Part shown: positions 1-64,000 of the stretch, one piece after another
How the letters are laid out: the number at the start of each line of letters is the position of its first letter
Numbering within the stretch: the first letter of the stretch is position 1
Source of the DNA: a bacterium
Lineage (GTDB): Bacteria; UBA10199; 2-02-FULL-44-16; JAAZCA01
DNA length: 64,000 bases
Direction of reading: 5' to 3'
NCBI GenBank assembly: GCA_963674695.2
Contig: CAXXGI010000001.1
Span: forward strand, 576,001 to 640,000
Position numbers and translations under genes: made by a program
The notes under the pieces: model-generated
The model's input: only the letters and a program-made list of their open reading frames with translations
What the model was told of the DNA's origin: nothing
The model's database searches: none

Positions 1-126
1 GATGAGATCATCGTCCCCTGGGGCGACACCGTCATCGAGCCGGGTGACCGCGTGCTGCTGCTCGCACGTCGTGAAGAGGTCCCCAACATCGAGAAGTTCA
101 TCACCGTCAAGATGGAGTATTTCTGA
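1..126 (+). CDS. trkA: Trk potassium uptake regulatory subunit, C-terminal fragment (gene starts before window)
   Basis: Frame 1 reads DEIIVPWGDTVIEPGDRVLLLARREEVPNIEKFITVKMEYF*, a typical TrkA-C/RCK_C end. Its stop overlaps the trkH ATG (TGATG). Confidence 0.85.
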   Translation, partial: DEIIVPWGDTVIEPGDRVLLLARREEVPNIEKFITVKMEYF

Positions 127-1598
127 TGCGTCTGGGTTTCGTCTTCGCCGTGCTGGCGCGGCTCAATCTCTTCATCGGGCTGGCGATGCTCGCCCCGCTC
201 GCGTTCGCCTGGGCCGACGACGGTCGCGACCTTGCGCCGATCGCCCTGGCGATGTTCATCACACTCATCATCGCAAGCCTCGCCGCCGTCCTCTTGAAGA
301 CGCCGCGCGAAGACCTCACCCATCGCGAAGGCATGATGATCGTCACCTTCGGATGGGCGACGGCCGGTTTTTTCGGCGCCCTCCCCTTCTTTTTCGCCGA
401 GATGCTCGGGCCGATGACACCGGCCAACTTCGTCAACTGCTACTTCGAATCGCTCTCGGGGTTCACCACCACCGGGGCCTCCGTGCTTGGCGCCACCGTC
501 CAGATCGAGAGCCTCGGTCAGGGGCTGCTCTTCTGGCGCAGCCTCACCCACTGGCTCGGCGGCATGGGGATCATCGTGCTGGCGGTCGCCATCCTGCCCC
601 TGCTGGGCGTTGGCGGCATGCAACTCTTTCATGCCGAAGCTCCCGGGCCGACCAAGGAGAAACTCTTTCCCCGCATCCGGGAGACAGCCGCAACCCTCTG
701 GCTCGTCTATGTCGTCCTCTCCGCCATCGAAACCGTTCTCCTCATGCTGGGGGGCATGTCGCTCTTTGAGGCGCTCTGCCAAACCTTCGGCACGATGGCG
801 ACCGGCGGTTTTTCCACACGCAACGCCTCCGTCGGCGCTTTCAATAGCGCCTACATCGACGGCATCATCATCCTCTTCATGTTCCTGGCGGGAGCAAATT
901 TCTCGCTGCACTATCTGGCGCTCACCGGGCGACTCAAGGCCTATTGGCGCAACAGCGAATTCCGCGCCTATGGCGCCATCACGCTGACAGCGATCGTCTT
1001 CCTGACCATCTGGCTCCTTTTCAGCGGCACCTACAGTACGTTCCTGAGCTCTTTGCGCTACGGCGCCTTCCAGACCGTCTCGATCATCACCACCACGGGA
1101 TTTGCCACCGCCGACTTCGAGCTCTGGCCGATCCTCACGCAGCTGGCCTTGCTCGTCTTCATGTTTATCGGCGGCTGTGCCGGCTCCACCGGCGGGTCGA
1201 TCAAGATCGTGCGGCTGATGCTCCTGTTCAAGTATGCCTATCGCGAACTCTTCCGCATGATCCACCCGAGGGCCTTCGCCGCGGTCAAGTTGGGCGGACG
1301 GGTGGTGGGCAAGGATATCCTCGAGAGCGTAGCCGGCTTTTTCATCATCTATATGGGAGTCTTCGTCATCGCCTCGCTCGTCATGGCGGCGATGGGGCTC
1401 GATCTCATCACCGCCATAAGCTCGGTGGCGGCGACGCTCGGAAATATCGGTCCTGGACTCGGAACGGTGGGCCCGGCGGACAACTACTATCACATCCCGA
1501 CAGCAGGAAAGTGCGTGCTCACCTTCTGCATGCTGCTCGGCCGCCTTGAACTCTTCACGGTGCTGTTGCTGTTGGTTCCGGAATACTGGAGAAAGTAG
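126..1598 (+). CDS. trkH: Trk system potassium transporter TrkH
   Basis: 490 aa polytopic membrane protein with pore-loop motifs FESLSGFTTTGAS, TMATGGFS, SIITTTGF, GGCAGSTGGSIK, TLGNIGPGLG, LLGRLE. Confidence 0.96.
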   Translation: MRLGFVFAVLARLNLFIGLAMLAPLAFAWADDGRDLAPIALAMFITLIIASLAAVLLKTPREDLTHREGMMIVTFGWATAGFFGALPFFFAEMLGPMTPANFVNCYFESLSGFTTTGASVLGATVQIESLGQGLLFWRSLTHWLGGMGIIVLAVAILPLLGVGGMQLFHAEAPGPTKEKLFPRIRETAATLWLVYVVLSAIETVLLMLGGMSLFEALCQTFGTMATGGFSTRNASVGAFNSAYIDGIIILFMFLAGANFSLHYLALTGRLKAYWRNSEFRAYGAITLTAIVFLTIWLLFSGTYSTFLSSLRYGAFQTVSIITTTGFATADFELWPILTQLALLVFMFIGGCAGSTGGSIKIVRLMLLFKYAYRELFRMIHPRAFAAVKLGGRVVGKDILESVAGFFIIYMGVFVIASLVMAAMGLDLITAISSVAATLGNIGPGLGTVGPADNYYHIPTAGKCVLTFCMLLGRLELFTVLLLLVPEYWRK

Positions 1599-1785
1599 CG
1601 GATCGCATATATCACACCGACCTGACCAATCCTGATTATGATATAGATATCGATAATGACATCGATTATTGATTCCTGAAGTATGATACCGGCTCACCTG
1701 AGCCGGCAGAGCATTCGACTGATCCGATCCGCTCGCTCCTTGTTCTCCATTTCACATCCGTTGAGAACGAAATCGCCGTTGGGAC

Positions 1786-2118
1786 CTACATTTTCTTCGT
1801 CCTTCCATACTGCCGAATGAACATGCCCGATTTGGCATTCGAACTCTGAGCGGTCATGCGATACTCGTCGTCGATCTGATACTGATCGGCGCAAGGGAGG
1901 CAGAGCCACTCCTTACCTTCGATCAAGCGATTGCGATGCCGATAGCGTTCGACATCGGGTGCGGTCTTCCCGCAGGCTTCACACATGATACGAATGTGAT
2001 CCTTGCGCATCGTGGCCGACTTCTTCATGTGTTGCTTCTTCACGTGGTCGCGCTCCAAATCCTTCTTGGAAACAAGCCCCGCATCGATAAGCGCCTTTTT
2101 GAGTTGTTCCATTCCCAT
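1786..2118 (-). CDS. Small basic hypothetical protein with putative Zn finger (CxxC...CxxC)
   Basis: MGMEQLKKALIDAGLV start after a GGGGAGG RBS; CEAC and CLPC pairs; lies 29 nt after the S66 peptidase stop. Confidence 0.65.
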   Translation of the reverse strand: MGMEQLKKALIDAGLVSKKDLERDHVKKQHMKKSATMRKDHIRIMCEACGKTAPDVERYRHRNRLIEGKEWLCLPCADQYQIDDEYRMTAQSSNAKSGMFIRQYGRTKKM

Positions 2119-2147
2119 AAAACCTCCCCCTTCGCCCTTCATCGCCT

Positions 2148-3080
2148 TTAACGTACCCCACTCTCCTCGATCACCAGCCTCGGGGGATACGACGAGAGTT
2201 TCGCCCGCACGCCAATCGGAATCGTAATATTCTCGACACCATGTCCGGAAGGAAGGCCGAACAGGACCGGATAGGCCGCATCCTTGAAGTGCCGACGCAA
2301 GAACCGCAAGAGCCTTCGGCGATCGCCTTCGATACAATTGGTCATCTCGGAGAAGACGACCCCCTGCACATGATCGAACTTACCGGCGATGCGCAGGTGG
2401 TTGAGATCGCCATCGAGCTGCAGGTGCCCCTCCCCCACCTCCTCGATGAAAAAGATGGCCCCCCGCGTATCGATTTCGAACGGCGTCCCCAGCGTACGCA
2501 ACATGCGCGTGAGATTCCCCCCGATGATCCGCCCGCGCCCCTCGCCCACGTTGATGACCTCCAGATCCTTCCCGTAGATATCCCCCAACCGCGTGCGTTT
2601 GGTGACCGCCTCCTGCAGGGCGATCTCAGTCGCGGGCGGCATGCCCTTGTAAATCTCACCGGCGACGGTCGGCCCGTGGAAGGTGACCCAGCCGTATCGC
2701 ATGTGAAAGTAGAGGAGCAAAATGGTGATGTCGGAAAATCCGACGAAGATCTTGGGATAGGCCGAGAGATCGACCCGATCCAGATAGGGGATCAGGGCGA
2801 TGGAACCATACCCCGCCTCGGCGCAGAAGATCGCCGCGATCGACGGATTCCGAAAGAGCCGAATGATCTCGGCCGCCTTCTCCTCATAACGCTTCATCCG
2901 TTCGTTATCGGAGGGTGATCGTGAATGCGTCAGCACGCGCCGAGGCACGACCGGGTCAAACCCCCACCAGCGCAGTTTGTCGATGCCACGGCGCAACCCC
3001 TTCCGTTCAAAGGAAGAGGCCGGTGCCGCAATGCCGATGCGATCGCCGGGAACGAGGCCAAAGGGTTTGATGGGGCGCAT
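2148..3080 (-). CDS. LD-carboxypeptidase (peptidase S66 family)
   Basis: GDRIGIAAPASS, FVGFSDIT (Ser), TFHGP, GGNL, FIEEVGE (Glu), GLPSGHG (His). Start set at MRPIKP; the longer ORF overlaps another gene. Confidence 0.92.
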   Translation of the reverse strand: MRPIKPFGLVPGDRIGIAAPASSFERKGLRRGIDKLRWWGFDPVVPRRVLTHSRSPSDNERMKRYEEKAAEIIRLFRNPSIAAIFCAEAGYGSIALIPYLDRVDLSAYPKIFVGFSDITILLLYFHMRYGWVTFHGPTVAGEIYKGMPPATEIALQEAVTKRTRLGDIYGKDLEVINVGEGRGRIIGGNLTRMLRTLGTPFEIDTRGAIFFIEEVGEGHLQLDGDLNHLRIAGKFDHVQGVVFSEMTNCIEGDRRRLLRFLRRHFKDAAYPVLFGLPSGHGVENITIPIGVRAKLSSYPPRLVIEESGVR

Positions 3081-3181
3081 GATTCTGAACCTATCGAATT
3101 TGTTTGTGTTTTTTGAGTATAGCGCGTTGGGCACCATCGCGCAAGCGATGCGCCCTCCGCCAGGGAGAAAAGAGGCTGGGG

Positions 3182-3559
3182 TCAGTACGGCCTCCGGTAC
3201 ATCATGGATGCCCACAGGTACGACCCGGCACCATGAGGATGGTGGACATAGGCCGTCGCCCAGAGCATGGGATTCATATAATACCGACGCGGCGCCGGAA
3301 CGACGTGGCCGACGGGAAGCGGCGTGTTGTGCAAGGCATTGAGCAGCTGACGGTGATCCGGATCCATCGCCCCCATCCCTCCGCCGCGGTAGGTCGTGCC
3401 GATCGTCCCCGGCGCGTTCACCATGCAGCCGCGCAGATCGCTCAGGCGTTCCACCTGACTCGGACAGGGACCGCCAGCGAAGGCCGTGGCGGATCCCGCA
3501 AGGATCAGCGCGACCAGCACGAGCATCATCGCAAACTGAATGTGTCGATCGACGTTCAT
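3182..3559 (-). CDS. Hypothetical secreted protein
   Basis: GAGGAG RBS; hydrophobic signal peptide ending ATAFA; sigma28-like promoter upstream. Confidence 0.6.
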   Translation of the reverse strand: MNVDRHIQFAMMLVLVALILAGSATAFAGGPCPSQVERLSDLRGCMVNAPGTIGTTYRGGGMGAMDPDHRQLLNALHNTPLPVGHVVPAPRRYYMNPMLWATAYVHHPHGAGSYLWASMMYRRPY

Positions 3560-3577
3560 AGAGGCTCCTCACTATCA

Positions 3578-3604
3578 CTATCGGTCGAAGAAAGGAAAAG
3601 TTGC
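3578..3604 (-). promoter_or_regulatory. Sigma28 (FliA)-like promoter
   Basis: Minus strand GCAACTTT-N11-ACCGATAG, compared with the FliA consensus TAAAGTTT-N11-GCCGATAA. Confidence 0.6.
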
Positions 3605-3664
3605 GTCGATTCTTCTCGCTCCCCGCCCCCGGAATCGTGATTGACCAAGCGGGAGGGGAACACT

Positions 3665-5122
3665 ATGCTGTCGCCCATGAACCATCGAAATACGCTGATC
3701 ATAACTCTCCATCTCATTGGAATTATTTGCCTTTTCCTCTTCACCCCTTCGGCTGACGCCTACGATCGAGATATCTCCCGCATCACCCTGAGCGACAGCA
3801 TCATCAATCCGGTCACGGCCGAATATATCGAAACAGCGATAGACCGTGCCACGAAGGAGCAGGTCGGGGCGCTGATCATCGAGCTGGACACGCCGGGGGG
3901 GCTCATCTCCTCCACACGGCGGATCGTACGCGCCATCATGAACGCCGAGATTCCGATCATCGTCTATGTCACCCCCAAAGGGGCGCGCGCGGGCTCAGCC
4001 GGCGTCTTCATCACGCTCGCCGCGAACGTCGCGGCGATGGCCCCCTCGACGAATATCGGGGCGGCCCATCCGGTGCAGATGCAACAGAAACAGGGGTTTG
4101 GCGAAACGCTGGAACGACTCGTCCGCCGCCTGACGCCGAAGAAAAAAGATTCCGTCGAAGAAAAAAACGACCGCACGACGACGGATGCCACACCACCGAT
4201 GGAAGAGAAGATCGTGAACGACACCCGGGCCTGGGTGAGTGCAATCGCGCGGGAACGCGGTCGCAACATCGCATGGGCCGAGCGGGCCGTCACCGAGAGC
4301 GTCTCGATCACCGATGAGGAGGCCCTGCGCGACGGCATTATCGACATCATCGCGACGGACTTCGATGATCTCCTCGCCCAGCTCGACGGACGAACCGTCA
4401 CCCTCCCCAGCGGCGAGGTGACACTCGCGACCAAGAACGCCCGCATCATCAGCATCCCCATGGACACCCGCCTACGCTGGCTGGCGATACTGGCCCATCC
4501 GAACATCGCCTACATCCTGCTCATGCTCGGGTTCTATGGGCTGCTCTTCGAATTCACGCATCCGGGCATCGGCTTTCCCGGCATCGCGGGTGCGATCTGC
4601 CTGGTGCTGGCCTTCTTCGGCCTGCAGGTCCTTCCCACGAACATTGCCGGCCTCATCCTCATCCTGCTGGCGATCGCGATGTTCTTCGCCGAGATCAAGA
4701 TAACGAGCTACGGCCTTCTCACGCTCGGCGGCATCGTCACCCTCTTCCTGGGATCGCTCATCCTCTTCACCTCGTCCCATGATTTTTTGCGCGTCTCGCT
4801 GCCGATCGTCATCGCCTTTTCGCTGGCCACCGCCCTCATCGCTCTCTTTCTCGGAACGATCGTCGCGCGCCTGGCCAAGCGCCGCGCCACCACCGGCAGC
4901 GAAGGCATGGTGGGTGCTGCGGGTCAGGTTCTTCATTGGCAGAAGGACAGCGGCACCGTCTTCGTGCACGGGGAGATCTGGAACGCCCGATCTGATGCCG
5001 CCCTGGAAAAGGACGATCGCATCAGCGTCATCGCGATAGAGGGCATGACCCTCGTCGTTGCAAAAACGACCATAGGCCATAGTCACCTTTCAAAGGAGGT
5101 TTCATGTCCACGCCGCTCATGA
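3665..5122 (+). CDS. nfeD: NfeD family membrane-bound serine protease (long form)
   Basis: [27 protein letters not shown], multi-TM middle, C-terminal OB fold ([12 protein letters not shown]); adjacent to a stomatin gene. Confidence 0.93.
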
Positions 5123-5868
5123 TCTTCATCGCCTTCATCGTCCTGTATTTCCTCAGCTGCATCAAGGTCCTCAAGGAGTATGAGCGTGCCGTCATCTTCC
5201 GTCTCGGGCGACTGCTCCCCCAGACCAAGGGGCCGGGCATCTTCTTCGTCTTCAAGCCGGTCGACAAGATGGTCCGCGTCTCCCTGCGCACGGTCACGCT
5301 CGACGTTCCGCCGCAGGATATCATCACGAAGGATAACGTCTCGGTGCAGGTCAACGCGGTGGTCTACTTTCGCGTGATGGATCCGAACAAAGCGATCACC
5401 GAGGTGGAAAACTTTGGCTTCGCCACCAGTCAGATGTCGCAGACAACACTCAGAAGCATTATCGGCGAGCGCGAGCTCGACGACCTGCTCTCCCAGCGCG
5501 AGGAGATCAACGAGAAGATCCAGATCATCCTCGACAAGCAGACCGACCCGTGGGGCATCAAGGTCTCCAACGTCGAGATCAAGCACGTCGATCTGACCGA
5601 GGAACTCAAGAGGGCCATGGCGCGCCAGGCTGAGGCCGAACGCGAACGCCGCGCCAAGGTGATCAGCTCTGAGGGCGAGTATCAGGCCGCCGAAAAGCTC
5701 GTGGCCGCTGCAGAGAAGATCGAGAAACACCCCATCAGCCTGCAACTGCGCTATCTGCAGACCCTCGTCGACATCACCAATCAGTCGGGTGCCAAGACGA
5801 TCATCCCGCTGCCGCTGGATGTGATCAGACCATTGCAAGCGATGATGGAGAACATCAAATCAAGCTGA
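5104..5868 (+). CDS. SPFH/Band 7 (stomatin-like) protein
   Basis: [61 protein letters not shown]. Confidence 0.95.
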
Positions 5869-6902
5869 TGACTGCACCGACCGCCAAAACCGAACCGTCG
5901 TGGGCGCAGCTGACCGACGAGGAGTTGCTCGCATGGCGCATCCGCGACCTGGGGCTGACCATCGTGGGGACGGAACTTGAGACGCGCATCGAGCAGCTCT
6001 GGCAAGAACTCGGCGCGCGCGGCATTACTTTTCTTCCCCAATGCTATCTCGCCGACGAATGGTTCTGCCCGAACGAGGTTCCGACCATCGCCATCCCCTT
6101 TTATCTCGCGCACCCACGGCTCAAACAACTCGAATCGCACATCATTCTCGAAGTAGAAGGCGGCACCAAACAGGACTGCATGCGACTGCTGCGACACGAA
6201 TGCGGACACGCGCTGGGCTATGCCTATCGCCTCTGGCGACGCAAACGATGGCGGGAACACTTCGGCGATTTCCGCGACGACTATCCCGAAAGCTATCGCC
6301 CCAAACCGCACAGCCGTCGCTTCGTGCGACATCTGGAAAAATGGTATGCGCAGTATCATCCCGATGAAGACTTCGCCGAAACCTTCGCCGTCTGGCTCAA
6401 CCCAAGTTCCAATTGGCACGAACGGTATCGTGGCTGGCCTGCGCTCAAGAAACTGGAATACGTCGATGAACTCATGCGGTCGATCGCGGGACAACCAGCA
6501 CCTGTGACCGGTGGACGACGCATCTGCGAGGCATCTCGGCTCACACAAAAACTCTCCACCTATTACGCACGCAAACGCCGTGAATATGCCGAGGACATGC
6601 CCGACTTCTTCGACCGCGACTTGAATCGCATCTTTCTCGAAGCCGTTCCGGGGCAAAAACACACCTCGGCCAGTGCCTTCCTGCGTCGCCAACGAAGATC
6701 CATCGTCGCGAACGTCTCCCGATGGACAGGGGAGCGCAAGTTCACCGTAGCCCGCTTCCTGCAGAAACTCATCGCACGATGCCACGAACGAAAACTCGTA
6801 TTGCCCGATGAAACCGACGAGGCGATCGCCCAGACGATCGCGTTTCTCACAGCAACCGTGATGAACTATCGGTTTCAGGATAAGATCAGACGGCATCCGT
6901 AG
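5868..6902 (+). CDS. Putative zinc-binding metallopeptidase (Peptidase_Mx-like)
   Basis: LLRHECGHA (HExxH), YAQYHPDEDFAETFAVWL, AIPFYLAHPRL. Confidence 0.8.
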   Translation: MTAPTAKTEPSWAQLTDEELLAWRIRDLGLTIVGTELETRIEQLWQELGARGITFLPQCYLADEWFCPNEVPTIAIPFYLAHPRLKQLESHIILEVEGGTKQDCMRLLRHECGHALGYAYRLWRRKRWREHFGDFRDDYPESYRPKPHSRRFVRHLEKWYAQYHPDEDFAETFAVWLNPSSNWHERYRGWPALKKLEYVDELMRSIAGQPAPVTGGRRICEASRLTQKLSTYYARKRREYAEDMPDFFDRDLNRIFLEAVPGQKHTSASAFLRRQRRSIVANVSRWTGERKFTVARFLQKLIARCHERKLVLPDETDEAIAQTIAFLTATVMNYRFQDKIRRHP

Positions 6903-6971
6903 AGCCGTGACACGTGACTCGAAAAATCGATACGACTGTCGCCGCAACTGCTCGATGAAAAACCTTGGCGT

Positions 6972-7042
6972 TGTCATCCCCGTGAAAACGGGGATCTCGA
7001 CGTGGCTTCAAAATCGAGATTCCCGCGTTCGCGGGAATGACA
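6972..7042. repeat. REP-like palindromic doublet, copy 1
   Basis: TGTCATCCCCGTGAAAACGGGGATCTCGA...TCGAGATTCCCGCGTTCGCGGGAATGACA; related copies at 16362, 30431, 34563, 56222, 59943. Confidence 0.85.
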
Positions 7043-7099
7043 GGCTTTGGTTCACAGGGATAATGACAACAGATAGATGACATCAATTCAGGAGTCTCG

Positions 7100-8125
7100 A
7101 TGAAACAGAAGCTCAAGGTGCTGGTCCTATTCGACACGGCGGGAAGACCGCCCGAGGATCAGGATTTTCGTGAGGACTTAAAGACCGAGGACTGGAAGAC
7201 CGAACGTCACGTCATCCGCGCATTGCGCCGTCTCGGACACGACGTCAATACCGTCGGCATCTACGACGACATCTCGCCCCTGTCCACGGCAGTCCGCGAC
7301 ACAAAGCCCGACATCGTCTTCAACCTCGTCGAACACTTCGGCGGAGATCGCTCCAAAGACCGCAACGTGGCGGGCCTCTTGGAACTCCTCGGCGTCCCGT
7401 ATACCGGCAGTGGCCCGGCGGGAATGCTGCTCTGTCGCGACAAGGGGATTTCGAAGACGATCCTCTCCGCCCACCGCGTGCGCACCCCGCGATTCGTCGT
7501 CTTCCGTCGCGGCCAGAAGATCCGTCGTCCAAAGGCACTCAGTTTTCCCCTCTTCGTCAAACCGGTGCGCGAAGACGCATCCACCGGCATCTCGCAGGCC
7601 TCGTTCGTAGAGGATGAGACCATGCTCGCCTCGCGTGTGCAGTTCATCCATGAACAGGTCGGCGACGACGCACTCGCCGAAACCTATATCGACGGCCGCG
7701 AACTCTACGTCAGCATCCTGGGAAACGATCGACTGAAGGTCTTTCCCGTGCGCGAGATGACGTTTTCAAAGGTCCCCGAGGATGAGCCGAAGATCGCCAC
7801 CTATACCGCCAAGTGGAACGCCGACTATCGGAAGCGCTGGGGGATCACCACCCGCTTCATTCCGAACCTCCCCGATGAGACCTGGCGTCGGATGAAGCAT
7901 ATCTGCAAACGCACCTATCGCTTGATGCGCATCCGGGGCTGGGGCCGCATCGACCTGCGGCTGACCTCCGCTGGCGAAATCGTCATCCTCGAGGCCAACC
8001 CGAATCCATTCCTGGCCGCCGACGAGGACTTCGCCGACTCCGCCAAGAAGGCGGGACTCTCCTACGAACAACTGATCGAACGCATCCTCGCGCTGGGACT
8101 GAAAGCCCATTCGCAGGGGAATTGA
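7100..8125 (+). CDS. D-Ala-D-Ala ligase-like ATP-grasp enzyme (non-canonical)
   Basis: [59 protein letters not shown]. Lacks the N-terminal GGxSxEH motif of true Ddl. Confidence 0.85.
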
Positions 8126-8180
8126 CATCGACACCACATCGCGGCAAGTATGCGTCTCACTTTCTTCAGGAGGTAACGCC

Positions 8181-8927
8181 ATGTACACGCTCGTCCTGCT
8201 CCGCCACGGCGAGAGCATCTGGAACAAGGAAAACCGCTTTACCGGCTGGACCGACGTCGACCTCTCGGAAAAGGGCGTCGGGGAGGCCCACGAGGCAGGC
8301 AGAACGCTCAAGCGCGAAGGGTTCGACTTCGACGTCGCCTTTACCTCGGTGCTCAAGCGCGCAATCCGCACGCTCTGGATTACGATGAGCGAGATGGATC
8401 GGATGTGGATACCGGTGACGCGCTCATGGCGCTTGAACGAACGCCACTACGGCGCACTGCAGGGGCTCAATAAGGCCGAGACCGCTGCCAAATACGGCGA
8501 CGACCAGGTGCTGATCTGGCGACGCAGCTACGACACGCCGCCGCCGGCACTCGAGATCACCGACGAGCGCTATCCGGGAAACGATCCGCGCTATGCGGCG
8601 CTCACGAAAGAAGAGCTACCGCTGACCGAGTGCCTCAAGGACACGGTCGAGCGCTTCCTCCCCTACTGGCATGAGACGATCGCACCGGTGGTCACCAGCG
8701 GCAAGCGCGTCATCATCGCGGCCCATGGAAACTCATTGCGCGCGCTGGTGAAATATCTCGACGACGTCTCCGACGAAAAAATTGTAAGCCTCAACATCCC
8801 GACCGGCATGCCGCTCGTCTATGAACTCGACGAAAACTTGAAGCCGATCAAAAACTACTACCTGGGCGATCCGGAGGCGGTCAAAAAAGCGATGGAGGCC
8901 GTGGCCAACCAGGGGAAGGCGAAGTAA
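8181..8927 (+). CDS. gpmA: 2,3-bisphosphoglycerate-dependent phosphoglycerate mutase
   Basis: [46 protein letters not shown]. Confidence 0.98.
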
Positions 8928-8992
8928 ACCAATCTCGTGGGGTCGTGGTCTCGTAAGATCGTGGTCTCGCAAACAGAAAAGAAGCGAAGCCC

Positions 8993-9646
8993 ATGCGCAC
9001 CCACGCCATCATCTTTGATCTCGACGGAACGCTGCTCGATACGATCGACGATCTGACCGCGTCGATGAACGCCGCGCTCGCTTCCCTCGGGTTTCCGACG
9101 CACGACCGGGAGGCCTACAAGATCTTCGTCGGCGATGGGGTGCGCGAACTCGTTGCCCGCGCATTTCCCGAAGCGCATCGCGATGATGCGACGGTCGCGC
9201 GCGGCATGAAGCGGATGCGTGAGGAATACAGAAAACGGTGGGCCGATGCCACCAAACCCTACGATGGCATCCTCGAAATGCTCGACGCACTCGCGGCCCG
9301 AAACATTCCGACCGCAATCCTTTCAAACAAACCCGAGGACTTTACGCGCACCTGCGTCGACCACTTTCTCGACCGCTGTCCGTTTGCCATCGTGCGCGGC
9401 GCACGCGACGGCACGCCCAAAAAACCGGATCCGGCCGCCGCGATCGCCATCGCGCAAACATTGGGTTTTGATCCGAAGGAGATCCTCTTCGTCGGAGACA
9501 CCTGCACGGACATGCGCACGGCGGTCGCTGCCGGCATGATTCCTGTCGGCGTCCTCTGGGGATTTCGCGGGGAAGCGGAACTGCGCGACACCGGCGCCCA
9601 GCATCTCATCGCCCATCCGTCGGAACTCGTGACCCTGCTCACCTAA
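8993..9646 (+). CDS. HAD-family hydrolase (phosphoglycolate phosphatase-like)
   Basis: [34 protein letters not shown]. Confidence 0.9.
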
Positions 9647-10695
9647 GCCACCGTGATCGCTTGATCCAGATAGACATCCTGAATGGCGCCCAGAAGCTCG
9701 ATGCCGTCGGCCATCGGCTTCTGGAAGGCCTTGCGCCCGGAGATGAGTCCCATACCGCCCGCGCGCTTATTGATCACTGCGGTTTTGACCGCCTGTTGCA
9801 GATCGTCCTTGCCCGACGGGCCGCCGGAGTTGATGAGCCCCATCCGCCCCATGTAGCAGTTGGCGATCTGGTAGCGCGTCAGGTCGATCGGATGATCGGT
9901 GGTGAGCTTGTCGTAGACGATCGGACTCGTCTTTCCAAAGTGAATCGCGTTGTAGCCACCGTTGTTCGTCGGCAGCTTCTGCTTGATGATGTCGGCCTCG
10001 ATCGTCACGCCCAGGTGATTTGCCTGTCCGGTGAGGTCGGCGCTGGCGTGATAGTCCACGCCATCCTTCTTGAAGCCGTCGTTGCGCAGATAGCACCAGA
10101 GGATCGTGGCCAGCCCCATCTCGTGCGCATACTGAAACGCCTCAGAGATCTCTTCGATCTGTCGACGCGACTCTTCCGATCCGAAATAGATCGTCGCCCC
10201 GATGGCCACCGCCCCCAGGTCGAAGGCCTGATCGACCGAGGCGAAGAGGCGCTGATCGAAGGTATTCGGATAGGAGAGCATCTCGTTGTGATTGATCTTC
10301 AGGATGAAGGGAATTTTGTGCGCGTATTTTCGCGCGACGGAACCGAGCACGCCGAGCGTGGAGGCCACGCCGTTGCACCCGCCCTCGATGGCGAGCTTCA
10401 CGATATTTTCCGGATCGAAGTAGAGCGGATTGGGCGCAAAGCTCGCCCCCGCCGAATGCTCGATGCCCTGGTCGACCGGAAGGATGGAGACGTATCCCGT
10501 GTTCGCCAGCCGCCCATTCCCGAACAATCGCCCCAAGTTTCCGAGCACGCGCGTGGAACGATCGGAGATCGTAAAGATGCGATCGATGAAATCCGGCCCG
10601 GGCAGATGCAGCATCTCTTTGGAGATGGTCGTGCAGCGATGTTCGAGCAGCGCCTTGCCCTCATCGCCCAAGATATCCAGAACGGTCTTTGCCAT
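9643..10695 (-). CDS. fbaB: Class I fructose-bisphosphate aldolase (DhnA/FbaB type)
   Basis: [47 protein letters not shown]. Start MAKTVLD follows an AAGGAGG RBS. Confidence 0.96.
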
Positions 10696-10820
10696 GTCGT
10701 CCTCCTTTTTTCGGATGATGGAAAGCGAGTATAGCGATATGGGGCCACATTCCAATGTCTTTATGGAATAAAAAAGCGAGCCCCGTTCGGGCCCGCTTGT
10801 TTCTTCGGCACATCGTCGCG

Positions 10821-11339
10821 CTATTGCGCCGGCTTTCCCATCGCCAACCCGACACAGACGCCGCCCACGCACTTGAACTGCGCAAACTCCTGAAAGCGGC
10901 AGGGCGTCTCGGGACACATGGGTCCGAACCAATCATCCGGTCCGCACTTGTCGTTGGCCGCCTTGCGCTTCTGCGCCTCGGCCTTGTTGACCACATACGG
11001 CGTGCACGACGCCTGGCAGGTGCAATCGTTTTCCGTCTTCGGCGCGTTTTCAAACTTGGTGAAGGTGCAATCCTCTTCGGTCTTGCAGGGATAGGTGGAG
11101 GAGATCTCGTCGAACTGCTCGTGTCCCTCGACCTTTTCGCCGATGACCTGGCCCTCTTCATAAGTCGTTCCGGCAGAAGCGGCAGCCGGTGCAGGGGCCG
11201 CAGCCCCTGCCCCATCCGCCGGCGGCATCGCCTCTTTCTGATCCTCCACCGGGATAGCCTCTTGTCGGTTACATCCAACAACCGCACCGACAACGATGAG
11301 CATCCCCAACACGGCCATCATGATTCCAAAACGTCGCAT
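10821..11339 (-). CDS. Cys-rich lipoprotein, paralogue 1
   Basis: Lipobox VVGC; Ala/Pro linker; C-terminal domain with 10 Cys shared with 11363..11926. Confidence 0.75.
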
Positions 11340-11362
11340 ACCTTACGCTCCTTTCCGGTCGA

Positions 11363-11926
11363 TCACATCGACCGCGATTTTCCCATGGCCAATCCCACGC
11401 ACATCCCCTTCATACACTTGAATCCCTCGAAGGCCTGGAACCGGCAGGGAATGGCCGGGCACATGGGGCCATACCAATCATCCGGATCGCAGTATTGATT
11501 GTTGGATTTCTCACGCTTGTCCCGCTCGGAGATGCTCACGACAAACGGCGTGCACGCCGCAGCACACATGCAGCTGTTCTCACCCTTCGGCACATTCTCG
11601 TATTTGCTGAAGGAACAATCGCTGGCCGATTTGCACGGATACTCGGAGAAAATCGCGTTGAACTGCACCTGCCCTTCGGTCTTTTCATAGCGCACGTCGC
11701 CCTGCTTATAGTCGACCGTCGGCGCCGGCTTTGGCAACGCGGCCATCGGGGCAGACCCAGATGCGGCCGGCGCACCTGGTGCCGCTTCCGCTGGAGCCGC
11801 GGCTGCATCCGTCGCGGGAAGCGGCTCATCTATCGACGACGGTCCATGACAGCCGATCACACAACCGACGAGAGCGATGCCCAGGATGAACATTGCCGTT
11901 TGACCCCTTGCCAACGCACGCTTCAT
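11363..11926 (-). CDS. Cys-rich lipoprotein, paralogue 2
   Basis: Lipobox VIGC; same YPCK..DC.F.K.EN.PK.EN.C.C...[30 protein letters not shown] pattern. Confidence 0.75.
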   Translation of the reverse strand: MKRALARGQTAMFILGIALVGCVIGCHGPSSIDEPLPATDAAAAPAEAAPGAPAASGSAPMAALPKPAPTVDYKQGDVRYEKTEGQVQFNAIFSEYPCKSASDCSFSKYENVPKGENSCMCAAACTPFVVSISERDKREKSNNQYCDPDDWYGPMCPAIPCRFQAFEGFKCMKGMCVGLAMGKSRSM

Positions 11927-12109
11927 ACGTCCTCCTTAGTGTTCCCGTAAAATAGACCAGGACCGGATCGACTTCAACTTCAATCGGGCCCTTTTTCAAG
12001 ACCAACCCATTATCCGACACCGCCAAGACGTCCCCGCCTTGACAGAAGGTCACTCAATCCCTATTTTAAGAGAAATTGAACGTCACCAACACCCACTGCG
12101 AGGATCCCC

Positions 12110-12640
12110 ATGAAGCTCTCTACCGCCATCATCATCATCGTCGCCCTGATCGTCGCGGCCATCTGTATCGTCAAGTACAACACCCTCTCCGATTACGACG
12201 AAGCGGCCGAGAAGTCATTTGCCCCGCTGACCAGTTTTCTGCAGGAACGCTATCAGGCCGTGCCGCGACTGGTCAGCTCGATCGTCCTCTATACCGGCAA
12301 GGAGGATCGCGAAGTCAAGCAGCTCAATGAAGCCTACAAAGCCTATACCCAGGCGACGACAATGCAGCAGCGCGTGGAGACGAGCGCCACACTGGAAGCC
12401 ACACTCATGAACACGAAGCAACAGATCATGGATCGCTATCCGGGAATTTCCAGCAACTATCAGTTCAACTCGATCGCCAAGACGATCGCACAGGCCGGGA
12501 ATGACCTGATGGGACCGCTGGGCGCCTACAACACAGCGGCGAGCACCTACAACTCCTATGTGCGTCGCTTCCCCAACAACATCGTCGGCGCGATCTTCAT
12601 GTTTCCATCGCGCTATCCGTACTTCAAGCGTGAAAGCTAA
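12110..12640 (+). CDS. lemA: LemA family protein
   Basis: N-terminal TM, YN, LQERYQAVPRLV, YPGISSNYQF, YNTAASTYNSYVRRFPNNIV. Divergent member. Confidence 0.8.
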   Translation: MKLSTAIIIIVALIVAAICIVKYNTLSDYDEAAEKSFAPLTSFLQERYQAVPRLVSSIVLYTGKEDREVKQLNEAYKAYTQATTMQQRVETSATLEATLMNTKQQIMDRYPGISSNYQFNSIAKTIAQAGNDLMGPLGAYNTAASTYNSYVRRFPNNIVGAIFMFPSRYPYFKRES

Positions 12641-12659
12641 TGTGCACGTTGGCATAAAT

Positions 12660-12691
12660 AAAAAACCCCCGGTCGAACCGGGGGTTTTTTT
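12660..12691. terminator. Rho-independent terminator (bidirectional-type) after lemA
   Basis: AAAAAACCCCCGGT-CGA-ACCGGGGGTTTTTTT. Confidence 0.9.
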
Positions 12692-12732
12692 ATTGAAGCG
12701 TAGAACGTTTCGCCGGAAAAGCCCTTGTCGTC

Positions 12733-12748
12733 CGGCATGTGGACTGCT
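12733..12748 (+). promoter_or_regulatory. Possible sigma54 -24/-12 promoter
   Basis: CGGCATGTGGACTGCT keeps the GG-N10-GC spacing, 28 nt before the GDH-like ATG; imperfect match to TGGCAC-N5-TTGCW. Confidence 0.45.
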
Positions 12749-12776
12749 ATTCGAAGGATGTTCCTGAGGGCACCCT

Positions 12777-14066
12777 ATGCAGCCCAACGAGATGCACAGC
12801 ACGATGTCCCGTTCGGCCGATTCGCTGGCCAACGTCATGGCTGAATTCGATGCAGCGGCAAAGCATCTGCACCTCGATCCTGACAGCATCGCCTCGATTC
12901 GCGAACCGCGATGTGCCATGCGATTGGCACTTCCGGTGCGCACCGACGACGGCCACATTCGGGTCCTGCGAGCCTACCACACCATCCACTCCCGCATGCG
13001 CGGCCCCTCGATCGGTGGCGTCCAGTTTCGACCGGACGTCGACCCACACACGGTCGAAGCGCTCGCCTTCTGGTCTTCTCACCGCTGCGCCCTGGTGGGC
13101 ATCCCTTTCGGCGGGAGCTCCGGCGCCATCGATTGCGATCCACGCCAATTCAGCCTCGGTGAACTCGAACGCATCACCCGGCGCTACATCGCTGAACTCG
13201 CGCACGTCATCGGCCCCAATCGCAACATTTTGACAGCGGACATCGGCACCAACCAGCAGATCATGTGCTGGGCGATGGACACCTATTCGATGAACCACAA
13301 CGACTACACCCCGGCCGTCGTAACGGGAAAACCAGCCGATCTCGGAGGATCAGCGTTGACGGTCGCACCGGCCGCAATCGGGGCTGAGATCTGCATCCGC
13401 AAGGCCTGCGCCCACATCGGCCTTGCGCTGGAAGGCGCGCGCGTCGCCATTCAGGGGTTCGGCAAGGTCGGCATGACGATCGCAAAGCTCCTCGCCGCCC
13501 GTGGGGCGAAGATCATCGCCATCGCCGATATCAGCGGCGCCTACATCAACGAAGACGGCATCGAGATCGACGAGATCATCTGGCACCAGCAGTCCTACGG
13601 CATCCTCGACGGACTCGAGGGCGAGGCGGATGTCGAACGCCTCCCCGATCCGAAGGATATCTTTGCCCTTCCCGTCGACATCCTGGTTCCGGCCGCCGTC
13701 GAGCTGCAGATCACCGAGCTGAATGCGGCAGCGGTGCAAGCCCGCATCATCGCTGAAATCGCCCATGACCCGGTCTCGCCCGAAGCCGATCGGATGCTCA
13801 CCGAGCGCGGCGTTTTCATCATTCCGGACGTCCTGTGCAACGCCGGCGGCGTTATCGGATCATACCTGGAATGGGTCCAGAATCGGATGGGATATGTCTG
13901 GGACGCCGAGCGCGTCGAACAGGCCCTCGCACAGCTACTCGAACAGGCGTTCGATACCGCGGTGAAAACAGCTCAGCGCGAACAGATCCCCCTGCGCCTG
14001 GCCGCTGCTGTCCTGGCGGTCAAACGTATCGTCCAGGCATCGACGATGAGGGGGGCCTATGCTTGA
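12777..14066 (+). CDS. Glu/Leu/Phe/Val dehydrogenase homologue with degenerate active site (probable pseudoenzyme)
   Basis: GDH fold motifs retained (VVTGKP..LGGS, IQGFGKVG, IPDVLCNAGGV..SYLEWVQN). Changed motifs: GPxKGG to GPSIGG, MTxK to SSHR, GGxKGG to GGSSGA. Confidence 0.88.
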   Translation: MQPNEMHSTMSRSADSLANVMAEFDAAAKHLHLDPDSIASIREPRCAMRLALPVRTDDGHIRVLRAYHTIHSRMRGPSIGGVQFRPDVDPHTVEALAFWSSHRCALVGIPFGGSSGAIDCDPRQFSLGELERITRRYIAELAHVIGPNRNILTADIGTNQQIMCWAMDTYSMNHNDYTPAVVTGKPADLGGSALTVAPAAIGAEICIRKACAHIGLALEGARVAIQGFGKVGMTIAKLLAARGAKIIAIADISGAYINEDGIEIDEIIWHQQSYGILDGLEGEADVERLPDPKDIFALPVDILVPAAVELQITELNAAAVQARIIAEIAHDPVSPEADRMLTERGVFIIPDVLCNAGGVIGSYLEWVQNRMGYVWDAERVEQALAQLLEQAFDTAVKTAQREQIPLRLAAAVLAVKRIVQASTMRGAYA

Positions 14067-15825
14067 GACGCCGCCGATTCAGATTGGGGAAGGTTCGCTT
14101 GGCGGAAAGGGCAAGGGCATCGTGCGCGTGATCGAAGCGATCGCCGCGCTCAAAGCCGACGGCACGGATGCAGCACTTGCCGAACGCATCGCCGTTCCGC
14201 GCACGGCATTTCTGGCCACCGACATCTATCGCGACTTCATCGCCCATAATGAATTCGAAGCACTCATCGCACAGACCAAGACCGCCGAAGCAATCGACAC
14301 GGAAACAATCGCCCCGCGTTTTCTGGGCGGCCAGTTTCCTCAACCAATCGTAGCAGCGTTGCAGAAACTGTTGAAGCAATTTGAAAAACCCCTGGCTGTG
14401 CGCTCGTCCTCACTACTCGAAGACCAAAAAGGTGCCTCGTTCGCTGGAAAATACGAATCCGTCTTCGTCGCCAACACGGGATCACCTCAAGAACGCCTCG
14501 AAGCGCTGCTCGCGGCCATCACGACCGTCTATGCCTCGACCTTCAATCCGAATGCCTTGGCGTATCGCCGCAAGCACGGGTTTCTCGACGACCGCGAGGA
14601 GATGGCGATCGTCATCCAGGAAGTGGTGGGACAATCCTTCGGACGTTATTTCTTCCCCGCCCTCTCCGGCGTCGGCTTCTCCCAGAACGGCTACTGTTGG
14701 AACAAGAACATCAAGAAACACGACGGATTGGTGCGACTCGTCTTCGGCCTGGGAACCCGCGCGGTGGGCCGCGGATACGTGCGGCTCTTCTCACCGCCGG
14801 CTCCGGAGATGCGACCGGAGGGGAATGAAGTCAACAACATCCAGAAGTGCAGCCAGAAGAAGGTGGATGTCATTGATCTCGAGAAGGGTTGTTTTGCCTC
14901 GGTCCACTTTCGCAAGCTCATCACCGATGGATTCACCTGCCCCCCCGGCACACAATTATTCGTCTCCCTCCGAGACGGCGGCTATCTCTACCGCCCTGTC
15001 TCCAATCTCTGGGATTCCTCGCACGTTCCGGTACTCACGCTCGATGGCGTGCTCTCCGGCATGTGGATGGGGATCAATGTGCCGAAGACCCTGGGCTGGA
15101 TCCTGCGCGAGTTGGAGACGCGCATGGGATGTGCCATCGACATGGAATTCGCCATCGACGTCGACAGCCAAAAACAACGCGCCAACATCTTCATCGTCCA
15201 GGCGCGCCCACTCTCTGAACGAGAAAACCAAAAGCCGGAACCGATCCCGAAGCTGCCCGCGAATGACATCCTCTTCACGGTGCACCGCAACCTGCCCACA
15301 GCAACCGTTCCCGACATCGACCTGCTCGTCGCGGTCAACGAAACGCGCTATCACGAATGGCCCGCCGACGACCGGCAGAGCGTTGCCCGCGTCATCGGCG
15401 CCCTCAACGACCTGCTGGCGAAGAAACGTTTTGCGCTGATCGGACCCGGCCGCTGGGGCTCCTGGAATCCCCAGCTCGGTGTCCCCGTGAGCTACGCCGA
15501 GATCGCGGGCACCGTACTGCTCATCGAAGTGGCCCGAAGAAAAGCGACCTACGTCCCGGAGGTTTCGTTCGGTTCGCACTTCTTCCAGGATCTGATCGAA
15601 GACAACATCGCCTACCTCCCGCTCTATCCGGATGAACCGAACGAAACATTCAACGAGAAGATCCTTCAGCTTCCTTCCTGTTTCCCCACGCTCCTCCCCG
15701 ACCCGTATTTTCGAAAGTTCGATGAGCTGATCACCGTTATCGATGTCGCAGCCCAGGCCGGTGGCCGCAAGGCCCATGCGATTCTGAACGGCGAAACGGA
15801 GGAGGCAATCGTCTTCCTCCGTTAG
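14059..15825 (+). CDS. PEP/pyruvate-binding (PPDK_N, ATP-grasp) domain protein
   Basis: GGKGKG, LAVRSSSLLED...SFAGKYES, MAIVIQEVVG, FGLGTRAV, DMEFA, IVQARP, GPGRWGS, SFGSHFFQDL. No GGxTSHAA swivel domain and no PEP TIM barrel. Confidence 0.88.
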   Translation: MLETPPIQIGEGSLGGKGKGIVRVIEAIAALKADGTDAALAERIAVPRTAFLATDIYRDFIAHNEFEALIAQTKTAEAIDTETIAPRFLGGQFPQPIVAALQKLLKQFEKPLAVRSSSLLEDQKGASFAGKYESVFVANTGSPQERLEALLAAITTVYASTFNPNALAYRRKHGFLDDREEMAIVIQEVVGQSFGRYFFPALSGVGFSQNGYCWNKNIKKHDGLVRLVFGLGTRAVGRGYVRLFSPPAPEMRPEGNEVNNIQKCSQKKVDVIDLEKGCFASVHFRKLITDGFTCPPGTQLFVSLRDGGYLYRPVSNLWDSSHVPVLTLDGVLSGMWMGINVPKTLGWILRELETRMGCAIDMEFAIDVDSQKQRANIFIVQARPLSERENQKPEPIPKLPANDILFTVHRNLPTATVPDIDLLVAVNETRYHEWPADDRQSVARVIGALNDLLAKKRFALIGPGRWGSWNPQLGVPVSYAEIAGTVLLIEVARRKATYVPEVSFGSHFFQDLIEDNIAYLPLYPDEPNETFNEKILQLPSCFPTLLPDPYFRKFDELITVIDVAAQAGGRKAHAILNGETEEAIVFLR

Positions 15826-15898
15826 CGCCCATCAGGCGAGTGTTGCATTGACCCGCCGCTATCAGCTATCATTGGACTTCGAGCAAAGGGGGGCACCC

Positions 15899-16288
15899 AT
15901 GGGAAACAAGCGCATCCTGGTGGTTGAGGACGAACCGGATCTGGCCGATCTGCTCATCCAATATTTAAAACATGAAGGCTATTCCATCATGGTCGCCCTG
16001 GATGGAAAGGATGGCCTGGAACGCGCCAAGGAAGAGCATCCGGATCTGATCATCACCGACGTGATGATGCCCAAGCTCGATGGCTTTCACCTCTGTCGCC
16101 TGCTCAAGTTCGATGCCAACTTCAAGAATATCCCGATCATCATGCTGACTTCGCGCGGAGAGGGCGAAGCCAAGCAGACGGGCACGAGCGTCGGCGCAGA
16201 TGCCTACCTCACCAAACCATTCGAGAGCGAGGAACTCCTCGCGACGATCCGGAAGCTCCTCGGCGAGGATGAAATCAAGGAAGGATAG
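15899..16288 (+). CDS. Stand-alone response regulator receiver
   Basis: ILVVEDE, IITDVMMPKLDG, IIMLTS, YLTKPF; no output domain. Confidence 0.93.
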   Translation: MGNKRILVVEDEPDLADLLIQYLKHEGYSIMVALDGKDGLERAKEEHPDLIITDVMMPKLDGFHLCRLLKFDANFKNIPIIMLTSRGEGEAKQTGTSVGADAYLTKPFESEELLATIRKLLGEDEIKEG

Positions 16289-16361
16289 ACCATCCCAAAG
16301 AAAACTCGTGTAAGGGGCGCCTGCGAAGAAAGCGCTCCAGGGTGATGACAAACCTTGGTTT

Positions 16362-16459
16362 TGTCATCCCCGCCCCCGATTCAACCATTCGAGGGCAGGC
16401 TCCAGCGGGGATCTCGATGTACCGTATAAAGCGAGATTCCCGCTTTCGCGGGAATGACA
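16362..16459. repeat. REP-like doublet, copy 2, with nested insert in the first hairpin
   Basis: TGTCATCCCCGC[CCCCGATTCAACCATTCGAGGGCAGGCTCCA]GCGGGGATCTCG...CGAGATTCCCGCTTTCGCGGGAATGACA. Confidence 0.85.
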
Positions 16460-16487
16460 ACATGAAATGACTTAATCAGCAGTCTGA

Positions 16488-16517
16488 GAGCGCCGACGCA
16501 TGCGGCGCTCCTTTTTT
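16488..16517 (+). terminator. Rho-independent terminator
   Basis: GAGCGCCG-ACGCATG-CGGCGCTC-CTTTTTT. Confidence 0.7.
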
Positions 16518-17739
16518 ATGACGTGAACGCCTCTGCAGGATTCCGGCCCGCCGCGCGCAAGCGACGAATATCGGCGGTGAGTTTCGGCAAGATATCAAAG
16601 AGATCTCCGACCAAACCGTAATCGGCCAGCCGAAAGATCGGGGCATGCGGATCGCGATTGATGGCGAGCAGCTTTTCCGACGTCTTCATCCCGACGATAT
16701 GCTGAATGGCACCCGAGATGCCGACGGCGACGTAGAGTTTCGGACAGACCGTCTTGCCCGTCTGACCGATCTGATTGGCATAGTCGATCCAGCCTTTGTC
16801 GACCGCTGAACGTGTGGCGCCGACCGCGCCGCCGAGGGCATCGGCCAAGTCCTGAATCAATGCAAAGTTCTCCGGGTTTCCCAACCCCCCGCCGCCGGAG
16901 ACGATGATATCGGCATCGACCAGATTCACCCCGATCCCCTCGCGCACAATCGATTCGACCACCTTCACCCGCGAGACGAGCGATCGCTCCGGAACGGAGA
17001 CCGCGATCACCTCGCCGCTACGGCCGGCCTGTGCTTCTGCCTCGCGCATCACCTTATAGCGCACGGTGGCCATCTGAGGACGATGCCGACGCGTGACGAT
17101 CGTCGCCATGATGTTGCCACCGAAGGCCGGACGCGTCTGCGCCAGATGCCCCGCCGCATCGATGTGCAGCTCGGTGCAATCGGCGGTGAGCCCCGTACGC
17201 AACTCGGCCGCCACGCGAGGGATGAATGCGCGCCCAACGGGAGTCGCGCCGGCCAGGATGATCTCCGGCTTCTGCTGGGCAGCCAACGCCGCAAGCGCCG
17301 TCCCATAAAGGTCGTCTCGAAAATCGGCCACCTTTGGATCGTCGAGCAGATAGACGCGGTCGGCCCCGCGCGCAATGAGTTCATCGGCGAGCGAAGTGAC
17401 GCCATCGCCAAAGAGTACGGCGGCAAGAAACGTATCGCGAGCATCGGCGAGTTTGCGCCCTTCACCCAAGAGTTCAAAGGAGACCCGGTGGAGGCTGCCC
17501 CGACACTGTTCGGCAAAGACCCAAACGCCCTGATACGCCGAAAGATCCGGCGTCTCCATGTGTGGCATTTCGAAACGAATGGCATGATACGGACAGACCG
17601 AGACGCACGCGGTACAGAGCGTGCACACATCCTCATCGATAGCCGCACACCCCTCGACGAGACGAATCGCTTCGACCGGGCACTCATTCAGACAGAGGCC
17701 ACAGCCCGTACACTTGGCTTTGATTATTTCGATGCCCAT
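16516..17739 (-). CDS. etfA: Electron transfer flavoprotein alpha subunit with N-terminal 2x[4Fe-4S] ferredoxin
   Basis: CTGCGLCLNECP and CTLCTACVSVCP; TGLTADCT, TRPAFGGNIMATI, QIGQTGKTVCPKLYVAVGISGAIQH. Confidence 0.95.
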   Translation of the reverse strand: MGIEIIKAKCTGCGLCLNECPVEAIRLVEGCAAIDEDVCTLCTACVSVCPYHAIRFEMPHMETPDLSAYQGVWVFAEQCRGSLHRVSFELLGEGRKLADARDTFLAAVLFGDGVTSLADELIARGADRVYLLDDPKVADFRDDLYGTALAALAAQQKPEIILAGATPVGRAFIPRVAAELRTGLTADCTELHIDAAGHLAQTRPAFGGNIMATIVTRRHRPQMATVRYKVMREAEAQAGRSGEVIAVSVPERSLVSRVKVVESIVREGIGVNLVDADIIVSGGGGLGNPENFALIQDLADALGGAVGATRSAVDKGWIDYANQIGQTGKTVCPKLYVAVGISGAIQHIVGMKTSEKLLAINRDPHAPIFRLADYGLVGDLFDILPKLTADIRRLRAAGRNPAEAFTS

Positions 17740-18521
17740 AGTTCCTTCAACTCTTGCTGCAGACTCTGTGCGATGTGAGCAATATTCGCCTCCGTCGCCA
17801 CGAGCGGCTCACTCCCCTGACGCATCGGTGGCGTAAAGATGCGGTCGACCCAGGTGGGCGAACCCTCGAGACCAAGGCGCTGGAGATCGCAACCAATATC
17901 CACCGCACTCCAAACGGGAATATTCGAACGCTTCGCCCGCACCTTCCCCATAAACGAGGTATAGCGCGGTGTGCTGATCTCTTTGACGACCGAGAGCAGG
18001 CACGGCAGCGGCAGGCGCACGATATCGTGGCCGCATTCCGTCATGCGCTCCACGACGACGTGTCGCGGGCCCACCTCCTGCACGCGACGGACGAAGGCGG
18101 CCTGCGGCAGGAGCAGATGCACCGCGATCCCCGGACCCACTTGCGCGGTATCGCCGTCGGAGGCCTGCTTGCCCGTCAGGATCAGATCGAAGGCACCGTG
18201 ATGGATGATTGCCCGAGCCAATGCATAGCTGGTCGCAAGCGTGTCGCTGCCGGCAAAGGCACGATCAGAGATGAGCACCGCATCGTCCGCCCCCATGGCG
18301 ATCGCCTCTTCGAGCGCCACCCGCGCCTGCGGTGGACCCATGGTGAGGACCGTCACGCGCCCCCCGTGCGCTTCGCGCAGGCGCAGCCCCTCTTCGATGG
18401 CATAGAGATCGAACGGATTGATGATCGAGCGCACCCCATCGCGCACGAGCGTGTTCGTCTGCGGATTGATCTTCACATCCGTCGTATCGGGAACCTGTTT
18501 GATGCAGACAATGATATCCAT
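17724..18521 (-). CDS. etfB: Electron transfer flavoprotein beta subunit
   Basis: MDIIVCIKQVPDT, INPFDLYAIE, FAGSDTLATS, GKQASDGDTAQVGP, GLEGSPTWV. Confidence 0.95.
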   Translation of the reverse strand: MDIIVCIKQVPDTTDVKINPQTNTLVRDGVRSIINPFDLYAIEEGLRLREAHGGRVTVLTMGPPQARVALEEAIAMGADDAVLISDRAFAGSDTLATSYALARAIIHHGAFDLILTGKQASDGDTAQVGPGIAVHLLLPQAAFVRRVQEVGPRHVVVERMTECGHDIVRLPLPCLLSVVKEISTPRYTSFMGKVRAKRSNIPVWSAVDIGCDLQRLGLEGSPTWVDRIFTPPMRQGSEPLVATEANIAHIAQSLQQELKELWASK

Positions 18522-18641
18522 AAAAATTAAAAAGGAAAAATATGAAATGAAAAACACAGACCAAAAATAAAAGATAAAGTCGTAAAATTTTTCATTTTTG
18601 ATTTGTGTATTTCATTTTTCATTTCCTATTTTTCATTTTGA
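18522..18641. repeat. AT-rich imperfect inverted repeat built of heptamer-like units (AAAAATG/CATTTTT)
   Basis: A-rich left arm (..TGAAATGAAAAACACAGACCAAAAATAAAA) is complementary to the T-rich right arm (TTTTCATTTTTGATTTGTGTATTTCATTTTTCA..). Confidence 0.7.
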
Positions 18642-18643
18642 AA

Positions 18644-20290
18644 TCACATTCCCTTGTAATTCGGTCCGCCGCCGCCCTCGGGGGGAACCCAGGTGACGAT
18701 CTTGTACGGATCCTTGATATCGCACGTCTTGCAGTGCACGCAGTTGGACGGGTTCAGGTGGAGGCGTGTGACGCCATCGGCCTCCTCGACCATTTCGAAG
18801 ACGCCCGCGGGACAGAAGAACTGACACGGATTGCCGTACTCCTGCTTGCAACGCCCGTTACAGATGGAGGTGTCATCGACCAGGATGTGACAGGGCTGGT
18901 CCTCCTCGTGTTTCGTACCGGAAGCAAAGACACAGGTCGTGCGATCGAAAGTCACCTTGTCATCCGGAACGAAGGGCGGCTCTTTGTGTGCCTTCACCTG
19001 GCTGAGCTCTTTCGTGCAGTCCGCATCCGAAGGCACCGGAATGCGATCGTGCAATCCCCGACCGCCGGTGAGGATACCCAGACTCGCATTGATCATCCCG
19101 CCGATGAGCCCCCCGTGAAATCCCTGGTGAAAATTGCGCGCAAGCTTGAGTCCCTTCGCCATCCAACTTCCCCGCACGCGTTCATCATAGACCGAGAGTT
19201 TTGCTGCCGAACAGTCATCCACACGCAACGCATCGATCGCCGTCTCGGCAGCCAGCATCCCCGACTTCATCGCCAAATCGATCCCCTTGAGCTTCATGGC
19301 GTTCAAAAACCCGGCGCTCTCGCCGATGATGAGGAATCCATCGCCATAGGTTCGCGGAATGCAGTAGAACCCCCCCTCCGCGATCGTGCGCGCGCCATAG
19401 GAGAGCATGCGGCCGCTCTCGAAAAGCGGTCGAATCGCCGGGTGCGCCTTCCAGCGCTGAAAGAGCTCGTAGGGATAGGTGCGCGGATCCTTCCAATCGA
19501 GCGAGACCACGAGCCCCGCCGCCACATGCCGATCGCGCAGATGATAGATGAAACTCCCGCCAAAGGTCTTCGCGTCCAGCGGATGGCCCATCGTGTTGAC
19601 GATGGTCCCCTCCCGGAAATGCTTCGGGTCCACCTCCCAGAGTTCCTTGATTCCCACCGCATACCCCTGAGGCAGGCAGTGTTCATCGAGCCCCTGTGAT
19701 TCGACGAGGCGCCGCGTCAAGTGTCCGCGCGCGCCCTCGCCCAGCACGACAATGCGCGCGCCGATATCGGTCGGGGGCAGGTAGTTCGACTTCTGCTTAC
19801 CCTCCTTATCGCACCCCTTCCCCTTGATGCGCACACCGATCACGGCCCCGCGTTCATCCTGGATAAGTTCATCGACCGCCTCACCGGAAAAGATCTCGAC
19901 CCCTTCGGCCTCGCAATGGCCGCCCAGCCATCGCACGAACTCCGCCAGCGAGATAATATACTTGCCGTGGTTGGACATCGGCGGCGGAACGAGGGGTGCG
20001 GGGATGTGATGATTGCGCGTCAGATACCAGAGGCGCTCACGGCTCACCTTCGTGCCGAAGGGGATGTCGCGACTGCGCCAATCGGGCATCAGTTCGGCCA
20101 GCGCTCGCGGGTCAAGCGCCGCGCCCGAGAGCGAATGATCACCCAGATTTGGCGCCTTCTCGATGACGGCCACCGTCATGCCGGAGAGCTTCGGATCTGT
20201 CTTGGCCAGACGTTTGAGATGCAGCGCACCGGCGAGCGATGCCGGCCCGCCGCCGACAAAGATGACATCGAAGGAAAGTTCAAAGGACAT
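18644..20290 (-). CDS. ETF:quinone oxidoreductase (FixC+FixX-like, single chain)
   Basis: DVIFVGGGPA, HSLSGA, GIKELWE, GGSFIYH, GESAGFLNAMKLKGIDLAMKSG, HEEDQPCH, CPAGVFE, NCVHCKTCDIKDP. Confidence 0.93.
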   Translation of the reverse strand: MSFELSFDVIFVGGGPASLAGALHLKRLAKTDPKLSGMTVAVIEKAPNLGDHSLSGAALDPRALAELMPDWRSRDIPFGTKVSRERLWYLTRNHHIPAPLVPPPMSNHGKYIISLAEFVRWLGGHCEAEGVEIFSGEAVDELIQDERGAVIGVRIKGKGCDKEGKQKSNYLPPTDIGARIVVLGEGARGHLTRRLVESQGLDEHCLPQGYAVGIKELWEVDPKHFREGTIVNTMGHPLDAKTFGGSFIYHLRDRHVAAGLVVSLDWKDPRTYPYELFQRWKAHPAIRPLFESGRMLSYGARTIAEGGFYCIPRTYGDGFLIIGESAGFLNAMKLKGIDLAMKSGMLAAETAIDALRVDDCSAAKLSVYDERVRGSWMAKGLKLARNFHQGFHGGLIGGMINASLGILTGGRGLHDRIPVPSDADCTKELSQVKAHKEPPFVPDDKVTFDRTTCVFASGTKHEEDQPCHILVDDTSICNGRCKQEYGNPCQFFCPAGVFEMVEEADGVTRLHLNPSNCVHCKTCDIKDPYKIVTWVPPEGGGGPNYKGM

Positions 20291-20440
20291 GCCCCATCCC
20301 CCCTGGAATTCTTAAGCCGCAGCAGCATAGATGGTCGAAAGCCTTCGGTCAAGAAGAGCCCCACTAGGAACCGACATCAAAATCTGCTAGAATGCGGGCA
20401 CCTCAAAAAACTCAATTTTTGATGTCGCCTCCCGGGGAAA

Positions 20441-21430
20441 ATGGAGACCTACATGGACCGCTACCCCAAACCGCAGCTGGTCGTCAGCAAATGCCTCGGA
20501 TTTGCTGACTGTCGTTGGAACGGCATCGCGATTTCCTCAACCGTCGTCGAAAAGCTTGAGCCCTTCGTCACGTTTCATCCGGTCTGCCCGGAAATGGAAA
20601 TCGGTTTGGGTGTACCGCGAAAGCCGATTCGCATCGTACTCAAAAAGGAGCGACGCCTTCTGTTGCAATCGATAAACGAGATGGATGTCACCGAACGCAT
20701 GGAGCGTTTCTGCTCGCAGTTTCTCGACGGCCTCACGGGAAAACCTCTCGACGGCTTCATCCTCAAAGGACGCAGCCCCTCCTGCGGCATCAAGGACGTC
20801 AAACTCTACCCCCGCCTGGGCAAAGTCGCCGCGCTCTCGGGAAAGGCAAAGGGGTTCTTCGGCAGCGCGGTCCTGAAACGCTTTCCGCTGCTGGCCGTCG
20901 AGGATGAGGGGCGGCTGACGAGCTTCCAGATCCGCGAACATTTTCTGACCCAAGTCTTCGCGCTCGCGAGGCTGCGCGAATTTCTCGAACACCCCACGCC
21001 GGCAGGGCTGGTGGAGTTTCAGGCACGTCACAAACTCCTGCTCATGGGATATAACCAATCGAAGATGCGCGAGTTGGGGCGCATCGTTGCCAACCACGAA
21101 CAGCATCCCTTCGATCGCGTCTGTTCGGCTTTTGCCGATGGATTCCGTCTGGCCATCTCCAAGGCGCCGCGCACGAGATCAAACGTGAACGTCCTGATGC
21201 ACGCGCTCGGTCACTTCTCGGAAGGACTCGGAGCCCCCGAGAAAGCGCACTTCCTCGGTGAACTCGAAAGGTTTCGCGCGGGGCATACACCGCTTTCGGT
21301 CCCGATCGGCATTATCCGTTCCTTCATCGCCCGCTTCGGCAACGATTACCTCGCCAAACAATACTATTTCGATCCCTATCCCGAATCACTCGTCGAAATC
21401 ACCGATTCCGGAAAAGGACGCAGCTGGTAG
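20441..21430 (+). CDS. DUF523-DUF1722 fusion (YbgA family; TudS/RudS-like thiouridine desulfidase)
   Basis: VSKCLG..CRWNG, VCPEMEIGLGVPRKPI, FILKGRSPSCG, EDEGRL, FQARHKLLLM, NVLMHALGHFS, YLAKQYYFDPYP. Confidence 0.88.
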   Translation: METYMDRYPKPQLVVSKCLGFADCRWNGIAISSTVVEKLEPFVTFHPVCPEMEIGLGVPRKPIRIVLKKERRLLLQSINEMDVTERMERFCSQFLDGLTGKPLDGFILKGRSPSCGIKDVKLYPRLGKVAALSGKAKGFFGSAVLKRFPLLAVEDEGRLTSFQIREHFLTQVFALARLREFLEHPTPAGLVEFQARHKLLLMGYNQSKMRELGRIVANHEQHPFDRVCSAFADGFRLAISKAPRTRSNVNVLMHALGHFSEGLGAPEKAHFLGELERFRAGHTPLSVPIGIIRSFIARFGNDYLAKQYYFDPYPESLVEITDSGKGRSW

Positions 21431-21438
21431 GTTTTTTC

Positions 21439-22803
<1,365 letters not shown>

Positions 22804-22887
22804 ATCGAACATTGACGCGATGGGGTGATATGATATGCAAAATCATCGATCTCACACCATGTATCCCCACCCGAACGGAGTTTTGCG

Positions 22888-23898
22888 ATGCCACATTCAA
22901 AAAAGGCCATTCTTTCGCCCTCCTCCGAAGGAGAATCGATCGATGCGATCCCCGTCGGGGAGTTCGGCGGCATCGAGCCGACCGAAAAGGATATGGGGCT
23001 GGTCCAGTTCACGCTCGATAAGGGCGTGCGCACGACGGTGGTAGGCACGGTCTATGGCCTCGACTTCGAAATCGAAAATGAGGGCTATCGCGTCCGTATC
23101 TTCTTCGACTACTACAATAAGCGTTTGAAGGTCCTCGACTACGATGCCGAGAACTACTCCGCACTCGTCACGCGACTGTCCTGGCTGGCCGAACACAACC
23201 AGTTCGACAAAATCTTCTTGAAGGCCCACGAATCCGACTTTCAGCAGTTTCTCTCGCACGGATATCTGATGGAGGGAATCCTGCGCTACTACTTCCAGGG
23301 AAAGGACGCCTATATCCTCTCGCGCTTCTCCTCGGAAGCGCGCGTCACCAGCGATCACGTCATCGAAGAGGCACAGATGATCGAGGAGCTGATGTGCCAC
23401 ACCGAACACATCGAGCGCCGCCCGCTCGATCCAACGATCACGATCCGGCGTGCAACCCCCGAAGACATTCCACAGCTCATCCTCATCTATCGCAGCGTCT
23501 TTGACACCTATCCGTCGCCGCTGACAAACCCCGACTACATCAAGTCGACGATGGAGCGAAACGTCATCTATCGCATCGCTTTTGAGAATGAGCAGGCGAT
23601 CGCTGCCGCCAGCGCCGAGATCACCGATCGCCATTCCAACGCCGAGGTGACCGACTGCGCCACCACCCCCGAGGCACAGGGCAAGGGCATCATGCAGCAC
23701 TTGATCGCTGCACTCGAGGACGACTTGCGCGAACGCAAGATCAGGACGGCCTACACGTTGGCGCGCGCCTTGAGTATCGGCATGAACCGCTCGTTCTATC
23801 GTCTGGGGTATGAGTTCTGCGGAAGACTCATCAACAACTGCGACATCTTCGGCAAGTTCGAGGACATGAACATCTGGGTCAAGCGGCTGGCGCGATAG
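22888..23898 (+). CDS. Putative beta-lysine N-acetyltransferase (AblB-like GNAT)
   Basis: DYYNKRLK, VFDTYPSPL.NPDYI, NAEVTDCATTPEAQGKG, TAYTLARALSIGMN, GRLINNCDI...FEDMNIWVK. Confidence 0.85.
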   Translation: MPHSKKAILSPSSEGESIDAIPVGEFGGIEPTEKDMGLVQFTLDKGVRTTVVGTVYGLDFEIENEGYRVRIFFDYYNKRLKVLDYDAENYSALVTRLSWLAEHNQFDKIFLKAHESDFQQFLSHGYLMEGILRYYFQGKDAYILSRFSSEARVTSDHVIEEAQMIEELMCHTEHIERRPLDPTITIRRATPEDIPQLILIYRSVFDTYPSPLTNPDYIKSTMERNVIYRIAFENEQAIAAASAEITDRHSNAEVTDCATTPEAQGKGIMQHLIAALEDDLRERKIRTAYTLARALSIGMNRSFYRLGYEFCGRLINNCDIFGKFEDMNIWVKRLAR

Positions 23899-24127
23899 CG
23901 CTTCGCTCTCACTCATTGCCCTCACAAATTTCGTCATCAATTCCACTCAATCAGAATGCAATCGTGATTGTTTCAGCGAGGAGCGCGGCCTCCTCCCCGC
24001 CCACTTTGCACTGTCCGGTCAGGACGATGAGCTCGAATGATCTCATAATCGTCATCTCCGAACAGAGAAAAATATATCATTGAATATCATACAGTTATAA
24101 ACTACCCCTCCCATAACGAAAAAAAGC

Positions 24128-24154
24128 GCAACTTTTTTGCGCCTCATGCGATAA
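24128..24154 (+). promoter_or_regulatory. Sigma28-like promoter
   Basis: GCAACTTT-N11-TGCGATAA upstream of 24200. Confidence 0.6.
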
Positions 24155-24199
24155 CGAATGGGTTCGATTCATATCCGACAATAGACCTGGAGGAAAGCG

Positions 24200-25510
24200 A
24201 TGAATATGTTGGCACAGGGCGCAATGCCCTTCGTGGGCACCCCCTTTATCGATCCCGCAGGGAATGATTTGAATTTAATGTTCACCGCAGAGCCGGGCAC
24301 GGGAGCGACCGACGATCCGAGTGCAAACAACGATGCGTTTGCAATGGACGATCCGTATCCGACCCCACCGCCGAATGCCGAGCGGATGGCCGACTGGCGG
24401 TGGTGGAAACCATGGAATGTTGACGAGACGACCGAACGACAGATCGCGGATGTCTTTGAAGCCAACGCCCCGATCGAAGAGCGGCTCTGGGACGGCTTCC
24501 GGGTGTTGTCCCACCGCCGATATGCGGATGTCGTTCAGCGCAGCGGCGTCGAAAAAACGCTCGGTGCGATCGACGGCGCCCGCGACGACTTCACCTTTCT
24601 GGGCCATCCCATGATGAATGCAGAGGATCTCGCAGCAGCGAGCGAATCCTACTTCGCCCTCTTCCCTCCCTCCATCCGAGAGCAGGTCCCCGGCAGGACG
24701 ATCGCCGATTTCAACCGCGCCTTCAAACTTCATATCGCGGAGATGAAGGCAAGGAACGAGGCGGTCGATCCCCTCGCTATGTGGAAAACCATGAGGGAAT
24801 TCGACAAGATCCAGCGTTCGCAGCATCATAGCGGGCTCCTCTACAGCGATGGCACCATCTGGCTCGCCCCCCTCTTGCGCGATGTCCCCAACGGCATCGG
24901 CCTCATCAATGTCCTCACACATGAAGCCGCCGGCCACGACGCCGCCGCACGCGGCGCCAACGGCGCCATTGCATCCGCCCTCCTGTATCTCGGGAGCAAC
25001 ACCGCATTGAATATTGTACGCGCTCTCCTGGACCCCACGACCCCGCTGTCAAACCGCCTTCTGACCTATCTCGTCGAGGGCGAGGCGATCGGCGCCGAGT
25101 GGGAGTACATCCATCGCATTCCCGCCGACATGCGCACGCAACTCATGGAGGCGATCGCCGATTCGATGGAGGAGAAAGAACGCACGCTCCTCAACGAGAA
25201 GGGCTGGATCCCGCGCCGAGCGCTCGACGCCCTCGGCCTCGAGAAGGGAAGCGCCGAGCGCGTCCGTGCGCTCTACCGCGCCGGAGCCTACCAGCACCTG
25301 GCGCTCGCAGATCGAAAGAAGGGGGCCTATATCCGCCGCGTCCGAAAGATGGGCGGTTACTCTCCGCTTCGCATGCTCTGGGAACCGACGCGCCGCGACT
25401 GGTATGTCTCCTCGATGGAGGGGCTCACCAAGAGTTTTTGGCAGAAGCGCATCGGCTATGCCGCCAAGCTCTCGGCCTTTGCCTATCTCCTCTCGCAGGT
25501 CGTCGGATAA
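24200..25510 (+). CDS. Hypothetical protein with possible zincin-like motif
   Basis: GGAGG RBS; LTHEAAGH followed by EGEAIGAE; hydrophobic C-terminus; no signal peptide. Confidence 0.65.
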   Translation: MNMLAQGAMPFVGTPFIDPAGNDLNLMFTAEPGTGATDDPSANNDAFAMDDPYPTPPPNAERMADWRWWKPWNVDETTERQIADVFEANAPIEERLWDGFRVLSHRRYADVVQRSGVEKTLGAIDGARDDFTFLGHPMMNAEDLAAASESYFALFPPSIREQVPGRTIADFNRAFKLHIAEMKARNEAVDPLAMWKTMREFDKIQRSQHHSGLLYSDGTIWLAPLLRDVPNGIGLINVLTHEAAGHDAAARGANGAIASALLYLGSNTALNIVRALLDPTTPLSNRLLTYLVEGEAIGAEWEYIHRIPADMRTQLMEAIADSMEEKERTLLNEKGWIPRRALDALGLEKGSAERVRALYRAGAYQHLALADRKKGAYIRRVRKMGGYSPLRMLWEPTRRDWYVSSMEGLTKSFWQKRIGYAAKLSAFAYLLSQVVG

Positions 25511-25629
25511 TCCCCGTATCCCCGCTCGACGTGGCAGCCCGCAGAGATATTTGTATTCTCTGAGGTGATGGCGTAGAGTCCCCCCGGTCTGCAGAGATAA
25601 AACCCATCACACCATCCCGGGGGAATACC

Positions 25630-26418
25630 ATGAAGAAATTTCACGTGATCGCATTGAGCCTCATCGCAACAGCGGCAATCACCGTCGGCGTTTTCATTGG
25701 TTGCGGTAGCAGCGGCTCGACGCCCACGCCGACGCCGACGCCCGGCACTGTCACCGCTTTGAAAATCACCAACACCGGCTCATCCTCCGTCATCATCGGT
25801 TTTGTCAGTGCCGCCGTCGGCGGCGCCTGCCCCACATCGACGACCATCCTGACAGCGGAGGAGCTCCACAACGCGGGATGGTGCACCGACTACGAAGCGG
25901 GCGTAAACGGCGCGGGGAAATGCCTCAAGACCCTGGGGGCCGCCGGAAGTGCAACCGCCTCGACCACCGTTCCCAATCCGGACAACAAGTGCATCTCCGG
26001 AAACTTCGGGGCCGGCGGATTCGCATCCTGCCAGACGGTGGAATATCCCCACGGATGGACGCAGGGCGAGTTCACGCTCAACCCGACCGCAACCACGCAG
26101 GAGGCGATCGACATCAGCGGTGTGAACGGCATCAACTATGCGGTCTCCATCGTCGTGGGCAGCGGCTGGTATTATGAGGACGGCACGACCATCGCAGATG
26201 GCGGAACCGTCGGCCCGAACGGTGCGCTCAATGACAACATCGGCGTCAAGGGCGTCTACCCCAACAGCTGCACCGACTGCATTCAACTGGTCGGCACGAT
26301 CCCCTGCGAGGGCCTCTCCTCGCTCCCGCCCACCTGCCAGGCCAGCCGCGTCTGCAACGTCCAGCGCGATGTCACCTTCGGCGGCACGGTCGAATTCCAG
26401 ATCGGCGAGGTGTTGTAG
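25630..26418 (+). CDS. Cys-rich lipoprotein with thaumatin-like core motif
   Basis: Lipobox FIGC; PT linker; TQGEFTLN...IDISGVNGINYAVSI resembles the thaumatin TLAEFTL...YDISLVDGFNxPM signature. Confidence 0.65.
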   Translation: MKKFHVIALSLIATAAITVGVFIGCGSSGSTPTPTPTPGTVTALKITNTGSSSVIIGFVSAAVGGACPTSTTILTAEELHNAGWCTDYEAGVNGAGKCLKTLGAAGSATASTTVPNPDNKCISGNFGAGGFASCQTVEYPHGWTQGEFTLNPTATTQEAIDISGVNGINYAVSIVVGSGWYYEDGTTIADGGTVGPNGALNDNIGVKGVYPNSCTDCIQLVGTIPCEGLSSLPPTCQASRVCNVQRDVTFGGTVEFQIGEVL

Positions 26419-26455
26419 GAAGCTCGGACGTTCGAGTCCATACGAAACACAAGAG

Positions 26456-26493
26456 ATCGGGAGGGTCGAAAAAACGACCCTCTCGATTTTTTT
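26456..26493 (+). terminator. Rho-independent terminator
   Basis: ATCGGGAGGGTCG-AAAAAA-CGACCCTCTCGAT-TTTTTT. Confidence 0.8.
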
Positions 26494-26530
26494 GTGCCCC
26501 TGAAGGAATTATGGTCGAATCTGAGATAAT

Positions 26531-26561
26531 CTTATTACGCAATAATATATTGCGTAATAAG
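26531..26561. promoter_or_regulatory. Perfect 14-bp inverted repeat, probable operator
   Basis: CTTATTACGCAATA-ATA-TATTGCGTAATAAG in an AT-rich patch about 45 nt before the nucleotidyltransferase gene. Confidence 0.7.
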
Positions 26562-26606
26562 CATTATATTATTGCATATTGCACTCACTTCCCGTACCCT
26601 TTCCCT

Positions 26607-27161
26607 ATGAACATGAATCGACAGCAACTCCTCGCCTATCTGGGCGAGTTGGGGCGGGTCTATGAGGAGCTCGATGGCCCTCCCATCGAATTGGGGATCT
26701 GCGGTGGAGCAAGTCTCATCCTGACGAATTTGATCGATCGGGCCACCAAGGATATCGATATCCTCTTTCCCACCCCATGGCCAAATGAGTTAACGGAGGC
26801 GGCGCGAATCGTGTCACGCCTCTTCGGACTTCCCGAAGACTGGATCAATGCAGGCCCCGATGTTATCACCTCGATGGGCCTGCCGGAGAAATTTCGAACG
26901 CGTGCAACGATCATGACATTCGGCTCACGCCTGACCGCTTGTTTCGCCTCTCGATACGATCAAATCTTTTTCAAGGTCTATGCGGCTGCCGACCGCGCTG
27001 GCTATCATGTCGATGACCTTTTGGCATTACATCCCACACCCGAAGAGATTTTGGCAGCGGCAAGATGGTGTCGATCTCACGACACCTCGGATGGATTCAA
27101 GACAATCCTGATCAATATGCTGGAGCAATTGGGTTATGGCGAAGCCGCACAACAACTCTAG
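26607..27161 (+). CDS. Nucleotidyltransferase (DUF6036/AbiEii-like), putative TA toxin
   Basis: ICGGASL...RATKDIDIL (GG..hxRxTxDhD), WINAGP, KVYAAADR...HVDDL. Confidence 0.78.
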   Translation: MNMNRQQLLAYLGELGRVYEELDGPPIELGICGGASLILTNLIDRATKDIDILFPTPWPNELTEAARIVSRLFGLPEDWINAGPDVITSMGLPEKFRTRATIMTFGSRLTACFASRYDQIFFKVYAAADRAGYHVDDLLALHPTPEEILAAARWCRSHDTSDGFKTILINMLEQLGYGEAAQQL

Positions 27162-28236
27162 TCGCGTCCTTCGCGACCGCATTCTCGCGATCATCTGGGC
27201 CCAGTGGAATCGCCTCGGCCTCAACGGCACCGGTGAAAGCAATCATTATTCCGTCGACATCGAATCCGCACTGATCGCCGCTGCGTTTGGCTCACGCCTG
27301 GATGGACGCCTCTTTGAAGGGGTGCGAGCGTGGCTGAATCGCTATGGCGCGCTGGTCAACGGTGAGCGCATGGCAACGCTCACCCGCGATGCAAATGACG
27401 AATGGAGCGCCCGCTTCCTCGGGGCGCTCTTCGAAGGGATCGATCCCGTTCAATGGAAGGGAGTGATCAAGAGGTGCGCTTCATCCCGTTCACCATCGTG
27501 GAAAAGGACGCCCCTGCTGATTCGTTCAGCGAACAAGGGCTGGCGCGACAAAGATCCCATTTGGGAAAAGTGGGGCATCATCGCTGATCGTACATCCCCC
27601 CGACCGAAGATGCAGGACCACAACACCGTCCTTCGACACAACGCCCTCATGCGATACCGCGCGCTCTACGGAACTATCGTTCGCGCCGACGTCTTCTATC
27701 TGCTTTCGGTCCATCACCATTCCCGCACAACGCGAGGATGGAATCTGCCAACGACCGTCAACCTCGCCCACCTGCTCCACTGTCACCCCTCGACCATTCA
27801 CCGCATTCAGAAGGAACTCGAACGGGGTGGATTCATCGAACCGCTTGACGCGAGCCGCAAACGACGTTCATCGACAGGGGCGTGGCCATTGAGAGACCTT
27901 CCTCTCCTCCCGACGGAAGAAGGCGACGACCTCGGAATCGTCGATTGGGTTGGGATCAATTCTCTCCTGCACGACACCTTCACCCTCGCGGCAGAGCTGG
28001 AGACCAATCCGGATGAGGCGATCGCAAAGGTTTCCCTCCAGGATTTTCAGACCCGGAACTTTCCGCTCCTGATCGATCATGGCGTCGTCATCCCCAAGGC
28101 CTCCGGAGTTGCACTCGGACCGCTGGGAACCCACTCCCTCGACGAGCTCGTTGGCATAATCACCAAAGCGCTCGCATCGTTCGTACAGATCATCGGTTGC
28201 AGGGCGATTTCGAATGACGTCATCGAGAAGGCATAA
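27136..28236 (+). CDS. Putative cognate antitoxin/regulator with internal winged HTH
   Basis: Overlaps the NTase gene by 26 nt; LIWAQW..LG start region; TTVNLAHLLHCHPSTIHRIQKELERGGFI HTH-like segment. Confidence 0.6.
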   Translation: MAKPHNNSSRVLRDRILAIIWAQWNRLGLNGTGESNHYSVDIESALIAAAFGSRLDGRLFEGVRAWLNRYGALVNGERMATLTRDANDEWSARFLGALFEGIDPVQWKGVIKRCASSRSPSWKRTPLLIRSANKGWRDKDPIWEKWGIIADRTSPRPKMQDHNTVLRHNALMRYRALYGTIVRADVFYLLSVHHHSRTTRGWNLPTTVNLAHLLHCHPSTIHRIQKELERGGFIEPLDASRKRRSSTGAWPLRDLPLLPTEEGDDLGIVDWVGINSLLHDTFTLAAELETNPDEAIAKVSLQDFQTRNFPLLIDHGVVIPKASGVALGPLGTHSLDELVGIITKALASFVQIIGCRAISNDVIEKA

Positions 28237-28253
28237 CAGGCCAGCGCTTCCAA

Positions 28254-28279
28254 CCCTTCGACTCGTCGCTCAGGGCGGG
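28254..28279. repeat. Short palindromic repeat (CCCTTCGAC..GCTCAGGG type)
   Basis: CCCTTCGACTCGTCGCTCAGGGCGGG just after a stop codon; its GGGC(A/G)GG tail resembles the inserts nested in the REP doublets. Confidence 0.45.
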
Positions 28280-28383
28280 CGGTGCATCGGCAAATGCAAA
28301 ACGGGTGAGCGCTCCTTGAGGGAGCGTCGTTGAATCCAGTTGGTCAAATGGTATTAAAACGACAGACAATAATTCTCAACATT

Positions 28384-29160
28384 ATGAAAAGTATATTTCA
28401 AAATAAAGAGTTCGCTTCTTTTTACAACGAAATGTCCGGCAGATATGGCCAAGCGTATAAGCGATATGTGGTAACGCCAACACTTTTTCGCTTCATCAAA
28501 TCTCTCAAAGGCAAGGCTGTTTTAGAACTTGGATGTGGCAACGGTTTCTGCGCTCAAAAATTCCTGAGAAAGGGTGCAAAAGAAGTCATTCTTTTGGATA
28601 TATCAAAGCATAATTTAGAATATGCAAGGCAATTGGTAGGAGAAAATCCTCGTGTTCGTTATGTGTGTCAAGATGCGACTAAGAAATGGACGGTAAGATC
28701 GGGAACCGTAAAGCTCGTTTATAGCGACATGATGCTCAATGAAGTATCGAACATCAGGACTCCGATTCGGGAGGCATACCGTGTGCTTGCGCCGGGAGGT
28801 TTGTTTCTCGTAGCCGTTACTCATCCTGCGTGGGATCTGTTTGAATATGTAAAGGCCACCTATGGGAACGGGTCACAGATAATCGAAACGCCTATGCCTT
28901 ACTTCGAAAAGGGGTATTCTACATATTTGATGGGTACCGCGAGCCAGAGACCAAAGCCAGGGTGCGAATATAAGAAAACGTACAAGGTAGAACATTACCA
29001 ACGCACCATTCAGGACTATCATCATGAATTTCGAAGTGCAGGTTTTGTAGTTGATCGTATTCTAGAACCAAAATGTACAAAAAAATTACTGCTCGAGTTT
29101 GAAGGGTATAAGGATTTGAGTGAACATCCTATCTCGCTTTTATTCATCATGCGTAAATAG
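28384..29160 (+). CDS. Class I SAM-dependent methyltransferase (low GC)
   Basis: VLELGCGNG, LDISK, QDAT, EAYRVLAPGG, VTHP; markedly AT-richer than the flanks. Confidence 0.88.
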   Translation: MKSIFQNKEFASFYNEMSGRYGQAYKRYVVTPTLFRFIKSLKGKAVLELGCGNGFCAQKFLRKGAKEVILLDISKHNLEYARQLVGENPRVRYVCQDATKKWTVRSGTVKLVYSDMMLNEVSNIRTPIREAYRVLAPGGLFLVAVTHPAWDLFEYVKATYGNGSQIIETPMPYFEKGYSTYLMGTASQRPKPGCEYKKTYKVEHYQRTIQDYHHEFRSAGFVVDRILEPKCTKKLLLEFEGYKDLSEHPISLLFIMRK

Positions 29161-29213
29161 ATCGTCTCACAGGTCGTCGAACCAGCCGCCTGACGGCGGC
29201 GCTTCTCGCCACC

Positions 29214-29272
29214 GGGAGCGCAAAAGAGAACGGGGTGGCCAGAATGGCCACCCCGTTCTCTTTTGCGCTCCC
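29214..29272. terminator. 28-bp perfect hairpin overlapping the tRNA 3' end (terminator-like)
   Basis: GGGAGCGCAAAAGAGAACGGGGTGGCCA-GAA-TGGCCACCCCGTTCTCTTTTGCGCTCCC. Confidence 0.75.
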
Positions 29273-29338
29273 AACGGGACTCGAACCCGTGTTTCAGCCT
29301 TGAGAGGGCTGCGTCCTAGACCGCTAGACCATGGGAGC
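29266..29338 (-). tRNA. tRNA-Glu (anticodon CUC), CCA not encoded
   Basis: Minus strand GCTCCCA TGGTCTAGCGGTCTAGGACG CAGCC-CTCTCAA-GGCTG AAAC ACGGG-TTCGAGT-CCCGT TGGGAGC G, followed by CAA. Confidence 0.95.
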
Positions 29339-29594
29339 CGTGAGCGAACATCTTCTCTTCAATTATCATCTGCTCTGCAACAACAAGACCGCTAGGCCAT
29401 GAGAGCACTGAGCGAGCGGCGTACCTAACAGAAAGCCTGCCCACAGGCAAGGCGAATATATGACAAGAAGATCATAAGGTTAGATCACATCCGACTGCAA
29501 AAACACGCTGAGTGTCGATGAATCGGGTGGCTGCGCCTTGCCGGGAATCGGCGGGGTACCCATCGCGAACGGGCGAGCTGCCTTCACGGATGGG

Positions 29595-29740
29595 GAGCCT
29601 TCATGCGAAGGAGATGTTCGGGGATCTCTTCTTTCATCGCAATCGAAGCCTTTGATGATGCGATGAAAGAAGAAAAAGCCGTCGAGGCGGCGTATGAGCC
29701 GAGACGGCGGTCCCCGAACATCTCCTTCGCATGAAGGCTC
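29595..29740. mobile_element. MITE-like element with 30-bp perfect inverted repeats
   Basis: GAGCCTTCATGCGAAGGAGATGTTCGGGGA (29595-29624) and its exact reverse complement at 29711-29740; 86-nt non-coding core. Confidence 0.6.
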
Positions 29741-29807
29741 ACTGCCTTGCCCCCCGATGTTTTTCCCCTTCCCTTCCGCGCCGAAACCCGCTAAAAGCGC
29801 GGACTTC

Positions 29808-30416
29808 ATGAGCCCCTTGCTTCCCAAACCTGCGCTGCTCCTCATCGGCCCGACCGGCGCCGGAAAGTCGCCGCTGGGCACGGCCCTGGAAGCACGCGAT
29901 GACTGGGCCCACTTCGACTTCGGCGCACACCTGCGCGCGATCGAAACGGGTGAGGAGAAGCATGGGCTCAGCGATTCCGACCGTCGCTTCGTGTGCGAGC
30001 TCATCGCGAGCCACGCCCTCTTTCCGAGCGATCGTTTCGACATCGTCGCGCAGATTCTGACCGATTTTTTGGGAAAGAAGGCCGACGCCCCTGGCGTAGT
30101 CCTCAACGGTCTGCCGCGCACGATCGATCAGGCCGAGCGCATCGCGCCCTATCTCGACGTTCAGAGAATCGTCGTCCTGAATTGCCGACCGGAGGTGATC
30201 GCCGAGCGGATCCTGCGCCGCAAGCAGGGGCTCACCAGCGATCATGCGAATCGCAGCGATGACACCCCGCCGGCCATTCGAAAAAAGGTGGAGATCTATC
30301 AGACGCAAACCGCGCCGCTCATCGAACACTACGAACGCGCGGGGATCAAAAAAACCGTCGTCCCCGTAGAAACGGAGACGACGGAAGAAAACCTCGTTCA
30401 CGCCATCCTGAAATAA
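29808..30416 (+). CDS. Adenylate kinase-like nucleoside monophosphate kinase
   Basis: LIGPTGAGKS, FDFGAHLR, LNGLPRTIDQA, RSDDTP..I.KK...Y..QTAPLIEHY; short LID; divergent. Confidence 0.8.
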   Translation: MSPLLPKPALLLIGPTGAGKSPLGTALEARDDWAHFDFGAHLRAIETGEEKHGLSDSDRRFVCELIASHALFPSDRFDIVAQILTDFLGKKADAPGVVLNGLPRTIDQAERIAPYLDVQRIVVLNCRPEVIAERILRRKQGLTSDHANRSDDTPPAIRKKVEIYQTQTAPLIEHYERAGIKKTVVPVETETTEENLVHAILK

Positions 30417-30430
30417 AGAAGAGCCCATCT

Positions 30431-30488
30431 GGATTCCCGCTTACGCTTGCCCTCGAGCGATTGAATCGGGGGTCACGCGGGAATGACA
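30431..30488. repeat. REP-like single unit with nested insert
   Basis: GGATTCCCGCTTAC[GCTTGCCCTCGAGCGATTGAATCGGGGG]TCACGCGGGAATGACA; the insert is a near reverse complement of the 16372 insert. Confidence 0.8.
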
Positions 30489-30505
30489 GACGAAACGCGC
30501 CTCCC

Positions 30506-31876
30506 CTATTCCTCTTCGACAAACGGCGTCGGATCCTCTTTCGCGGGCGACTCCACGATGTGATGTGCCCGATCGATCCGATCGGTAACGTATCGATAGA
30601 CAAGCAGGAGCAGAAAAGCCACCACGCCGATCGCTGCATAGAAATACCAAATATAATGCGCATGCGCATAGGCCGTCGCCATCTGGTCGGGCGCCACCGT
30701 ACGCGGGTCGGGACAATAGGCATCGAGCAAGTAGCCCGAGATGGCAAACCCGAAGAGCCAGGCAAAGAAGGTGCTCAGGTGCTGATAGCCCATGTAGAGG
30801 CCCACCTCACCCGGAGGGGCCTGCTTGCTGGCATACTCCAAAAATCGCGGCGAGAGAAAACACTCGGCCACACCTTGCAACGCGATGCCGAAGATCATCA
30901 TGACGGTGATCGGGCTCATCGTGATATTGCCGAAGAGATGGATCGAGGCACCCGTGATATGCTCGAGCACCGGCGAGAGCGCGATCGAGAGCGCAGAGAG
31001 CGGTATGATAAAGAGACCGATGCCGATCGAGGAGATCGGACGGATCTTGCGCACCATGTGCGTGATCGGCACGACGAAGAGCACCACCACAAACGGGTTG
31101 ATGTTGGCCAACCACTCGGGAGAGGCCCCCTCGCCGATGAGCCGCAGCGTATATTTCGGCATCGTCGCATAGAGCTGTCCCTGAATCGCCCAGAATCCAC
31201 CGATAATAATGATGAGCGCCATGAACCGGAAGTTCTTCACCACGCGCCAGAGCCCGGCCAGAAGTTCACGCACATTCTTTCCCGTCCCCTGCGTATCAAC
31301 ATTCTTGAAGAAGACGAGAACGAGTATGAGCGCGGTGAAGGCCATCGCCGCCGCATAGAAGTTGATGTATTCGAGCCCGAGGGAGACGCGCAGGGGTTTG
31401 GCAATCGTCTTTCCCCCAAACGCGCCGATATTGACGACCTGATAGAAGATCGAGAAGGCCCGCGCGCGATGGGCGTCGTCTGAGCACTTGGCCACCGTTC
31501 CCGAGATGACCGGTTTGACGATGGCACCGCCTAACAGGATGAGCCCGAGCGAGGCGATGGCCGTCCACTTGAATTGAAACGCGCCCAAGAGCGCATAGCC
31601 TGCGGTGAGCAGAGCAAAGGCAAGCGTGAGCGCCTGTTTAAATCCGATGCGATCGGCCAACGCCCCCATGAACGTGGGCATAAAGTAGAGGAGCGAGGCG
31701 AAGACAGCGATCACCCAGCCGGTCTCGATATCGGTGAAACCGACACGACGCGTGAGATAGAGCGCCATGACGATGAAGGCGCCATAGTAGGCCGCGCGCT
31801 CGAAGAGTTCGATGGAGTTGGCCACCCAGAAGGTGCGCGGAAATTTCCAGGAAAGCTTTGCCGTGCCGTCGGTCAT
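30506..31876 (-). CDS. MFS transporter, POT/PTR-like peptide transporter
   Basis: IELFERAAYYG (ExxERxxYYG), GALADRIG, FSIFYQVVNIGAF, AECFLSP, G.YMG. Confidence 0.88.
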   Translation of the reverse strand: MTDGTAKLSWKFPRTFWVANSIELFERAAYYGAFIVMALYLTRRVGFTDIETGWVIAVFASLLYFMPTFMGALADRIGFKQALTLAFALLTAGYALLGAFQFKWTAIASLGLILLGGAIVKPVISGTVAKCSDDAHRARAFSIFYQVVNIGAFGGKTIAKPLRVSLGLEYINFYAAAMAFTALILVLVFFKNVDTQGTGKNVRELLAGLWRVVKNFRFMALIIIIGGFWAIQGQLYATMPKYTLRLIGEGASPEWLANINPFVVVLFVVPITHMVRKIRPISSIGIGLFIIPLSALSIALSPVLEHITGASIHLFGNITMSPITVMMIFGIALQGVAECFLSPRFLEYASKQAPPGEVGLYMGYQHLSTFFAWLFGFAISGYLLDAYCPDPRTVAPDQMATAYAHAHYIWYFYAAIGVVAFLLLLVYRYVTDRIDRAHHIVESPAKEDPTPFVEEE

Positions 31877-32012
31877 AAAAAGACTCCTTGTCGCAGTTTC
31901 TCCATCCTTATCGGCCCCCGCACCCATTGACAAGCAAAAGGGGAGGCGGGTGCAAACTCCGATGAATCCCGCCCATGCCGAACCCATGTTGCAGACAATG
32001 TAGGATTGTGAC

Positions 32013-32040
32013 GCAACAAACGCCCACGCCCTGCCGATAA
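32013..32040 (+). promoter_or_regulatory. Sigma28-like promoter
   Basis: GCAACAAA-N12-GCCGATAA (perfect -10 box) upstream of 32072. Confidence 0.55.
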
Positions 32041-32071
32041 TGGAGAGAGGGGAACGACACGGGAACTGAAC

Positions 32072-32635
32072 ATGCGCAGTGGCGGTGGTGATGTGGGCAA
32101 CGACGTGACGCGATTCTTTCGCGATATGTTCAACCTGCCGACGCGTTCATCCGAGGTCCGATTCGTCAACGAGGCCAGCGCTGCAGAGAAGGCCCCGCTC
32201 GATCCGTGTGCATTTCTCAATAAATTTCACGATGTCAGCTCCTTCCAAAAAGCCGTCGAGGAACTCAAAGGAACCATCACGTGGCTCGGCCAACAGCGCG
32301 GAACTCCGGGGGTCAAGCTCGCGACGATCGAGAGGGAACTCGTCCATCAGATGACCAGGCTGATCGAATGCGAGGCGATCCTCAACTCAAAACCGACATT
32401 CCTCTCGCAGGGCGAGACGGTCAAGAAAACGAAACTGATCCGCGGCCTGCTCAACGACTGTCGCCGGGAGGCATCGCGCATCTCCGCACAGATCGTGAAA
32501 CGCGTCACGCGCGAGGAACGCTCGCGCACCTTGAGCTGCGGATCACGGCTGCTGCGGCCGCAGGTCAAGCCCAAGCCGGCCGACTCCCCTGCGGTCAAAC
32601 AGGATGCAACCCCTCCTCATAAACCAGAATCGTAG
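32072..32635 (+). CDS. Hypothetical helical protein
   Basis: 187-aa ORF filling the intergenic space, host-like codon usage, sigma28-like promoter; no recognisable motif. Confidence 0.55.
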   Translation: MRSGGGDVGNDVTRFFRDMFNLPTRSSEVRFVNEASAAEKAPLDPCAFLNKFHDVSSFQKAVEELKGTITWLGQQRGTPGVKLATIERELVHQMTRLIECEAILNSKPTFLSQGETVKKTKLIRGLLNDCRREASRISAQIVKRVTREERSRTLSCGSRLLRPQVKPKPADSPAVKQDATPPHKPES

Positions 32636-32697
32636 AACCCCCTCCCCTTCTCCCCTTGTCTCGCAGGCCCTCTTGCCGCATACTGTCCTCATCACCT

Positions 32698-33909
32698 ATG
32701 GATCCGATCATCATTCATGAACGGCAGCGCCGACGGCGATGGTTTCGCATGCGGGCCTTCACCTGGCTGCTCGTGCTCATCCTCTCGCTGCTGGTGGGGC
32801 TGATGCTGTTGGGATGTCTTGCCTTCTCCGCACCGCCGTATGTCGGAGCACCCTCCGATCACTTCAACGGCGAGCAGTTCTTCAACCCGGGCGACGGAAA
32901 CGATCGCTCCTTCGGAAGATTCCTCCACTGGATGTGGACGCGCGAGCCTGGTGCCTGGCTCGACTGGGTCGATGTGCCGCAGGGGGAGAAACCGCCGAGC
33001 CACGTGGGGGAAGGGAACCTGCGCGCCACGTTCGTCAACCATTCGACCGTGCTCATCCAGATGGATGGGCTCAACATCCTGACGGATCCGGTCTGGGCCG
33101 AGCGCATCGGACCGCTGCCGTGGCTCGCGGGCCCAAAACGCCACCGGCCGCCGGGGATCGCGTTCGACGATCTCCCGCATATCGATGTGGTACTCATCAG
33201 CCACAACCACTACGACCACCTCAATCTGCCCACGCTCAAACGCTTGGCGCTGGCACACCGTCCGGTCTTCATCGTGCCGCTCGGAAATAAGGCGCTGCTC
33301 GAAGCGGGCGGCATCGCCCCCGCCTTCGACCTCGACTGGTGGGATGAGCGCGCGCTCTCCTCGGAGGTCACCGTCACCGCGGTGCCCGCGCGTCACTTCT
33401 CCTCTCGAGGCTTGTGCGATCGCAACCGTACGCTCTGGGCCGGATTCGTCATTCAGGGACCGTCCGGCGTGGTCTACTTCGCCGGCGACACGGCCTGGGG
33501 CGAGCATATCCCGGAGATCCGTGAACGCTTCGGCCCACCACGACTGGCGCTACTCCCCATCGGCGCATTCATGCCAAAATGGTTCATGTCGCGCGCGCAC
33601 CTCTCGCCCGCTCAGACCATGCGCGCCCATCGCGAACTCGAGGCCGGCACGAGCATCGCGACGCACTTTGGCACCTTTCGCCTGGGCGACGACGGCATGT
33701 TCACGCCGGTCGAGGAGAGCTTCCGTGCGATGGACAAACAGGGGATCTCCCCGGTTCATTTTTGGGTGATGGAAAACGGCCAGGGGCGAGAGATCCCGCC
33801 GCTGGCAAAGGACGATCCCGCATCAGAAACCGCTGGTGACGAGCCCCCCGAGGACGGCGCCGTAAAAACTGGAGATATAGGGGTTGCGCGTGATCGGACA
33901 CGCCCCTGA
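32698..33909 (+). CDS. MBL-fold metallo-hydrolase (NAPE-PLD/RomA-like)
   Basis: FVNHSTVLI, LTDPVW, LISHNHYDHL, PARHFSSR, YFAGDT, LLPIGA, THFGTF; N-terminal TM. Confidence 0.9.
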   Translation: MDPIIIHERQRRRRWFRMRAFTWLLVLILSLLVGLMLLGCLAFSAPPYVGAPSDHFNGEQFFNPGDGNDRSFGRFLHWMWTREPGAWLDWVDVPQGEKPPSHVGEGNLRATFVNHSTVLIQMDGLNILTDPVWAERIGPLPWLAGPKRHRPPGIAFDDLPHIDVVLISHNHYDHLNLPTLKRLALAHRPVFIVPLGNKALLEAGGIAPAFDLDWWDERALSSEVTVTAVPARHFSSRGLCDRNRTLWAGFVIQGPSGVVYFAGDTAWGEHIPEIRERFGPPRLALLPIGAFMPKWFMSRAHLSPAQTMRAHRELEAGTSIATHFGTFRLGDDGMFTPVEESFRAMDKQGISPVHFWVMENGQGREIPPLAKDDPASETAGDEPPEDGAVKTGDIGVARDRTRP

Positions 33910-33990
33910 CGCACAGCCGATGATGCGATAGAAGACGACATAGCCGACAACCGCTCCAATGATCACGCCGATGATGGTTTTCCACGGCAT
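33823..33990 (-). CDS. Small membrane protein with CxxGxCP motif (DUF6132-like)
   Basis: MPWKTIIGVIIGAVVGY..FYRIIGCASGACPITRNPYISSFYGAVLG; GGGAGG RBS; follows trxA. Confidence 0.75.
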   Translation of the reverse strand: MPWKTIIGVIIGAVVGYVVFYRIIGCASGACPITRNPYISSFYGAVLGGLVTSGF

Positions 33991-34033
33991 ACAAACCTCC
34001 CCTTCAATACAGGGTGTACGTTCGTTCTGACAA

Positions 34034-34399
34034 TCATCCCGCCACGAATGAACTCTTCCCCTCATTCGGAAGATTCGCGATGCGCTCATCGATCCACTGG
34101 GCCAGCGCCGGTTCGGGCACCATTCCCGACATGCGATCGACCATTTGGCCGCGATGAAAGAGGATCATCGTCGGAATCCCCTGGATACCAAAGCGGTCCG
34201 GCGCGGCGTTATTCTCATCGACATTGAGCTTGGCCACGTTCAAACGCCCCTGATAGCTCTCACCGATCCGCTCGAGGATCGGCGCGATCATCCGGCAGGG
34301 CCCGCACCAGGGCGCCCAGAAGTCCACGAGCGTCGGCGTGGCCGAGCCCACCGTCGATTCAAACGATTGATCTGTAATTTCAGCAACATACTGGCTCAT
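34034..34399 (-). CDS. trxA: Thioredoxin
   Basis: LVDFWAPWCGPCRMIAP, KLNVDEN, GIPTMILF. Confidence 0.95.
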   Translation of the reverse strand: MSQYVAEITDQSFESTVGSATPTLVDFWAPWCGPCRMIAPILERIGESYQGRLNVAKLNVDENNAAPDRFGIQGIPTMILFHRGQMVDRMSGMVPEPALAQWIDERIANLPNEGKSSFVAG

Positions 34400-34498
34400 C
34401 GCATCCTCCTCATCATGTGGTTTCTACCCGTAGAGAGCCCACCGGGGCCCTTTCGTTACGGACAATTCTACCTGATCGATATTCATTTGGAAAAGGGA

Positions 34499-34525
34499 AC
34501 AACTTTCTGCGCGAACTGCCGATAA
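34499..34525 (+). promoter_or_regulatory. Sigma28-like promoter
   Basis: ACAACTTT-N11-GCCGATAA. Confidence 0.7.
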
Positions 34526-34562
34526 AACTGATAGCTGAAATGCGATGACAAACCTTCGCATG

Positions 34563-34656
34563 GTCATCCCCGCGAAAGCGGGGATCTCGATGGATCGCGA
34601 TAGTCGAGATTCCCCCGCCACACAACCGGCGGGCAGGCTGCTTTCGCGGAAATGAC
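34563..34656. repeat. REP-like doublet with nested insert in the second hairpin
   Basis: GTCATCCCCGCGAAAGCGGGGATCTCGA...TCGAGATTCC[CCCGCCACACAACCGGCGGGCAGGCT]GCTTTCGCGGAAATGAC. Confidence 0.8.
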
Positions 34657-34682
34657 CGCATAGAGCTTGAACGACAGTCTGC

Positions 34683-36479
34683 ATGAGGAGATCATTTCCC
34701 CAGATGAATTTCGAAGCCCTGACAGCACGCGCACGCGAGCCGCATTCATCGACGGCCTTCGATCGCCGATCATTCGATCGCACCATTACATCCGTCGCCG
34801 ATGAGAGCGGCATGACCGCGCTGCGGCAGCAGAGCGTCGAAACCGTCGCCGCGGCAAAGGACCTGCTGGGGCTCAACGGATATTGTGCCGAATCCGGAAA
34901 GAATTCCCAGCTGTGCCGACCCATGTTCGGGCAGACGAGCGCCGCCACAATCATTGAAGAAGGCGCGGTCGTGGTCGAAAATATCGCCCTCGCCACCGGC
35001 GTGGCGCTCGTGGCCTGGGGCATGGGCGAGATCCTCGCTGCCGTCGGCGCATGGCTGGCAACGGCATCGACGGTCGAGGCCGGCATCGGCGCCGGAACGG
35101 GAATGATAGCGATCACCGCCGTCGCCTGCGGCGATGCAACCGAACCCTCCGAAGAAGTCATTCCCGATGGCGACATCGACCTGGACTTCCCCCTGCCCGA
35201 CGGCGACCGCGAACACCCCGAGTTTGCCCCCCATACAGACGGCGATGACGATTCCGTCGAGGGAGACGTCGAGATGGATCCCGCACTCTGCGGCAACGGC
35301 GCCATCGATCCGGGCGAGGAGTGCGAATCGAACGAATGGGGGGAATGGATCGGCTGCACCGACTGCCTGCTCGATCCCCAGCTCACCCTGCTCATCTCGC
35401 GCGTCGGCATTCCCGATGCCATCCGACGCGAAGAGGAACGCGCCATCTTTCGCATCGACGATGAGGAATCGCCTGCTATTCTCTGTTCGCTTCCCGAGCG
35501 CGATGCGAGCGGAACCTTTTCTCGCCTCCATCGTTTCGATAGCCGCACGTCGCTGACCACTTCGGTGCTGACCGGATTCTACGGCTCCCCTTGGCGCCAA
35601 GCCGCGGTCGATACCGAGACGAACTGGCTCTTCTACCAGATGCAAGAGTGGCAGGAGACGCGCCCGCGTCTGGTGCATGTTGACGACGGTATCGTCATCC
35701 CGCTGGAAGGGAAAGATGACGTCACGCTCGAAGGAATGGAGCGCGTCTGCGCCTCGCGGGATCTCACGCACCTGGGCGGCATCGCCCTCGTCGACGGCAG
35801 CCCCACCGATCCGGCGCGCACATTCCGGCGCACCTCGCTCAGCGATCTCATGGAGCGCAACGATCCGCCAAACCCCGCAGCGCAGGGCGTTCAGGTATAT
35901 GAAACGCTGCACGGGGAACTCGCCGCGGGCGCACGCGCCACGACCCATTGCATGGACGATAGGGGCAACGCCGCGATCGCCGGCTGGGACAGCGATCGCA
36001 ACGCCATCGGCGCGATCCTGCTCGTCGCGCCCGACAACAGCGTCACGCGCGTCGCACCGGATATCATCGCAAACGCATCAGCTTCGGCACCCGTCATCGC
36101 CCCCGAGGGCACGCTCTGCTTTCTGGCCATGGCAAGCGATGCCACGGAACTGATCTGCACCTCCGCCAACGACCCCGATGCGATCGAACGCAGCCCCGCC
36201 CCGGAGGCCGCGCGGGAGATCATCGGCATCAGCGACGATGGCCGCCAGGTCATCGCGTTCGACGGCGCACGCGCGCTCTCCCTCTTCGACCGCGAGTTAG
36301 GTCGCTGGATCGAACCGGATCTCGGCGGAATCACGCAGGGGGATATCATCGTCGCCGCCGCCGTGGCCGGCCGCTGGCTCTTCGTGCGCTCCGAATACAA
36401 CGACGGCGGTGACATCGCCACCGCCGTCTGGAGAATCTCTCTTGACGAGACGCTTACGGCTGTCCCTGCATCTCGATGA
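34683..36479 (+). CDS. Orphan family A, copy 1: N-terminal extension, hydrophobic segment, myxobacterial-type Cys repeat, probable beta-propeller
   Basis: CGNGAIDPGEECE Cys repeat; paralogous to 44726..46369 (SVET.A..K.LLG..GYC, GQTS.A.I.EE.AV.VEN.ALA, PEFAPHTDGD, G.YG.PWRQ.AV). Confidence 0.75.
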   Translation: MRRSFPQMNFEALTARAREPHSSTAFDRRSFDRTITSVADESGMTALRQQSVETVAAAKDLLGLNGYCAESGKNSQLCRPMFGQTSAATIIEEGAVVVENIALATGVALVAWGMGEILAAVGAWLATASTVEAGIGAGTGMIAITAVACGDATEPSEEVIPDGDIDLDFPLPDGDREHPEFAPHTDGDDDSVEGDVEMDPALCGNGAIDPGEECESNEWGEWIGCTDCLLDPQLTLLISRVGIPDAIRREEERAIFRIDDEESPAILCSLPERDASGTFSRLHRFDSRTSLTTSVLTGFYGSPWRQAAVDTETNWLFYQMQEWQETRPRLVHVDDGIVIPLEGKDDVTLEGMERVCASRDLTHLGGIALVDGSPTDPARTFRRTSLSDLMERNDPPNPAAQGVQVYETLHGELAAGARATTHCMDDRGNAAIAGWDSDRNAIGAILLVAPDNSVTRVAPDIIANASASAPVIAPEGTLCFLAMASDATELICTSANDPDAIERSPAPEAAREIIGISDDGRQVIAFDGARALSLFDRELGRWIEPDLGGITQGDIIVAAAVAGRWLFVRSEYNDGGDIATAVWRISLDETLTAVPASR

Positions 36480-38379
36480 GATCGAGCTGACACCGCGCAT
36501 CATTCCCGGTAAACGCTGCACACACCCGATATCGGAAGAGATTTATTGGATCCCCATTGATATACGGTTGCTGCATGACTTCAGGGGGTGCAAAGGTGTA
36601 TTCGATGCGATTGCCATTGCGGCAATAGCATAAAGCATGTTCTTCGCGCGCATCGTTACAAGAAGCCATATCAAGGCCAAAGTCATCACGTGGACCGAAT
36701 CGATCATAGAAGAGCTCATCGTATCCAGCCGGTTCAATCTCAAACATGGAGAGAACGCTGATCGACGCCGTATCCAGGTGTACCCCACTCATTTCGGGCT
36801 CAAATGGGCTGAAAAACTCCAAACAATTATCAACCCTATTGCCAGCCACGCGCGCGCACTCCGACTCTACTGCCTCGCGAAATGCCTGAAGCCACTGAAG
36901 CGAAGAACTCGCTTCGGTCGACCCATCATCGCGAGTCGAAATACCCGTTACAGGCACGCAAGCTCCTACATCGCGAAAGAGCATCGGCGTTTCCAACATA
37001 GATTCCATCCCATACTCCATGCGAAGGTCACGCGCCAGGCGCTCGTAGAGACAAACCCCGTTGGCATATTCGTCCGATCCAAAGGCCTCCGTTCGTTTCA
37101 CCATCGAACCACACTGATCTCGAAATGCAGGGATGACATCCGGGCAGTGATTCACAGAATCGACCGCGGGATAGAGCGGACAGCCGAGATCAGTGCCGCT
37201 CGTCACACTGCCGTACCGACATCGCGTTCCGTCCGCCGATGCCGTCATCCACTTGTTCTGACAGCCAACACACTTCTTCACATTGCGATCCCATATCTTG
37301 CCCATCTCCTCACAGCGCACACACCGCCGACCCTCTACCTTTCCCTTACACAGACAGCCCTCATCGGTCATGTCCGCATTTGGAATGCACTCACACTGCC
37401 CAGCACGATAGACCGCCGCAAGGTTCGGATGTGCCGGCACGCTCTCGCCCGCCATGGCACATCCGCATCCAGCTACACCCAGATAATTCCCCGTATCGTC
37501 GAAGTTACCCACCAACCGATAGTTCGGATCACTCGAAACACATGCCGTGCAAGTCATGTCCGCAAGCACAATTCCAGGACCGTCGTCGGGACAATTGCAC
37601 TGACCACCATCCATATAGGTTCCGCCTTCATACAAACCGGACTCCACCGCATCTCCCCGAGCCGTTTCGGGCTGCAACTCGCCCAAACAATTCGGACAAT
37701 GCGAGATATCCGCAAGGGCATTCCAGACATGGTGGATCTCACCATCCTTCTGTATGCGGAAAGAACACCCACACCAGCGCGGTTCATTTTCGGTCGTATA
37801 TCCGAGCAGCATGCGAATAAGCGGATTGAGTCGGAAGACCATGGAACCTGCCGGACAGGAACAGGAGAGGCCACGCGATTCCGCCCCGGTATAACAATCG
37901 CAACGCTCCTTCTCCTCGTTCCAACGACCATCCTCACACGCCACCCGCAGGCGAGCTTTCCCCAGATAGTCGATCGTCCCAAACTGGAACCCCGACCGTG
38001 CAGAAACTTTTCCCTCCGCATCACCGCCCGATACAATCAGATCCGTGCGCGCCTTCATCTGTTTGCCCATCGTCGCCATCGCAAGCGATGGAGATGCAAC
38101 CGGCTCAGCGATCGACACTACTTTTCCATCGATGCGCACGCGATCGGTGCCGACGAACTCCAGATCGAGTTTTTTGATCTGCGGCATGAGCTTCTCGGGC
38201 ATCCGCTGTTCCACCTTCACCATCGGCACCGCCTCTTTCTGCGGTGCTGCTTTCACCGCCGGTGCCGGCTTCGGCTTGCGCCCGAAGAGCTTGCCCCAGT
38301 CGAAGGCGTCGCTTCGGCCGGGCAGGCAGATGAGAACGGCGACGATGATGATGACGACCGATGCGTGTAGGCGTTTCAT
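36454..38379 (-). CDS. Orphan family B, copy 1: secreted Cys-rich (EGF/furin-like) protein
   Basis: Signal peptide MKRLH..SDA; many CxC pairs; shares LGCPL...DS...CP, CG.MV, CLYE, WL..(F/Y)REA, CYCR with 46372..47781. Confidence 0.75.
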   Translation of the reverse strand: MKRLHASVVIIIVAVLICLPGRSDAFDWGKLFGRKPKPAPAVKAAPQKEAVPMVKVEQRMPEKLMPQIKKLDLEFVGTDRVRIDGKVVSIAEPVASPSLAMATMGKQMKARTDLIVSGGDAEGKVSARSGFQFGTIDYLGKARLRVACEDGRWNEEKERCDCYTGAESRGLSCSCPAGSMVFRLNPLIRMLLGYTTENEPRWCGCSFRIQKDGEIHHVWNALADISHCPNCLGELQPETARGDAVESGLYEGGTYMDGGQCNCPDDGPGIVLADMTCTACVSSDPNYRLVGNFDDTGNYLGVAGCGCAMAGESVPAHPNLAAVYRAGQCECIPNADMTDEGCLCKGKVEGRRCVRCEEMGKIWDRNVKKCVGCQNKWMTASADGTRCRYGSVTSGTDLGCPLYPAVDSVNHCPDVIPAFRDQCGSMVKRTEAFGSDEYANGVCLYERLARDLRMEYGMESMLETPMLFRDVGACVPVTGISTRDDGSTEASSSLQWLQAFREAVESECARVAGNRVDNCLEFFSPFEPEMSGVHLDTASISVLSMFEIEPAGYDELFYDRFGPRDDFGLDMASCNDAREEHALCYCRNGNRIEYTFAPPEVMQQPYINGDPINLFRYRVCAAFTGNDARCQLDLIEMQGQP

Positions 38380-38418
38380 GGTGTCCTCCCGTGGGATGAT
38401 GCAGCGTCATCTATATGT

Positions 38419-38434
38419 AGCAAATTTCGTTCCA
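38419..38434 (-). promoter_or_regulatory. Sigma54 -24/-12 promoter
   Basis: Minus strand TGGAACGAAATTTGCT, 40 nt upstream of the family B copy 1 ATG. Confidence 0.7.
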
Positions 38435-38599
38435 GGGATCGATAGGGTTCTGACAAAGAGAGGTGTTTTCGTTTTATGAGTGATAACGGAACCTTCCGGC
38501 AATCATGCCAATTCTATCGAGCAAGAAAGCAAGGCGAGGACGTCAATTCCGTAAAATTGGACGAATTGCGACGATTTTTTGACGATAACAGAGGATGAA

Positions 38600-39175
38600 C
38601 TACCGACACCGCGCGCCCTCGCGCAGTTTGGCCCGCCCACGATGGAGGCGCACGCGCAGGGCTTCCGCGGTCAATCCCAGCATCTCGGCTGCTTCCTCAT
38701 GCGTATGCCCTTCGAAGTCGACGAGCGTGACCGCACGGCGCATGCCGTCGGGAAGTGAGGCCAGGGCCCTTTCCAGACAGGTGCGCAGCTGATCGCTCTC
38801 GATCAACTCCTCGGGCAACGAAACGCGACGATCGCCCGTGGGCGAAGGAAGATGCGCATGGCGCTCATGGACATCATGCGCATCGTGTCCGGACTCCTCC
38901 TGTTTGCGTCGCCGTTTCTTGATGCAAAGCGATTGCGCCACCTTATAGAACCAGTTCTTGACGGAAGCCTCATGGCGAAAACCAGGGAGTGCATCGATGG
39001 CCACGGCGAAGGTCTCCTGCAAGACCTCCTCGGCATCCTCGCGATTGCCACAGACGCGATGGCCATAGCGTTCCATCCGATCGAAATAGCGATGCACGAG
39101 CTCGGCCAATGCGTCGCGATCGCCCCCACGATAGGCCGCCACCAGGTCTCCATCATTTTTCTCGATGCCGGTCAT
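38600..39175 (-). CDS. ECF RNA polymerase sigma factor
   Basis: DGDLV..YRGGDRDAL.ELV.RY, DAEEVLQETF, F...ASVKNWFYKVA, LP...R.AV.L.DFEG.T.EE.A.MLG......RLHRGR..L. Confidence 0.92.
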   Translation of the reverse strand: MTGIEKNDGDLVAAYRGGDRDALAELVHRYFDRMERYGHRVCGNREDAEEVLQETFAVAIDALPGFRHEASVKNWFYKVAQSLCIKKRRRKQEESGHDAHDVHERHAHLPSPTGDRRVSLPEELIESDQLRTCLERALASLPDGMRRAVTLVDFEGHTHEEAAEMLGLTAEALRVRLHRGRAKLREGARCR

Positions 39176-39294
39176 ATCACTCCTCATACAAAAGCCGGGC
39201 ATGTGGATCACAACTGAACACTGGGGTCAATGGAATCGCCGCACCATTTATAGAGGTTGACAATGCAGGGAATTGTTAGTAACATATGTTCATA

Positions 39295-39651
39295 ATGGTG
39301 AGACCGACACTCCAACGCCGTGTAGCCGCCCAACCGAGGGTGCGTCACTTCAAACCGCAGGGGATCCCGCTGGCCGATCTGGCGGAGGTCCAATTGGCCG
39401 AAGACGGCCTGGAAGCCCTGCGGCTCGCCGATGTGGAGGGGCTCTACCACGATGAGGCGGCCCGACGCATGAACGTCTCGCGCCCCACCTTCGGACGCAT
39501 CCTGGCCACGGCCCGACGCACGGTCGCCGAGGCGATCACGATGGGGCACGCGATTCGCATCGAGGGGGGCAGCGTCGAACAGGTCGCCCCACCGCGCGGC
39601 GGCGGGCGCGGCCGAGGTCGCGGACGATGCCGACGTGGGTGGCAACGATAA
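39295..39651 (+). CDS. DUF134 domain HTH protein
   Basis: MVRP...RRV, FKPQGIP, EALRLADVEGL..DEAA.RMNVSRPTFGRIL..AR..VAEAI..G.AIRIEGG. Confidence 0.9.
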   Translation: MVRPTLQRRVAAQPRVRHFKPQGIPLADLAEVQLAEDGLEALRLADVEGLYHDEAARRMNVSRPTFGRILATARRTVAEAITMGHAIRIEGGSVEQVAPPRGGGRGRGRGRCRRGWQR

Positions 39652-39678
39652 CGGATGTATACAACGAGGAGGTGGATC

Positions 39679-40032
39679 ATGCCGGGATTCGATAGGACAG
39701 GACCGAGAGGCGAAGGACCCATGACGGGCGGTGGACGAGGGATGTGCAATCCTGCAGGCGGTACGGGTGGATACGGAGGCTACGGTCTCGGCCGCGGCGG
39801 CATGCCCTGGGGTGGCGGGCGCGGACGCGGCTTTGGCGGTGGACGCGGCTGGGGACGCGGTTTCGGCCGAGGATGGTTCGGCGCTGGTGCAGCTGCGCCG
39901 ATCGCAGCACCGACTGCGGATGACGAGCGCCGGTATCTCGCCGATCAACTGAGCCACCTCGAAAATGAGGTACGTGCAATCAAGGATCGCCTCTCCCAGC
40001 TCGACAAGCCGGATGAAAAGGAGCCCACATGA
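39679..40032 (+). CDS. DUF5320 family Gly/Arg-rich protein
   Basis: MPGFDRTGPRGEGPMTGGGRGMC; C-terminal coiled coil. Confidence 0.88.
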   Translation: MPGFDRTGPRGEGPMTGGGRGMCNPAGGTGGYGGYGLGRGGMPWGGGRGRGFGGGRGWGRGFGRGWFGAGAAAPIAAPTADDERRYLADQLSHLENEVRAIKDRLSQLDKPDEKEPT

Positions 40033-40388
40033 AAATTCTTGTTACCGCAACAGCACCCGACGCGGATGCCGAAGTCGATCCGCGTTTCGGACGCGCCAAA
40101 CACTTCGCGATCTATGACACCGAGGAGAAGTCGTTCTCGTTTGTCGACAACGCGCAGAACTTGAACGCCCCGAGCGGCGCGGGCGTACAGGCAGCCGCCA
40201 ACGTCGCACGCGCCGGGGCCGAGGTGGTCATCACGGGCAACTGCGGTCCGAAGGCATTTCACACGCTCACCGCGGCGAAGATCAAGATCGCCATCGGGGC
40301 GACGGGCACGGTGCGCGAAGCGATCAAGAAATTCGAAGGAGATGAACTCGACATCGCCACCGAAGCGAATGTCGAAGGACATTGGTAG
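40029..40388 (+). CDS. NifB/NifX family Mo-Fe cluster-binding protein
   Basis: VDPRFGRAKHF, GAGVQAA, VITGNCGPKAF. Confidence 0.9.
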   Translation: MKILVTATAPDADAEVDPRFGRAKHFAIYDTEEKSFSFVDNAQNLNAPSGAGVQAAANVARAGAEVVITGNCGPKAFHTLTAAKIKIAIGATGTVREAIKKFEGDELDIATEANVEGHW

Positions 40389-40406
40389 GATACCGAGGAG
40401 GTTCAT

Positions 40407-40634
40407 ATGCCACGAGGTGACGGAACAGGACCGATGGGCGGCGGAGGTGGCCGCGGTGGACGAGGTGGCGGTGGAATGGGCGGAGGTCGCGGGCGCATGG
40501 GCGGAACGGCTGCCGGGCTGGGTGGAGAGTGCGTCTGCCCCAAGTGCGGCAAGCGCATTCCGCACGGACGCGGCGCCCCTTGCAATCAGATACCATGCCC
40601 TGACTGCGGCACAACGATGACACGCGCCTCATGA
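40407..40634 (+). CDS. Small Gly-rich Zn-ribbon protein (DUF5320-like)
   Basis: MPRGDGTGPMG..GRG; CVCPKCG..PH.RG.PC....CPDCG. Confidence 0.85.
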   Translation: MPRGDGTGPMGGGGGRGGRGGGGMGGGRGRMGGTAAGLGGECVCPKCGKRIPHGRGAPCNQIPCPDCGTTMTRAS

Positions 40635-41485
40635 GAATCGCCATCGCCAGCGGCAAGGGGGGAACGGGGAAGACGACCATCGCCACGAGCGTGGCGCTCG
40701 CACTCGTTCGCGCAGGGCGCGCCGCGCAACTCATCGATTGCGATGTCGAGGAACCCAACTCCCATCTCTACATCCATCCCGCCATCGAGAAAACCATCGC
40801 GGTGGACGTGATGGCCCCGATGGTCGATCAAACCACATGTACGCACTGCGGCGCTTGTGCCGAGTTCTGCCGTTTCAATGCGCTGGCCTCGCTCCCCGAT
40901 CAGACGCTCGTCTTTCCGGAACTCTGTCACAGCTGCACCGGATGTGTGCACGTCTGCCCGGAAAAGGCCATCGCAGCGATCCAGCGCACCATCGGTTCGA
41001 TCGAAATCGGTCACGATGGAAAGCTCATCTATGCCGCAGGACGCCTCAATGTCGGCGAAGCGCGCGCTACACCGATCATCGCTGCGCTCGACGCCCACAT
41101 CGATGCCGATCGCGTGACCATCCTCGACGCCCCGCCGGGCTCCTCCTGTCCGGTCGTCGAAACGCTGCGCATCAGCGACTTCTGTCTGCTTGTCGCTGAG
41201 CCCACGCCGTTTGGTCTGGCCGATCTCGAACACGTCGCGGCCGTCGCAGAAGCGATGAAGATTCCCCGCGCAGCCCTCATCAACCGCGACGGCATGGGGG
41301 ATGATCGCGTCGAACGATTCCTGGAGGAGAAAGGGGTGCCGCTCCTCATGAAGATCCCCAACGATCGCCGCATCGCCGAACGCATGGCCGGCGGCACGGC
41401 CCTCATCGATGTACGACCTGAGCTGGCCCCACCCCTGCTCGACCTGGTCGAAAAAATCGAACGACTCTCTCGTGAGGCATCATGA
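40631..41485 (+). CDS. MinD-superfamily P-loop ATPase with inserted ferredoxin domain, subunit 1
   Basis: ASGKGGTGKTT, DCDVEEPN, CTHCGACAEFC, CHSCTGCVHVCP, DAPPGSSCP, EPTPFG. Confidence 0.92.
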   Translation: MRIAIASGKGGTGKTTIATSVALALVRAGRAAQLIDCDVEEPNSHLYIHPAIEKTIAVDVMAPMVDQTTCTHCGACAEFCRFNALASLPDQTLVFPELCHSCTGCVHVCPEKAIAAIQRTIGSIEIGHDGKLIYAAGRLNVGEARATPIIAALDAHIDADRVTILDAPPGSSCPVVETLRISDFCLLVAEPTPFGLADLEHVAAVAEAMKIPRAALINRDGMGDDRVERFLEEKGVPLLMKIPNDRRIAERMAGGTALIDVRPELAPPLLDLVEKIERLSREAS

Positions 41486-42345
41486 CCAAGACCCTCGTCG
41501 TCATCAGCGGAAAGGGAGGCACGGGAAAGACCAGTGTCACCGCATCGTTCGCACTGCTCGCCTCGAACGCCGTCATCGCCGATGGCGATGTCGACGCCGC
41601 CGACCTGCACCTGATCCTCGATCCGACGACACGCGAAAAGGCCCCCTTCACCGCAGGCGTCATCGCATCGATCGATCGTGAGCGCTGCACCGCATGCGGC
41701 GCATGCCGCGAAGCATGCGTCTATCACGCCATCGACGAATCGTTCGTCATCGATCCGATCGCCTGCGAGGGCTGCGGACTCTGCCAGTGGATCTGTCCCG
41801 CCGATGCCGTCGTCCTCACACCAAACGCATGCGGGCGCTCATTCATCTCCGACACGCGCGCCGGTCCTTTCGTACACGCGCGCCTCGATCCCGGCGCGGA
41901 GAACTCCGGCAAACTCGTCTCCTTCGTGCGCGGAAAGGCCGCCGAATTGGCCGAGGAGAAGAAACTCGTCATCGTCGATGGACCACCGGGGATCGGCTGT
42001 CCGGTCATCGCCGCCATCGGGGGAACGGATCTCGCGCTCATCGTCACCGAACCCTCGGCCGCCGCCTTTGAGGACTTGAAGCGCATCGCCGACACCGCCG
42101 CTCACTTCGACGTTCCGGTCGTCTGCGCGATCAATCGCTATGACATCAGCACAGAGCTGACCGCACGCATCGAGGCGTATCTGGCCGAACGCAGCATCCC
42201 GCTCATCGGCCGCATCCCCTATGACGAGGCCTTTTTCGCCGCACAGCTAGCGGGAAAAGCGATCGTGGAGGCGGACAAAGGCCCTGCCGCAACGGAGATT
42301 CGGCGCATGTGGAAAAACATTGAAGATCGGCTCGGAATGGAATAG
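41482..42345 (+). CDS. MinD-superfamily P-loop ATPase with inserted ferredoxin domain, subunit 2
   Basis: ISGKGGTGKTS, DVDAADL, CTACGACREAC, CEGCGLCQWICP, ENSGKLV, DGPPGIGCPVIA. Confidence 0.92.
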   Translation: MTKTLVVISGKGGTGKTSVTASFALLASNAVIADGDVDAADLHLILDPTTREKAPFTAGVIASIDRERCTACGACREACVYHAIDESFVIDPIACEGCGLCQWICPADAVVLTPNACGRSFISDTRAGPFVHARLDPGAENSGKLVSFVRGKAAELAEEKKLVIVDGPPGIGCPVIAAIGGTDLALIVTEPSAAAFEDLKRIADTAAHFDVPVVCAINRYDISTELTARIEAYLAERSIPLIGRIPYDEAFFAAQLAGKAIVEADKGPAATEIRRMWKNIEDRLGME

Positions 42346-42357
42346 AGATCGCCCGCT

Positions 42358-42789
42358 ATGATCGAATATACGGACATCCTGCGGGATCACTTCCTCACAC
42401 CGCGCAACGCCGGCGAGATCGAATCACCCGATGGCGTGGGGTTCATCGGCGATCCGGGTTGCGGCGACATGCTCAAGGTGACCATCCGCGTCGAGAACGA
42501 TCGCCTCACCGATATCCGCTTTCTCTGCAAGGGGTGCGCGGCGGCCATCGGCACCGCCAGCATGATGACGGAGATGGCCCGAGGCAAGACGCTCGACGAG
42601 GCGATCGAGATCACCGACGAGGCGATCGAAGCGGCGGTCGGCGGGCTGCCGGAAGCCAAGCGCCACTGTTCCAACCTGGGCGCGAGTGCCCTGCACGAAG
42701 CGGTCTACGACTACACGCACAAAAGCATCGAACACGAGACGTACGCCGCTCGCGCGATGGACGTCTTTTCCCCCAACGAAGGAGGATGA
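42358..42789 (+). CDS. iscU: IscU/NifU-type Fe-S scaffold
   Basis: DHFLTPRNAG, GCGD, KGCAAAI, LPEAKRHCSNL. Confidence 0.9.
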   Translation: MIEYTDILRDHFLTPRNAGEIESPDGVGFIGDPGCGDMLKVTIRVENDRLTDIRFLCKGCAAAIGTASMMTEMARGKTLDEAIEITDEAIEAAVGGLPEAKRHCSNLGASALHEAVYDYTHKSIEHETYAARAMDVFSPNEGG

Positions 42790-42791
42790 TC

Positions 42792-43130
42792 ATGAAGGTT
42801 GCCATACCGATTGCCAACGGAGCGCTCTGCATGCACTTCGGTCACTGCGAACAGTTCGCCCTCGTGGAGGTCGACGAAACCACGAAGACGATCACCCAGA
42901 CGACGATGGTCACCCCGCCGCCGCACGAACCCGGCATGCTCCCGCCGTGGTTGGCCAAACAAGGCGCCACGCACATCATCGCCGGCGGCATGGGCAGCCG
43001 CGCGCAGGACCTCTTCGCGGCACAGAGCATCGCGGTCATCGTCGGCGCCCCGGCAGACGAACCGGAAGCGTTGGTGAAGTTGTATCTTTCCGGAACGCTC
43101 AAGACGGGCACGAATACGTGTGATCACTGA
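42792..43130 (+). CDS. NifB/NifX family protein
   Basis: MKVAIP, CMHFGHCEQF, PPHEPG.LP.WL, IAGGMG.RA, NTCDH. Confidence 0.9.
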   Translation: MKVAIPIANGALCMHFGHCEQFALVEVDETTKTITQTTMVTPPPHEPGMLPPWLAKQGATHIIAGGMGSRAQDLFAAQSIAVIVGAPADEPEALVKLYLSGTLKTGTNTCDH

Positions 43131-43159
43131 TCGGACACTGATGTCACCGCGAGGGAGAC

Positions 43160-44119
43160 ATGAACCCTTCTACTCGCCATGTCTTCGGCCCCGTCCCGTC
43201 GCGTCGCCTCGGCCGATCGCTGGGCGTCGATCTCGTTCCGTTCAAGACCTGCACCTATGATTGCATCTACTGCCAGCTCGGACCGACACCCCAGCAAACG
43301 GTTACGCGCCATTCATTCATTTCGGTCGAAGGAGTACTCGACGAGGTGAAAGCGCTTCTGAGCGAAGGCGTCCTCGCGGACTTCATCACCCTCTCCGGCT
43401 CAGGGGAACCGACCCTCAACAGCGACATCGGGCGTATCGTCGAGGAACTCAAGGCCCGTTTTTCCATCCCCGTAGCGGTATTGACCAACGGCTCGCTGCT
43501 GTGGATGCCCGAGGTGCGTCGTTCGCTCCTCGCCGCCAATCTCGTCATCCCGTCGCTCGACGCGAGCAACCCGGATATTTTTCGCCGCATCAATCGTCCG
43601 CACGATGACATCGATTTCTCCCGCATGCTCGATGGCCTCATCACCTTCCGCGAGGAATACCGCGGCCAAATCTGGCTCGAAGTCTTCCTCGTTCGCGGCA
43701 TCAACGACGGCGACCACGAGATCGAAGCGCTCGCAGAGGCTGCACGCCGAATCCGTCCGGACCGCATTCAGCTCAACACCGTAGACCGCCCTCCGGCTGA
43801 GACAGGCGTGCACCCGGTGCCACGCGAAGTCCTCGATGCGATCTGCGATCGTTTCCAACCGCATGCGGAGATCATCGCTTCATTCAAGCACCGCGGCGAA
43901 GTCGTGCGCACGTCAACGGCCAAAGAGATCGTCACCCTCTGCCAAAGGCGTCCCTGCACGCTCTCGGATATCGCCGAAGCATTGGGCCTGCATCGAAACG
44001 AAGTCGTCAAGTTGACGAGGGAACTCACACAACGCGGCCGACTTCAGATCAAACGCGCGGAACGCGGGGTGTTCTACACGGCGATGGGCAAAGGCGAAGC
44101 GCCCGAAGCCGAGGAATAA
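43160..44119 (+). CDS. Radical SAM protein (COG0731/Tyw1-like bacterial family)
   Basis: FGPVPSRRLGRSLGVDL, CTYDCIYC, SGSGEPTL, LTNGSL, PSLDA, QLNTVDRPP; C-terminal wHTH. Confidence 0.92.
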   Translation: MNPSTRHVFGPVPSRRLGRSLGVDLVPFKTCTYDCIYCQLGPTPQQTVTRHSFISVEGVLDEVKALLSEGVLADFITLSGSGEPTLNSDIGRIVEELKARFSIPVAVLTNGSLLWMPEVRRSLLAANLVIPSLDASNPDIFRRINRPHDDIDFSRMLDGLITFREEYRGQIWLEVFLVRGINDGDHEIEALAEAARRIRPDRIQLNTVDRPPAETGVHPVPREVLDAICDRFQPHAEIIASFKHRGEVVRTSTAKEIVTLCQRRPCTLSDIAEALGLHRNEVVKLTRELTQRGRLQIKRAERGVFYTAMGKGEAPEAEE

Positions 44120-44158
44120 CCCTTTCCGCTTTTTCCCGTTGAAAAAAGACCCGATGCC

Positions 44159-44503
44159 TTATCGACTGCGACCCGAGCGACGATGTTGAAGCAGGAGAAC
44201 CCCGGTCACGATGAGGGCGATGGGCAGAAGCGGGAGATCGAGCCCCATCATTTCGCTCCCTCCCGCCGCGAGGAAGAGCACGCCGATGATCACCCAGTAC
44301 CAACTGATGGTCTGACGCAGGAGCAGGCGCACGAGCGTTCCGAAGAGCGAGATAATGCCCACGCCGAGCGCGCCGACACCGCGCGGGATCTGCGGCAGGA
44401 CGAGCACCGCGCCGATCCAGACGAAGAAGAGGACCCAGCCGAAGGCATCGAGGCCCTTGGAGAGCCGGCCGCGCCCCTGTCTTCCGATCGTCATGCCGTT
44501 CAT
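44159..44503 (-). CDS. Small 4-TM hypothetical membrane protein
   Basis: LDAFGWVLFFVWIG and further hydrophobic segments. Confidence 0.65.
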   Translation of the reverse strand: MNGMTIGRQGRGRLSKGLDAFGWVLFFVWIGAVLVLPQIPRGVGALGVGIISLFGTLVRLLLRQTISWYWVIIGVLFLAAGGSEMMGLDLPLLPIALIVTGVLLLQHRRSGRSR

Positions 44504-44519
44504 GGGACCCCCGTAACCA

Positions 44520-44663
44520 GCAGTGCAAAAACAACACAGTGGGGCGCATCCCGCAAGCCGTTTTGAGGGTCACTCCGAAATTCGCGTTGCGCTTCAGCAC
44601 GTTGCCCGATAAGTCCCCGGTAACGCAATCGCTGGAGAAACACCAAACCACTTGAAGAGCACG
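44520..44663. other. Conserved non-coding element, copy 1
   Basis: Shares GCAGTGCAAAAACAACA, CGAAATTCGCGTTGCGyTTCAGCACGTTGCCCGATArGTCCCCG and AAACACCAAACC with 48018..48195. Confidence 0.8.
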
Positions 44664-44674
44664 GGAAAAAGATC

Positions 44675-44701
44675 ACAACTTTCCGCGATCATGACCGATA
44701 A
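44675..44701 (+). promoter_or_regulatory. Sigma28-like promoter
   Basis: ACAACTTT-N11-ACCGATAA. Confidence 0.68.
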
Positions 44702-44725
44702 TCATGTTGACTACCTCCGGAAGGA

Positions 44726-46369
44726 ATGGACCTGGGAACGATCAACGCCATGGGAATGCCTCTGAACGTACACACGCTCTCGCGACGGAACGACGCCACC
44801 GGCGCCGCTTGGCTACACGAGCGAAGCGTTGAGACCATCGCTTCCGGAAAACACCTCCTGGGGATCGATGGTTACTGCGCCGCACCAACAGCGAGCAGCA
44901 CATCTCACCTGCTGTGCACTCCTCTCATCGGACAAACCAGCCTCGCGGACATCTTCGAAGAAGCGGCCGTTCTCGTAGAGAACACCGCGCTGGCAATCGC
45001 CGGCACCATGGCCGTTGCCGGCGCCATCGCGGCAGCGGGCACGACGACGACCATCGGGGCCGCCGTAAGCGCCCTCCTCCTCATTGGCTGCACCGACGAT
45101 CACGCGACCGACGACAAGATCAACACCATCATCCATCCAGACGGCGACCGCGATCGCCCGGAGTTTGCCCCGCACACCGACGGCGATGAAGAAGTCGCGC
45201 AGGAGGAAGAGTGGGAGGAGGTGGACCCCGCGCTCTGCAGCAACGGCGAGCTCGACCCGGGCGAGGAGTGCGAGGCCAATTCGTATGGAGTCTGGATCGG
45301 TTGCACCGACTGCCTCCTCGATCCAAGCCTCACCAAGATCTTCTCGCACAGCATGGCGACCGCCGACTATCCCGAAACGACGGCCCCCAACCTGCAAGCC
45401 AAGGGGGACGACGGCATAATTGCCGTCTTCAGCGTTCCGAAGATCGACAGCGTCTCCCTCTATTCTTCCGTCCATGCCTTCGACGGCCGCACGGGGGAGA
45501 ACCCGCGCCTGGCGTCCGGCTACTACGGCATTCCCTGGCGCCAATCGGCCGTGAGCGACAACCTGGAACTCTTCGCCTATCAGATGGGGGGATGGGAGTT
45601 CACAACGCCGCGCGTCTTCGATCGCAATGGCGACGTCGATTATCTCCCGATCAGCGGCGTCGAGACGATGTGCACCTCCTCCGACCTCAGCTGGATCGGC
45701 GGCGTCACGCTCGCGAACGACCCGGACGATACACCGAGGGCGTTCTCCGTCGCGAAAATCTCCTTCGGTCGTAACGAGAATGATGTGCAGATCGTCGAGG
45801 GGATTGAACTCGCCCACGATGGGCTTCGCGACGAGCTTGCCGGCGGTGCCGTCGCCACGCGCCACTGTCTGGACGACGAGGGCTTCGGCGTCGTCGCCGC
45901 GCGAACGATGGACGGCATCGGCGCGCTCTATCTCGTCTCGCCGACGGGAGCATCACAGCGCATCGCCGATGAACTCACGCTCGCGAGCGCAGCGGTCATA
46001 TCGAGCGGCGGCATCATCGCCTTCCTCGCCCACAACGGTGACGCAAAGGACCTCGTCACCATCGATCGGCGCGACCCGGATACATGTATGCGCATCAGCG
46101 CACCACCGGGGGTCTCGCGCATCCACGACATCTCGCACGACGGCGCGAGCATCATCACCGACAGCGGCAGCGATGAAAGCGTTTACATCCGCCTGGCCGA
46201 AACGGACGAGTGGCGACTGACGAACACGGAATCGATCTCCGAGGACGAGCAGATCACGGCCGCCGTCATTCGCGGCACATGGATCTATCTGCAGACGAAG
46301 GATACGACCGGCGATCTCACGCGAACAAACATCTGGCGTTTGGCGCGCGAAGGGGAAACAACGAGGTGA
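44726..46369 (+). CDS. Orphan family A, copy 2
   Basis: Paralogue of 34683..36479; CSNGELDPGEECE..WIGCTDCLLDP; internal LLIGC. Confidence 0.75.
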   Translation: MDLGTINAMGMPLNVHTLSRRNDATGAAWLHERSVETIASGKHLLGIDGYCAAPTASSTSHLLCTPLIGQTSLADIFEEAAVLVENTALAIAGTMAVAGAIAAAGTTTTIGAAVSALLLIGCTDDHATDDKINTIIHPDGDRDRPEFAPHTDGDEEVAQEEEWEEVDPALCSNGELDPGEECEANSYGVWIGCTDCLLDPSLTKIFSHSMATADYPETTAPNLQAKGDDGIIAVFSVPKIDSVSLYSSVHAFDGRTGENPRLASGYYGIPWRQSAVSDNLELFAYQMGGWEFTTPRVFDRNGDVDYLPISGVETMCTSSDLSWIGGVTLANDPDDTPRAFSVAKISFGRNENDVQIVEGIELAHDGLRDELAGGAVATRHCLDDEGFGVVAARTMDGIGALYLVSPTGASQRIADELTLASAAVISSGGIIAFLAHNGDAKDLVTIDRRDPDTCMRISAPPGVSRIHDISHDGASIITDSGSDESVYIRLAETDEWRLTNTESISEDEQITAAVIRGTWIYLQTKDTTGDLTRTNIWRLAREGETTR

Positions 46370-46371
46370 GG

Positions 46372-47781
46372 TCACGGACAGATCGTACTGTCCTCCATCA
46401 GGTCCGAAAACTGCACCCGCAACTGCTCGCAGACAAGCCCCTGAATATCCACGGCACTCCCGACGAACGAATAATTGAGACGGGCATCTTCCCCGTCATG
46501 GTTCGCGCGACAATAACAGGAATCCGTGAAGGCATTCGAATTGTCGCAGTAGAATATCCTTCCCTGAGAGGGGATATCATCCGGCCCAAACGCAGTCATC
46601 CCCTCGTAGAACCATGCACCACTGATGTTGACCGGCAGGTAAGCGTCGTCCCCTTCCACGTGCGTCCACAGGAAGTCATTATTGGACATGCACGCGCCGT
46701 ACCGTTCAGTTCCAAACCCGAACAGGGCAAGGCATCCAACGTGGAGGGCCTCGCGATACTCATACAGCCATCGCGGGGAGATCAACGGCTCGCCGTCGGC
46801 ACTCACCTCTTCGATGACCGGCAGACAGAGCTTGCCGATCGATCCAGAGGTCTTCCCGAAGATCCCCTTCGCCTCCCAGTCCATAGAATTCGTCATCTGC
46901 TCATACAGGCAGGAGGTTTTTCCTTTATCCTGGACCATCTTTCCGCACGAGCTGAACTCCGGGCAACGATCATCACTATCCGGCACCACGCGAAGCGGAC
47001 AACCCAGCTCCGCTCCCGCCGTCTCCGGGTAGAGACATTTTCTGCCGACGCGAGCCATCCACCTGTTGGGGCACTCCTGGTGAACGGTGACGCCGAAACC
47101 GACATCCTTGCAATGCCCCCCGTTGCGCATCCTTTCCGGGTTCGCGGGGGTAAAACCGGACAAGCAGACACATCCCTCGGACGTCCCCGAATCGACGGCG
47201 TTGTCGCCACACCCGCAAGTCCGCGTCGAGGGATCGGGAATGCCCAGGGGATCCACATACGTGCCGCCCTCATCTCTCGCGCAGTAGCATTCGCCGGTGC
47301 GCGCATTCCGCTTGTAGAGGGGATCGTCGGATTTGCAGAGATTGCACTTCCCCAAACGGGCATCGATCATGGGGGAGTCTTTCGGGCAGCGACACTCCGA
47401 CATCCCGGCGTAGGTTCTCGAACTGCGCTCGCTGACCTTCTTGCCGGTGAGATTCTCCCGTTCCGTATCCCCCATGCACGCGCACCCGGCCGTCGGTGCC
47501 GCGAAGATATCCGGAAGCTGCACCTCCTTCACCAGGTTGCCTCCCTGAGGTTCGTACACCGTATAGCTGCACATGCAACGCGATAAGAACCACATCTGAC
47601 CATCGGGACACCGACGCCTGATCTCCCCCGTCATCCGTTTCTTCAGGCTCGGGGGACGCTGCACTCCCGATGGCTTTGCACGCATGCTCGATCCGGTCCG
47701 CAACTGCGCATCGCTCGTCGCGGATATCAGGAGACCGGTGGCGATGAGAACGACTCCGAGGGCAATCGATGCACGTTTCAT
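46372..47781 (-). CDS. Orphan family B, copy 2 (secreted Cys-rich protein)
   Basis: Signal peptide MKRAS..SDA after a GGGAGG RBS; paralogue of 36454..38379. Confidence 0.75.
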   Translation of the reverse strand: MKRASIALGVVLIATGLLISATSDAQLRTGSSMRAKPSGVQRPPSLKKRMTGEIRRRCPDGQMWFLSRCMCSYTVYEPQGGNLVKEVQLPDIFAAPTAGCACMGDTERENLTGKKVSERSSRTYAGMSECRCPKDSPMIDARLGKCNLCKSDDPLYKRNARTGECYCARDEGGTYVDPLGIPDPSTRTCGCGDNAVDSGTSEGCVCLSGFTPANPERMRNGGHCKDVGFGVTVHQECPNRWMARVGRKCLYPETAGAELGCPLRVVPDSDDRCPEFSSCGKMVQDKGKTSCLYEQMTNSMDWEAKGIFGKTSGSIGKLCLPVIEEVSADGEPLISPRWLYEYREALHVGCLALFGFGTERYGACMSNNDFLWTHVEGDDAYLPVNISGAWFYEGMTAFGPDDIPSQGRIFYCDNSNAFTDSCYCRANHDGEDARLNYSFVGSAVDIQGLVCEQLRVQFSDLMEDSTICP

Positions 47782-47816
47782 GACGCCTCCCCGTTGAACC
47801 AACAGGGCATTATATA

Positions 47817-47832
47817 AGCAAGAGGCATGCCA
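47817..47832 (-). promoter_or_regulatory. Sigma54 -24/-12 promoter
   Basis: Minus strand TGGCATGCCTCTTGCT, 36 nt upstream of the family B copy 2 ATG. Confidence 0.75.
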
Positions 47833-48017
47833 TCATGAGGACGCGATGGCGCATGCGCCTCCGCAAAAAAAGTCGTTCTTTCAATAGGTTGCAAGGCCGA
47901 CGGCAGCGGTCATCGGGAGCGAAGGCCTCATATCGAGAAAGGGAGGGATCGAGAGTCAATATATCGTCATGTCGCGACCATCCGATCGTCATGTCATTCA
48001 TGCCGCATCCGTGAATT

Positions 48018-48195
48018 GCAGTGCAAAAACAACATGGTAGCGACAATCCTGGAAGCCGTTTCGAGCCTCCATTCGAAATTCGCGTTGCGTTTCAGCACGT
48101 TGCCCGATAGGTCCCCGTCTCCGAATCTCAGCGGCTCGTCCTCGGGGGAGGCGAACGCAACCTGTGGATAAACACCAAACCGATTGAATATCACG
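48018..48195. other. Conserved non-coding element, copy 2 (with an extra hairpin of about 35 nt)
   Basis: Matches 44520..44663; extra segment TCTCCGAATCTCAGCGGCTCGTCCTCGGGGGAGGCG. Confidence 0.8.
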
Positions 48196-48221
48196 CAACT
48201 TTTCCCCCGAACGAACGATAC
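48195..48221 (+). promoter_or_regulatory. Sigma28-like promoter (weaker -10)
   Basis: GCAACTTT-N11-AACGATAC. Confidence 0.5.
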
Positions 48222-48279
48222 TTCGACGATTGTATTGAGCGGCCGCTTTCCGCGCCGCCCCGTGTAAGGAGAAGACCCC

Positions 48280-51200
48280 ATGACCAAGACACGCATCGCC
48301 CTCATCCTCACCCTCATCCTGATGATTTTCCTGGCCCTTCCCGAAAGCGCCTTCGCTGCCGATGGCGATGGCGACGGGTGGCAGGATGCCGCGGAAATCC
48401 TCTGCGGCACCGATGAAACCAATGTCGCCGACATGCCGACCGATACCGACGGTGATGGCGTTTGCGACGTCCTGGAAGATTCCGACCTCGACGGCGATGG
48501 GTTCTCCGCCGGCGTCGAAATGCTGTGCGGATCGGATCCGGCCGATGCGGGCGATGTGCCGACCGATACCGATGGCGATGGCGACTGCGACACGATCGAC
48601 GCCGATCGCGACGGCGATGGCTGGTACGATGCGATCGAAGACGGCTGCGGCACCGACCCGGCCGATGCGGGCGATGTGCCGACCGATACCGACGGCGATT
48701 CGATCTGCGACGCGATGGAAGTCTCCGACCGCGATGGCGACGGCGTCGTCGATGCGATCGAAACGCTCTGCGGTTCGAATCCGGCCGATGCCGGTTCGAT
48801 CCCGACCGACACCGATGCCGACGGCGACTGCGATGCCATCGACGCCGACCGCGACGGCGATGCGTGGGCCAATACGATGGAGACCGCTTGCGGCACCGAT
48901 GCGGACAACGCCGCCGACGTGCCGACCGACACTGACGGTGACAACGTCTGCGATGCGATGGAAGACGGCGACACCGACGGCGATGGGGTGGAAAACGCGG
49001 TCGAGACCGTCTGCGGGTCGGACCCCGCCAATGCGGCATCAACCCCGACCGACACCGATGGTGACGGCGACTGCGACGCGATCGACGATGACGACGATGC
49101 CGATGGATGGATCGACGCGCTCGAGACAGCCTGCGGAAACGATCCTGTCGATGCAGGGGACATACCGACCGACACGGATACCGACGGCATCTGCGACCTG
49201 ATGGAGACGGCCGATCTCGACGGCGACACCTATGCCAACGCGCATGAAACGCTGTGTAACTCCAACCCAAGCGATGCGGGGTCAACGCCGCCGGACACGG
49301 ACGGCGACGGCACCTGCGATGCGATCGACCCCGACATCGATGCGGACGGCTGGATCAACGAACTGGAGACGCTCTGCGCGACGGATCCGAGCGACAACGC
49401 CTCGATCCCGGTCGACACCGACGGCGATGGCCTCTGCGATGCGATGGAGACGGCCGACATCGACGGCGACGGTTTTGAAAATGCGATCGAGACGATGTGC
49501 GGATCCGACCCGGCCGATGCGGGTTCGACGCCGGCCGATGCGGATGGCGACGGCACCTGCGATACGCTCGACGCCGACACCGACGGCGATGGCTTCGGCA
49601 ACGACATCGAGACCGTCTGTGATTCCGATCCCAATGATGCGGGCGACACCCCGACCGACACCGATGGCGATGGCACCTGCGATGCCCTCGAAGATGACGA
49701 CCTCGACGGCGACGGTTTTGCCTCGGCCATCGAAGCGCTCTGCGGATCCGACCCCGCCGATGCGGGCGACACCCCTGCGGATGCCGATGGCGACGGCGAC
49801 TGCGATGCCATCGATGCCGACATCGACGGCGACACCTGGGCGAACACGATGGAAACCGCTTGCGGCACCGATCCGAACAACGCCGCCGACGTGCCGACCG
49901 ACACCGATGGCGATCTGATCTGCGATGCGATGGAGCAGGATGACATCGACGGCGACGGCGTGGCCAATGTCATCGAGGATCTCTGCGACTCGGATCCGGC
50001 CGACGCGGGTTCGACGCCGACCGACAGCGATGCCGACGGCACCTGCGACACGCTCGACGCCGACCGCGATGGCGACGGGTGGAGCAATGCTATCGAAGCC
50101 CCCTGCGGCACGAGTGCGGACAACGCCGCGGACATCCCGCTCGACCTGGACGCCGACGGCGTCTGTGACGCGATGGAGGATGCTGATACCGACGGCGACG
50201 GCTCCACCGACGCCGAAGAAAACCTGTGTGGATCAGATGCGAACAACGCGGCCGTTACGCCCATCGATGCCGCACACGACGCGGACGGCGATGGAACGTG
50301 CGACGCCCTCGACGCCGATCGCGATGGCGACGGCTGGGACGACACGATCGAGACCGGCTGCGGCACCGACCCCGCCGATGGAGCGGACGTCCCCGCCGAC
50401 ACCGACGGCGATCTGATCTGCGATGCGATGGAGGTCGCCGACATCGATGGCGACGGATTCTCCAATGCCTTGGAAACCATCTGCGGATCCTCCACGACCG
50501 ACGCGTTGGAAACGCCCACGGACATCACGCGCGACATCGACGGCGACGGCACCTGTAACGAACTCGACGCCGACCGCGATGGCGACGGATGGGACGACAC
50601 GATCGAAGCTCCCTGTGGCACCGACCCGGCCGACGGAGGCGACACGCCTGCCGACACCGACGGCGATTCGATCTGCGACGCGATGGAGATCGCCGACACC
50701 GACGGCGACGGATTCTCCAACACCTTAGAGACGATCTGCGGATCCTCCACGACCGTTGCCGGGCAGACGCCGATCGATGCCACGCGCGACATCGACAGCG
50801 ACGGCACCTGTAATGCCCTGGACAACGATCAGGATGGCGACGGCTGGATCAACGATATCGAAACCCTCTGCGGATTCGACGCGGCCGATGCCGCCTCGAT
50901 TCCGGCCGATGTGGATGGCAACGGCATCTGCGATGCCCTGCAGGATCCGGCTCGTCCGGTGATCACCGCACTCACGATCGACGGCGTTGCGGGCCCCGCC
51001 ACCAAGGATGAAGGCACGGTGGTCACCTTGGGCGTCACCGCCAGCGATCCGCTGAACGACACGCTCACCTATCTCTATACGCGCGTGAGCGGACCGGCCG
51101 TCGTTTTGCCGGGCGGCGATGGAACCAATACCCTCGCCGTCACGCTTCCGAGCGTGGCCGGTGACGAACAGCTTATCATCCGCGTGGCCGTTCAGAATGA

Positions 51201-53775
51201 ACGCGGGCTCATCTCTCTCCCCGAGACGGCGACGATCACCGTGAATGCCATCAACCAGGCGCCCGTCGCGCGCATCGGCGGCAACTTCACCGTCGGCGAA
51301 CAGGAGGATATCTTCCTCTCGGGAGCGGAAAGCTCTGATGCGGACGGCAATGCGCTCACCTACGCCTGGGTGCTCACCGATAACGGCGGCGGCACCTGCA
51401 ACTTGACCGTCGCGAATCAGATGGAGACGCGCGTGACAACGAATATCGTCAACGCCGCGACGAACTGCACGATTCAACTGGTCGTCAACGACGGCATCAC
51501 CAATTCAGTCGCAGCCATCGAAACGCTCACGGTCCTCAACACCGACAATACCGAGCCGGAGGTGACGACCGTGCGCCTGACCGACACCGGTGGCGGGGAC
51601 ACGACCTACAACCTCCCAGCCTCTATCGGCCCCTATGCGATGAACGAAAACGAAACGCTCACGATTGCGGTGACCGCCACCGACGACGATGGCGATCCGC
51701 TGGTCTATCGCTATACGCAGATCGCGGGGGCGAGCCTCAACCTCCCTGCGGAGGATGACGATTCCGTCGATGTGGGCATCCCCGAGATTGCCGGCATCGC
51801 GAATGACACGATCGTCATCCGCATCGACGTCGATGATGATCAGGGCGGCACGAGCACGCCGGTCTTCGCGATCATCACCGCCGCACAGGTGGATCGCGCA
51901 CCGGTGGCGAACGCCGGCCCCGATCACGCGGCCAACGAGGGCGACCTGGTGACGCTCGATGGAACGGAGAGTGCCGACCCGGACACCGACGCCCTCACGC
52001 TCACCTGGGAGCAGATCGACGCCAACCCGGCGCTGCCGGAATTTGTCGCCGGCGGCGGCACACTCGTCGGCATGCGCGTGCAATTCACCGCACCGAGCAC
52101 GCTCACCGCGGATACGACCTACAGCTTCCGCGTGACTGCTGATGACGGCCGCGGACAAACCGCAACCGATGATGTCGACGTCATCGTGCGCAACAGCCAG
52201 AACGCTGTGCCGACGATCGTGCTCGGCGATCAGACCGTCGATGAAGGCGACATCGTCACCGTCACCGCGATAGTGACCGAACCCGACACGATCGGAGGTG
52301 GGAACGAACAGCAGGTCCACACCTCCACCTGGATGCAGACCGGCGGTCCAGACGTCGATATCACCGTCAACGGGGTCGATCAGGACGAGTTCAGCTTCGA
52401 TGCCCCGACCGTGAATGCACAGACCGACTTCACTTTCCGCCTGATGGTCTCCGATGGTCGTGGCGGAGTCGCGATGGGCACTGCGGTGATCACGGTGCGC
52501 AACAACGTCAACGAAGCGCCGGTGGCAAAGGCGGGCGTGGATCGCACGGTCTCCGAGCAGACCACCGTCGTCCTCGACGGCACGCGTTCGTATGATGACA
52601 ACGATCCGAATAAAGAGAATCTCACCTTCGCGTGGACGCAGACGGCCGGAACCGCGGTGACGATCGATGCGGCCAACGCTCAGGTCGCCACCTTCGTCTC
52701 GCCGAAGGTCGTCGAGGCGGGCCAGACGCTCACCTTCGAACTCACCGTCAGCGACAACGACGCCACCGATCCGAAGACAGCGACCGATACGGTGACGATC
52801 ACGATCACCAACGACGTGAATGAAATGCCCACCGTCGACGCCGGCGACGACGTCATCACCGGCGAGGGTCAGGCCGTCACGCTCACCGCGGTCGGCACCG
52901 ATGAGAACGAGGCCGATGACTCAACGCTCACCTATTCCTGGGTGCAGATATCCGGAACGACGGTGACGCTCGAGGATGCCGATACGGCCGCGATGAGTTT
53001 CACCACGCCCACGGGAGAGCGCAACACGACGCTCGTCTTCGCGGTCACCGTCACCGATCCGGAGGGCGACTCGGCAACCGACACGATCACCGTCGATGTG
53101 CGCGATCTGTTTCTGTCGTGCGCACAGACCGAGATCATCGCCGCGAACGGCGAGGAGGTGACCATCGAGTGCACCGCCCAGACGGGTGAGGATGCAGCGG
53201 CTATCTTCTATGAGATCGTCGCGATCAATGGCCAGAGCACAGGCGGAGTGGCGCGTGCAGCCGAAGAGGAGTACATCACACCGGTGGAATTCTCCGTCGC
53301 CACCGATCCGACGGCGCCGATGTTCGACCTCACCGCGCCGGCAACAATCGATTTCTCCGCAGCGGCCGCGCCATCATCACAAACCTACAACGTGGCCCTT
53401 CCCTCGCAGGACTTCGAGATCACGCTCGCGATCGGAGAGAATCAGCAGACGACCTACGAGGCGCGGCAGACCTGGATCCGCACCGCCGTGCTGCCGACGA
53501 TCGATTCGCTCGACGGCATACGCTACACGATCCGCGCAACGGCTGTGAGCCAATACGGCAGCGAGGATGCCGCCGACGTGGTCATCACCACCGAGCCCCC
53601 CTTCTCTATCGGCGGAGGCGGTGGCCGTGGCATGTTTGGTCTGGGTATGATGGGATGCCAGCTCAACGCCCGCGCGAACGAACACCCCAGCCGCAATTCG
53701 TTCATCGCGTTCCTGTTCCTCCTCATGAGCACGTTCGGCGCCATCCTCATCTTCCGCCGCGCACGGTCGCAGTGA
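48280..53775 (+). CDS. Large surface protein: signal peptide, 21 Ca-binding DxDxDG/Cys repeats, PKD/cadherin-like Ig domains, MYXO-CTERM-like anchor
   Basis: AFA signal cleavage site; repeats DxDGDGxxxxxExxCGxDPxDAxxxPxDTDGDGxCD; NxAPVAxAGxD..LDG..S.D domains; GGGG..GC, TM helix, RRARSQ at the C-terminus. Confidence 0.9.
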   Translation: MTKTRIALILTLILMIFLALPESAFAADGDGDGWQDAAEILCGTDETNVADMPTDTDGDGVCDVLEDSDLDGDGFSAGVEMLCGSDPADAGDVPTDTDGDGDCDTIDADRDGDGWYDAIEDGCGTDPADAGDVPTDTDGDSICDAMEVSDRDGDGVVDAIETLCGSNPADAGSIPTDTDADGDCDAIDADRDGDAWANTMETACGTDADNAADVPTDTDGDNVCDAMEDGDTDGDGVENAVETVCGSDPANAASTPTDTDGDGDCDAIDDDDDADGWIDALETACGNDPVDAGDIPTDTDTDGICDLMETADLDGDTYANAHETLCNSNPSDAGSTPPDTDGDGTCDAIDPDIDADGWINELETLCATDPSDNASIPVDTDGDGLCDAMETADIDGDGFENAIETMCGSDPADAGSTPADADGDGTCDTLDADTDGDGFGNDIETVCDSDPNDAGDTPTDTDGDGTCDALEDDDLDGDGFASAIEALCGSDPADAGDTPADADGDGDCDAIDADIDGDTWANTMETACGTDPNNAADVPTDTDGDLICDAMEQDDIDGDGVANVIEDLCDSDPADAGSTPTDSDADGTCDTLDADRDGDGWSNAIEAPCGTSADNAADIPLDLDADGVCDAMEDADTDGDGSTDAEENLCGSDANNAAVTPIDAAHDADGDGTCDALDADRDGDGWDDTIETGCGTDPADGADVPADTDGDLICDAMEVADIDGDGFSNALETICGSSTTDALETPTDITRDIDGDGTCNELDADRDGDGWDDTIEAPCGTDPADGGDTPADTDGDSICDAMEIADTDGDGFSNTLETICGSSTTVAGQTPIDATRDIDSDGTCNALDNDQDGDGWINDIETLCGFDAADAASIPADVDGNGICDALQDPARPVITALTIDGVAGPATKDEGTVVTLGVTASDPLNDTLTYLYTRVSGPAVVLPGGDGTNTLAVTLPSVAGDEQLIIRVAVQNERGLISLPETATITVNAINQAPVARIGGNFTVGEQEDIFLSGAESSDADGNALTYAWVLTDNGGGTCNLTVANQMETRVTTNIVNAATNCTIQLVVNDGITNSVAAIETLTVLNTDNTEPEVTTVRLTDTGGGDTTYNLPASIGPYAMNENETLTIAVTATDDDGDPLVYRYTQIAGASLNLPAEDDDSVDVGIPEIAGIANDTIVIRIDVDDDQGGTSTPVFAIITAAQVDRAPVANAGPDHAANEGDLVTLDGTESADPDTDALTLTWEQIDANPALPEFVAGGGTLVGMRVQFTAPSTLTADTTYSFRVTADDGRGQTATDDVDVIVRNSQNAVPTIVLGDQTVDEGDIVTVTAIVTEPDTIGGGNEQQVHTSTWMQTGGPDVDITVNGVDQDEFSFDAPTVNAQTDFTFRLMVSDGRGGVAMGTAVITVRNNVNEAPVAKAGVDRTVSEQTTVVLDGTRSYDDNDPNKENLTFAWTQTAGTAVTIDAANAQVATFVSPKVVEAGQTLTFELTVSDNDATDPKTATDTVTITITNDVNEMPTVDAGDDVITGEGQAVTLTAVGTDENEADDSTLTYSWVQISGTTVTLEDADTAAMSFTTPTGERNTTLVFAVTVTDPEGDSATDTITVDVRDLFLSCAQTEIIAANGEEVTIECTAQTGEDAAAIFYEIVAINGQSTGGVARAAEEEYITPVEFSVATDPTAPMFDLTAPATIDFSAAAAPSSQTYNVALPSQDFEITLAIGENQQTTYEARQTWIRTAVLPTIDSLDGIRYTIRATAVSQYGSEDAADVVITTEPPFSIGGGGGRGMFGLGMMGCQLNARANEHPSRNSFIAFLFLLMSTFGAILIFRRARSQ

Positions 53776-53797
53776 TCGTCGTGGCACACCGAAACAC

Positions 53798-53835
53798 AAA
53801 CCCCCTTCCGCGATCCCATGTGGAAGGGGGTTTTT
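53798..53835. terminator. Bidirectional rho-independent terminator
   Basis: AAACCCCCTTCCGC...GTGGAAGGGGGTTTTT between convergent genes. Confidence 0.8.
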
Positions 53836-53857
53836 CAATCGTTCAACCGAACGTCGT

Positions 53858-54046
53858 CTATGAACAGCAGTTCTTCTTCTCCTTGCTCTCGCCGCAGCAG
53901 CAGCGGTTGATGAACCCGCGGATGATGACGAGCGCACCCAGGACGGTGAGCGCAATCGGCGCCCAGCTGAGATTCCACCACGCAAAGACGATGACACCGA
54001 TCCCTAAGATGATCGTGCAAAAACACGGCAGCCATTTCTTTTCCAT
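53858..54046 (-). CDS. Small 2-TM protein with Cys-rich tail
   Basis: AAGGGGGG RBS; two TM helices, then RCCCGESKEKKNCCS. Confidence 0.6.
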   Translation of the reverse strand: MEKKWLPCFCTIILGIGVIVFAWWNLSWAPIALTVLGALVIIRGFINRCCCGESKEKKNCCS

Positions 54047-54145
54047 CGTATCCCCCCTTTCGTGAATGGTGTGACCGAAATCTATCAGGATTGATCTCCG
54101 ATCTCAAGCCCGCTCCTGACAGATCTAATGCGCGGAAAATACCAC

Positions 54146-54172
54146 GAAACTTCCTCAGAAAACTGCCGATAA
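54146..54172 (+). promoter_or_regulatory. Sigma28-like promoter
   Basis: GAAACTTC-N11-GCCGATAA. Confidence 0.65.
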
Positions 54173-54212
54173 TTCTACCAGTGCTACAATCCCTTTTTTA
54201 CAGGAGGTCCCC

Positions 54213-54578
54213 ATGTCTGAAATACAGCTCGGCATTCGTTTTCACATCCCTGACACATTCGGCTTTCAACCGATAGAATCCCTGCCAAAGAAATCGCTCT
54301 TTACCAATGAATCGTCCAAGGAAATGATGCGTTCGCTGAAGCAGAAACCCCTGCGCCTGCAGCTCACACTCAACGGCATCATGAGCAGACCGCAAGGACA
54401 TCGCATCAGCGGAGGGCTGAACCTGCGCAAATTCCTGAACTCGCTCTGGATGCAGGAGCAGCACCTACCTCCGCACATGGATGTGCCTATGGATGTGCCT
54501 TTTTCTGAGCTTGACGGATTCGAGCTGGGCCTGGAGAACCTCCTGCACGGGTCGTCCCCATTTCCCCGGCTCGACTGA
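54213..54578 (+). CDS. Hypothetical protein
   Basis: Strong AGGAGGT RBS and sigma28-like promoter; no recognisable motif. Confidence 0.6.
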   Translation: MSEIQLGIRFHIPDTFGFQPIESLPKKSLFTNESSKEMMRSLKQKPLRLQLTLNGIMSRPQGHRISGGLNLRKFLNSLWMQEQHLPPHMDVPMDVPFSELDGFELGLENLLHGSSPFPRLD

Positions 54579-54628
54579 CGTCGGCCTGGCCGCTTGCACG
54601 ACCCTCACGCACGCGCTAGAAGATCATC

Positions 54629-55300
54629 ATGTTTCGTCTGCGCCTGCCCATCCTCATCTCGCTTGCCATTCACCTGACCCTCATCGGCGCAGTGGTTCTG
54701 GGTGCGCTCTTCATCGTGCACGATGAAGCGCCCCAACTCGGCGGCATCGGCGGTGCGGGGGGCGAGGTCGTCGATGTCTGGCTTGCCGGGCCACGCGGCG
54801 AGACGTTCGGTGAGAGGGCGGCGCTCAGGGGCACAGAGGAGCGAGCGCGCGCGAAGGCGCGGCGACGAATTCTTCGGCGAAAGACAACCAAACGGGAAGA
54901 GGGGGAAACAACGCGTCGAACGGTCGTGCACGCCGGCGCGGGCACGAGCGCGGGAGTGGGCAGCGGTCTCGGCACGGGCGTGGGCAGCGGCGCGGGCGTG
55001 GGAACGGGATCGAGCGTGGGCGCAGGCAGCGGCGGCCCGAGCGTCCTGGCCGAGATCTGGAAGCGCATCAACCGAAACAAATACTATCCCTCGATGGCGC
55101 GGCGCCAGGGGCTCGAGGGGAAACCCAAGGTGACCTTCGTCATCGACGGCGATGGCTCGATCGCGCGCGTCCACCTGGCTCAGTCCTGCGGTTCGAGCGT
55201 TCTGGACAACGCCGCCATCGAAACGATCCGGCGCGCCGCCCCGCTCCCCTTCTATGCGGGGCCGATCACGGTGACGGTGCGCTATTCGCTTGAGGAGTAA
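54629..55300 (+). CDS. TonB family energy transducer
   Basis: N-terminal TM with SxxxH (SLAIH), Gly-rich linker, YYPSMARRQGLEG, F.IDGDG, SCGSSVLDNAA. Confidence 0.88.
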   Translation: MFRLRLPILISLAIHLTLIGAVVLGALFIVHDEAPQLGGIGGAGGEVVDVWLAGPRGETFGERAALRGTEERARAKARRRILRRKTTKREEGETTRRTVVHAGAGTSAGVGSGLGTGVGSGAGVGTGSSVGAGSGGPSVLAEIWKRINRNKYYPSMARRQGLEGKPKVTFVIDGDGSIARVHLAQSCGSSVLDNAAIETIRRAAPLPFYAGPITVTVRYSLEE

Positions 55301-55305
55301 ACGGC

Positions 55306-56205
55306 ATGATCCAGATTCGTCGCAAAAAGGAGAAACCGAAGGGCCAGGCGCTCGGCTCTATCAAGGAGTCTCCCAAAAAGGAATCGGGCGGCACGTATGT
55401 CGGCGCCTTTCCGGGAAAGCCGTGGGAACGACTCACCGAACGCTTTCACCGCCGCGGATCGAGACTGCTCACCCTCTCCGATGAGGAGCAGCGCGAGGTC
55501 GTTGAGCTGGCCCGACGATTCTTCGGCTGTGTGAACGACGATTTCCCTCGCGCGCGCATCGCGATCCAGACGGCGCTGGACGCGCCGACGGAGAAGGCGG
55601 CGCGACACTTCTTCGAAGTGACGCTCTTTCCGGAGAAGCGGCTCGTCGTGCGCGCCTACCTCACCAACGCCTCGGGGCGCTTCATCGAGCATGAGAACGC
55701 GCTCGCGCTGCTCACCCATATCGCCAATGCCGGGCTCGACTTCGAGGTCGGCGCCATCGACCATGTCATCGATACGGAACTTCGCACGGAGCTGATCGTC
55801 GGCGACGGGACGGAGGTGATCTCGGCCACCGGCTACTGGTTCGCGCACACCCATCCGGCGCGCGCCGGGGTCACCGAGAACATCCTGCCCTCGACGCAGG
55901 ACATCGACGTGATGGTGCTGACCGCACACGCCTGGGCGCAGCATGGTCATCGATGGGAGACGGAGTATTATGTCCTGCGCGATATCGGGGGGACGCGCGT
56001 GAGGATCGAAACGAACAAACCGGAGGGGCCGGCGCCCGCGACGATCGAGGGCGTCGCCATCGCCTACTGGTTCGACGGCGACGACGCCTCCGCCGTCGAC
56101 CGACACCGCCGTGCCCTCGAGGCCCACCTGCGCATGCGCCATCATATCACCGCAGATCAACTCACAGTCCGCCGCGAGTCCTCGCGCGAGAGCATCTCTC
56201 CGTAG
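55306..56205 (+). CDS. JAB/MPN(JAMM)-motif protein
   Basis: FEVGAI...WFAHTHP..(x)..LPSTQDID matches the E..HxH..S..D metalloprotease motif. Confidence 0.65.
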   Translation: MIQIRRKKEKPKGQALGSIKESPKKESGGTYVGAFPGKPWERLTERFHRRGSRLLTLSDEEQREVVELARRFFGCVNDDFPRARIAIQTALDAPTEKAARHFFEVTLFPEKRLVVRAYLTNASGRFIEHENALALLTHIANAGLDFEVGAIDHVIDTELRTELIVGDGTEVISATGYWFAHTHPARAGVTENILPSTQDIDVMVLTAHAWAQHGHRWETEYYVLRDIGGTRVRIETNKPEGPAPATIEGVAIAYWFDGDDASAVDRHRRALEAHLRMRHHITADQLTVRRESSRESISP

Positions 56206-56221
56206 AGTTTGTCGTTTTTGA

Positions 56222-56292
56222 TGTCATTCCCGAGGAATCGGGAATCTCGACGTACGTGAAAAATCGAGATTCCCGATTCCTCGGGAATGACA
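56222..56292. repeat. REP-like doublet
   Basis: TGTCATTCCCGAGGAATCGGGAATCTCGA...TCGAGATTCCCGATTCCTCGGGAATGACA. Confidence 0.85.
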
Positions 56293-56307
56293 AAAAAAGG
56301 ATAAAAG

Positions 56308-58149
56308 CTAAGGATGTGCAGGCAAGGCGCAAATCTGTCGTTCGTCGTCGTAGTAAGGATCGCCGAAGACGGGGCCGATGGGTTCATCGATGTGGATGGT
56401 GAATTTGGCCAGCCCCCCGGATTCGCCTTCGGGATTCTCGCCGTAGGGACCGATCGGGATCGCGCCACCATCCATGCGCGCCAACTGCGGCATCGAATCC
56501 CGGTACGGCTCCGGGTTCCAGAAACAGTCGGTCAGCATCTGCGCGATCACGATCCCTCCGACAACGAAGGCGAGCTTGGTGCCCACGGTGATCGCCGCAC
56601 CCGGAACGATGAATGGGCCACCGATGATGAGAACCAGAGCTGCACCGACACCGATGAGCGCGACGGTTCCATATTTCCACTGCTCTTCACGTGAATAGGG
56701 GATGATTTTGTCCTCTTTATCGACACGCTTCACCGTATATCCGACAACGGCATCGCTCAGCTGGTTCAAATTATGGCGCAGCATAAAGCCACCCCCAGCA
56801 GTATTGAACACCATGGCCACCGCCATGATCGGCACCGGCGGCAACTTCGCTCCGATGAGCGCGATATCGGTGGCCATGATGACGCTGCCGCCACGACGGG
56901 CCATCTCGGCTGCAGATGCAAAAAACCAATAGGCGTGCTGTATCAATCGGAAGGCATTGTCGCCGATGTCGACGCAGGCATCGCCGAGGGCAAAGACATC
57001 ATAATTCTCGGGATCGTTCTTATAGTTGTCGATCTCGCGGTCGATCTTGACCACACTGGCCGCGATCCCCGCGCCGTAGGCGAGCTGCGAAAAAACCTTT
57101 CCCCACCGCGCCAGCTTCAATGCCTTCTCCTGCAGGCGCCAATACTTGCTCGCCTCCTTGCCATGCACCTTTTCAAACGCGGCAAGGGCCTTTGCCCCTC
57201 CCTCACGCGCCTCGCGAAAGGCGTGATAGGTCTTGATGTCGGAAACATTCTTCGCCGCGCCGTTGCCCAAGGCCTTGAGGATGTCGCCCGCCGCGCGCTG
57301 CACCGCCCCTGCACCACCGTTGAACTTCTGGACGCCGACGAAGATCGTGGAGGTCCCCGTATCCGAACCGATCATCGCCCAGGTCTTGCCATCGCATCCT
57401 TCATCGGAGGCCAGACACACGCCCCCCGCGACCATGTTGCCCGCGATGCGCATGTAGTTGGCGCGGTTGAACCACTTGCCCGCATCCTTGCCCATCGCAC
57501 CGCCGGCCGCGCGGACCTCGTTGCGATGCTCGCGCAGCTGGGCCTGGCTCTTTCCCCGCAGCTCTTTGGGCATGAAGACGCGGTCGTAGGCCTTGCCCAC
57601 CCTGGTGTCGCTGTCGAAGATGCGCGAGAGCGTCGACGTCTTGGTGAAGATCGGCTGGTTCGGATTGTCGAGGTATTGAAATTTGTTCCCCCGCCCGAAG
57701 CGCTGGCCATAGGAATACATCCCGCGGGTGAAGGCCATGCGCCAGGCCGCCTTGCCGGACTTGTGGATGCCGTAGGCGAACTCGCTGTTGATCTTTTCCT
57801 CTTCCTTGGCCGAATCGAAGATCGTCCCGTCCGGATTGCGGATGGGTGAGAGCTCTTCGGTCATCGGCCCGGGAAGGGTCGAGAGGAGATTGTTCTCGAT
57901 CCCCTGAAAGAAGGCGTCGAGCTGCACCTCGCTCGCGGCCATGATCTGGATCGAACCGGATGCAGGGTCGAAGAAGGCGCCCGCACCGCCGGGGATGTCG
58001 ACCGCCTCATCGGTGATCGTGATCGTAACAGGGGTTTCCGGCGTGAAGGGACCGAACGCCGCGCTCAGCGGCGCCATGGCCGGCGCCATCGCGAACGGAT
58101 CTTGGCTCACTTCGGGAAGAGCATGTGTGGATTCGATCCGATCGCCCAT
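56308..58149 (-). CDS. Hypothetical protein with several Gly/Ala-rich hydrophobic segments
   Basis: AAGGGGAG RBS; no signal peptide; C-terminal hydrophobic hairpin YGTVALIGVGAALVLIIGGPFIVPGAAITVGTKLAFVVGGIVIA. Confidence 0.7.
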   Translation of the reverse strand: MGDRIESTHALPEVSQDPFAMAPAMAPLSAAFGPFTPETPVTITITDEAVDIPGGAGAFFDPASGSIQIMAASEVQLDAFFQGIENNLLSTLPGPMTEELSPIRNPDGTIFDSAKEEEKINSEFAYGIHKSGKAAWRMAFTRGMYSYGQRFGRGNKFQYLDNPNQPIFTKTSTLSRIFDSDTRVGKAYDRVFMPKELRGKSQAQLREHRNEVRAAGGAMGKDAGKWFNRANYMRIAGNMVAGGVCLASDEGCDGKTWAMIGSDTGTSTIFVGVQKFNGGAGAVQRAAGDILKALGNGAAKNVSDIKTYHAFREAREGGAKALAAFEKVHGKEASKYWRLQEKALKLARWGKVFSQLAYGAGIAASVVKIDREIDNYKNDPENYDVFALGDACVDIGDNAFRLIQHAYWFFASAAEMARRGGSVIMATDIALIGAKLPPVPIMAVAMVFNTAGGGFMLRHNLNQLSDAVVGYTVKRVDKEDKIIPYSREEQWKYGTVALIGVGAALVLIIGGPFIVPGAAITVGTKLAFVVGGIVIAQMLTDCFWNPEPYRDSMPQLARMDGGAIPIGPYGENPEGESGGLAKFTIHIDEPIGPVFGDPYYDDERQICALPAHP

Positions 58150-58179
58150 GGGAATAATCTCCCCTTTCAGAAAACGTCT

Positions 58180-58749
58180 TTACGGCGCGGGAATCGCGGA
58201 CGATCCCCCATCGAGCACCTCCCAGACCGCCGGCGTCGTGGAGTGGGAGACCTTGCAGTCTTCCGCATTGGTATAGAGCGCGGCCGAATCGATGATGTGA
58301 TCTCGATCGGCGCTGAGCCCGCCGACGACTTCCTTCAGAAATGACTGATGCTGCGCGGCTACATCGGCGTCATTCGCGATACAACCCAGTCCCACAATCA
58401 TCATGTCGATAACGACATTGGCCGAGCAGAAAGTCCACTCGCTCCCATCCGCCTTCTTCGCCGTCATGCTCCAGAGTTTGGTCGCATTGTCATAGATCAG
58501 CACCGTGCGCCCGCCGTCGAAGAGACCGATGTCCACTTCACTATCGACCGCAATCTCCAGGCGATAACCGGAAGACGTCGCCTGCCCCTCGATGTCGAAG
58601 CTGTCGACGAAGAGGTCGTTTCTGCCGCAGGCAGCCGTCACACACTTTTCGTTGTGCCCGCTCTCGCAGCGATCGACCGGCTCAAAATCGACGCCGCTAT
58701 AATTCAGGGAAAAGGACTCCGGAAACCTGCTCATTTCCATATCCGACAT
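58180..58749 (-). CDS. Hypothetical acidic protein
   Basis: AAGGAGG RBS; ends 30 nt before the start of 56308..58149, so probably co-transcribed. Confidence 0.6.
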   Translation of the reverse strand: MSDMEMSRFPESFSLNYSGVDFEPVDRCESGHNEKCVTAACGRNDLFVDSFDIEGQATSSGYRLEIAVDSEVDIGLFDGGRTVLIYDNATKLWSMTAKKADGSEWTFCSANVVIDMMIVGLGCIANDADVAAQHQSFLKEVVGGLSADRDHIIDSAALYTNAEDCKVSHSTTPAVWEVLDGGSSAIPAP

Positions 58750-58893
58750 AACCGCCTCCTTGGACGTGTGGGCGCCGGTTTGCGCCGTTTGCGGAGGGGG
58801 GGTACCATAGGTTGCGTCGGATAATCAAGTGGAGAATTGCCAAAATTGAACTGTCACCGCCGTGGGAAGCGATCTTGCAACCTACTGATAATA

Positions 58894-59901
58894 CTACATA
58901 TTATTGACAACCGAACCGTCCTCGATCGGGAAAAAGGCCTCGATATGGGCCTGTATCTGAGCGGGCGTGGTCGCTGTGTGGAGATCGCGCAGGAAAAGCT
59001 TCACGCCGGGAATCCCCTTGGCATACCAGGGAAGCATCTGGCGCATCTGCAGGACGGCGTAGTGTTCGCCGAGAAAGTCGATCAACAGGTTCATATGACG
59101 CAGCGCCATCGCGCCGCGCTCGGCGAGCGTCGGCGGCGCGGCATCCGGATCGAGGATCTGCTGGAAGATCCAGGGATTGCCCACCGCCGCGCGACCGATC
59201 ATGACGCCGTCGCAAGCGGTCTCCTGCATCAGGCGCAGCGCATCGGCGCGCGAACGAACATCGCCGTTGCCGATCACCGGGATGGAGAGTGCCGTCTTGA
59301 CGGCGGCGATGACCGACCAGTCGGCCGTGCCGGAAAAACCCTGCATGCGGGTGCGGCCATGCACCGCGACCGCATCGGCCCCCTCCTCCTGCGCGATGCG
59401 CGCGATCAGGGCGGCGTTGATCGAATCCGCATCCCATCCGGAACGGATCTTCACCATCAGCGGAAGCCTGGTCGCCGCGCGCACCGCCGCGACGATGGCG
59501 CGCACGAGATCCGGCGTCTTCATCAGCGCCGCGCCCGCCCCCTTCTTGCAGACCTTCGGCACGGGGCACCCCATGTTGATGTCGATACAGTCGATCGGTT
59601 CATCCGCGATGATTCTCGCCGCCTCGGCGATCGCCGCCGCCTCGTTCCCAAAGAGCTGTACGCCAAAGGGGCGCACCGCTGCATCGTTGGAAAAATAGCG
59701 CCGCGTTCGCTCCTGCGCCTGCAAGACCCCCTTGGCCGCGACCATCTCCGAGATCGCCAGGGCACAGCCCTGCTCCATCGCGAGCAGACGATACGGAAGG
59801 GAGGAGAGCCCCGCCAGGGGTGCCGCAATCAGGTTGTTGCGCAATTGAAGCGAGCCGATGGCGATCGAGGGAAAATCGCATTGTTCGGATGTCGATGACA
59901 T
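58894..59901 (-). CDS. dusB: tRNA-dihydrouridine synthase DusB
   Basis: AAPLAG, SEMV, QLFG, IDINMGCPVPKV..GAGAALM, VKIRSGWD, HGRTR.Q, GNGDV, MIGRAA.GNPWIF. Confidence 0.95.
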   Translation of the reverse strand: MSSTSEQCDFPSIAIGSLQLRNNLIAAPLAGLSSLPYRLLAMEQGCALAISEMVAAKGVLQAQERTRRYFSNDAAVRPFGVQLFGNEAAAIAEAARIIADEPIDCIDINMGCPVPKVCKKGAGAALMKTPDLVRAIVAAVRAATRLPLMVKIRSGWDADSINAALIARIAQEEGADAVAVHGRTRMQGFSGTADWSVIAAVKTALSIPVIGNGDVRSRADALRLMQETACDGVMIGRAAVGNPWIFQQILDPDAAPPTLAERGAMALRHMNLLIDFLGEHYAVLQMRQMLPWYAKGIPGVKLFLRDLHTATTPAQIQAHIEAFFPIEDGSVVNNM

Positions 59902-59909
59902 GGCGTTTC

Positions 59910-60052
59910 CTATAGAGTTCCTGTCCAGAAAAGGGCTTTTGTTGTCATTCCCGCGAAGGCGGGAATCCCGAAGCACTTGAAAAATCGAGATTCCCGCCTT
60001 CGCGGGAATGACAAAAATCGGAAAAATCGCCTTTTCCGAGCAGGAACTATAG
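59910..60052. mobile_element. REP doublet enclosed by imperfect outer inverted repeats (REPIN/MITE-like)
   Basis: CTATAGAGTTCCTGTCCAGAAAAGG...[REP doublet 59943-60013]...CCTTTTCCGAGCAGGAACTATAG. Confidence 0.7.
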
Positions 60053-60109
60053 GAGATGCGGACGCGAGGCGCAACCCCGAGCAAATTCAACGCATGTTTC
60101 TTGAAAGCG

Positions 60110-60250
60110 TGGCCTTCCCGCCAGCTCTCCGAGCGGCTTCTTCGAGCGCCGCCTTCACAAGCCTCCAATCCCGCGGCGCGAAGAAGAGCAGGCGACGAGC
60201 CGGCGTTTGAGGCGAGGAGCCGTAAGCGAGGAGAGCTGGCGGGAAGGCCA
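60110..60250. repeat. Element with 21-bp perfect inverted repeats
   Basis: TGGCCTTCCCGCCAGCTCTCC ... GGAGAGCTGGCGGGAAGGCCA, 99-nt core, between maf and dusB. Confidence 0.65.
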
Positions 60251-60265
60251 TGCCGTACGACGACT

Positions 60266-60850
60266 TCACGCAGAAGCTGCGCGAAGCATGCGCAGGAGGG
60301 TGGGGATCGAGATGCCGATGACGTTGGTGAAGCAGCCGCGCACCTCATCGATGAGCGCCGCGCCCTTGCCCTGAATGGCATAGGCGCCGGCGCGCCCCTT
60401 CCATTCGCCGGTGGCGAGATACCAATCGATCATGCCGTCATCGAGCGAGGAAAAACGCACCGTCGTCGCGGTCACCTCGACATCGATCGTAGCCGAAGCG
60501 ATATCGCGCAGGGCGATGGCGCTGGCGACCTGATGCTCGCAACCGGAGAGGCGTTTCAGGATGGCGCGCGCATCCTCGCGGTCGCGCGGTTTACCGATGA
60601 TGGCGCCATCGATCCCGATGGCGGTGTCGACGGCGATGATGACCGCATCGAGCGCGGGCGGCACGATCGCCTCGGCCTTCTGACGTGCCAGTCGCTCGAC
60701 ATAGGCGGCAACCTTCTCGTCATCCTGCGGCGATTCATCGATAGAGGCGACATCGGGAATGAAAGAAAAGCCCGCCTCGGCCACGAGCCGTCGTCGTGCC
60801 GGAGAAGCGGTGGCAAGGACCAAGGGACGCGTGAAAGGAATGATGGCCAT
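60266..60850 (-). CDS. maf: Maf family nucleoside triphosphate pyrophosphatase
   Basis: LATASPARR, IDES, LARQKA, DT...DG.IIGKP, LSG.EH.V, AGAYAIQG, G.F.NVIG. Confidence 0.92.
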   Translation of the reverse strand: MAIIPFTRPLVLATASPARRRLVAEAGFSFIPDVASIDESPQDDEKVAAYVERLARQKAEAIVPPALDAVIIAVDTAIGIDGAIIGKPRDREDARAILKRLSGCEHQVASAIALRDIASATIDVEVTATTVRFSSLDDGMIDWYLATGEWKGRAGAYAIQGKGAALIDEVRGCFTNVIGISIPTLLRMLRAASA

Positions 60851-60973
60851 GGGCGCACCATGCCGCGAGCGCGGAGGAAACGCAAGATGCTCAAGGAGTT
60901 CGTTTTTATTGTCGTTTCGACCTGTTCGCGCTACACTGCATATGGTTCACGGTTCACGGTTCACGGAGGATCT

Positions 60974-61195
60974 ATGTCTCATGAAATCGACGCGAAGGGG
61001 CTGCGCTGCCCTCGCCCCATCATCGAACTGGCAAAAGCCAAGCGCACGCTGCCCAAGGGCGAAGAAATCCACATCATCGCCGACGATCCCGCCTTCGACA
61101 GCGACGTCCGCGCCTGGTGCGACACCACCGGATGCACCATCGTCTCGCTCGAGAAAGAGGGCGACGTCGTCACCGCTGTCATCACGCTGAAGTGA
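60974..61195 (+). CDS. tusA: TusA/SirA family sulfur carrier
   Basis: IDAKGLRCPRPI (CPxP), IIADDPAF..DV.AWC; GGAGG RBS. Confidence 0.92.
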   Translation: MSHEIDAKGLRCPRPIIELAKAKRTLPKGEEIHIIADDPAFDSDVRAWCDTTGCTIVSLEKEGDVVTAVITLK

Positions 61196-61205
61196 AAGGC
61201 CCTCC

Positions 61206-61751
61206 ATGACCTCGGTCGACACCACATCGCTCGAATCGCGACTCGCCGCAGTGGAAGAGCGCCTAAAAAAATGCTCTCCCTCAAAACGCTCGGTGAGCAT
61301 CGTCTGCTTCTCGGGCGAATTCGACCGGCTCTACGCCGCCTTCACCATCGCCGTGGGCGCGGCCAGCATGGATGCACGCGTACGGATGTTCTTCACCTTC
61401 TGGGGCTCGCAAGCGATGTGCCCCGTCATCGGCACCTGGAAACCCAATACCCTCCTGCAACGCCTCTTCGGGTGGGTGATGCCCCACGGCATCAAGAGCC
61501 TGCCGCTTTCACGCATGAACTTCTGGGGACTGGGCCCGTGGCTGATGCGCCGCATGATGAACAAGAAGGGCATCGAGAGCCTTGAAACGCTCATTCAGAG
61601 CACGCGTGAGATGGGCGTTGAGTTCCGTCTCTGCGACACCTCCGCCGATATGCTCGGGCTGTCCACCTGTGCGGGGGGTGAAACCAGCAGCTGCGGGGTC
61701 GCCACCTTCGTCACCGACGCCATGAGCGACGACCTCGTCCTCTTCATCTGA
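61206..61751 (+). CDS. DsrE/DsrF/DrsH-like (DrsE_2) protein
   Basis: SIVCFSGEFDR, MFFTFWG, LSRMNFWGLG..MMNKKG..SLE.LI, GV...LCDTSADMLGL, GVATF, LFI. Confidence 0.88.
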   Translation: MTSVDTTSLESRLAAVEERLKKCSPSKRSVSIVCFSGEFDRLYAAFTIAVGAASMDARVRMFFTFWGSQAMCPVIGTWKPNTLLQRLFGWVMPHGIKSLPLSRMNFWGLGPWLMRRMMNKKGIESLETLIQSTREMGVEFRLCDTSADMLGLSTCAGGETSSCGVATFVTDAMSDDLVLFI

Positions 61752-61771
61752 CACCGAAAAAGGAGATCGCC

Positions 61772-62161
61772 ATGACTGCCACAAACGACCGCCTGCTCAT
61801 CATCCTCAGCACGGGCAAACAGGACCACGGCGCCAAAGCCACGCTCGCGTTTGCATTCGCCTGTTCGGCCCTCTCCATGGGATCAGAGGTGGCACTCTAT
61901 GTCACGATGGATGGCACGATCTGGGGCCTCAAGGAATCGACGCGCGGAATCCAACTTCCTGGATTCGACTCGTTGGAAACCTATGTCGAACAATTCGAGG
62001 AACTCGGCGGAAAGATCTTCGTCTGTCCGCCCTGCATGGAGTACTACTGCAGCATCAGCGAAGACGATGCGAAGAAGGGCATGCGCGACGGGGCGAAGAT
62101 CACCGGCATGGCGACGGCCTATCACTTCATCTCGGACCACGGTCGCGTCGTGACGTTCTGA
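61772..62161 (+). CDS. DsrE family protein
   Basis: KATLAF..A.SA, LYVTMDG, F.ELGGKIFVCPPC, G.A. Confidence 0.85.
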   Translation: MTATNDRLLIILSTGKQDHGAKATLAFAFACSALSMGSEVALYVTMDGTIWGLKESTRGIQLPGFDSLETYVEQFEELGGKIFVCPPCMEYYCSISEDDAKKGMRDGAKITGMATAYHFISDHGRVVTF

Positions 62162-62195
62162 CGAAACAACCGTTTTCCAGGAGAAGCCTTTTTCC

Positions 62196-63191
62196 ATGGA
62201 TACGAACGAACGACTCCAACAAGACGTGAAAGAACTGAAACGCCGCATCACGGAAATGGCCACCACCAATGCCCATGCGGCGGAGATCGTGGCCGAGCTC
62301 GAACAGAGCAAGGCCAAGATCCAGACGCTCAACGAACGGATGGCACAGACCACCGCCGAGGGCGCGGAACTCCTGGCGGAGATCGAGCAGAAGAACAAGG
62401 AGCTCGCCCGCGCCGCGGCCATGGGCGCGGAACTCACCGCAGAAGTCGAACTCCAGCAGGAACAGCTCGAGCAGCAAAACGAACGCCTCCAAGAACTCAA
62501 CGATGAGAAAAATCGGTTTCTTGGAATCGCCGCGCACGACATCCGCAACGGCATCGCCATCATCGACATGCAGACCGACTTGGTCCTCAAGATCTATAAA
62601 GATCTGGAGCCAAAAGCGATTGAAGCCCTCACCAAGGTGCGCAAGCACTGCAAGACGCTGACCAGTCTCGTCAACGATACACTCGACGTCTCGCGCATCG
62701 ACGAGGGGAAGATGGATCCAAATTTTCGGGAAGAGTCGCTGGCCGCACTCGCCATGGAAATCGCCGAGCTCTTTCGCATCGCGGCTGAGAGTAAAGGACA
62801 GACATTTATTACCGATATCCCGAAGGATCTGCCCCCCGTCCTGATGGACCACGGGATGATCGGTCAGGTCATCAGCAACTTCATCTCGAACGCCATCAAG
62901 TTTACGCCCGCGGATGGGCGCATCACCGTGCGCACGGGGCAAAAAGACGACCAGCTCTTCGTCGCCGTGAGCGACACGGGTCCGGGACTGACGGAAGAAG
63001 ATCTGCGGATGGCCTTCGGTACCTTCTGCAAACTCTCGGCGCAACCGACGGCCGGAGAAAAGAGTCATGGCCTGGGATTGGCGATCACCAAGAAACTCAT
63101 CACGATTCACAACGGCACCATCGGCGCCGAGAACAACGCCGACGGCGGCGCCACCTTTCAGTTCTCCATCCCGCTGAAGCAACCGGGGTGA
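62196..63191 (+). CDS. Cytoplasmic histidine kinase with repetitive coiled-coil N-terminus and no recognisable sensor domain
   Basis: H-box AAHDIRN, N-box NFISNAIKFT, G1 DTGPG, F-box, G2 GLGLAI; three AxxAE(I/L)xAE(L/I/V)E repeats; no TM. Confidence 0.9.
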   Translation: MDTNERLQQDVKELKRRITEMATTNAHAAEIVAELEQSKAKIQTLNERMAQTTAEGAELLAEIEQKNKELARAAAMGAELTAEVELQQEQLEQQNERLQELNDEKNRFLGIAAHDIRNGIAIIDMQTDLVLKIYKDLEPKAIEALTKVRKHCKTLTSLVNDTLDVSRIDEGKMDPNFREESLAALAMEIAELFRIAAESKGQTFITDIPKDLPPVLMDHGMIGQVISNFISNAIKFTPADGRITVRTGQKDDQLFVAVSDTGPGLTEEDLRMAFGTFCKLSAQPTAGEKSHGLGLAITKKLITIHNGTIGAENNADGGATFQFSIPLKQPG

Positions 63192-63226
63192 AGGGCTCTC
63201 CCTCTCAAACGGAAACAGGCGTCATC

Positions 63227-63625
63227 CTACAGGACCTTGCGCGGAGGGGGTGCACCTGTGGGGCCGGGCAGATGCTTCCGGATGAGCTTGAGCAGCTGAT
63301 CTTGATCGATCGGTTTTTCCAGATAGGCCGCCGCCCCCAAACCCTGCATCATCCGCTCACCGCGATCCGAGGCGATCGCCGTCACCACGATGATGGGAAT
63401 ATCCCAAAACGCGGCGTCGGCCTTGAGCGTTCGGCAAAACTGATAGCCGTCCATGGTCGGCATCATGATGTCGAGGAGGATCAGATCGGGCTTCTCATAG
63501 CGCATCTGCTTGATGGCCTCATCCCCATCCTTGGCCGTGGAGACCTCGAACCCCTTGAATCGGAGATAGTCCTGCATCAACTCCAAATAGGTCGGTTCAT
63601 CGTCGATGATCAGGATGCGCGTCAT
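63227..63625 (-). CDS. Stand-alone response regulator receiver
   Basis: ILIIDDE, LLDIMMPTMDG, IVVTA, YLEKP. Confidence 0.92.
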   Translation of the reverse strand: MTRILIIDDEPTYLELMQDYLRFKGFEVSTAKDGDEAIKQMRYEKPDLILLDIMMPTMDGYQFCRTLKADAAFWDIPIIVVTAIASDRGERMMQGLGAAAYLEKPIDQDQLLKLIRKHLPGPTGAPPPRKVL

Positions 63626-63791
63626 GTGCCGTCCCCCCGTTGCTGTGGCCTGCCTCACGTCGTTATTCCCCTTCTGAAAAAAATATCAACCCCTTCTTCA
63701 GTTTATCGAAGCAGGCGTGGCCGGAAACGGCAAAATACTTGATTTTGCACGCGTTTGCCCCTACATTCGGCACACACACAAGGAGAAGAAA

Positions 63792-64000
63792 ATGACACTC
63801 AAAGCCGCGATATTCGACCTGGACGGCGTAGTCGTCGACACGGTCCCCATTCACTTCAAGGCATGGAAGCGCATGTTCAATGAATACGGCGTCGACTTTT
63901 CCTTCGATGACTACAAACAAAAGGTCGATGGCATCCCGCGCATGGATGGAGCGCGGGCGGTGCTCACCGATCTCGATCAGGAGGAGTTGGAAGAAGCAGC
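63792..64000 (+). CDS. Beta-phosphoglucomutase-like HAD hydrolase (runs off the window)
   Basis: MTLKAAIFDLDGVVVDTVPIHFKAWK...DGIPRMDG; AGGAG RBS. Confidence 0.85.
   Translation, partial: MTLKAAIFDLDGVVVDTVPIHFKAWKRMFNEYGVDFSFDDYKQKVDGIPRMDGARAVLTDLDQEELEEA

Follow-up and report, generated by a model that had tools for sequence, protein, structure and literature searches.

The window, a 64,000-nucleotide stretch of a bacterial contig (CAXXGI010000001.1, positions 576,001 to 640,000), encodes a 429-aa glutamate dehydrogenase (GDH) paralogue that, judged from its sequence, is a pseudoenzyme in which the glutamate-binding and catalytic lysines are replaced. This pseudo-GDH is a conserved paralogue kept by selection and not a decaying gene, and a functional tie to the dikinase-like PPDK_N protein encoded immediately downstream is supported. 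Reasoning by analogy, we think it somewhat probable that the two proteins represent a non-catalytic GDH subunit and a GDH-associated phospho-histidine dikinase-like regulator, a system that would be GdhA-like but of independent origin.

The pseudo-GDH gene (12777..14066, + strand; ORF list and Pfam) encodes a member of the Glu/Leu/Phe/Val dehydrogenase superfamily with the Pfam domains ELFV_dehydrog_N and ELFV_dehydrog (PF00208, 212.8 bits, cut-off 23.4; PF02812, 142.7 bits, cut-off 25.3). It scores under all NCBIfam GDH cut-offs (NF041398, 368.6 vs. 620 bits; NF040817, 367.3 vs. 750). When aligned to Thermus chain 3aoe_A, GPAKGG is replaced by GPSIGG, MTIK by SSHR and GGGKGG by GGSSGA, placing Ile, Arg and Ser at the three active-site lysine positions (GPxKGG, MTxK and GGxKGG, respectively). 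Work on Clostridium symbiosum GDH identified the GGxKGG lysine as catalytic and the GPxKGG and MTxK lysines as contacts for the substrate carboxylate. The RxxATGxG motif is also lost (GRRDATGRG to LTVAPAAIG), while GFGKVG, NAGGV and SYLEW are retained and the 429-aa frame is intact, all in agreement with an earlier, sequence-only reading of this DNA. GANGP, at the dinucleotide site, is altered as well (to IAHDP), and NAD(P)H binding is therefore not assured.

The lysine losses are not a matter of chance, since 39 of the best 120 homologues have them with conserved replacement residues; the remaining 81 retain all three lysines. Fixed replacements in the lysine-less set read GP[SA][IMV]GG, FWSTH[RQ]CA, PFGGSxGA and AExA[HY]DPVS. 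The clade has 72 invariant columns (38 sequences aligned) and 18 clade-specific fixed positions, and the residue at the catalytic-lysine position varies within it (S/Y/C/W). In a quick tree the lysine-less sequences are monophyletic (SH-aLRT 100) with a long stem (1.22) and form a separate branch among the GDHs of their lineage. This clade is rare, and it is conserved across several phylum labels. Mean pairwise identity in the same 8 genomes is 61.4% for the pseudo-GDHs and 68.6% for their catalytic partners, and dN/dS for the closest pair (L015/L017) is 0.024 for the pseudo-GDH vs. 0.032 for the catalytic partner; the sequence-only reading had named a value near 1 as the sign of decay.

The ancestral and usual context of the gene is a cassette of catalytic GDH, pseudo-GDH and a ~590-aa dikinase-like gene. 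A catalytic GDH gene lies directly upstream of the pseudo-GDH gene in 15/15 related loci; most of these were drawn from MAGs or metagenome contigs and some are near-duplicates (L011/L020, L014/L021), leaving fewer than 15 independent lineages. A PPDK_N orthologue (53-64% identity) is directly downstream in 11/11 loci extending far enough. At the window locus, as previously described, the pseudo-GDH stop overlaps the PPDK_N start by 8 nt (14059..14066, + strand; ATGCTTGA), the PPDK_N start codon lying within the last pseudo-GDH codons and the stop, and this ATGNNTRA overlap is kept in 12/12 loci. The functional tie between the two proteins is drawn from this adjacency and overlap.

The window genome departs from the usual arrangement in that no catalytic partner gene adjoins the pseudo-GDH gene and a receiver gene follows the pair instead. 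A LemA gene lies upstream of the pseudo-GDH gene, and there is no other ELFV gene in the window or on contig C1; the genome has two further ELFV genes, both on contig C2. The earlier remark that no catalytic gdh lies beside the pseudo-GDH is thus correct for the window but peculiar to this genome. The most similar catalytic GDH of the genome, on contig C2, is 62-71% identical to the cassette partners and was placed in a subclade neighbouring them (quick tree). With the cassette partner absent and the contig C2 GDH in a neighbouring subclade, a hetero-oligomer in this genome is an assumption.

The dikinase-like protein (588 aa; 14059..15825, + strand) has two parts, a PPDK_N ATP-grasp domain (~residues 1-394) and, after it, a conserved C-terminal domain (residues 395-588; 15241..15822, + strand; predicted structure). 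Pfam recovers PPDK_N (PF01326, 167.6 bits, cut-off 27) at residues 13-397 only, with no PEP-utilizers (PF00391), PEP-utilizers_C or rifampin-binding domain on the 588-aa protein, and NCBIfam dikinase models cover only ~residues 40-235, far under their cut-offs. The predicted structure (pLDDT 89.4) comprises two domains only, and its best Foldseek matches are rifampin phosphotransferase, HpeI, PEP synthase and PPDK (E-values for the ATP-grasp fold: 5hv3, 2.2e-17; rifampin phosphotransferase, 2e-17; 2ols, 1.3e-10). The chain stops with the second domain, at residue 588, and has no third, acceptor-binding domain (TIM barrel or rifampin-binding). Family-invariant residues include G15, G16, K17, R115, S116-118, D361, E363, Q381 and R383, of which K17, R115, D361, E363, Q381 and R383 are presumably of the kind that binds ATP and Mg in PPDK.

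The C-terminal domain (model pLDDT 93.2) is a putative divergent swivel phospho-histidine domain, an assignment based on the predicted fold. Top rows from VIA-align are swivel-type: the pyruvate kinase C-terminal domain 2e28 (Z 6.4), the PPDK phosphoryl carrier 2fm4 (Z 6.2), 1vbg residues 385-511 (Z 6.0), 5hv1 residues 756-866 (Z 5.7) and Enzyme I 2wqd (Z 5.5), all of them below the Z of ~8 that is meaningful with this method; Foldseek with the domain alone returned no match at E ≤ 0.001. The domain contains the motifs GPGRWG (462-467) and GSHFFQD. The GSHFF histidine singled out by the earlier reading, His507 (codon 15577-15579, + strand), is invariant in 103/103 aligned family members and begins helix 507-514 in the predicted model. 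That reading had also denied the protein a swivel or PEP domain, which is probably wrong for the swivel and holds for PEP-utilizers_C in Pfam.

Relatives of the dikinase-like protein are found beside other GDH genes. In a second PPDK_N group (43-49% identity), a type-2 GDH gene lies upstream on the same strand in 10/11 loci (within ~200 nt in nine, ~1.2 kb away in L047), and these type-2 GDHs retain all catalytic motifs. Family forms of ~790 aa, from a second small phylum, are downstream of a type-2 GDH in 3/3 genomes carrying them; the locus of one ~790-aa member, L084, contains no GDH. Terminator-like hairpins occur between the genes at 4/8 type-2 GDH/PPDK_N junctions examined, so co-transcription is not universal. 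In these groups the partner is an intact GDH and there is no pseudo-GDH, so the link of the dikinase-like protein is with GDHs at large and not with a dead sensor in particular. Long family members have the C-terminal domain after PPDK_N in 20/20 cases scanned, and 9/20 long forms have nucleotidyltransferase domain fusions. The window genome encodes a 1029-aa paralogue (31% identity over 542 aa) with Response_reg N-terminal to PPDK_N and the C-terminal domain.

Terminator-like hairpins flank the pair and the receiver gene. The upstream hairpin (12666..12691, + strand; CCCCCGG-TCGAA-CCGGGGG followed by TTTTTTT), recognized by eye and not returned by the consensus scan, sits 3' of LemA and parts it from the pseudo-GDH operon, and the downstream one (16488..16510, + strand; 8-bp stem with 7 GC pairs, then CTTTTTTATG; terminator scan) is between the receiver gene and a convergent ETF gene. 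A sigma-54-like box had been proposed ahead of the operon, but the spacer (12640-12776) contains no TGGCAC-N5-TTGC match with ≤2 mismatches, matches across the whole window are at chance level (66 found vs. 57 expected), and a TGGCAT at 12650 is upstream of the hairpin at 12666-12691. The receiver is a single-domain response regulator of 129 aa from its ATG (15899..16288, + strand; Response_reg, PF00072, 104.7 bits, 3.8e-30), as had been read from the sequence. Its maximal ORF (15848-16288, + strand) opens at a TTG, and the ATG at 15899 is the likely true start. The translation includes the acidic pocket (VVEDEPD), the acceptor Asp (LIITD), the Thr (MLTS) and the Lys (TKPF).

The pair is followed, within the same terminator-bounded unit, by a canonical receiver that has every phospho-acceptor residue, an arrangement that invites a phosphorelay in which phosphate would pass from ATP via His507~P to the receiver Asp, the pseudo-GDH acting as a metabolite-sensing input and the CheY-like receiver as output. 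His507 is invariant and lies in a domain resembling phospho-carrier domains, a receiver domain is fused to the same module in the genome's paralogue, and receiver-domain genes (44-49% identical to the one in the window) occur 1.5-2 kb from the receiver-fused paralogue in four genomes (G000, G001, G008, G012). Neither a HisKA/HATPase_c kinase nor an HPt was found among the 6 + 19 ORFs scanned (positions 126 to 28233), and the 19 neighbouring ORFs thus offer the receiver no obvious local donor; orphan receivers, however, often depend on kinases encoded far away. None of the related pseudo-GDH loci has the receiver (0/15), and 11 of them extend beyond the PPDK_N gene. The receiver is therefore not the conserved acceptor, which excludes phosphorelay to it as the core function of the module. 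The window receiver also has no clear orthologue in 12 family genomes (best 54-56% identical), and a receiver fused at the N-terminus generally provides the input for an output domain that lies C-terminal to it. We regard such a phosphorelay as unlikely. From the original proposal, in which a dead sensor controls a kinase that phosphorylates the receiver or a catalytic GDH, a conserved pseudoenzyme tied to a PPDK_N protein stands, but the receiver falls outside the conserved module.

Our preferred reading, a non-catalytic subunit plus a dikinase-like regulator, places GDH itself at the center. The pseudo-GDH would assemble with a catalytic GDH as a non-catalytic subunit; the dikinase-like protein would spend ATP to phosphorylate its own His507 and would then act on the GDH complex, regulating glutamate/2-oxoglutarate flux either covalently or by sensing energy status. 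In the window genome the receiver would most likely feed a two-component signal into the dikinase-like protein, a direction in keeping with the receiver domains fused at the N-terminus of the genome's paralogue. The pairing of a dead GDH with a dikinase-like protein recurs beside GDH genes in several bacterial phyla, which points to undescribed GDH control at the carbon-nitrogen junction.

The same parts could also be assembled into a multi-component small-molecule dikinase, or ATP-coupled GDH, in which the ATP-grasp and phospho-histidine parts come from the 588-aa protein, much as HpeI and part of HpeH provide them, and the substrate site from the GDH fold. The ligand of the remodelled pseudo-GDH pocket would then be a 2-oxo acid, amino acid or dinucleotide, which becomes phosphorylated; in this way 2-oxoglutarate could be primed for amination when ammonium is scarce. 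Consistent with this, the first two dikinase modules are present without a substrate-binding domain, the start/stop overlap with the pseudo-GDH is kept throughout (12/12), the family is also associated with catalytically intact GDHs, and the conserved pocket replacements (the 18 clade-specific fixed positions) suggest a new ligand site and not mere loss. The two-component dikinase HpeHI further shows that dikinase parts can reside on separate polypeptides. The pocket replacements, however, include hydrophobic and aromatic residues that vary in the clade (S/Y/C/W), and the nucleotidyltransferase fusions (9/20 long forms) and receiver fusions look more regulatory than metabolic. We know of no metabolite or pathway that needs the product of such a dikinase, and we consider this scheme a rather poor prospect. 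That the GDH homologue is decaying or functionless and its position by the PPDK_N gene accidental is highly improbable: catalytic residues are lost and the usual catalytic partner is missing at this locus, but the intact 429-aa frame, a clade with 72 invariant columns under several phylum labels, a dN/dS of ~0.02 and the conserved synteny and overlap already contradict it.

A broader proposal, which we advance tentatively and consider unlikely, is that the ~590-aa proteins represent a class of phospho-histidine enzymes, so far undescribed, that is dedicated to GDH and made up of an ATP-grasp domain and a divergent swivel domain, with the substrate domain lacking. The GDH hexamer would be their acceptor-binding partner, in the cassette form this role would fall to a dead GDH subunit whose pocket has been rebuilt, and receiver-linked members, including the one at this locus, would double as non-canonical histidine kinases for CheY-like receivers. 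If so, they would phosphorylate GDH and thereby switch the carbon-nitrogen branch point in the manner of AceK or, alternatively, 2-oxoglutarate would be activated so that GDH aminates it at low ammonium, at an ATP cost.

The locus shares features with three kinds of known system. Like two-component phosphorelays, it has a canonical receiver in the same unit and a putative histidine-bearing carrier domain adjoining it, but no HisKA/HATPase_c or HPt was found among the ORFs scanned (positions 126 to 28233) and the receiver is conserved with the module in 0/15 loci. PEP-utilising dikinases (PPDK, PEP synthase, rifampin phosphotransferase, HpeHI) share the PPDK_N fold (Foldseek E 2e-17 to 1e-10); the putative swivel domain that comes next on the predicted model (swivel-type top matches, Z 5.5-6.4), with its invariant His at the start of a helix, may be a further resemblance. 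The window protein differs from them in having no PF00391 match and no PEP-utilizers_C or rifampin-binding domain, in ending after the second domain, and in its histidine motif, which is G-[ST]-H-F-F-Q-D in the window family and of the T-S-H-A-A type in dikinases.

The Thermus genes gdhA and gdhB we take to be adjacent, and adjacency of an inactive paralogue and a catalytic GDH is likewise seen in 15/15 relatives of the window locus, although the catalytic gene is not adjacent in the window genome. The pseudo-GDH scores higher against 3aoe_A (347.7 bits) than against 3aoe_E (272.7 bits), and PMC9570180 identifies 3aoe_A as GdhB; the pseudo-GDH is thus not a GdhA orthologue, a candidate identity ruled out by these chain scores together with the separate lysine-less branch. 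The sequences closest to it are catalytic GDHs from its own lineage (≤51% identity), which argues for an origin independent of GdhA. The precedent cited by the sequence-only reading is nonetheless real: as described in PMC9570180 and bioRxiv 10.1101/2025.10.31.685773, Thermus GdhA is an inactive regulatory subunit of a GdhA/GdhB hetero-hexamer (PDB 3AOE), and the third component is an inactive APRT homologue, the AMP sensor. Both systems would include a third, non-GDH protein, an APRT homologue in Thermus as those sources describe it and, in the window, a protein of the ATP-grasp/phospho-histidine type.

The pseudo-GDH gene (12777-14066, + strand; 429 aa, Pfam ELFV_dehydrog_N and ELFV_dehydrog) overlaps the gene for the dikinase-like PPDK_N protein (14059-15825, +; 588 aa, with Pfam PPDK_N on residues 13-397 only), which is followed by a receiver ORF (15848-16288, +; Pfam Response_reg, with a likely start at ATG 15899 that gives 129 aa). 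An intrinsic-terminator-like hairpin, read by eye and unlisted in the terminator scan, is present at 12666-12691 after the upstream LemA gene, and a sequence scan gives a second hairpin, at 16488-16510, ahead of the convergent ETF genes; since these hairpins flank the three genes, they look like a single unit. The sigma-54-like box that the sequence-only reading had placed before this operon was not recovered: no site with ≤2 mismatches occurs in the 12640-12776 spacer, and the 66 matches of this type across the whole window are at chance level (57 expected). The only promoter-like site in a sigma-70 scan is upstream of LemA; the 12692-12776 spacer has none. The sequencing runs listed for this sequence are three of DNA, from one study, and none of RNA.

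Several other features of the window were recorded. Adjacent paralogous ORFs at 10821-11339 and 11363-11926 (- strand) encode proteins of 172 and 187 aa with signal-peptide-like N-termini and a common Cys-rich C-terminal half, neither with a Pfam match. The genes convergent to the receiver gene (16516-20290, -) encode ETF alpha, ETF beta and ETF-quinone oxidoreductase, and the alpha subunit has an N-terminal 2x[4Fe-4S] ferredoxin domain. The GC content of 28001-30000 is 0.518 (~0.59-0.62 elsewhere), with positive GC skew, and GC3-based ORF picking called no gene in 28233-29694. A single 1,831-aa ORF occupies 48280-53772 (+).

Alignment of the pseudo-GDH to the Thermus GDH chain 3aoe_A (347.7 bits) bore out the reported loss of the active-site lysines and the RxxATGxG motif. 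Four motifs are altered (GPAKGG to GPSIGG, MTIK to SSHR, GGGKGG to GGSSGA and GRRDATGRG to LTVAPAAIG) and GANGP has become IAHDP as well, while GFGKVG, NAGGV and SYLEW are kept; none of the NCBIfam GDH equivalog cut-offs is reached (best, 368.6 bits vs 620). The triple lysine loss is common to 39 of the best 120 homologues (P0001-P0038 and the fragment P0096; 53-68% identical), and the replacement motifs are conserved among them; all catalytic motifs are intact in the other 81 (≤51% identical). The 38 full-length lysine-less members have 72 invariant columns and 70% mean column identity, and 18 positions are fixed differently between the lysine-less clade and the catalytic GDHs. In a quick ML tree, with SH-aLRT support only, this clade is monophyletic (SH-aLRT 100) on a long stem (1.22). 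The suspicion of decay, which would be signalled by a dN/dS near 1, found no support in the one close pair of loci compared (L015/L017): by the Nei-Gojobori method the pseudo-GDH has a dN/dS of 0.024 and its catalytic neighbour one of 0.032, dS being close to saturation in the GDH genes and saturated in the PPDK_N gene. A decaying gene copy is rejected on the basis of the fixed replacements, the invariant columns, the monophyly and this low ratio. By its sequence, the pseudo-GDH is a putative pseudoenzyme that is conserved and maintained by selection.

The family is a rare one: 7 loci came from a scan of one genome per species (~185,000 species) and 8 more from a metagenome scan, giving 15 related loci that come mostly from MAGs and metagenome contigs and, given the near-duplicates L011/L020 and L014/L021, represent fewer than 15 independent lineages. 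Of 60 relatives of the window's genome, four have the pseudo-GDH gene, and the contigs concerned are those of four of the seven genome loci. The loci fall in MAGs labelled Gemmatimonadales, Polarisedimenticolaceae, Myxococcales, Bdellovibrionota, Pseudobdellovibrionaceae and Pseudomonadota, and the cassette (catalytic GDH, pseudo-GDH, PPDK_N protein) is present in MAGs labelled Acidobacteriota-type and Gemmatimonadales. Immediately upstream of the pseudo-GDH there is a catalytic-type GDH in 15/15 loci (66-76% identical to that of L011, about 47% to the pseudo-GDH), and each of the 11 loci that run beyond the pseudo-GDH has, immediately downstream of it, an orthologue (53-64% identical) of the 588-aa protein; the remaining four stop at, or shortly past, this gene. 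The 8-nt overlap between the pseudo-GDH stop and the PPDK_N start is real, reading ATGNNTRA in 12/12 loci including the window. Across 8 genomes (28 pairs), mean pairwise identity is 61.4% for the pseudo-GDH, 68.6% for the neighbouring catalytic GDH and 59.7% for the PPDK_N protein. Taken together, the constant gene order, the constant translational coupling and the purifying selection show that the dikinase-like protein and the pseudo-GDH function jointly, and the usual third partner is presumably the catalytic GDH.

Given the upstream catalytic GDH in every related locus, and with no match to the receiver in any of the 15, the window is the exception on both counts. The earlier observation that no catalytic gdh lies alongside is therefore correct for the window and fails as a rule. 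Flanking genes vary from locus to locus, except in L012, from the window's own family, which has LemA and a D-Ala-D-Ala-ligase-like gene in common with the window. The window's LemA gene (12110-12640) is upstream of the operon, and those of L012 (genome G008; 10722-11252 and 12074-12619) are downstream of a complete cassette. These common genes argue for vertical inheritance with local rearrangement, and the locus appears to have been rearranged inside the family at the loss of the catalytic GDH gene. The window's genome has two other GDH genes, both on a second contig, C2. One (C2:476938-478188) shares 62-71% identity with the cassette partners, is placed by the quick tree in an adjacent subclade and has unrelated gene neighbours; the other encodes a 'type-2' GDH.

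The full model of the PPDK_N protein is of high quality (pLDDT 89.4, pTM 0.87). Foldseek matched its N-terminal part to the ATP-grasp proteins rifampin phosphotransferase (E 2e-17), HpeI (E 2e-12), PEP synthase (E 1e-10) and, more weakly, PPDK (best E 1.3e-07). Residues invariant in 102 homologues include G15, G16, K17, R115, S116-S118, D361, E363, Q381 and R383, which we take to be of the kind that binds ATP and Mg in PPDK. A second domain spans residues 395-588 (separate model, pLDDT 93.2) and carries the motifs GPGRWG (462-467) and S-x-G-x-H-F-F-Q-D, both invariant. All 103 sequences compared, a distant receiver-fused paralogue among them, have His507, which is modelled at the N-terminus of helix 507-514. 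With this domain as query, Foldseek retrieved nothing from the PDB at E ≤ 0.001. An exhaustive VIA-align search ranked swivel-type domains at the top, with Z below the tool's confidence level: the pyruvate kinase C-terminal domain (2e28, Z 6.4), the PPDK phosphoryl-carrier domain (2fm4, Z 6.2), maize PPDK residues 385-511 (1vbg, Z 6.0), rifampin phosphotransferase residues 756-866 (5hv1, Z 5.7), Enzyme I (2wqd, Z 5.5) and Enzyme I N-terminal entries (5t12 and 5woy, Z 4.8 and 4.6). Because these matches fit what should follow PPDK_N, our best guess is that the C-terminal domain is a divergent phospho-histidine swivel domain. The 588-aa protein has no third domain for binding an acceptor. Complex prediction from alignments for the PPDK_N protein and pseudo-GDH residues 21-429, run without controls, scored 0.22 and 0.09 (mark, 0.32), which counts neither for nor against an interaction.

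Searched by its C-terminal domain (E ≤ 1e-3), the family comprises 1,407 50%-identity clusters, whose members are annotated only generically as 'PEP/pyruvate-binding domain protein'; the ESM Atlas likewise has only generic 'PPDK_N domain-containing protein' clusters. The domain directly follows PPDK_N in 20/20 long members scanned, nine of which end in a Pol-beta-type nucleotidyltransferase domain, and no GDH-PPDK_N gene fusion was found among the 20. P0244, P0249, P0254, P0264, P0269, P0282, P0291, P0295 and P0311 (~1,040-1,650 aa) combine an extra, unannotated N-terminal extension of 200-350 aa with this C-terminal nucleotidyltransferase domain, and P0241-P0244 have tandem double PPDK_N + His-domain modules.

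In 93 genomes of the window's phylum, a second group (43-49% identical to the window's protein) is encoded at 11 loci, 10 of which have a type-2 GDH gene upstream, within ~200 nt in nine cases and at ~1.2 kb in one (L047); the eleventh, L051, is too short to show the neighbour. These type-2 GDHs keep every catalytic motif. The two genes are separated by a 4-6 nt spacer in 4/8 junctions and by a terminator-like hairpin in 4/8. In L044, L048, L049 and L050, GC-rich terminator-like hairpins with T-runs occupy a 150-200 nt spacer and could be for attenuation or mark a separate transcription unit. Another small phylum (17 genomes, around that of L013) has ~790-aa forms, encoded downstream of type-2 GDH in 3/3 carriers; L084, a locus with one such form from a Polarisedimenticolaceae-labelled genome, contains no GDH. 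The dikinase-like family is thus probably linked to GDH in general.

On balance, we favor a reading in which the pseudo-GDH is a non-catalytic subunit that would form a hetero-oligomer with catalytic GDH. The 588-aa protein, driven by ATP, would autophosphorylate on His507 and then regulate the GDH complex (hetero-oligomer, autophosphorylation and acceptor alike are inferred); the receiver would feed in as a lineage-specific signal in the window's genome. The sequence-only reading instead had the dikinase-like protein passing phosphate to the receiver. Such a phosphorelay is unlikely, though conceivable at the window locus given the receiver-linked paralogues, and it cannot be the conserved function, with a receiver in 0/15 related loci. 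A third group of the dikinase-like family (980-1,030 aa, 30-35% identical) includes a paralogue ~11 kb upstream of the window (1029 aa; G000:C1:565067-566617; L006 76-3165) that has a receiver domain N-terminal to the PPDK_N + His-domain module; in four genomes, receiver-domain genes are 1.5-2 kb from this paralogue. The best counterparts of the window's own receiver in 12 family genomes are 54-56% identical and have no conserved context. The neighbors of the 1029-aa paralogue (a DnaJ-PilZ protein, a tandem-receiver protein, a PilZ protein and a CHASE2 nucleotide cyclase) give what looks like a signalling cluster around a dikinase-like module. Small-molecule or ATP-coupled GDH chemistry, with the GDH fold as the acceptor site, is quite improbable.

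GDH is where carbon metabolism meets that of nitrogen, and its control in bacteria is known chiefly at the transcriptional level and from a few special cases, such as the Thermus GdhA/APRT-homologue system and GarA in actinobacteria. An inactive subunit, translationally coupled to an ATP-grasp/phospho-histidine protein, whose family also stands beside intact GDHs in at least two small uncultured phyla, may add to these: the cassette and the family-GDH pairing point to an undescribed post-translational or ATP-coupled layer of GDH control, and would offer an initial clue to what a family of ~1,400 clusters does. In the open-access literature searched, no paper has PPDK_N together with glutamate dehydrogenase; a search for 'pyruvate-binding domain', glutamate dehydrogenase and operon gave nothing relevant among the matches listed, all of which lack the first phrase, and the term PPDK_N was absent among those listed for receiver-PPDK_N response regulators.

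HpeHI (PMC12167813) shows that dikinase modules can be divided between polypeptides. In Thermus, according to PMC9570180 and bioRxiv 10.1101/2025.10.31.685773, GdhA is an inactive regulatory subunit, GdhB the catalytic subunit and an inactive APRT homologue the AMP sensor, which makes this system the nearest precedent for an inactive GDH subunit with a third regulatory protein. The window's pseudo-GDH is closer to GdhB than to the second chain of 3AOE and branches among the GDHs of its own lineage in the quick tree; it therefore probably arose independently of Thermus GdhA.

Follow-up and report, generated by a model that had tools for sequence, protein, structure and literature searches.

Adjacent, diverged gene pairs encoding a putative envelope propeller protein and a cysteine-rich exported protein, with FliA-type and sigma-54 promoter motifs

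Three pairs of real, homologous and adjacent genes, each combining a gene A behind a FliA-type (sigma-28-like) box with a gene B behind a sigma-54 box, were found in the genome of an uncultured bacterium, and two of these pairs lie within the window, that is, the whole stretch of 64 kb analysed in this study. The reading we favour, whose chances of being right or wrong seem about evenly balanced, is that A and B are envelope partners, restricted to one lineage and duplicated together, whose transcription answers to two independent inputs. In such a system, A would be made as a lipoprotein-type precursor with a lipobox cysteine, the N-terminal module of A1 and A2 staying on the cytoplasmic side, and B would go out through Sec and be stabilised by its many disulfides. 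Seven-bladed beta-propellers are typical docking platforms, and the propeller of A would most likely bind its cognate B in the envelope. Transcription of A would start at a FliA-type promoter, one of about 55 such sites that make up a regulon, and the gene of the likely sigma factor lies in the midst of type III secretion genes; transcription of B would start at a sigma-54 promoter, and the A–B complex could form only with both regulatory inputs on. The convergent 3' overlap seen in two of the three pairs would be a by-product of compact packing and not the working principle. Both the contact between A and B and the timing of their expression are inferred.

Gene Pairs and Their Probable Duplication History

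The preliminary description had placed two modules in the window, A1/B1 at 34683-38379 and A2/B2 at 44726-47781, and open reading frames (ORFs) that are homologous between the modules and convergent within each were found at these places (Table 1). The coding ends share 26 nt in the first pair and are separated by 2 nt in the second, as had been stated, and the proteins are homologous but, as claimed, strongly diverged, with identities of 35% between A1 and A2 (562 alignment columns, E 4e-97) and 26% between B1 and B2 (E 1e-15). A1 probably starts at ATG 34701: AGGAGA is found 9 nt before this codon, and its homologue P0002 begins at the same place in the alignment. GGAAGGA stands immediately 5' of the A2 start codon. 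Two ORFs on the opposite strand, 36637-38370 (+) and 46210-47586 (+), were set aside as shadow frames, with arginine-rich translations, no Pfam family and DNA of 60% GC.

Table 1. Features of the two A/B pairs within the window.
Feature	Coordinates	Strand	Remarks
A1 FliA-type box	34499..34525	+	ACAACTTT-N11-GCCGATAA; exact pattern match
Copy of genome-wide interspersed palindromic repeat	34544..34656	.	inserted between A1 box and A1 start
A1 gene	34701..36479	+	592 aa from ATG 34701; ORF open from 34683; third-position GC 0.76; paralogue/orthologue alignments
B1 gene	36454..38379	-	641 aa; signal peptide MKR...SDA; 37 cysteines, 8 CxC motifs; probable orthologue P0006
B1 sigma-54 -24/-12 box	38419..38434	-	TGGAAC-N5-TTGCT; 39 nt before ATG
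Direct repeat, left copy	44483..44663	.	covers start and leader of a 114-aa membrane ORF (minus strand)
A2 FliA-type box	44675..44701	+	ACAACTTT-N11-ACCGATAA; 24 nt before ATG 44726
A2 gene	44726..46369	+	547 aa; lipobox LIGC at Cys122; predicted propeller at about residues 200-540; third-position GC 0.79
B2 gene	46372..47781	-	469 aa from MKR start; signal peptide; 30 cysteines
B2 sigma-54 -24/-12 box	47817..47832	-	TGGCAT-N5-TTGCT; 35 nt before ATG
Direct repeat, right copy	47981..48195	.	keeps the small membrane ORF's first codons, then diverges

The third pair, A3/B3, lies on another contig of the same genome, with its genes in tandem and not convergent. A profile search of all ORFs brought the genome total to three A and three B genes, each A adjoining one B; neither an A core nor a B gene was found standing alone. 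Identities are 37.8, 27.2 and 25.5% for A1-A2, A1-A3 and A2-A3, and 28.1, 25.7 and 21.1% for B1-B2, B1-B3 and B2-B3, respectively; the A and B families diverge in parallel, which fits duplication as a unit. The adjacency of A and B has outlasted a change of orientation, and the expectation that convergent pairing persists among paralogues holds for the pairing (3/3 adjacent) but not for the convergence (2/3). The only close foreign homologues are P0002, 65% identical to A1, and P0006, 52% identical to B1; each was found on one Logan contig, 10,831 bp long in both cases, and they are probably an orthologous A/B pair on a foreign contig. Known members of the family come from this genome and that contig, with P0008 as one distant A homologue, so that few independent cases stand behind the conserved linkage.

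An absence of any functional coupling, with A and B as unrelated exported neighbours copied together by block duplication, is an unlikely explanation, though one with several observations on its side. The pairing is seen in one genome and one foreign contig, no third gene or common motif connects A and B, and the A2-B2 cassette is bracketed by a two-copy direct repeat (about 80% identity between copies), a mark of block insertion or duplication. However, the copies are old (21-38% identity), their adjacency is still complete and was kept through an inversion, neither partner occurs alone in the genome, and all copies have both promoter types.

The layout of pairs 1 and 2 had also been taken as a sign of antisense silencing. 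Excludons are described as overlapping transcription of neighbours that leads to mutually exclusive expression (PMC7154746; PMC12288877). In DNA layout, the pairs resemble them by their convergent, abutting or overlapping ends, the lack of a terminator and the different promoters. Convergent A and B transcripts would collide, and one promoter would silence the other gene by transcriptional interference or double-stranded-RNA degradation. Consistent with this possibility, and with the original claim that a terminator is missing, neither convergent junction has a hairpin plus T-run, the sole candidate near them being a 12-bp GC-rich hairpin (36402-36428) without a T-run; the 3' end of B3, which faces no A gene, does close with a clean hairpin plus T-run, and the two genes of each pair have promoters of different sigma types. 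Unlike in excludons, however, the opposing layout is not conserved, one of the three pairs being tandem. Only 40 nt, without a terminator, separate the A3 stop from the B3 sigma-54 box, and read-through from A3 would add to B3 expression, an effect of the opposite sign; because it would co-transcribe B3, antisense silencing cannot be the conserved logic of the family. Moreover, tight convergent junctions are ordinary in this genome, where 62 of 339 convergent gene pairs in a crude gene call overlap or are at most 10 nt apart. Silencing as a conserved feature is accordingly not supported, and mutual exclusion within the convergent pairs appears improbable.

Architecture of the A and B Proteins

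The A1 protein consists, in order, of an N-terminal module, a hydrophobic stretch with the lipobox AVAC, an acidic linker, a Cys-rich knot and a beta-propeller, and the architecture of A2 is the same. Bacterial lipoboxes follow the pattern [LVI][ASTVI][GAS]C after a hydrophobic segment. The motifs AVAC, LIGC, ASAC, LQGC and LGGC were found in the five aligned A sequences, with the cysteine invariant (5/5), which suggests that A is a lipid-anchored protein. A3 and P0008 carry ordinary lipoprotein signals at the N-terminus. In A1, A2 and P0002, the terminal position and short charged n-region usual for such a signal are lacking, as about 95-120 residues precede the hydrophobic signal segment. 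A stretch of about 100 residues before a lipoprotein signal is atypical, and A1 and A2 might therefore be signal-anchored membrane proteins instead of lipoproteins. This N-terminal module is common to A1, A2 and one other protein of the same FliA-type promoter class, and an OmpA-like paralogue shows a lipobox-like MAGC after the module. If the proposed arrangement is true, a module of 100 residues ahead of a lipoprotein signal would represent unexplained export biology.

The AF2 model of A2 is all-beta, with pLDDT 75-95 over residues 200-540, and its Foldseek matches in the PDB (E 1e-10 to 1e-8) include WD40, oligogalacturonate lyase, prolyl-oligopeptidase propeller and TolB structures; as modelled, the C-terminal part of A is a seven-bladed beta-propeller. 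TolB is an envelope beta-propeller and partner of Pal, and BamB is a propeller lipoprotein. A resembles them as a predicted exported propeller of the seven-bladed type, Acinetobacter TolB (7mx5) being among the structural matches, and no sequence relationship to propellers of the TolB/BamB type was found in Pfam or NCBIfam. A further differs in combining the propeller with the lipid-anchor motif, the acidic linker, the Cys-rich knot and, for A1 and A2, the long N-terminal module, and in its proposed partner, which is large and rich in cysteines and is no lipoprotein of the OmpA type. The knot is single and holds six cysteines, CGNG..EEC..C (CGNGxxDPGEECE...GCTDC), and it is the one part of A through which a profile search retrieves numerous foreign proteins; the proteins retrieved contain multiple repeats of this kind and derive largely from Myxococcota- and Bdellovibrionota-labelled genomes. 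The knot resembles the 'Myxococcus cysteine-rich repeat', CG[ND]G..[DE]xGEECDDGN..DGC..C, and the curated model of that repeat gave no match in A, either in Pfam at E 0.01 or in NCBIfam at E 1. Unlike the proteins with this repeat, A has one copy of the knot, and the remainder of A is unrelated to them.

The signal peptides of B1 and B2 are as previously described (MKR...SDA). They are type-I-like, the proteins contain 30-37 cysteines each, and export of B via Sec is the probable route judging by these sequences. The predicted model of B reached pLDDT 33, and no catalytic or toxin domain was recognisable in B. Characterisation of the module as an undescribed two-gene exported system agrees with the lack of any match in Pfam, NCBIfam or PADLOC; for anti-phage defence and toxin families, PADLOC returned 0 families for the six A/B proteins, and Pfam returned none.

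A further possibility is that B acts after secretion as an enzyme or toxin rich in disulfides, with the lipoprotein propeller A as its cognate inhibitor or immunity protein and the two diversifying in pairs through an arms race. Both proteins diverge fast, B faster than A (orthologue identities of 52% vs 65%), several diverged, cognate-looking pairs exist, and A is predicted from its sequence to be envelope-anchored and B to be exported, all of which would suit such a system. However, B lacks a recognisable domain of the required kind, and convergent genes, as in two of the pairs, are unusual for such systems. Separate promoters with different sigma factors also suit an immunity gene poorly, because immunity should be on whenever the toxin is, and we consider an effector and its inhibitor rather improbable.

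FliA-Type Promoter Motifs of A and Sigma-54 Promoter Motifs of B

The pattern ACAACTTT-N11-RCCGATAA occurs at exactly two places in the 64-kb window, the boxes of A1 and A2, as the preliminary description had indicated, and in none of 100 shuffles. The -10 elements are GCCGATAA for A1, ACCGATAA for A2 and GTCGATAA for A3, each 11 nt after (C)AACTTT, and AACTTT-N11-(G/A)(C/T)CGATAA is found at all three A genes. The boxes of A2 and A3 stand 15-24 nt before the start codon, and that of A1 is 175 nt upstream of its ATG because a 113-nt genome-wide repeat intervenes; BLASTN of 34400-34682 against the own genome gave well over 200 matches on all three contigs, all inside query positions 125-261. 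Genome-wide, the FliA-type motif has 55 sites vs 1-4 in five shuffles, and an ORF start follows within 250 nt at 42 of them. All 20 relatives searched showed enrichment of the motif too, at 1-33 sites per genome vs 0-2 for the reversed pattern.

A FliA/WhiG-like sigma factor is encoded in the genome, its gene lying among YscJ/FliF, FliG-like, FliH/SctL, T3SS ATPase and YscO-like genes, and it was kept in 40 of the 41 genomes searched, the own genome included. The FliA and WhiG models are the top families of this protein, with a best match to TIGR02479 of 132.7 bits against a cut-off of 189.6. Flagellar class-3 promoters read by FliA have the consensus TAAAGTTT-N11-GCCGATAA, and the A boxes share with them the -10 GCCGATAA, a spacer of 11 nt and a -35 element whose 3' end is T-rich; as in the flagellar FliA/FlgM checkpoint system, the sigma gene adjoins FliG/FliH/FliI/FliJ-like export genes. 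This FliA-like sigma probably reads the A boxes. Unlike in the flagellar system, no flagellin N-domain (PF00669) or rod/hook C-terminal domain (PF06429) was matched in this genome, which is rated 100% complete, and control genomes were positive; likewise, no FlgM was recognised, a 165-aa ORF after the sigma gene having no family, the sigma factor scores under the curated FliA/WhiG cut-off, and the regulon consists mostly of orphan proteins. The factor earlier called sigma28 is a FliA-like one, in a genome in which no filament, rod or hook domain was detected.

About 40 ORFs share the promoter class of the A genes, and few of them have an N-terminal hydrophobic segment in a crude hydropathy scan, and these mostly orphan proteins include SET-domain, RHS-repeat and C25-peptidase proteins. 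Such a composition, the location of the likely sigma gene inside the secretion cluster and the recurrence of the N-terminal module in another member of the class would be compatible with A1 and A2 being type III secretion substrates, in which the module would serve secretion and chaperone binding and the hydrophobic stretch would insert into the target membrane. We regard this as very improbable. A3 and P0008 have ordinary lipoprotein signals, the lipobox cysteine is invariant in the long forms too, and a Cys-rich knot would be expected in an oxidising compartment, which is entered by way of Sec.

Sigma-54 promoters carry GG at -24 and GC at -12, with the pattern TGGCAC-N5-TTGCW. In the window, TGGMAY-N5-TTGCT was found exactly twice, against 0.05 expected, at B1 and B2; the presence of these boxes was thus corroborated, and their spacing, given before as 36-40 nt, was corrected to 39 and 35 nt. 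B3 is preceded by TGGCAT-N5-TTGCT as in B2, with similar sequence downstream of the box, so that all three B genes have TGG(C/A)A(T/C)-N5-TTGCT 35-41 nt before the ATG. The gene rpoN is present (TIGR02395, 448 bits vs a cut-off of 277), the genome contains 64 sites of the sigma-54 motif, and sigma-54 is the factor that presumably reads the B boxes. Sigma-54 promoters need an enhancer-binding activator, and an alignment of the three B upstream regions showed no clear common site for one. Both promoter types are kept in all three pairs, in agreement with the claim that they are conserved among copies. The accompanying idea that the two halves are expressed in different life stages found no support. 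Of the 55 FliA-type sites, 12 have a sigma-54 site within 4 kb, vs 8.6 +/- 2.7 at random; sites of the two types are not generally neighbours, which makes the dual wiring a specific but rare property of A and B. If the favoured reading of an envelope partner pair is true, the A/B cassettes would be a compact natural case in which two transcriptional inputs, independent of each other, feed a single envelope complex, a wiring kept through ancient duplications and an inversion.

Regulatory Setting

The wider context may matter more than the pairs themselves. An entire uncultured class keeps the FliA-like sigma. From the sigma factor and its motif, the secretion-linked regulon of organisms still beyond cultivation could be predicted, and with it their lifestyle. 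A more far-reaching but doubtful interpretation is that a flagellum-derived checkpoint has been re-used, with A and B as receptor-ligand pairs needing two coinciding inputs. The FliA-type sigma, kept in the type III secretion cluster across the class, would drive a large regulon, different from genome to genome, whose products are mostly orphan proteins lacking signals. The FliA-type promoter of A would read the status of the secretion machine and the sigma-54 promoter of B an environmental signal, and the N-terminal module of A1 and A2, freed on the cytoplasmic side at export, would report back.

To our knowledge, no developmental cycle is known for this delta-proteobacterium-like lineage. 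Chlamydia is non-flagellated and has type III secretion genes together with sigma-28 and sigma-54, each with a small gene set (PMC12282069; PMC7482065); each factor is reported to bind only two promoters, and both factors act late and not in opposition (PMC12282069). The bacterium studied here is likewise predicted to be non-flagellated and keeps type III secretion genes along with sigma-28-like and sigma-54 factors. Unlike Chlamydia, with its two promoters per factor, this organism of a delta-proteobacterium-like uncultured lineage has about 55 FliA-type and 64 sigma-54 motif sites, and its sigma gene is located inside the secretion gene cluster.

Gene Pairs in the Window and in the Whole Genome

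The preliminary description had proposed that a plus-strand gene, A, meets a minus-strand gene, B, in two convergent copies. A proved to encode a protein with a lipobox, a cysteine-rich knot, and a beta-propeller, and B a cysteine-rich protein with a Sec-type signal. The layout was found twice, with a 26-nt overlap of the coding ends in pair 1 and a gap of 2 nt in pair 2. A1 and A2 share 35% identity across 562 columns (E 4e-97), and B1 and B2 share 26% identity (E 1e-15) together with their cysteine pattern; homology, coordinates, and promoter boxes all bear out the claim that, within the window, strongly diverged proteins have kept their layout and promoters. The third-position GC of A1 (0.76), A2 (0.79), and B2 (0.72) makes these coding frames plausible, and the lower value of B1 (0.60) is offset by the existence of an orthologue and paralogues. 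The long frames that run opposite to B1 and B2 were rejected as genes and regarded as shadow ORFs of 60% GC DNA, because their translations are arginine-rich and have no Pfam family.

Coordinates of the features described in the text
Feature	Sequence	Coordinates	Strand	Remarks
A1	window	34683-36479	+	ORF list; likely start 34701
B1	window	36454-38379	-	ORF list
A2	window	44726-46369	+	ORF list
B2	window	46372-47781	-	ORF list, counted from MKR start
Hairpin	window	36402-36428		no T-run
Palindromic repeat copy	window	34544-34656		in 5' leader of A1
Direct repeat, left copy	window	44483-44663		start and 160-nt leader of small membrane ORF
Direct repeat, right copy	window	47981-48195		first codons of membrane ORF kept, then diverged
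Membrane ORF	window	44159-44503	-	114 aa
LD-carboxypeptidase gene	window	2148-3602	-	
FliA-type box	window	3579-3602		precedes LD-carboxypeptidase gene
ECF-type sigma factor gene	window	38600-39211	-	directly upstream of B1
Operon between the modules	window	39286-44119		
Exported protein	window	48280-53775		1831 aa
FliA-type site (example)	contig 2	345038-345061		
FliA-type site (example)	contig 1	518273-518296		
FliA-type site (example)	contig 2	91241-91264		
Orphan paralogue	contig 2	82879-84240		453 aa
Orphan paralogue	contig 2	91412-92812		466 aa
Start resembling the orphan paralogues	contig 3	205690		adjoins A3-B3
Third N-module protein (L017)	contig 1	1-1736	-	ORF runs past contig end
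Type III secretion cluster (L112)	contig 3	5658-13854		
FliA-like sigma gene	contig 3	8530-9399		within L112

A genome-wide search (3.03 Mb in three contigs, 100% complete) located a third pair, A3 and B3, on contig 3. A3 has 445 aa and B3, counted from its MKR start, 493 aa; both lie on the same strand, and the B3 promoter begins 40 nt past A3. Profiles run over all genome ORFs returned precisely three A cores and as many B genes, each A adjacent to a B, so that the pairing, whose persistence in further paralogues had been in question, holds in 3/3 cases, in convergent orientation in two pairs and in tandem in the third. Identities within the A and B families are 37.8% and 28.1% between pairs 1 and 2, 27.2% and 25.7% between pairs 1 and 3, and 25.5% and 21.1% between pairs 2 and 3, respectively. 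The two matrices run parallel, as predicted if both genes were duplicated as one block.

The operon between the two modules is unrelated to them and encodes DUF134, DUF5320, two NifX-like, two MinD/ParA-ferredoxin, NifU-like, and radical-SAM proteins. In a synteny check of relatives, the radical-SAM neighbour was detected in two of five family members, in one case on a contig of 1.1 kb. The ECF-type sigma factor gene has no recognisable anti-sigma gene adjoining it, and the next gene on its strand is B1 with its own sigma-54 box.

Promoters and Their Genome-Wide Classes

The opposing promoters attributed to the pairs were recovered. The FliA-type (sigma-28-like) box, containing GCCGATAA, occurs in the form ACAACTTT-N11-RCCGATAA exactly twice in the window, directly 5' of A1 and A2 (none in 100 shuffles), and the sigma-54 box TGGMAY-N5-TTGCT also has two occurrences only, 39 and 35 nt ahead of the B starts (0.05 expected). 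A3 is preceded by AACTTT-N11-GTCGATAA, and B3 by TGGCAT-N5-TTGCT, 41 nt before its ATG and followed by sequence resembling that downstream of the B2 box; with these boxes, the promoter type is kept in 3/3 A and 3/3 B genes irrespective of orientation.

The gene calls behind the genome-wide counts are crude ones, made from ORF length and third-position GC. The pattern AAC.TT-N10-12-[GA][CT]CGATA occurs at 55 sites, compared with 1-4 in five shuffles, and at 42 of the 55 an ORF begins no more than 250 nt downstream; a stricter form occurs at 28 sites. The strict motif is enriched in 20/20 relatives (1-33 hits in each genome; the reversed pattern gives 0-2). The sigma-54 pattern occurs at 64 sites, against fewer than 10 expected by chance as estimated from base composition rather than shuffles; by crude criteria an ORF follows 41 of the 64, and many of these ORFs begin with signal or lipoprotein-like sequences. 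A general neighbourhood of the two classes was rejected, as 12/55 FliA-type sites lie within 4 kb of a sigma-54 site versus 8.6 +/- 2.7 at random, a number reached in 67/500 randomisations. The dual wiring thus belongs to the A-B module and not to the genome.

Among 32 ORFs scanned behind FliA-type boxes, 18 have no Pfam family, and the others include an SLT transglycosylase, a SET-domain protein, a C25 peptidase, a 3396-aa RHS-repeat protein, a PilZ protein, and a TSP3 protein. A crude hydropathy scan found an N-terminal hydrophobic segment in few of the 42 ORFs. The FliA-type box of the LD-carboxypeptidase gene sits at the very start of a long ORF whose Peptidase_S66 domains extend from residue 181, and the actual start probably lies farther downstream. 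Two paralogous orphan proteins on contig 2 share an N-terminal 'RRQCIKE...' motif, with a near-identical FliA-type box before each, and similar starts occur beside the A3-B3 pair.

Sigma Factors and the Type III Secretion Cluster

The genome encodes rpoN (448 bits), and by its RpoN relatives (best identity 68%) the organism belongs with uncultured delta-proteobacterium-like lineages. The closest candidate for a FliA/WhiG factor falls short of the curated cut-off (132 against 189.6 bits), with FliA/WhiG models as its top matches. Its gene lies amid a type III secretion cluster that encodes a YscJ/FliF-family lipoprotein, a TPR protein, and FliG-like, FliH/SctL, type III ATPase, and YscO/FliJ-like proteins; the FHIPEP export-gate gene is located separately, beside FHA/YscD-like genes. 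Flagellin N-domain and rod/hook C-terminal domain searches gave no match in this genome and were positive in flagellated control genomes. Of 41 genomes searched, this one included, 40 contain the FliA-like sigma factor, at 50-76% identity for the best match per genome. As motif and factor type match, this protein would be the one that reads the FliA-type boxes. Directly 3' of its gene lies a 165-aa ORF of no family that could be its anti-sigma factor. By title, the papers listed among the matches of one literature search concern flagellated enterobacteria, pseudomonads, Campylobacter, or type III secretion in general, and none of these titles ties a FliA-type sigma factor to non-flagellar type III secretion, an arrangement that may nevertheless have been published.

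Junctions and Proposed Antisense Transcription

The convergent junctions had been described as free of evident terminators, and no hairpin with a T-run was found at either; the sole candidate hairpin lacks a T-run. The lack of terminators in pairs 1 and 2, as opposed to a clean terminator after B3, is compatible with overlapping transcription, and the earlier proposal was that A and B may silence each other by antisense read-through (excludon-like). However, pair 3 is in tandem, and no terminator separates A3 from the promoter of B3, so that read-through there would have the opposite sign. In addition, of 339 convergent gene pairs called crudely across the genome, 62 overlap or are no more than 10 nt apart, which makes tight junctions ordinary in this genome, and the sequencing runs containing the region are three DNA-type runs of one study, with no RNA run among those listed. 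Antisense control is thus not supported as a conserved principle, given the tandem third pair and the commonplace tight junctions, and mutual exclusion of A and B appears quite improbable. Opposing stages for the two sigma factors are not supported either; in Chlamydia, the nearest known analogue, sigma-28 and sigma-54 both act late (PMC12282069).

Protein Anatomy and Possible Function

An invariant cysteine ends a hydrophobic segment in 5/5 aligned A sequences, within the lipobox-like motifs AVAC, LIGC, ASAC, LQGC, and LGGC. It is followed by an acidic linker, one knot CGNGxxDPGEECE...GCTDC, and an all-beta domain modelled at pLDDT 75-95, whose top PDB matches are seven-bladed propellers (UTP18, oligogalacturonate lyase, prolyl oligopeptidase propeller, and TolB; E 1e-10 to 1e-8). 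The B proteins have type-I-like signal peptides with predicted cleavage sites, directly past which B1, B3, and the foreign homologue P0006 share F-D-[WF]..[LI]-F, and they contain 30-37 cysteines with 7-9 CxC motifs. No family match, solved structure, or Atlas neighbour was found for B: the B profile matched no PDB sequence at E 1, the ESM Atlas gave no usable match to B1, and the B2 structure model (pLDDT 33) was unusable.

These features suggest, at about even probability, that A and B are a cognate envelope pair with separately gated halves. The lipid-anchored propeller A would dock its disulfide-rich exported partner B, with A expression gated by the sigma factor of the secretion cluster and B expression by sigma-54 plus an activator; we infer A-B binding, export route, promoter activity, and timing. 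That the two genes lack any functional coupling is unlikely, and that they form an effector and its inhibitor is very unlikely. The probabilities behind these wordings, for five readings in all, add up to the whole, with nothing reserved for an explanation outside them, and each is slightly generous.

In A3 and the foreign homologue P0008, the lipobox segment forms an ordinary lipoprotein signal at the N-terminus. In the other three sequences (A1, A2, and the foreign homologue P0002), it is preceded by about 95-120 conserved residues, including G-[LI]-[DN]-G-[YF]-C...L-C...EE-[GA]-A-[VI]...E-N..AL. This N-module was considered as a start-codon artefact, which was rejected on promoter positions and on the A1/P0002 start alignment: the FliA-type box lies 24 nt upstream of the A2 start and 15 nt upstream of the A3 start, and the first residue of P0002 aligns with the likely A1 start. 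The N-terminal 179 residues are modelled at pLDDT ~30, with no family and no lead; for the N-module alone, the ESM Atlas (A1, best score 0.82) gave no lead and Pfam nothing useful (LysR_substrate in one member, E 0.038). A module before a lipoprotein signal would be explained only by a feedback idea and by the alternative that A1 and A2 are type III substrates, which is the least probable of the five readings. A profile over all ORFs found the N-module in A1, A2, and one more protein. In the latter, the module leads into a lipobox-like MAGC, acidic repeats that look TSP3-like by eye, and an OmpA domain, and the gene has AACATT-N11-GCCGATA ahead of it.

Distribution Beyond the Genome

The A and B families are almost absent outside this genome. 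A word-indexed search of 5.8 billion proteins returned a single foreign homologue of each: P0002 for A, with ~65% identity to A1, and P0006 for B, with about 50% identity to B1. Each is recorded from a single Logan contig. As both contigs are equally long (10,831 bp), they are probably one and the same, which would place A-B linkage outside the genome. A profile search of 1.84 billion representatives returned P0008, a distant A of 448 aa (E 1e-36), and 19 other matches confined to short stretches, the Cys-rich knot or others. No match was found with A2 as a single protein in 40 related genomes, with N-module and B profiles in 92 other genomes of the class, or with P0008 and P0002 in metagenome_contigs and P0008 in genome_contigs; the A alignment gave 13 short matches in genome_contigs, all to the Cys-rich knot.

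Repeats Around the Pairs

A2, B2, and both of their promoters are bracketed by a direct repeat with two copies only in the genome, ~80% identical, which looks like the scar of a block insertion or duplication. Rfam detected one tRNA only in the whole window and nothing credible in 44400-48300 (single match, E 0.31), with no family at the direct repeat. One contig from the source-study runs spans 34620-48567 without difference, and no listed joint skips A2-B2 at the flanking repeats; these contigs, which are unable to show absence, carry no sign of excision of the cassette. A different repeat, palindromic and interspersed, has a copy between the A1 promoter box and start codon; BLASTN gives well over 200 hits to it across all three contigs, and its core resembles TCATCCCCGCGAAAGCGGGGATC. 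Adjoining the A2-B2 cassette is the gene for the 1831-aa exported protein, whose N-terminal half is encoded by 243-nt repeats rich in DxDxDG (TSP3-like) and whose C-terminal half contains PKD/Ig-like domains.

Follow-up and report, generated by a model that had tools for sequence, protein, structure and literature searches.

The window analysed here (the whole stretch of 64,000 nt) includes a predicted four-gene operon: tusA, a dsrE2B-like gene, a dsrE3A-like gene, and a gene for a soluble histidine kinase. Reading the sequence, we find all four genes on the plus strand, separated by intergenic gaps of 10, 20 and 34 nt, and flanked by a divergent maf gene on one side and a convergent receiver gene on the other. 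The initial annotation of this DNA had described co-oriented tusA, DrsE_2, DsrE and soluble kinase genes with these same gaps, and a lone receiver converging on the four; the sequence and the Pfam matches (Response_reg on the minus strand for the receiver) confirm that layout.

A scan of positions 60200-64000 reports no terminator-like sites on the plus strand and no promoter-like sites, and the 34-nt gap before the kinase folds no better than its shuffles (z = -0.66). By eye, one can pick out a weak sigma-70-like pair, TTGTCG (60909-14) and TACACT (60932-37) spaced by 17 nt, which at 8/12 matches stays under the threshold of the scan. Directly 5′ of the tusA ribosome-binding site (GGAGG, 60965-69, plus strand) there are three tandem GGTTCAC heptamers (60944..60964, plus strand), a possible operator or leader element. 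The 14-nt double heptamer is found nowhere else in the 64-kb window; here it gives 2 overlapping matches where 0.34 are expected, a count of 2 being attained by 5 of 100 shuffles. An Rfam search over 58500-64000 gives no match below E = 0.1, and no riboswitch is apparent.

The first gene, tusA (60974..61195, plus strand), encodes 73 aa and matches PF01206 with 73.3 bits (E = 1.4e-20, for a Pfam cut-off of 28.6 bits). The feature that defines TusA is an N-terminal Cys within a CPxP motif (PMC11094781), and that active-site motif is present in the translation as Cys-Pro-Arg-Pro. The product is not a member of the NCBIfam TusA equivalog, which is of the E. coli type (48.3 bits vs. a cut-off of 78). 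The second gene (61206..61751, plus strand) encodes a DsrE2B-like protein of 181 aa with a DrsE_2 domain (PF13686, 109.6 bits vs. 25). It has an amphipathic helix at the N-terminus, and its Cys143, at the active-site position, is invariant in all 12 aligned homologues. By sequence it matches PDB entries 3pnx (E = 8e-18) and 2qs7 (E = 5.3e-11), the latter being DsrE2B of S. solfataricus according to PMC4175335. With 41 bits vs. a cut-off of 210 for the NCBIfam DsrE2 equivalog NF047629, we call it DsrE2-like and place it outside that equivalog.

The third gene (61772..62161, plus strand) encodes a DsrE3A-like protein of 129 aa (PF02635, 44.7 bits vs. 22.7). It has four invariant cysteines, Cys31, Cys85, Cys88 and Cys93; residues 85-88 form a CPPC motif, and the pair Cys85 and Cys93 is kept in 7/7 sequences. 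The best fold match of its structure model (pLDDT 73.9) is 3mc3/SSO1125 (Foldseek rank 1, TM 0.75/0.79, E = 2.2e-7), at a sequence identity of only 19%. Cys85 and Cys93, 8 residues apart, align with both cysteines of 3mc3, and two cysteines about 8 residues apart are the DsrE3A signature (Cys93 and Cys101 in M. cuprina; PMC4175335). This subfamily is very rare: from a collection of 5.8 billion proteins, 6 of 10 word-sharing candidates passed as non-self homologues. A tblastn search against plasmids finds only Paracoccus homologues (31-33% identity); in one of these plasmid records the DsrE homologue neighbours tusA and a gene for a cysteine desulfurase, and the genes annotated within 5 kb of it include no kinase. 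Look-ups in the ESM Atlas led no further than generic DsrE clusters and coiled-coil clusters without names.

The convergent gene (63227..63625, minus strand, 132 aa from its ATG; or 63227..63658, 143 aa, from an alternative GTG start at 63658) encodes a receiver-only response regulator (Response_reg, 99.6 bits), in which Pfam reports no output or DNA-binding domain. Its best NCBIfam matches, a PleD-type receiver and a DVU0259/DivK-like family (85.9 bits vs. 160), are all under cut-off. Its stop codon and that of the kinase are 35 nt apart, and it is plausibly a candidate partner of the kinase. A Pfam scan of the window's 53 other ORFs recognises no sulfide- or sulfur-oxidation genes (sqr, pdo, hdr, sox, dsr), and neither there nor among the operon neighbours do we recognise dihydrolipoamide dehydrogenase or Hdr-like genes.

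A soluble kinase with a 28-residue repeat

The last gene of the operon (62196..63191, plus strand) encodes a HisKA-type histidine kinase of 331 aa, with HisKA at residues 105-171 (34.6 bits) and HATPase_c at 221-328 (85.4 bits). His114, in the motif H-D-I-R-N, is the phospho-acceptor; it is invariant in the homologue alignment, as are the N-box and the G-boxes. There is no transmembrane segment (the top 19-residue hydropathy is 1.02), no Pfam family reaches cut-off on residues 1-104, and a PAS domain is not found on residues 1-115 even at E-values up to 1. What occupies most of this region, residues 15-91 (62238..62468, plus strand), is three copies of a 28-residue coiled-coil repeat. A profile built from the repeat units of homologues matches residues 15-42, 44-70 and 65-91, with 43.1, 40.2 and 36.2 bits, the third copy being offset by 21 residues. 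In the AlphaFold2 model, residues 2-133 make up a single uninterrupted helix that includes His114, followed by the DHp helix 139-169 and the catalytic domain; the nearest solved kinases are 7z8n, 6paj (SrrB) and 6lgq (KdpD). The initial annotation held that the input region of the kinase is only a coiled coil with three repeats, which is borne out by the repeat profile, the empty Pfam search and the one-helix model.

The repeat consensus, x-L-N-x-x-L-A-x-A-N-A-x-A-A-E-L-M-A-E-[LI]-E-x-K-N-E-E-[LI], is strongly conserved at Asn3 (96%), Asn10 (90%), Glu15 (93%) and Leu16 (94%), over 157 units in 65 proteins. The repeat region of the window holds no long repeat at the DNA level, thus the copies are old and diverged. 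We observe the repeat at the N-terminus of PAS kinases, hybrid kinases, GGDEF cyclases and other soluble signalling proteins, 65 or more in all, and none of the 65 has a fused TusA, DsrE or rhodanese domain. The module is generic and not specific to the sulfur-carrier system. Such extreme conservation across 65 proteins of varied outputs argues that the repeat has a function of its own, independent of DsrE. The kinase P0268 and the GGDEF protein P0256, which both bear the repeat, come from contigs of identical length (26,202 nt) and the same sources, a pairing that hints that repeat proteins work together. A limited literature search found no description of the repeat; conserved in many signalling proteins of the cytoplasm and without a name, it is of interest apart from the operon.

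The proposal that the DsrE complex docks on the repeats does not fare well under these observations. When the repeat profile was checked against dsrE linkage and output domains, as proposed along with that idea, the outputs were varied, and 0/20 more distant repeat-bearing proteins are on a contig of the same size as any listed DsrE or DrsE_2 homologue. P0008, another kinase with the repeat, lies on a contig of 27.6 kb for which there is likewise no same-size DsrE or DrsE_2 contig among the matches listed. A complex prediction of two copies of kinase residues 1-175 with the DsrE3A-like protein, run without controls, scores 0.00 (for a mark of 0.32) and counts neither way.

The kinase and the carriers in other lineages

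If the kinase belongs with the sulfur carriers, we would like to see the same genes together elsewhere. We drew homologues from the same 5.8-billion-protein collection, and judged co-location by identical size and source of the contigs, not by gene order or distance. The top five non-self kinase matches (P0002/P0003, which are one lineage; P0004 with its cluster mate P0128; P0005; and P0006) give the four closest kinase lineages, at 45-51% identity, and in all four the contig size and source are identical to those of the closest DsrE3A-like and/or DrsE_2 homologues. A 9,397-nt NCBI contig has the kinase P0005, the DsrE P0122 (74% identity) and the DrsE_2 P0132; an 8,207-nt Logan contig has the kinase P0006 and the DsrE P0125; a 15,907-nt NCBI contig has the kinase P0128 and the DrsE_2 P0130; and the longest contig, of 91,715 nt, has the kinase P0002, the DsrE P0127 and the DrsE_2 P0131.

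How many such size matches should we expect by chance? For the DsrE list, 3 are seen against an expected 0.035; for DrsE_2, counting contigs of at least 8 kb, 4 are seen against approximately 0.05. Nor are the five lineages near-duplicates, since identities are 46-51% for the kinase, 54-74% for DsrE and 57-65% for DrsE_2. As a background, in none of 80 unrelated kinase loci (1.3 Mb in total) does a gene within 10 kb code for a homologue of TusA, DsrE or DrsE_2. These 80 kinases, with an identity of 38% or less, are among at least 599 stretches matched by the N-box motif N[LFI][IL]SNA[IV]K[YF], and neither orthologues nor the window's own genome are among the matches listed. Two of the 5 informative DsrE3A-like homologues, P0123 (on a 204-kb contig) and P0126 (58-kb contig), have no size-matched kinase or DrsE_2 among the matches listed.

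Thus, in four further uncultured bacteria, mutually distant, the same kinase and DsrE3A-like/DrsE_2 clades appear to be co-located. The system is rare, with five lineages, all of them uncultured. The initial annotation had coupled the kinase to the sulfur carriers: the link between the kinase and the carrier genes is upheld by the gaps, the lack of a terminator and the four other lineages, but the docking on the repeats is not.

Possible coupling of carriers and kinase

Because the kinase shares an operon with the carriers, and these genes apparently stay together in four other lineages, the kinase is probably a reporter of sulfur status. We tentatively propose that the operon is a cysteine-based sulfur relay functionally coupled to a soluble, sensor-less kinase, a proposal to which we give a little less than an even chance. 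In it, the conserved cysteines of TusA and of both DsrE-type proteins would bear sulfane sulfur or thiosulfonate, as in the Metallosphaera set, and the kinase dimer would learn by protein-protein contact whether the DsrE3A-like protein is loaded, or what its redox state is. We choose the DsrE3A-like protein for this contact because it has four invariant cysteines including the CPPC, it is the rarest carrier, and it is encoded beside the kinase. The contact would alter autophosphorylation, or the phosphatase activity toward a single-domain receiver, plausibly the convergent one. It could be made at the repeat stalk, at the DHp bundle or at the catalytic domain, and the repeats as contact site are the least supported step of the proposal. 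Given one helix that runs from residue 2 past His114, a disturbance of the stalk or of the DHp bundle by a partner could be transmitted to the catalytic core.

A rival reading is co-expression without co-sensing. The genes would then belong to a shared physiological programme, in which the carriers do sulfur trafficking and the kinase reads another cytoplasmic cue via its repeat stalk: a partner shared by all repeat-bearing signalling proteins, the formation of hetero-oligomers among these proteins, or some physical variable. This is somewhat unlikely in our view, while deserving real weight: it agrees with a repeat that is generic, extremely conserved and found in 65 soluble signalling proteins of varied outputs, with the lack of size-matched DsrE or DrsE_2 homologues for the 20 other repeat proteins, and with P0268 and P0256 having the same contig size and sources. 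It leaves unexplained why this particular kinase clade keeps these rare DsrE clades in five lineages, and a receiver without a DNA-binding domain makes a simple transcriptional regulator of the operon unlikely. One could go further and regard the synteny as inherited, a lineage-specific leftover in which the kinase is unrelated in function to the carriers. The known lineages number only five, none of them cultured, two of the five informative DsrE3A-like homologues lack a matching kinase among the matches listed, and elsewhere co-location comes from contig size, not gene order. Still, the kinases are only 46-51% identical between lineages, neutral gene order rarely outlasts such divergence, and none of the 80 generic kinase loci has such a neighbour, so that we consider a mere leftover distinctly unlikely.

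The kinase could also be the sulfur acceptor itself, with TusA or a DsrE protein persulfidating or oxidising Cys152 or Cys278; thiol switches are found in the redox-regulated kinases RegB, ArcB and SrrB. Cys152, in the DHp helix, is present in 4/5 DsrE-linked lineages and Cys278, near the ATP lid, in 3/5, but the linked kinase P0005 has neither. Moreover, 40/48 repeat-bearing kinases have Ser, Ala, Gly or Cys in the Cys152 column (Cys in 9/48), and Cys also occurs there in three kinases without any sign of DsrE linkage. Because the column varies in this way, Cys152 is probably a packing residue rather than a dedicated sulfur acceptor. We downgraded the DHp cysteine as a dedicated acceptor on this variability, and hold direct acceptance by the kinase to be very improbable.

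Returning to the relay coupled to the kinase, its parts can be joined into one more ambitious reading, which we judge unlikely as a whole. The CPPC-bearing DsrE3A-like protein would be a detachable receptor, which TusA and the DsrE2B-like protein charge with sulfane sulfur or thiosulfonate, or whose four invariant cysteines form a labile site for a metal or Fe-S cluster, and it would switch the kinase; on this reading the system would be the first case of two-component persulfide sensing in which a sulfur carrier is the co-sensor. The reading also takes the 28-residue Asn-layer repeat as a general, so far undescribed module, an adaptor or input for soluble kinases and diguanylate cyclases that would act through partners or by mutual pairing.

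Relation to known systems

SqrR and BigR are one-component persulfide sensors, DNA-binding repressors that are modified directly. CstR is another such sensor, as described in PMC9918477. These three are like the proposed system in that the signal is sulfane sulfur read by conserved cysteines; unlike it, they repress at the DNA, and the window has no such regulator, the proposed readout being phosphorylation.

The closest arrangement of the carriers is the dsrE3A-dsrE2B-tusA cluster of Metallosphaera cuprina and Saccharolobus solfataricus (PMC4175335; 3MC3, 2QS7), which has the same three protein types side by side, in an order that is the reverse of the window's. As that paper describes, DsrE3A is a homotrimer that reacts with tetrathionate, and in Metallosphaera it passes thiosulfonate to TusA, and the homologues bind each other. 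The archaeal cluster is located between Hdr-like and dihydrolipoamide dehydrogenase genes, whereas the window has neither of these and has the kinase instead. Compared to archaeal DsrE3A, the DsrE3A-like protein has two extra invariant cysteines, Cys31 and Cys88, the latter completing the CPPC.

For a kinase within a DsrE/TusA cluster, the example is Bacillus licheniformis, with the cluster yrkD-yrkE(DsrE)-yrkF-yrkH-yrkI(TusA)-yrkJ-ydfQ-nreB-nreC-sqr-pdo, in which the two-component sulfide sensor NreBC responds to reduced sulfur and switches on sulfide oxidation genes (PMC9918477; PMC13478379). The initial annotation stated that the described persulfide sensors are one-component repressors, which holds for persulfide, but overlooks this sulfide-sensing kinase. 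NreB has a PAS domain of its own and a [2Fe-2S] cluster with which it senses sulfide, and NreC is a DNA-binding regulator, whereas the kinase of the window has no PAS or other sensor domain and the receiver has no output domain. The window also differs in having no sqr, pdo or CstR-like gene nearby. A limited literature search found no description of a tusA/DsrE/kinase operon of this type.

Some kinases are controlled by a separate accessory protein: KipI or Sda act on KinA, PII on NtrB, and BceAB on BceS. We know of no sulfur-carrier protein with such a role. NreB itself is under a separate accessory protein, NreA (PMC9918477). The proposed system would be like these in that the kinase, having no ligand site of its own, receives its input from a detachable partner. 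If true, DsrE2B- and DsrE3A-type proteins would gain a role outside dissimilatory sulfur oxidation. And this small system, four soluble proteins and a receiver, would add a third logic beside the one-component persulfide repressors and the PAS/Fe-S kinase NreB, one in which the trafficking proteins double as the sensor.

The operon and its sulfur carriers

The initial annotation had described tusA, two DsrE-type genes and a soluble histidine kinase as one cluster faced by a converging receiver, and that description is confirmed as written, because the gene identities, the gaps and the convergent receiver are all recovered. The arrangement is operon-like. Four co-oriented genes on the plus strand, tusA (60974-61195; PF01206, 73.3 bits, with a Cys-Pro-Arg-Pro motif), the DrsE_2 gene (61206-61751; PF13686, 109.6 bits), the DsrE gene (61772-62161; PF02635, 44.7 bits) and the kinase gene (62196-63191; HisKA at residues 105-171, HATPase_c at residues 221-328), are separated by 10, 20 and 34 nt. 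On one side they are flanked by maf, a divergent gene (60266-60850, minus strand; Pfam Maf, 168 bits); on the other, a receiver-only gene (63227-63625 from its ATG, minus strand; Response_reg, 99.6 bits) converges on them, leaving 35 nt between its end and the kinase stop codon. Scanning 60200-64000 for consensus sites gives no promoter-like site and six terminator-like sites, every one on the minus strand, and the 51 nt across the gap preceding the kinase fold no better than shuffles (z = -0.66). Just 5′ of the tusA ribosome-binding site there are three tandem GGTTCAC heptamers (60944-60964), absent as such from the rest of the window, and this array could be an operator or leader element.

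By sequence, the DrsE_2 protein matches the PDB entries 3pnx (E = 8e-18) and 2qs7 (E = 5.3e-11), and the sole match of the DsrE protein is 3mc3 (E = 0.029). The AlphaFold2 model of the latter (pLDDT 73.9) is closest in fold to 3mc3 (TM 0.75/0.79, E = 2.2e-7), with 2qs7 second, and in the sequence alignment its Cys85 and Cys93 fall exactly on both 3mc3 cysteines. Passages of PMC4175335 give 3MC3 as DsrE3A and 2QS7 as DsrE2B, both from S. solfataricus; for the DsrE family classification and its trimer/hexamer behavior, the source is the corresponding portion of PMC11094781. Judged by these matches and the aligned cysteines, the trio is the known relay set of TusA, a DsrE2B-like and a DsrE3A-like protein. 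Two more cysteines of the DsrE3A-like protein, Cys31 and Cys88, are also invariant (7/7 sequences), and Cys88 completes a CPPC motif. The DrsE_2 protein misses the NCBIfam DsrE2 equivalog cut-off (41 vs. 210 bits), and no NCBIfam model matches the DsrE3A-like protein.

At its N-terminus (61206-61270) the DrsE_2 protein has a short amphipathic helix with the pattern L-E-x-R-x-A-x-L-E, common to many homologs and missing from the aligned solved structures of DsrE2B type. About 40 kb separate the operon from the one other gene related to sulfur that was recognized in the window, a member of the 2-thiouracil desulfurase family (20441-21430; PF04463 and DUF1722). Another receiver-only gene (15848-16285; Response_reg, 104.7 bits), the second response regulator of this kind in the window, directly follows a PPDK_N-domain gene (14059-15825).

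Between genes, the window also carries several copies of a palindrome about 90 nt long that resembles REP- or MITE-type elements. The two full copies (56216-56305 and 59937-60026) are 82% identical, and their differences are compensatory changes in the inner stem; further arms are at 6972-7042, 16362-16459 and 35098-35166, and the 11-mer arm occurs 15 times, vs. 1.75 expected. When translated, the element yields spurious ORFs in which Pro, Gly, Arg, Asn and Asp are abundant. Elsewhere we find a 1,831-aa protein with PKD, Big_9 and TSP3 repeats (48280-53775), and, between a TonB-like gene and dus, two ORFs without a Pfam match (56308-58149, 613 aa; 58180-58749, 189 aa).

Kinase and carrier homologs on contigs of identical size

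The kinase has few close relatives, and its best non-self matches, P0002 and P0003 (one lineage), P0004, P0005 and P0006, are 45-48% identical to it. The DsrE3A-like protein has just six non-self matches in 5.8 billion proteins; for the DrsE_2 protein there are 212, and the comparison covers the best 120. Linkage was assessed by the source and longest-contig size (in nt) reported for each protein match, and not by gene order.

The kinase and carrier clades recur on identically sized contigs. Kinase P0005 shares a contig size of 9,397 nt (NCBI, a single contig each) with a DsrE3A-like protein (P0122, 74%) and a DrsE_2 protein (P0132, 65%), and for kinase P0002 a DsrE3A-like (P0127) and a DrsE_2 protein (P0131) have the same longest-contig size of 91,715 nt. 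Kinase P0006 and the DsrE3A-like P0125 (56%) share a contig size of 8,207 nt (Logan), with no DrsE_2 counterpart among the matches listed; kinase P0128, a cluster mate of P0004, and the DrsE_2 protein P0130 (59%) share a contig size of 15,907 nt (NCBI), with no DsrE3A-like counterpart among the matches listed. Mutual identity across the five lineages, the window included, is 46-51% for the kinase, 54-74% for DsrE and 57-65% for DrsE_2.

How often would sizes coincide by chance? Estimating this rate from near-misses (within 100 nt), we expect 0.035 exact coincidences for the DsrE list and observe 3. The DrsE_2 list should give about 0.85 by chance overall, nearly all on contigs under 3 kb, and for contigs of at least 8 kb we observe 4 (all of at least 9 kb) vs. 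about 0.05 expected. As background we took 80 unrelated kinases (at most 38% identity) from a genome-contig scan with a generic kinase N-box pattern, and none of these 80 loci (1.3 Mb) has a TusA, DsrE or DrsE_2 homolog nearby. The same-size contigs in four further lineages, the low chance rate and the empty background are indirect but statistically strong evidence that the kinase and carrier clades travel together, which supports the view that this kinase belongs with the sulfur-carrier genes.

For two DsrE3A-like homologs on long contigs, P0123 (204 kb) and P0126 (58 kb), the matches listed include no counterpart, kinase or DrsE_2, and the contig of a third homolog, P0124, is too short (1,875 nt) to be informative. 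The fourth DrsE_2 coincidence, at 32,943 nt, pairs a distant DrsE_2 protein (P0142, 42%) with P0050, a REC-coiled coil-HisKA-HATPase-REC hybrid kinase without the repeat and 41% identical over the core. The kinase-DrsE_2 association may extend past the repeat-bearing clade.

The 28-residue repeat

In the kinase model a single helix spans residues 2-133 and runs unbroken into the His114 helix. The N-terminal repeat region, for which no Pfam family attains its cut-off, holds three copies of a 28-residue unit (residues 15-91; 62238-62468); kinase homologs have two to four, possibly five. Copy number shifts on short evolutionary time scales, since P0002 and P0003 (409 vs. 381 aa) are near-identical except for exactly one repeat.

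Using 23 units we made a 28-residue profile, which matches 12 of the 120 kinase matches listed, plus P0128. In the 80 background loci, a 10.5-bit fragment in one locus (L039) is the single match above the 8-bit print threshold. Searched with HMMER against 1.84 billion representatives, kinase residues 1-105 retrieve 56 proteins at E ≤ 0.001, and 52 of the 54 new ones (P0249-P0302) have at least one repeat unit at ≥15 bits. By Pfam architecture (E ≤ 1e-6), 37 of the 54 carry HisKA and/or HATPase_c. In nine of the 37 the repeats are followed by PAS domains, and three of these nine are multi-PAS hybrid kinases of 1,461-1,825 residues; others among the 37 have receiver or Hpt domains. The rest are four GGDEF diguanylate cyclases, two PAS-only fragments, one protein with only a coiled-coil match below cut-off and ten without any Pfam match. 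TusA, DsrE, DrsE_2 and rhodanese domains appear in none of the 54 at this threshold. Each of the 65 repeat-bearing proteins has its units in roughly the first 200 residues, and a hydrophobic stretch of the kind seen in membrane helices is absent from all 65.

The consensus of 157 units is x-L-N-x-x-L-A-x-A-N-A-x-A-A-E-L-M-A-E-[LI]-E-x-K-N-E-E-[LI], with most positions 80-96% conserved. In a heptad reading, Asn would occupy three of each unit's four 'a' positions, which suggests a polar and probably metastable core. We found no description of this repeat in the literature searched.

The initial annotation had the DsrE complex docking on these repeats as a detachable sensor, and the data do not bear this out. 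None of 20 more distant repeat-bearing proteins shares a contig size with a listed DsrE or DrsE_2 homolog, a weak result given how short the DsrE lists are. Together with the varied architectures and the lack of sulfur domains, it argues that the repeat is a general module of soluble signaling proteins (at least 65), rather than a DsrE-specific docking site. Two repeat-bearing proteins, the GGDEF protein P0256 and the kinase P0268, have the same longest-contig size (26,202 nt), sources and contig count (6), so repeat proteins may be encoded together, and these two could pair via the repeat.

Possible coupling and known systems

We tentatively favor a functional coupling between the sulfur relay and the kinase, a reading that we hold as a real possibility short of a probable one. 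The carriers would use their conserved cysteines to hand on sulfane sulfur or thiosulfonate. The kinase would be informed of the state of the DsrE3A-like protein (the rarest carrier, with four invariant cysteines and a gene adjoining the kinase) and would then phosphorylate or dephosphorylate a single-domain receiver. Docking on the repeats, as one version of such coupling, we give far lower weight than coupling in general. The main rival, somewhat unlikely but not far behind, is that the kinase reads some other cue through its repeat module and the carriers are only co-expressed. That the genes are together by inherited synteny, without function, we consider improbable. Sulfur might instead be accepted by the kinase's own Cys152, and this idea is weakened by the alignment: across repeat-bearing kinases the column is Ser, Ala, Gly or Cys (Cys in 9/48), the linked kinase P0005 lacks the cysteine, and three kinases that show no sign of DsrE linkage have it.

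This system is rare and found in uncultured bacteria, yet it is compact and testable. We found no TusA/DsrE operon with a sensor-less kinase described in the literature searched; for Acidithiobacillus, PMC5093147 deals with two-component systems of the thiosulfate and tetrathionate pathways. The relay itself has a counterpart in Metallosphaera cuprina, where, according to sections of PMC4175335, the genes dsrE3A-dsrE2B-tusA adjoin one another and DsrE3A is a homotrimer. The conserved DsrE3A residues Cys93 and Cys101 each accept thiosulfate from tetrathionate and hand it to TusA Cys18, mutual DsrE3A-TusA binding was shown, and DsrE2B was unreactive toward every compound tested (same sections). 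The window has the same trio, but in reversed gene order, without Hdr-like or lipoamide dehydrogenase genes near the operon, and with Cys31 and Cys88 (of the CPPC) as two extra invariant cysteines relative to the archaeal DsrE3A.

Among described arrangements, the closest is that of Bacillus licheniformis, the cluster yrkD-yrkE(DsrE)-yrkF-yrkH-yrkI(TusA)-yrkJ-ydfQ-nreB-nreC-sqr-pdo, in which, by the account in part of PMC9918477, the CstR-like YrkD responds to sulfane sulfur and NreBC to sulfide. NreB senses via a PAS domain holding a three-cysteine [2Fe-2S] cluster (from an excerpt of PMC13478379). As in that cluster, a kinase is found within a DsrE/TusA cluster, but the window system is without a PAS domain, a DNA-binding regulator, sqr or pdo. 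It joins two known kinds of system, a sulfur-relay cluster and a two-component system.
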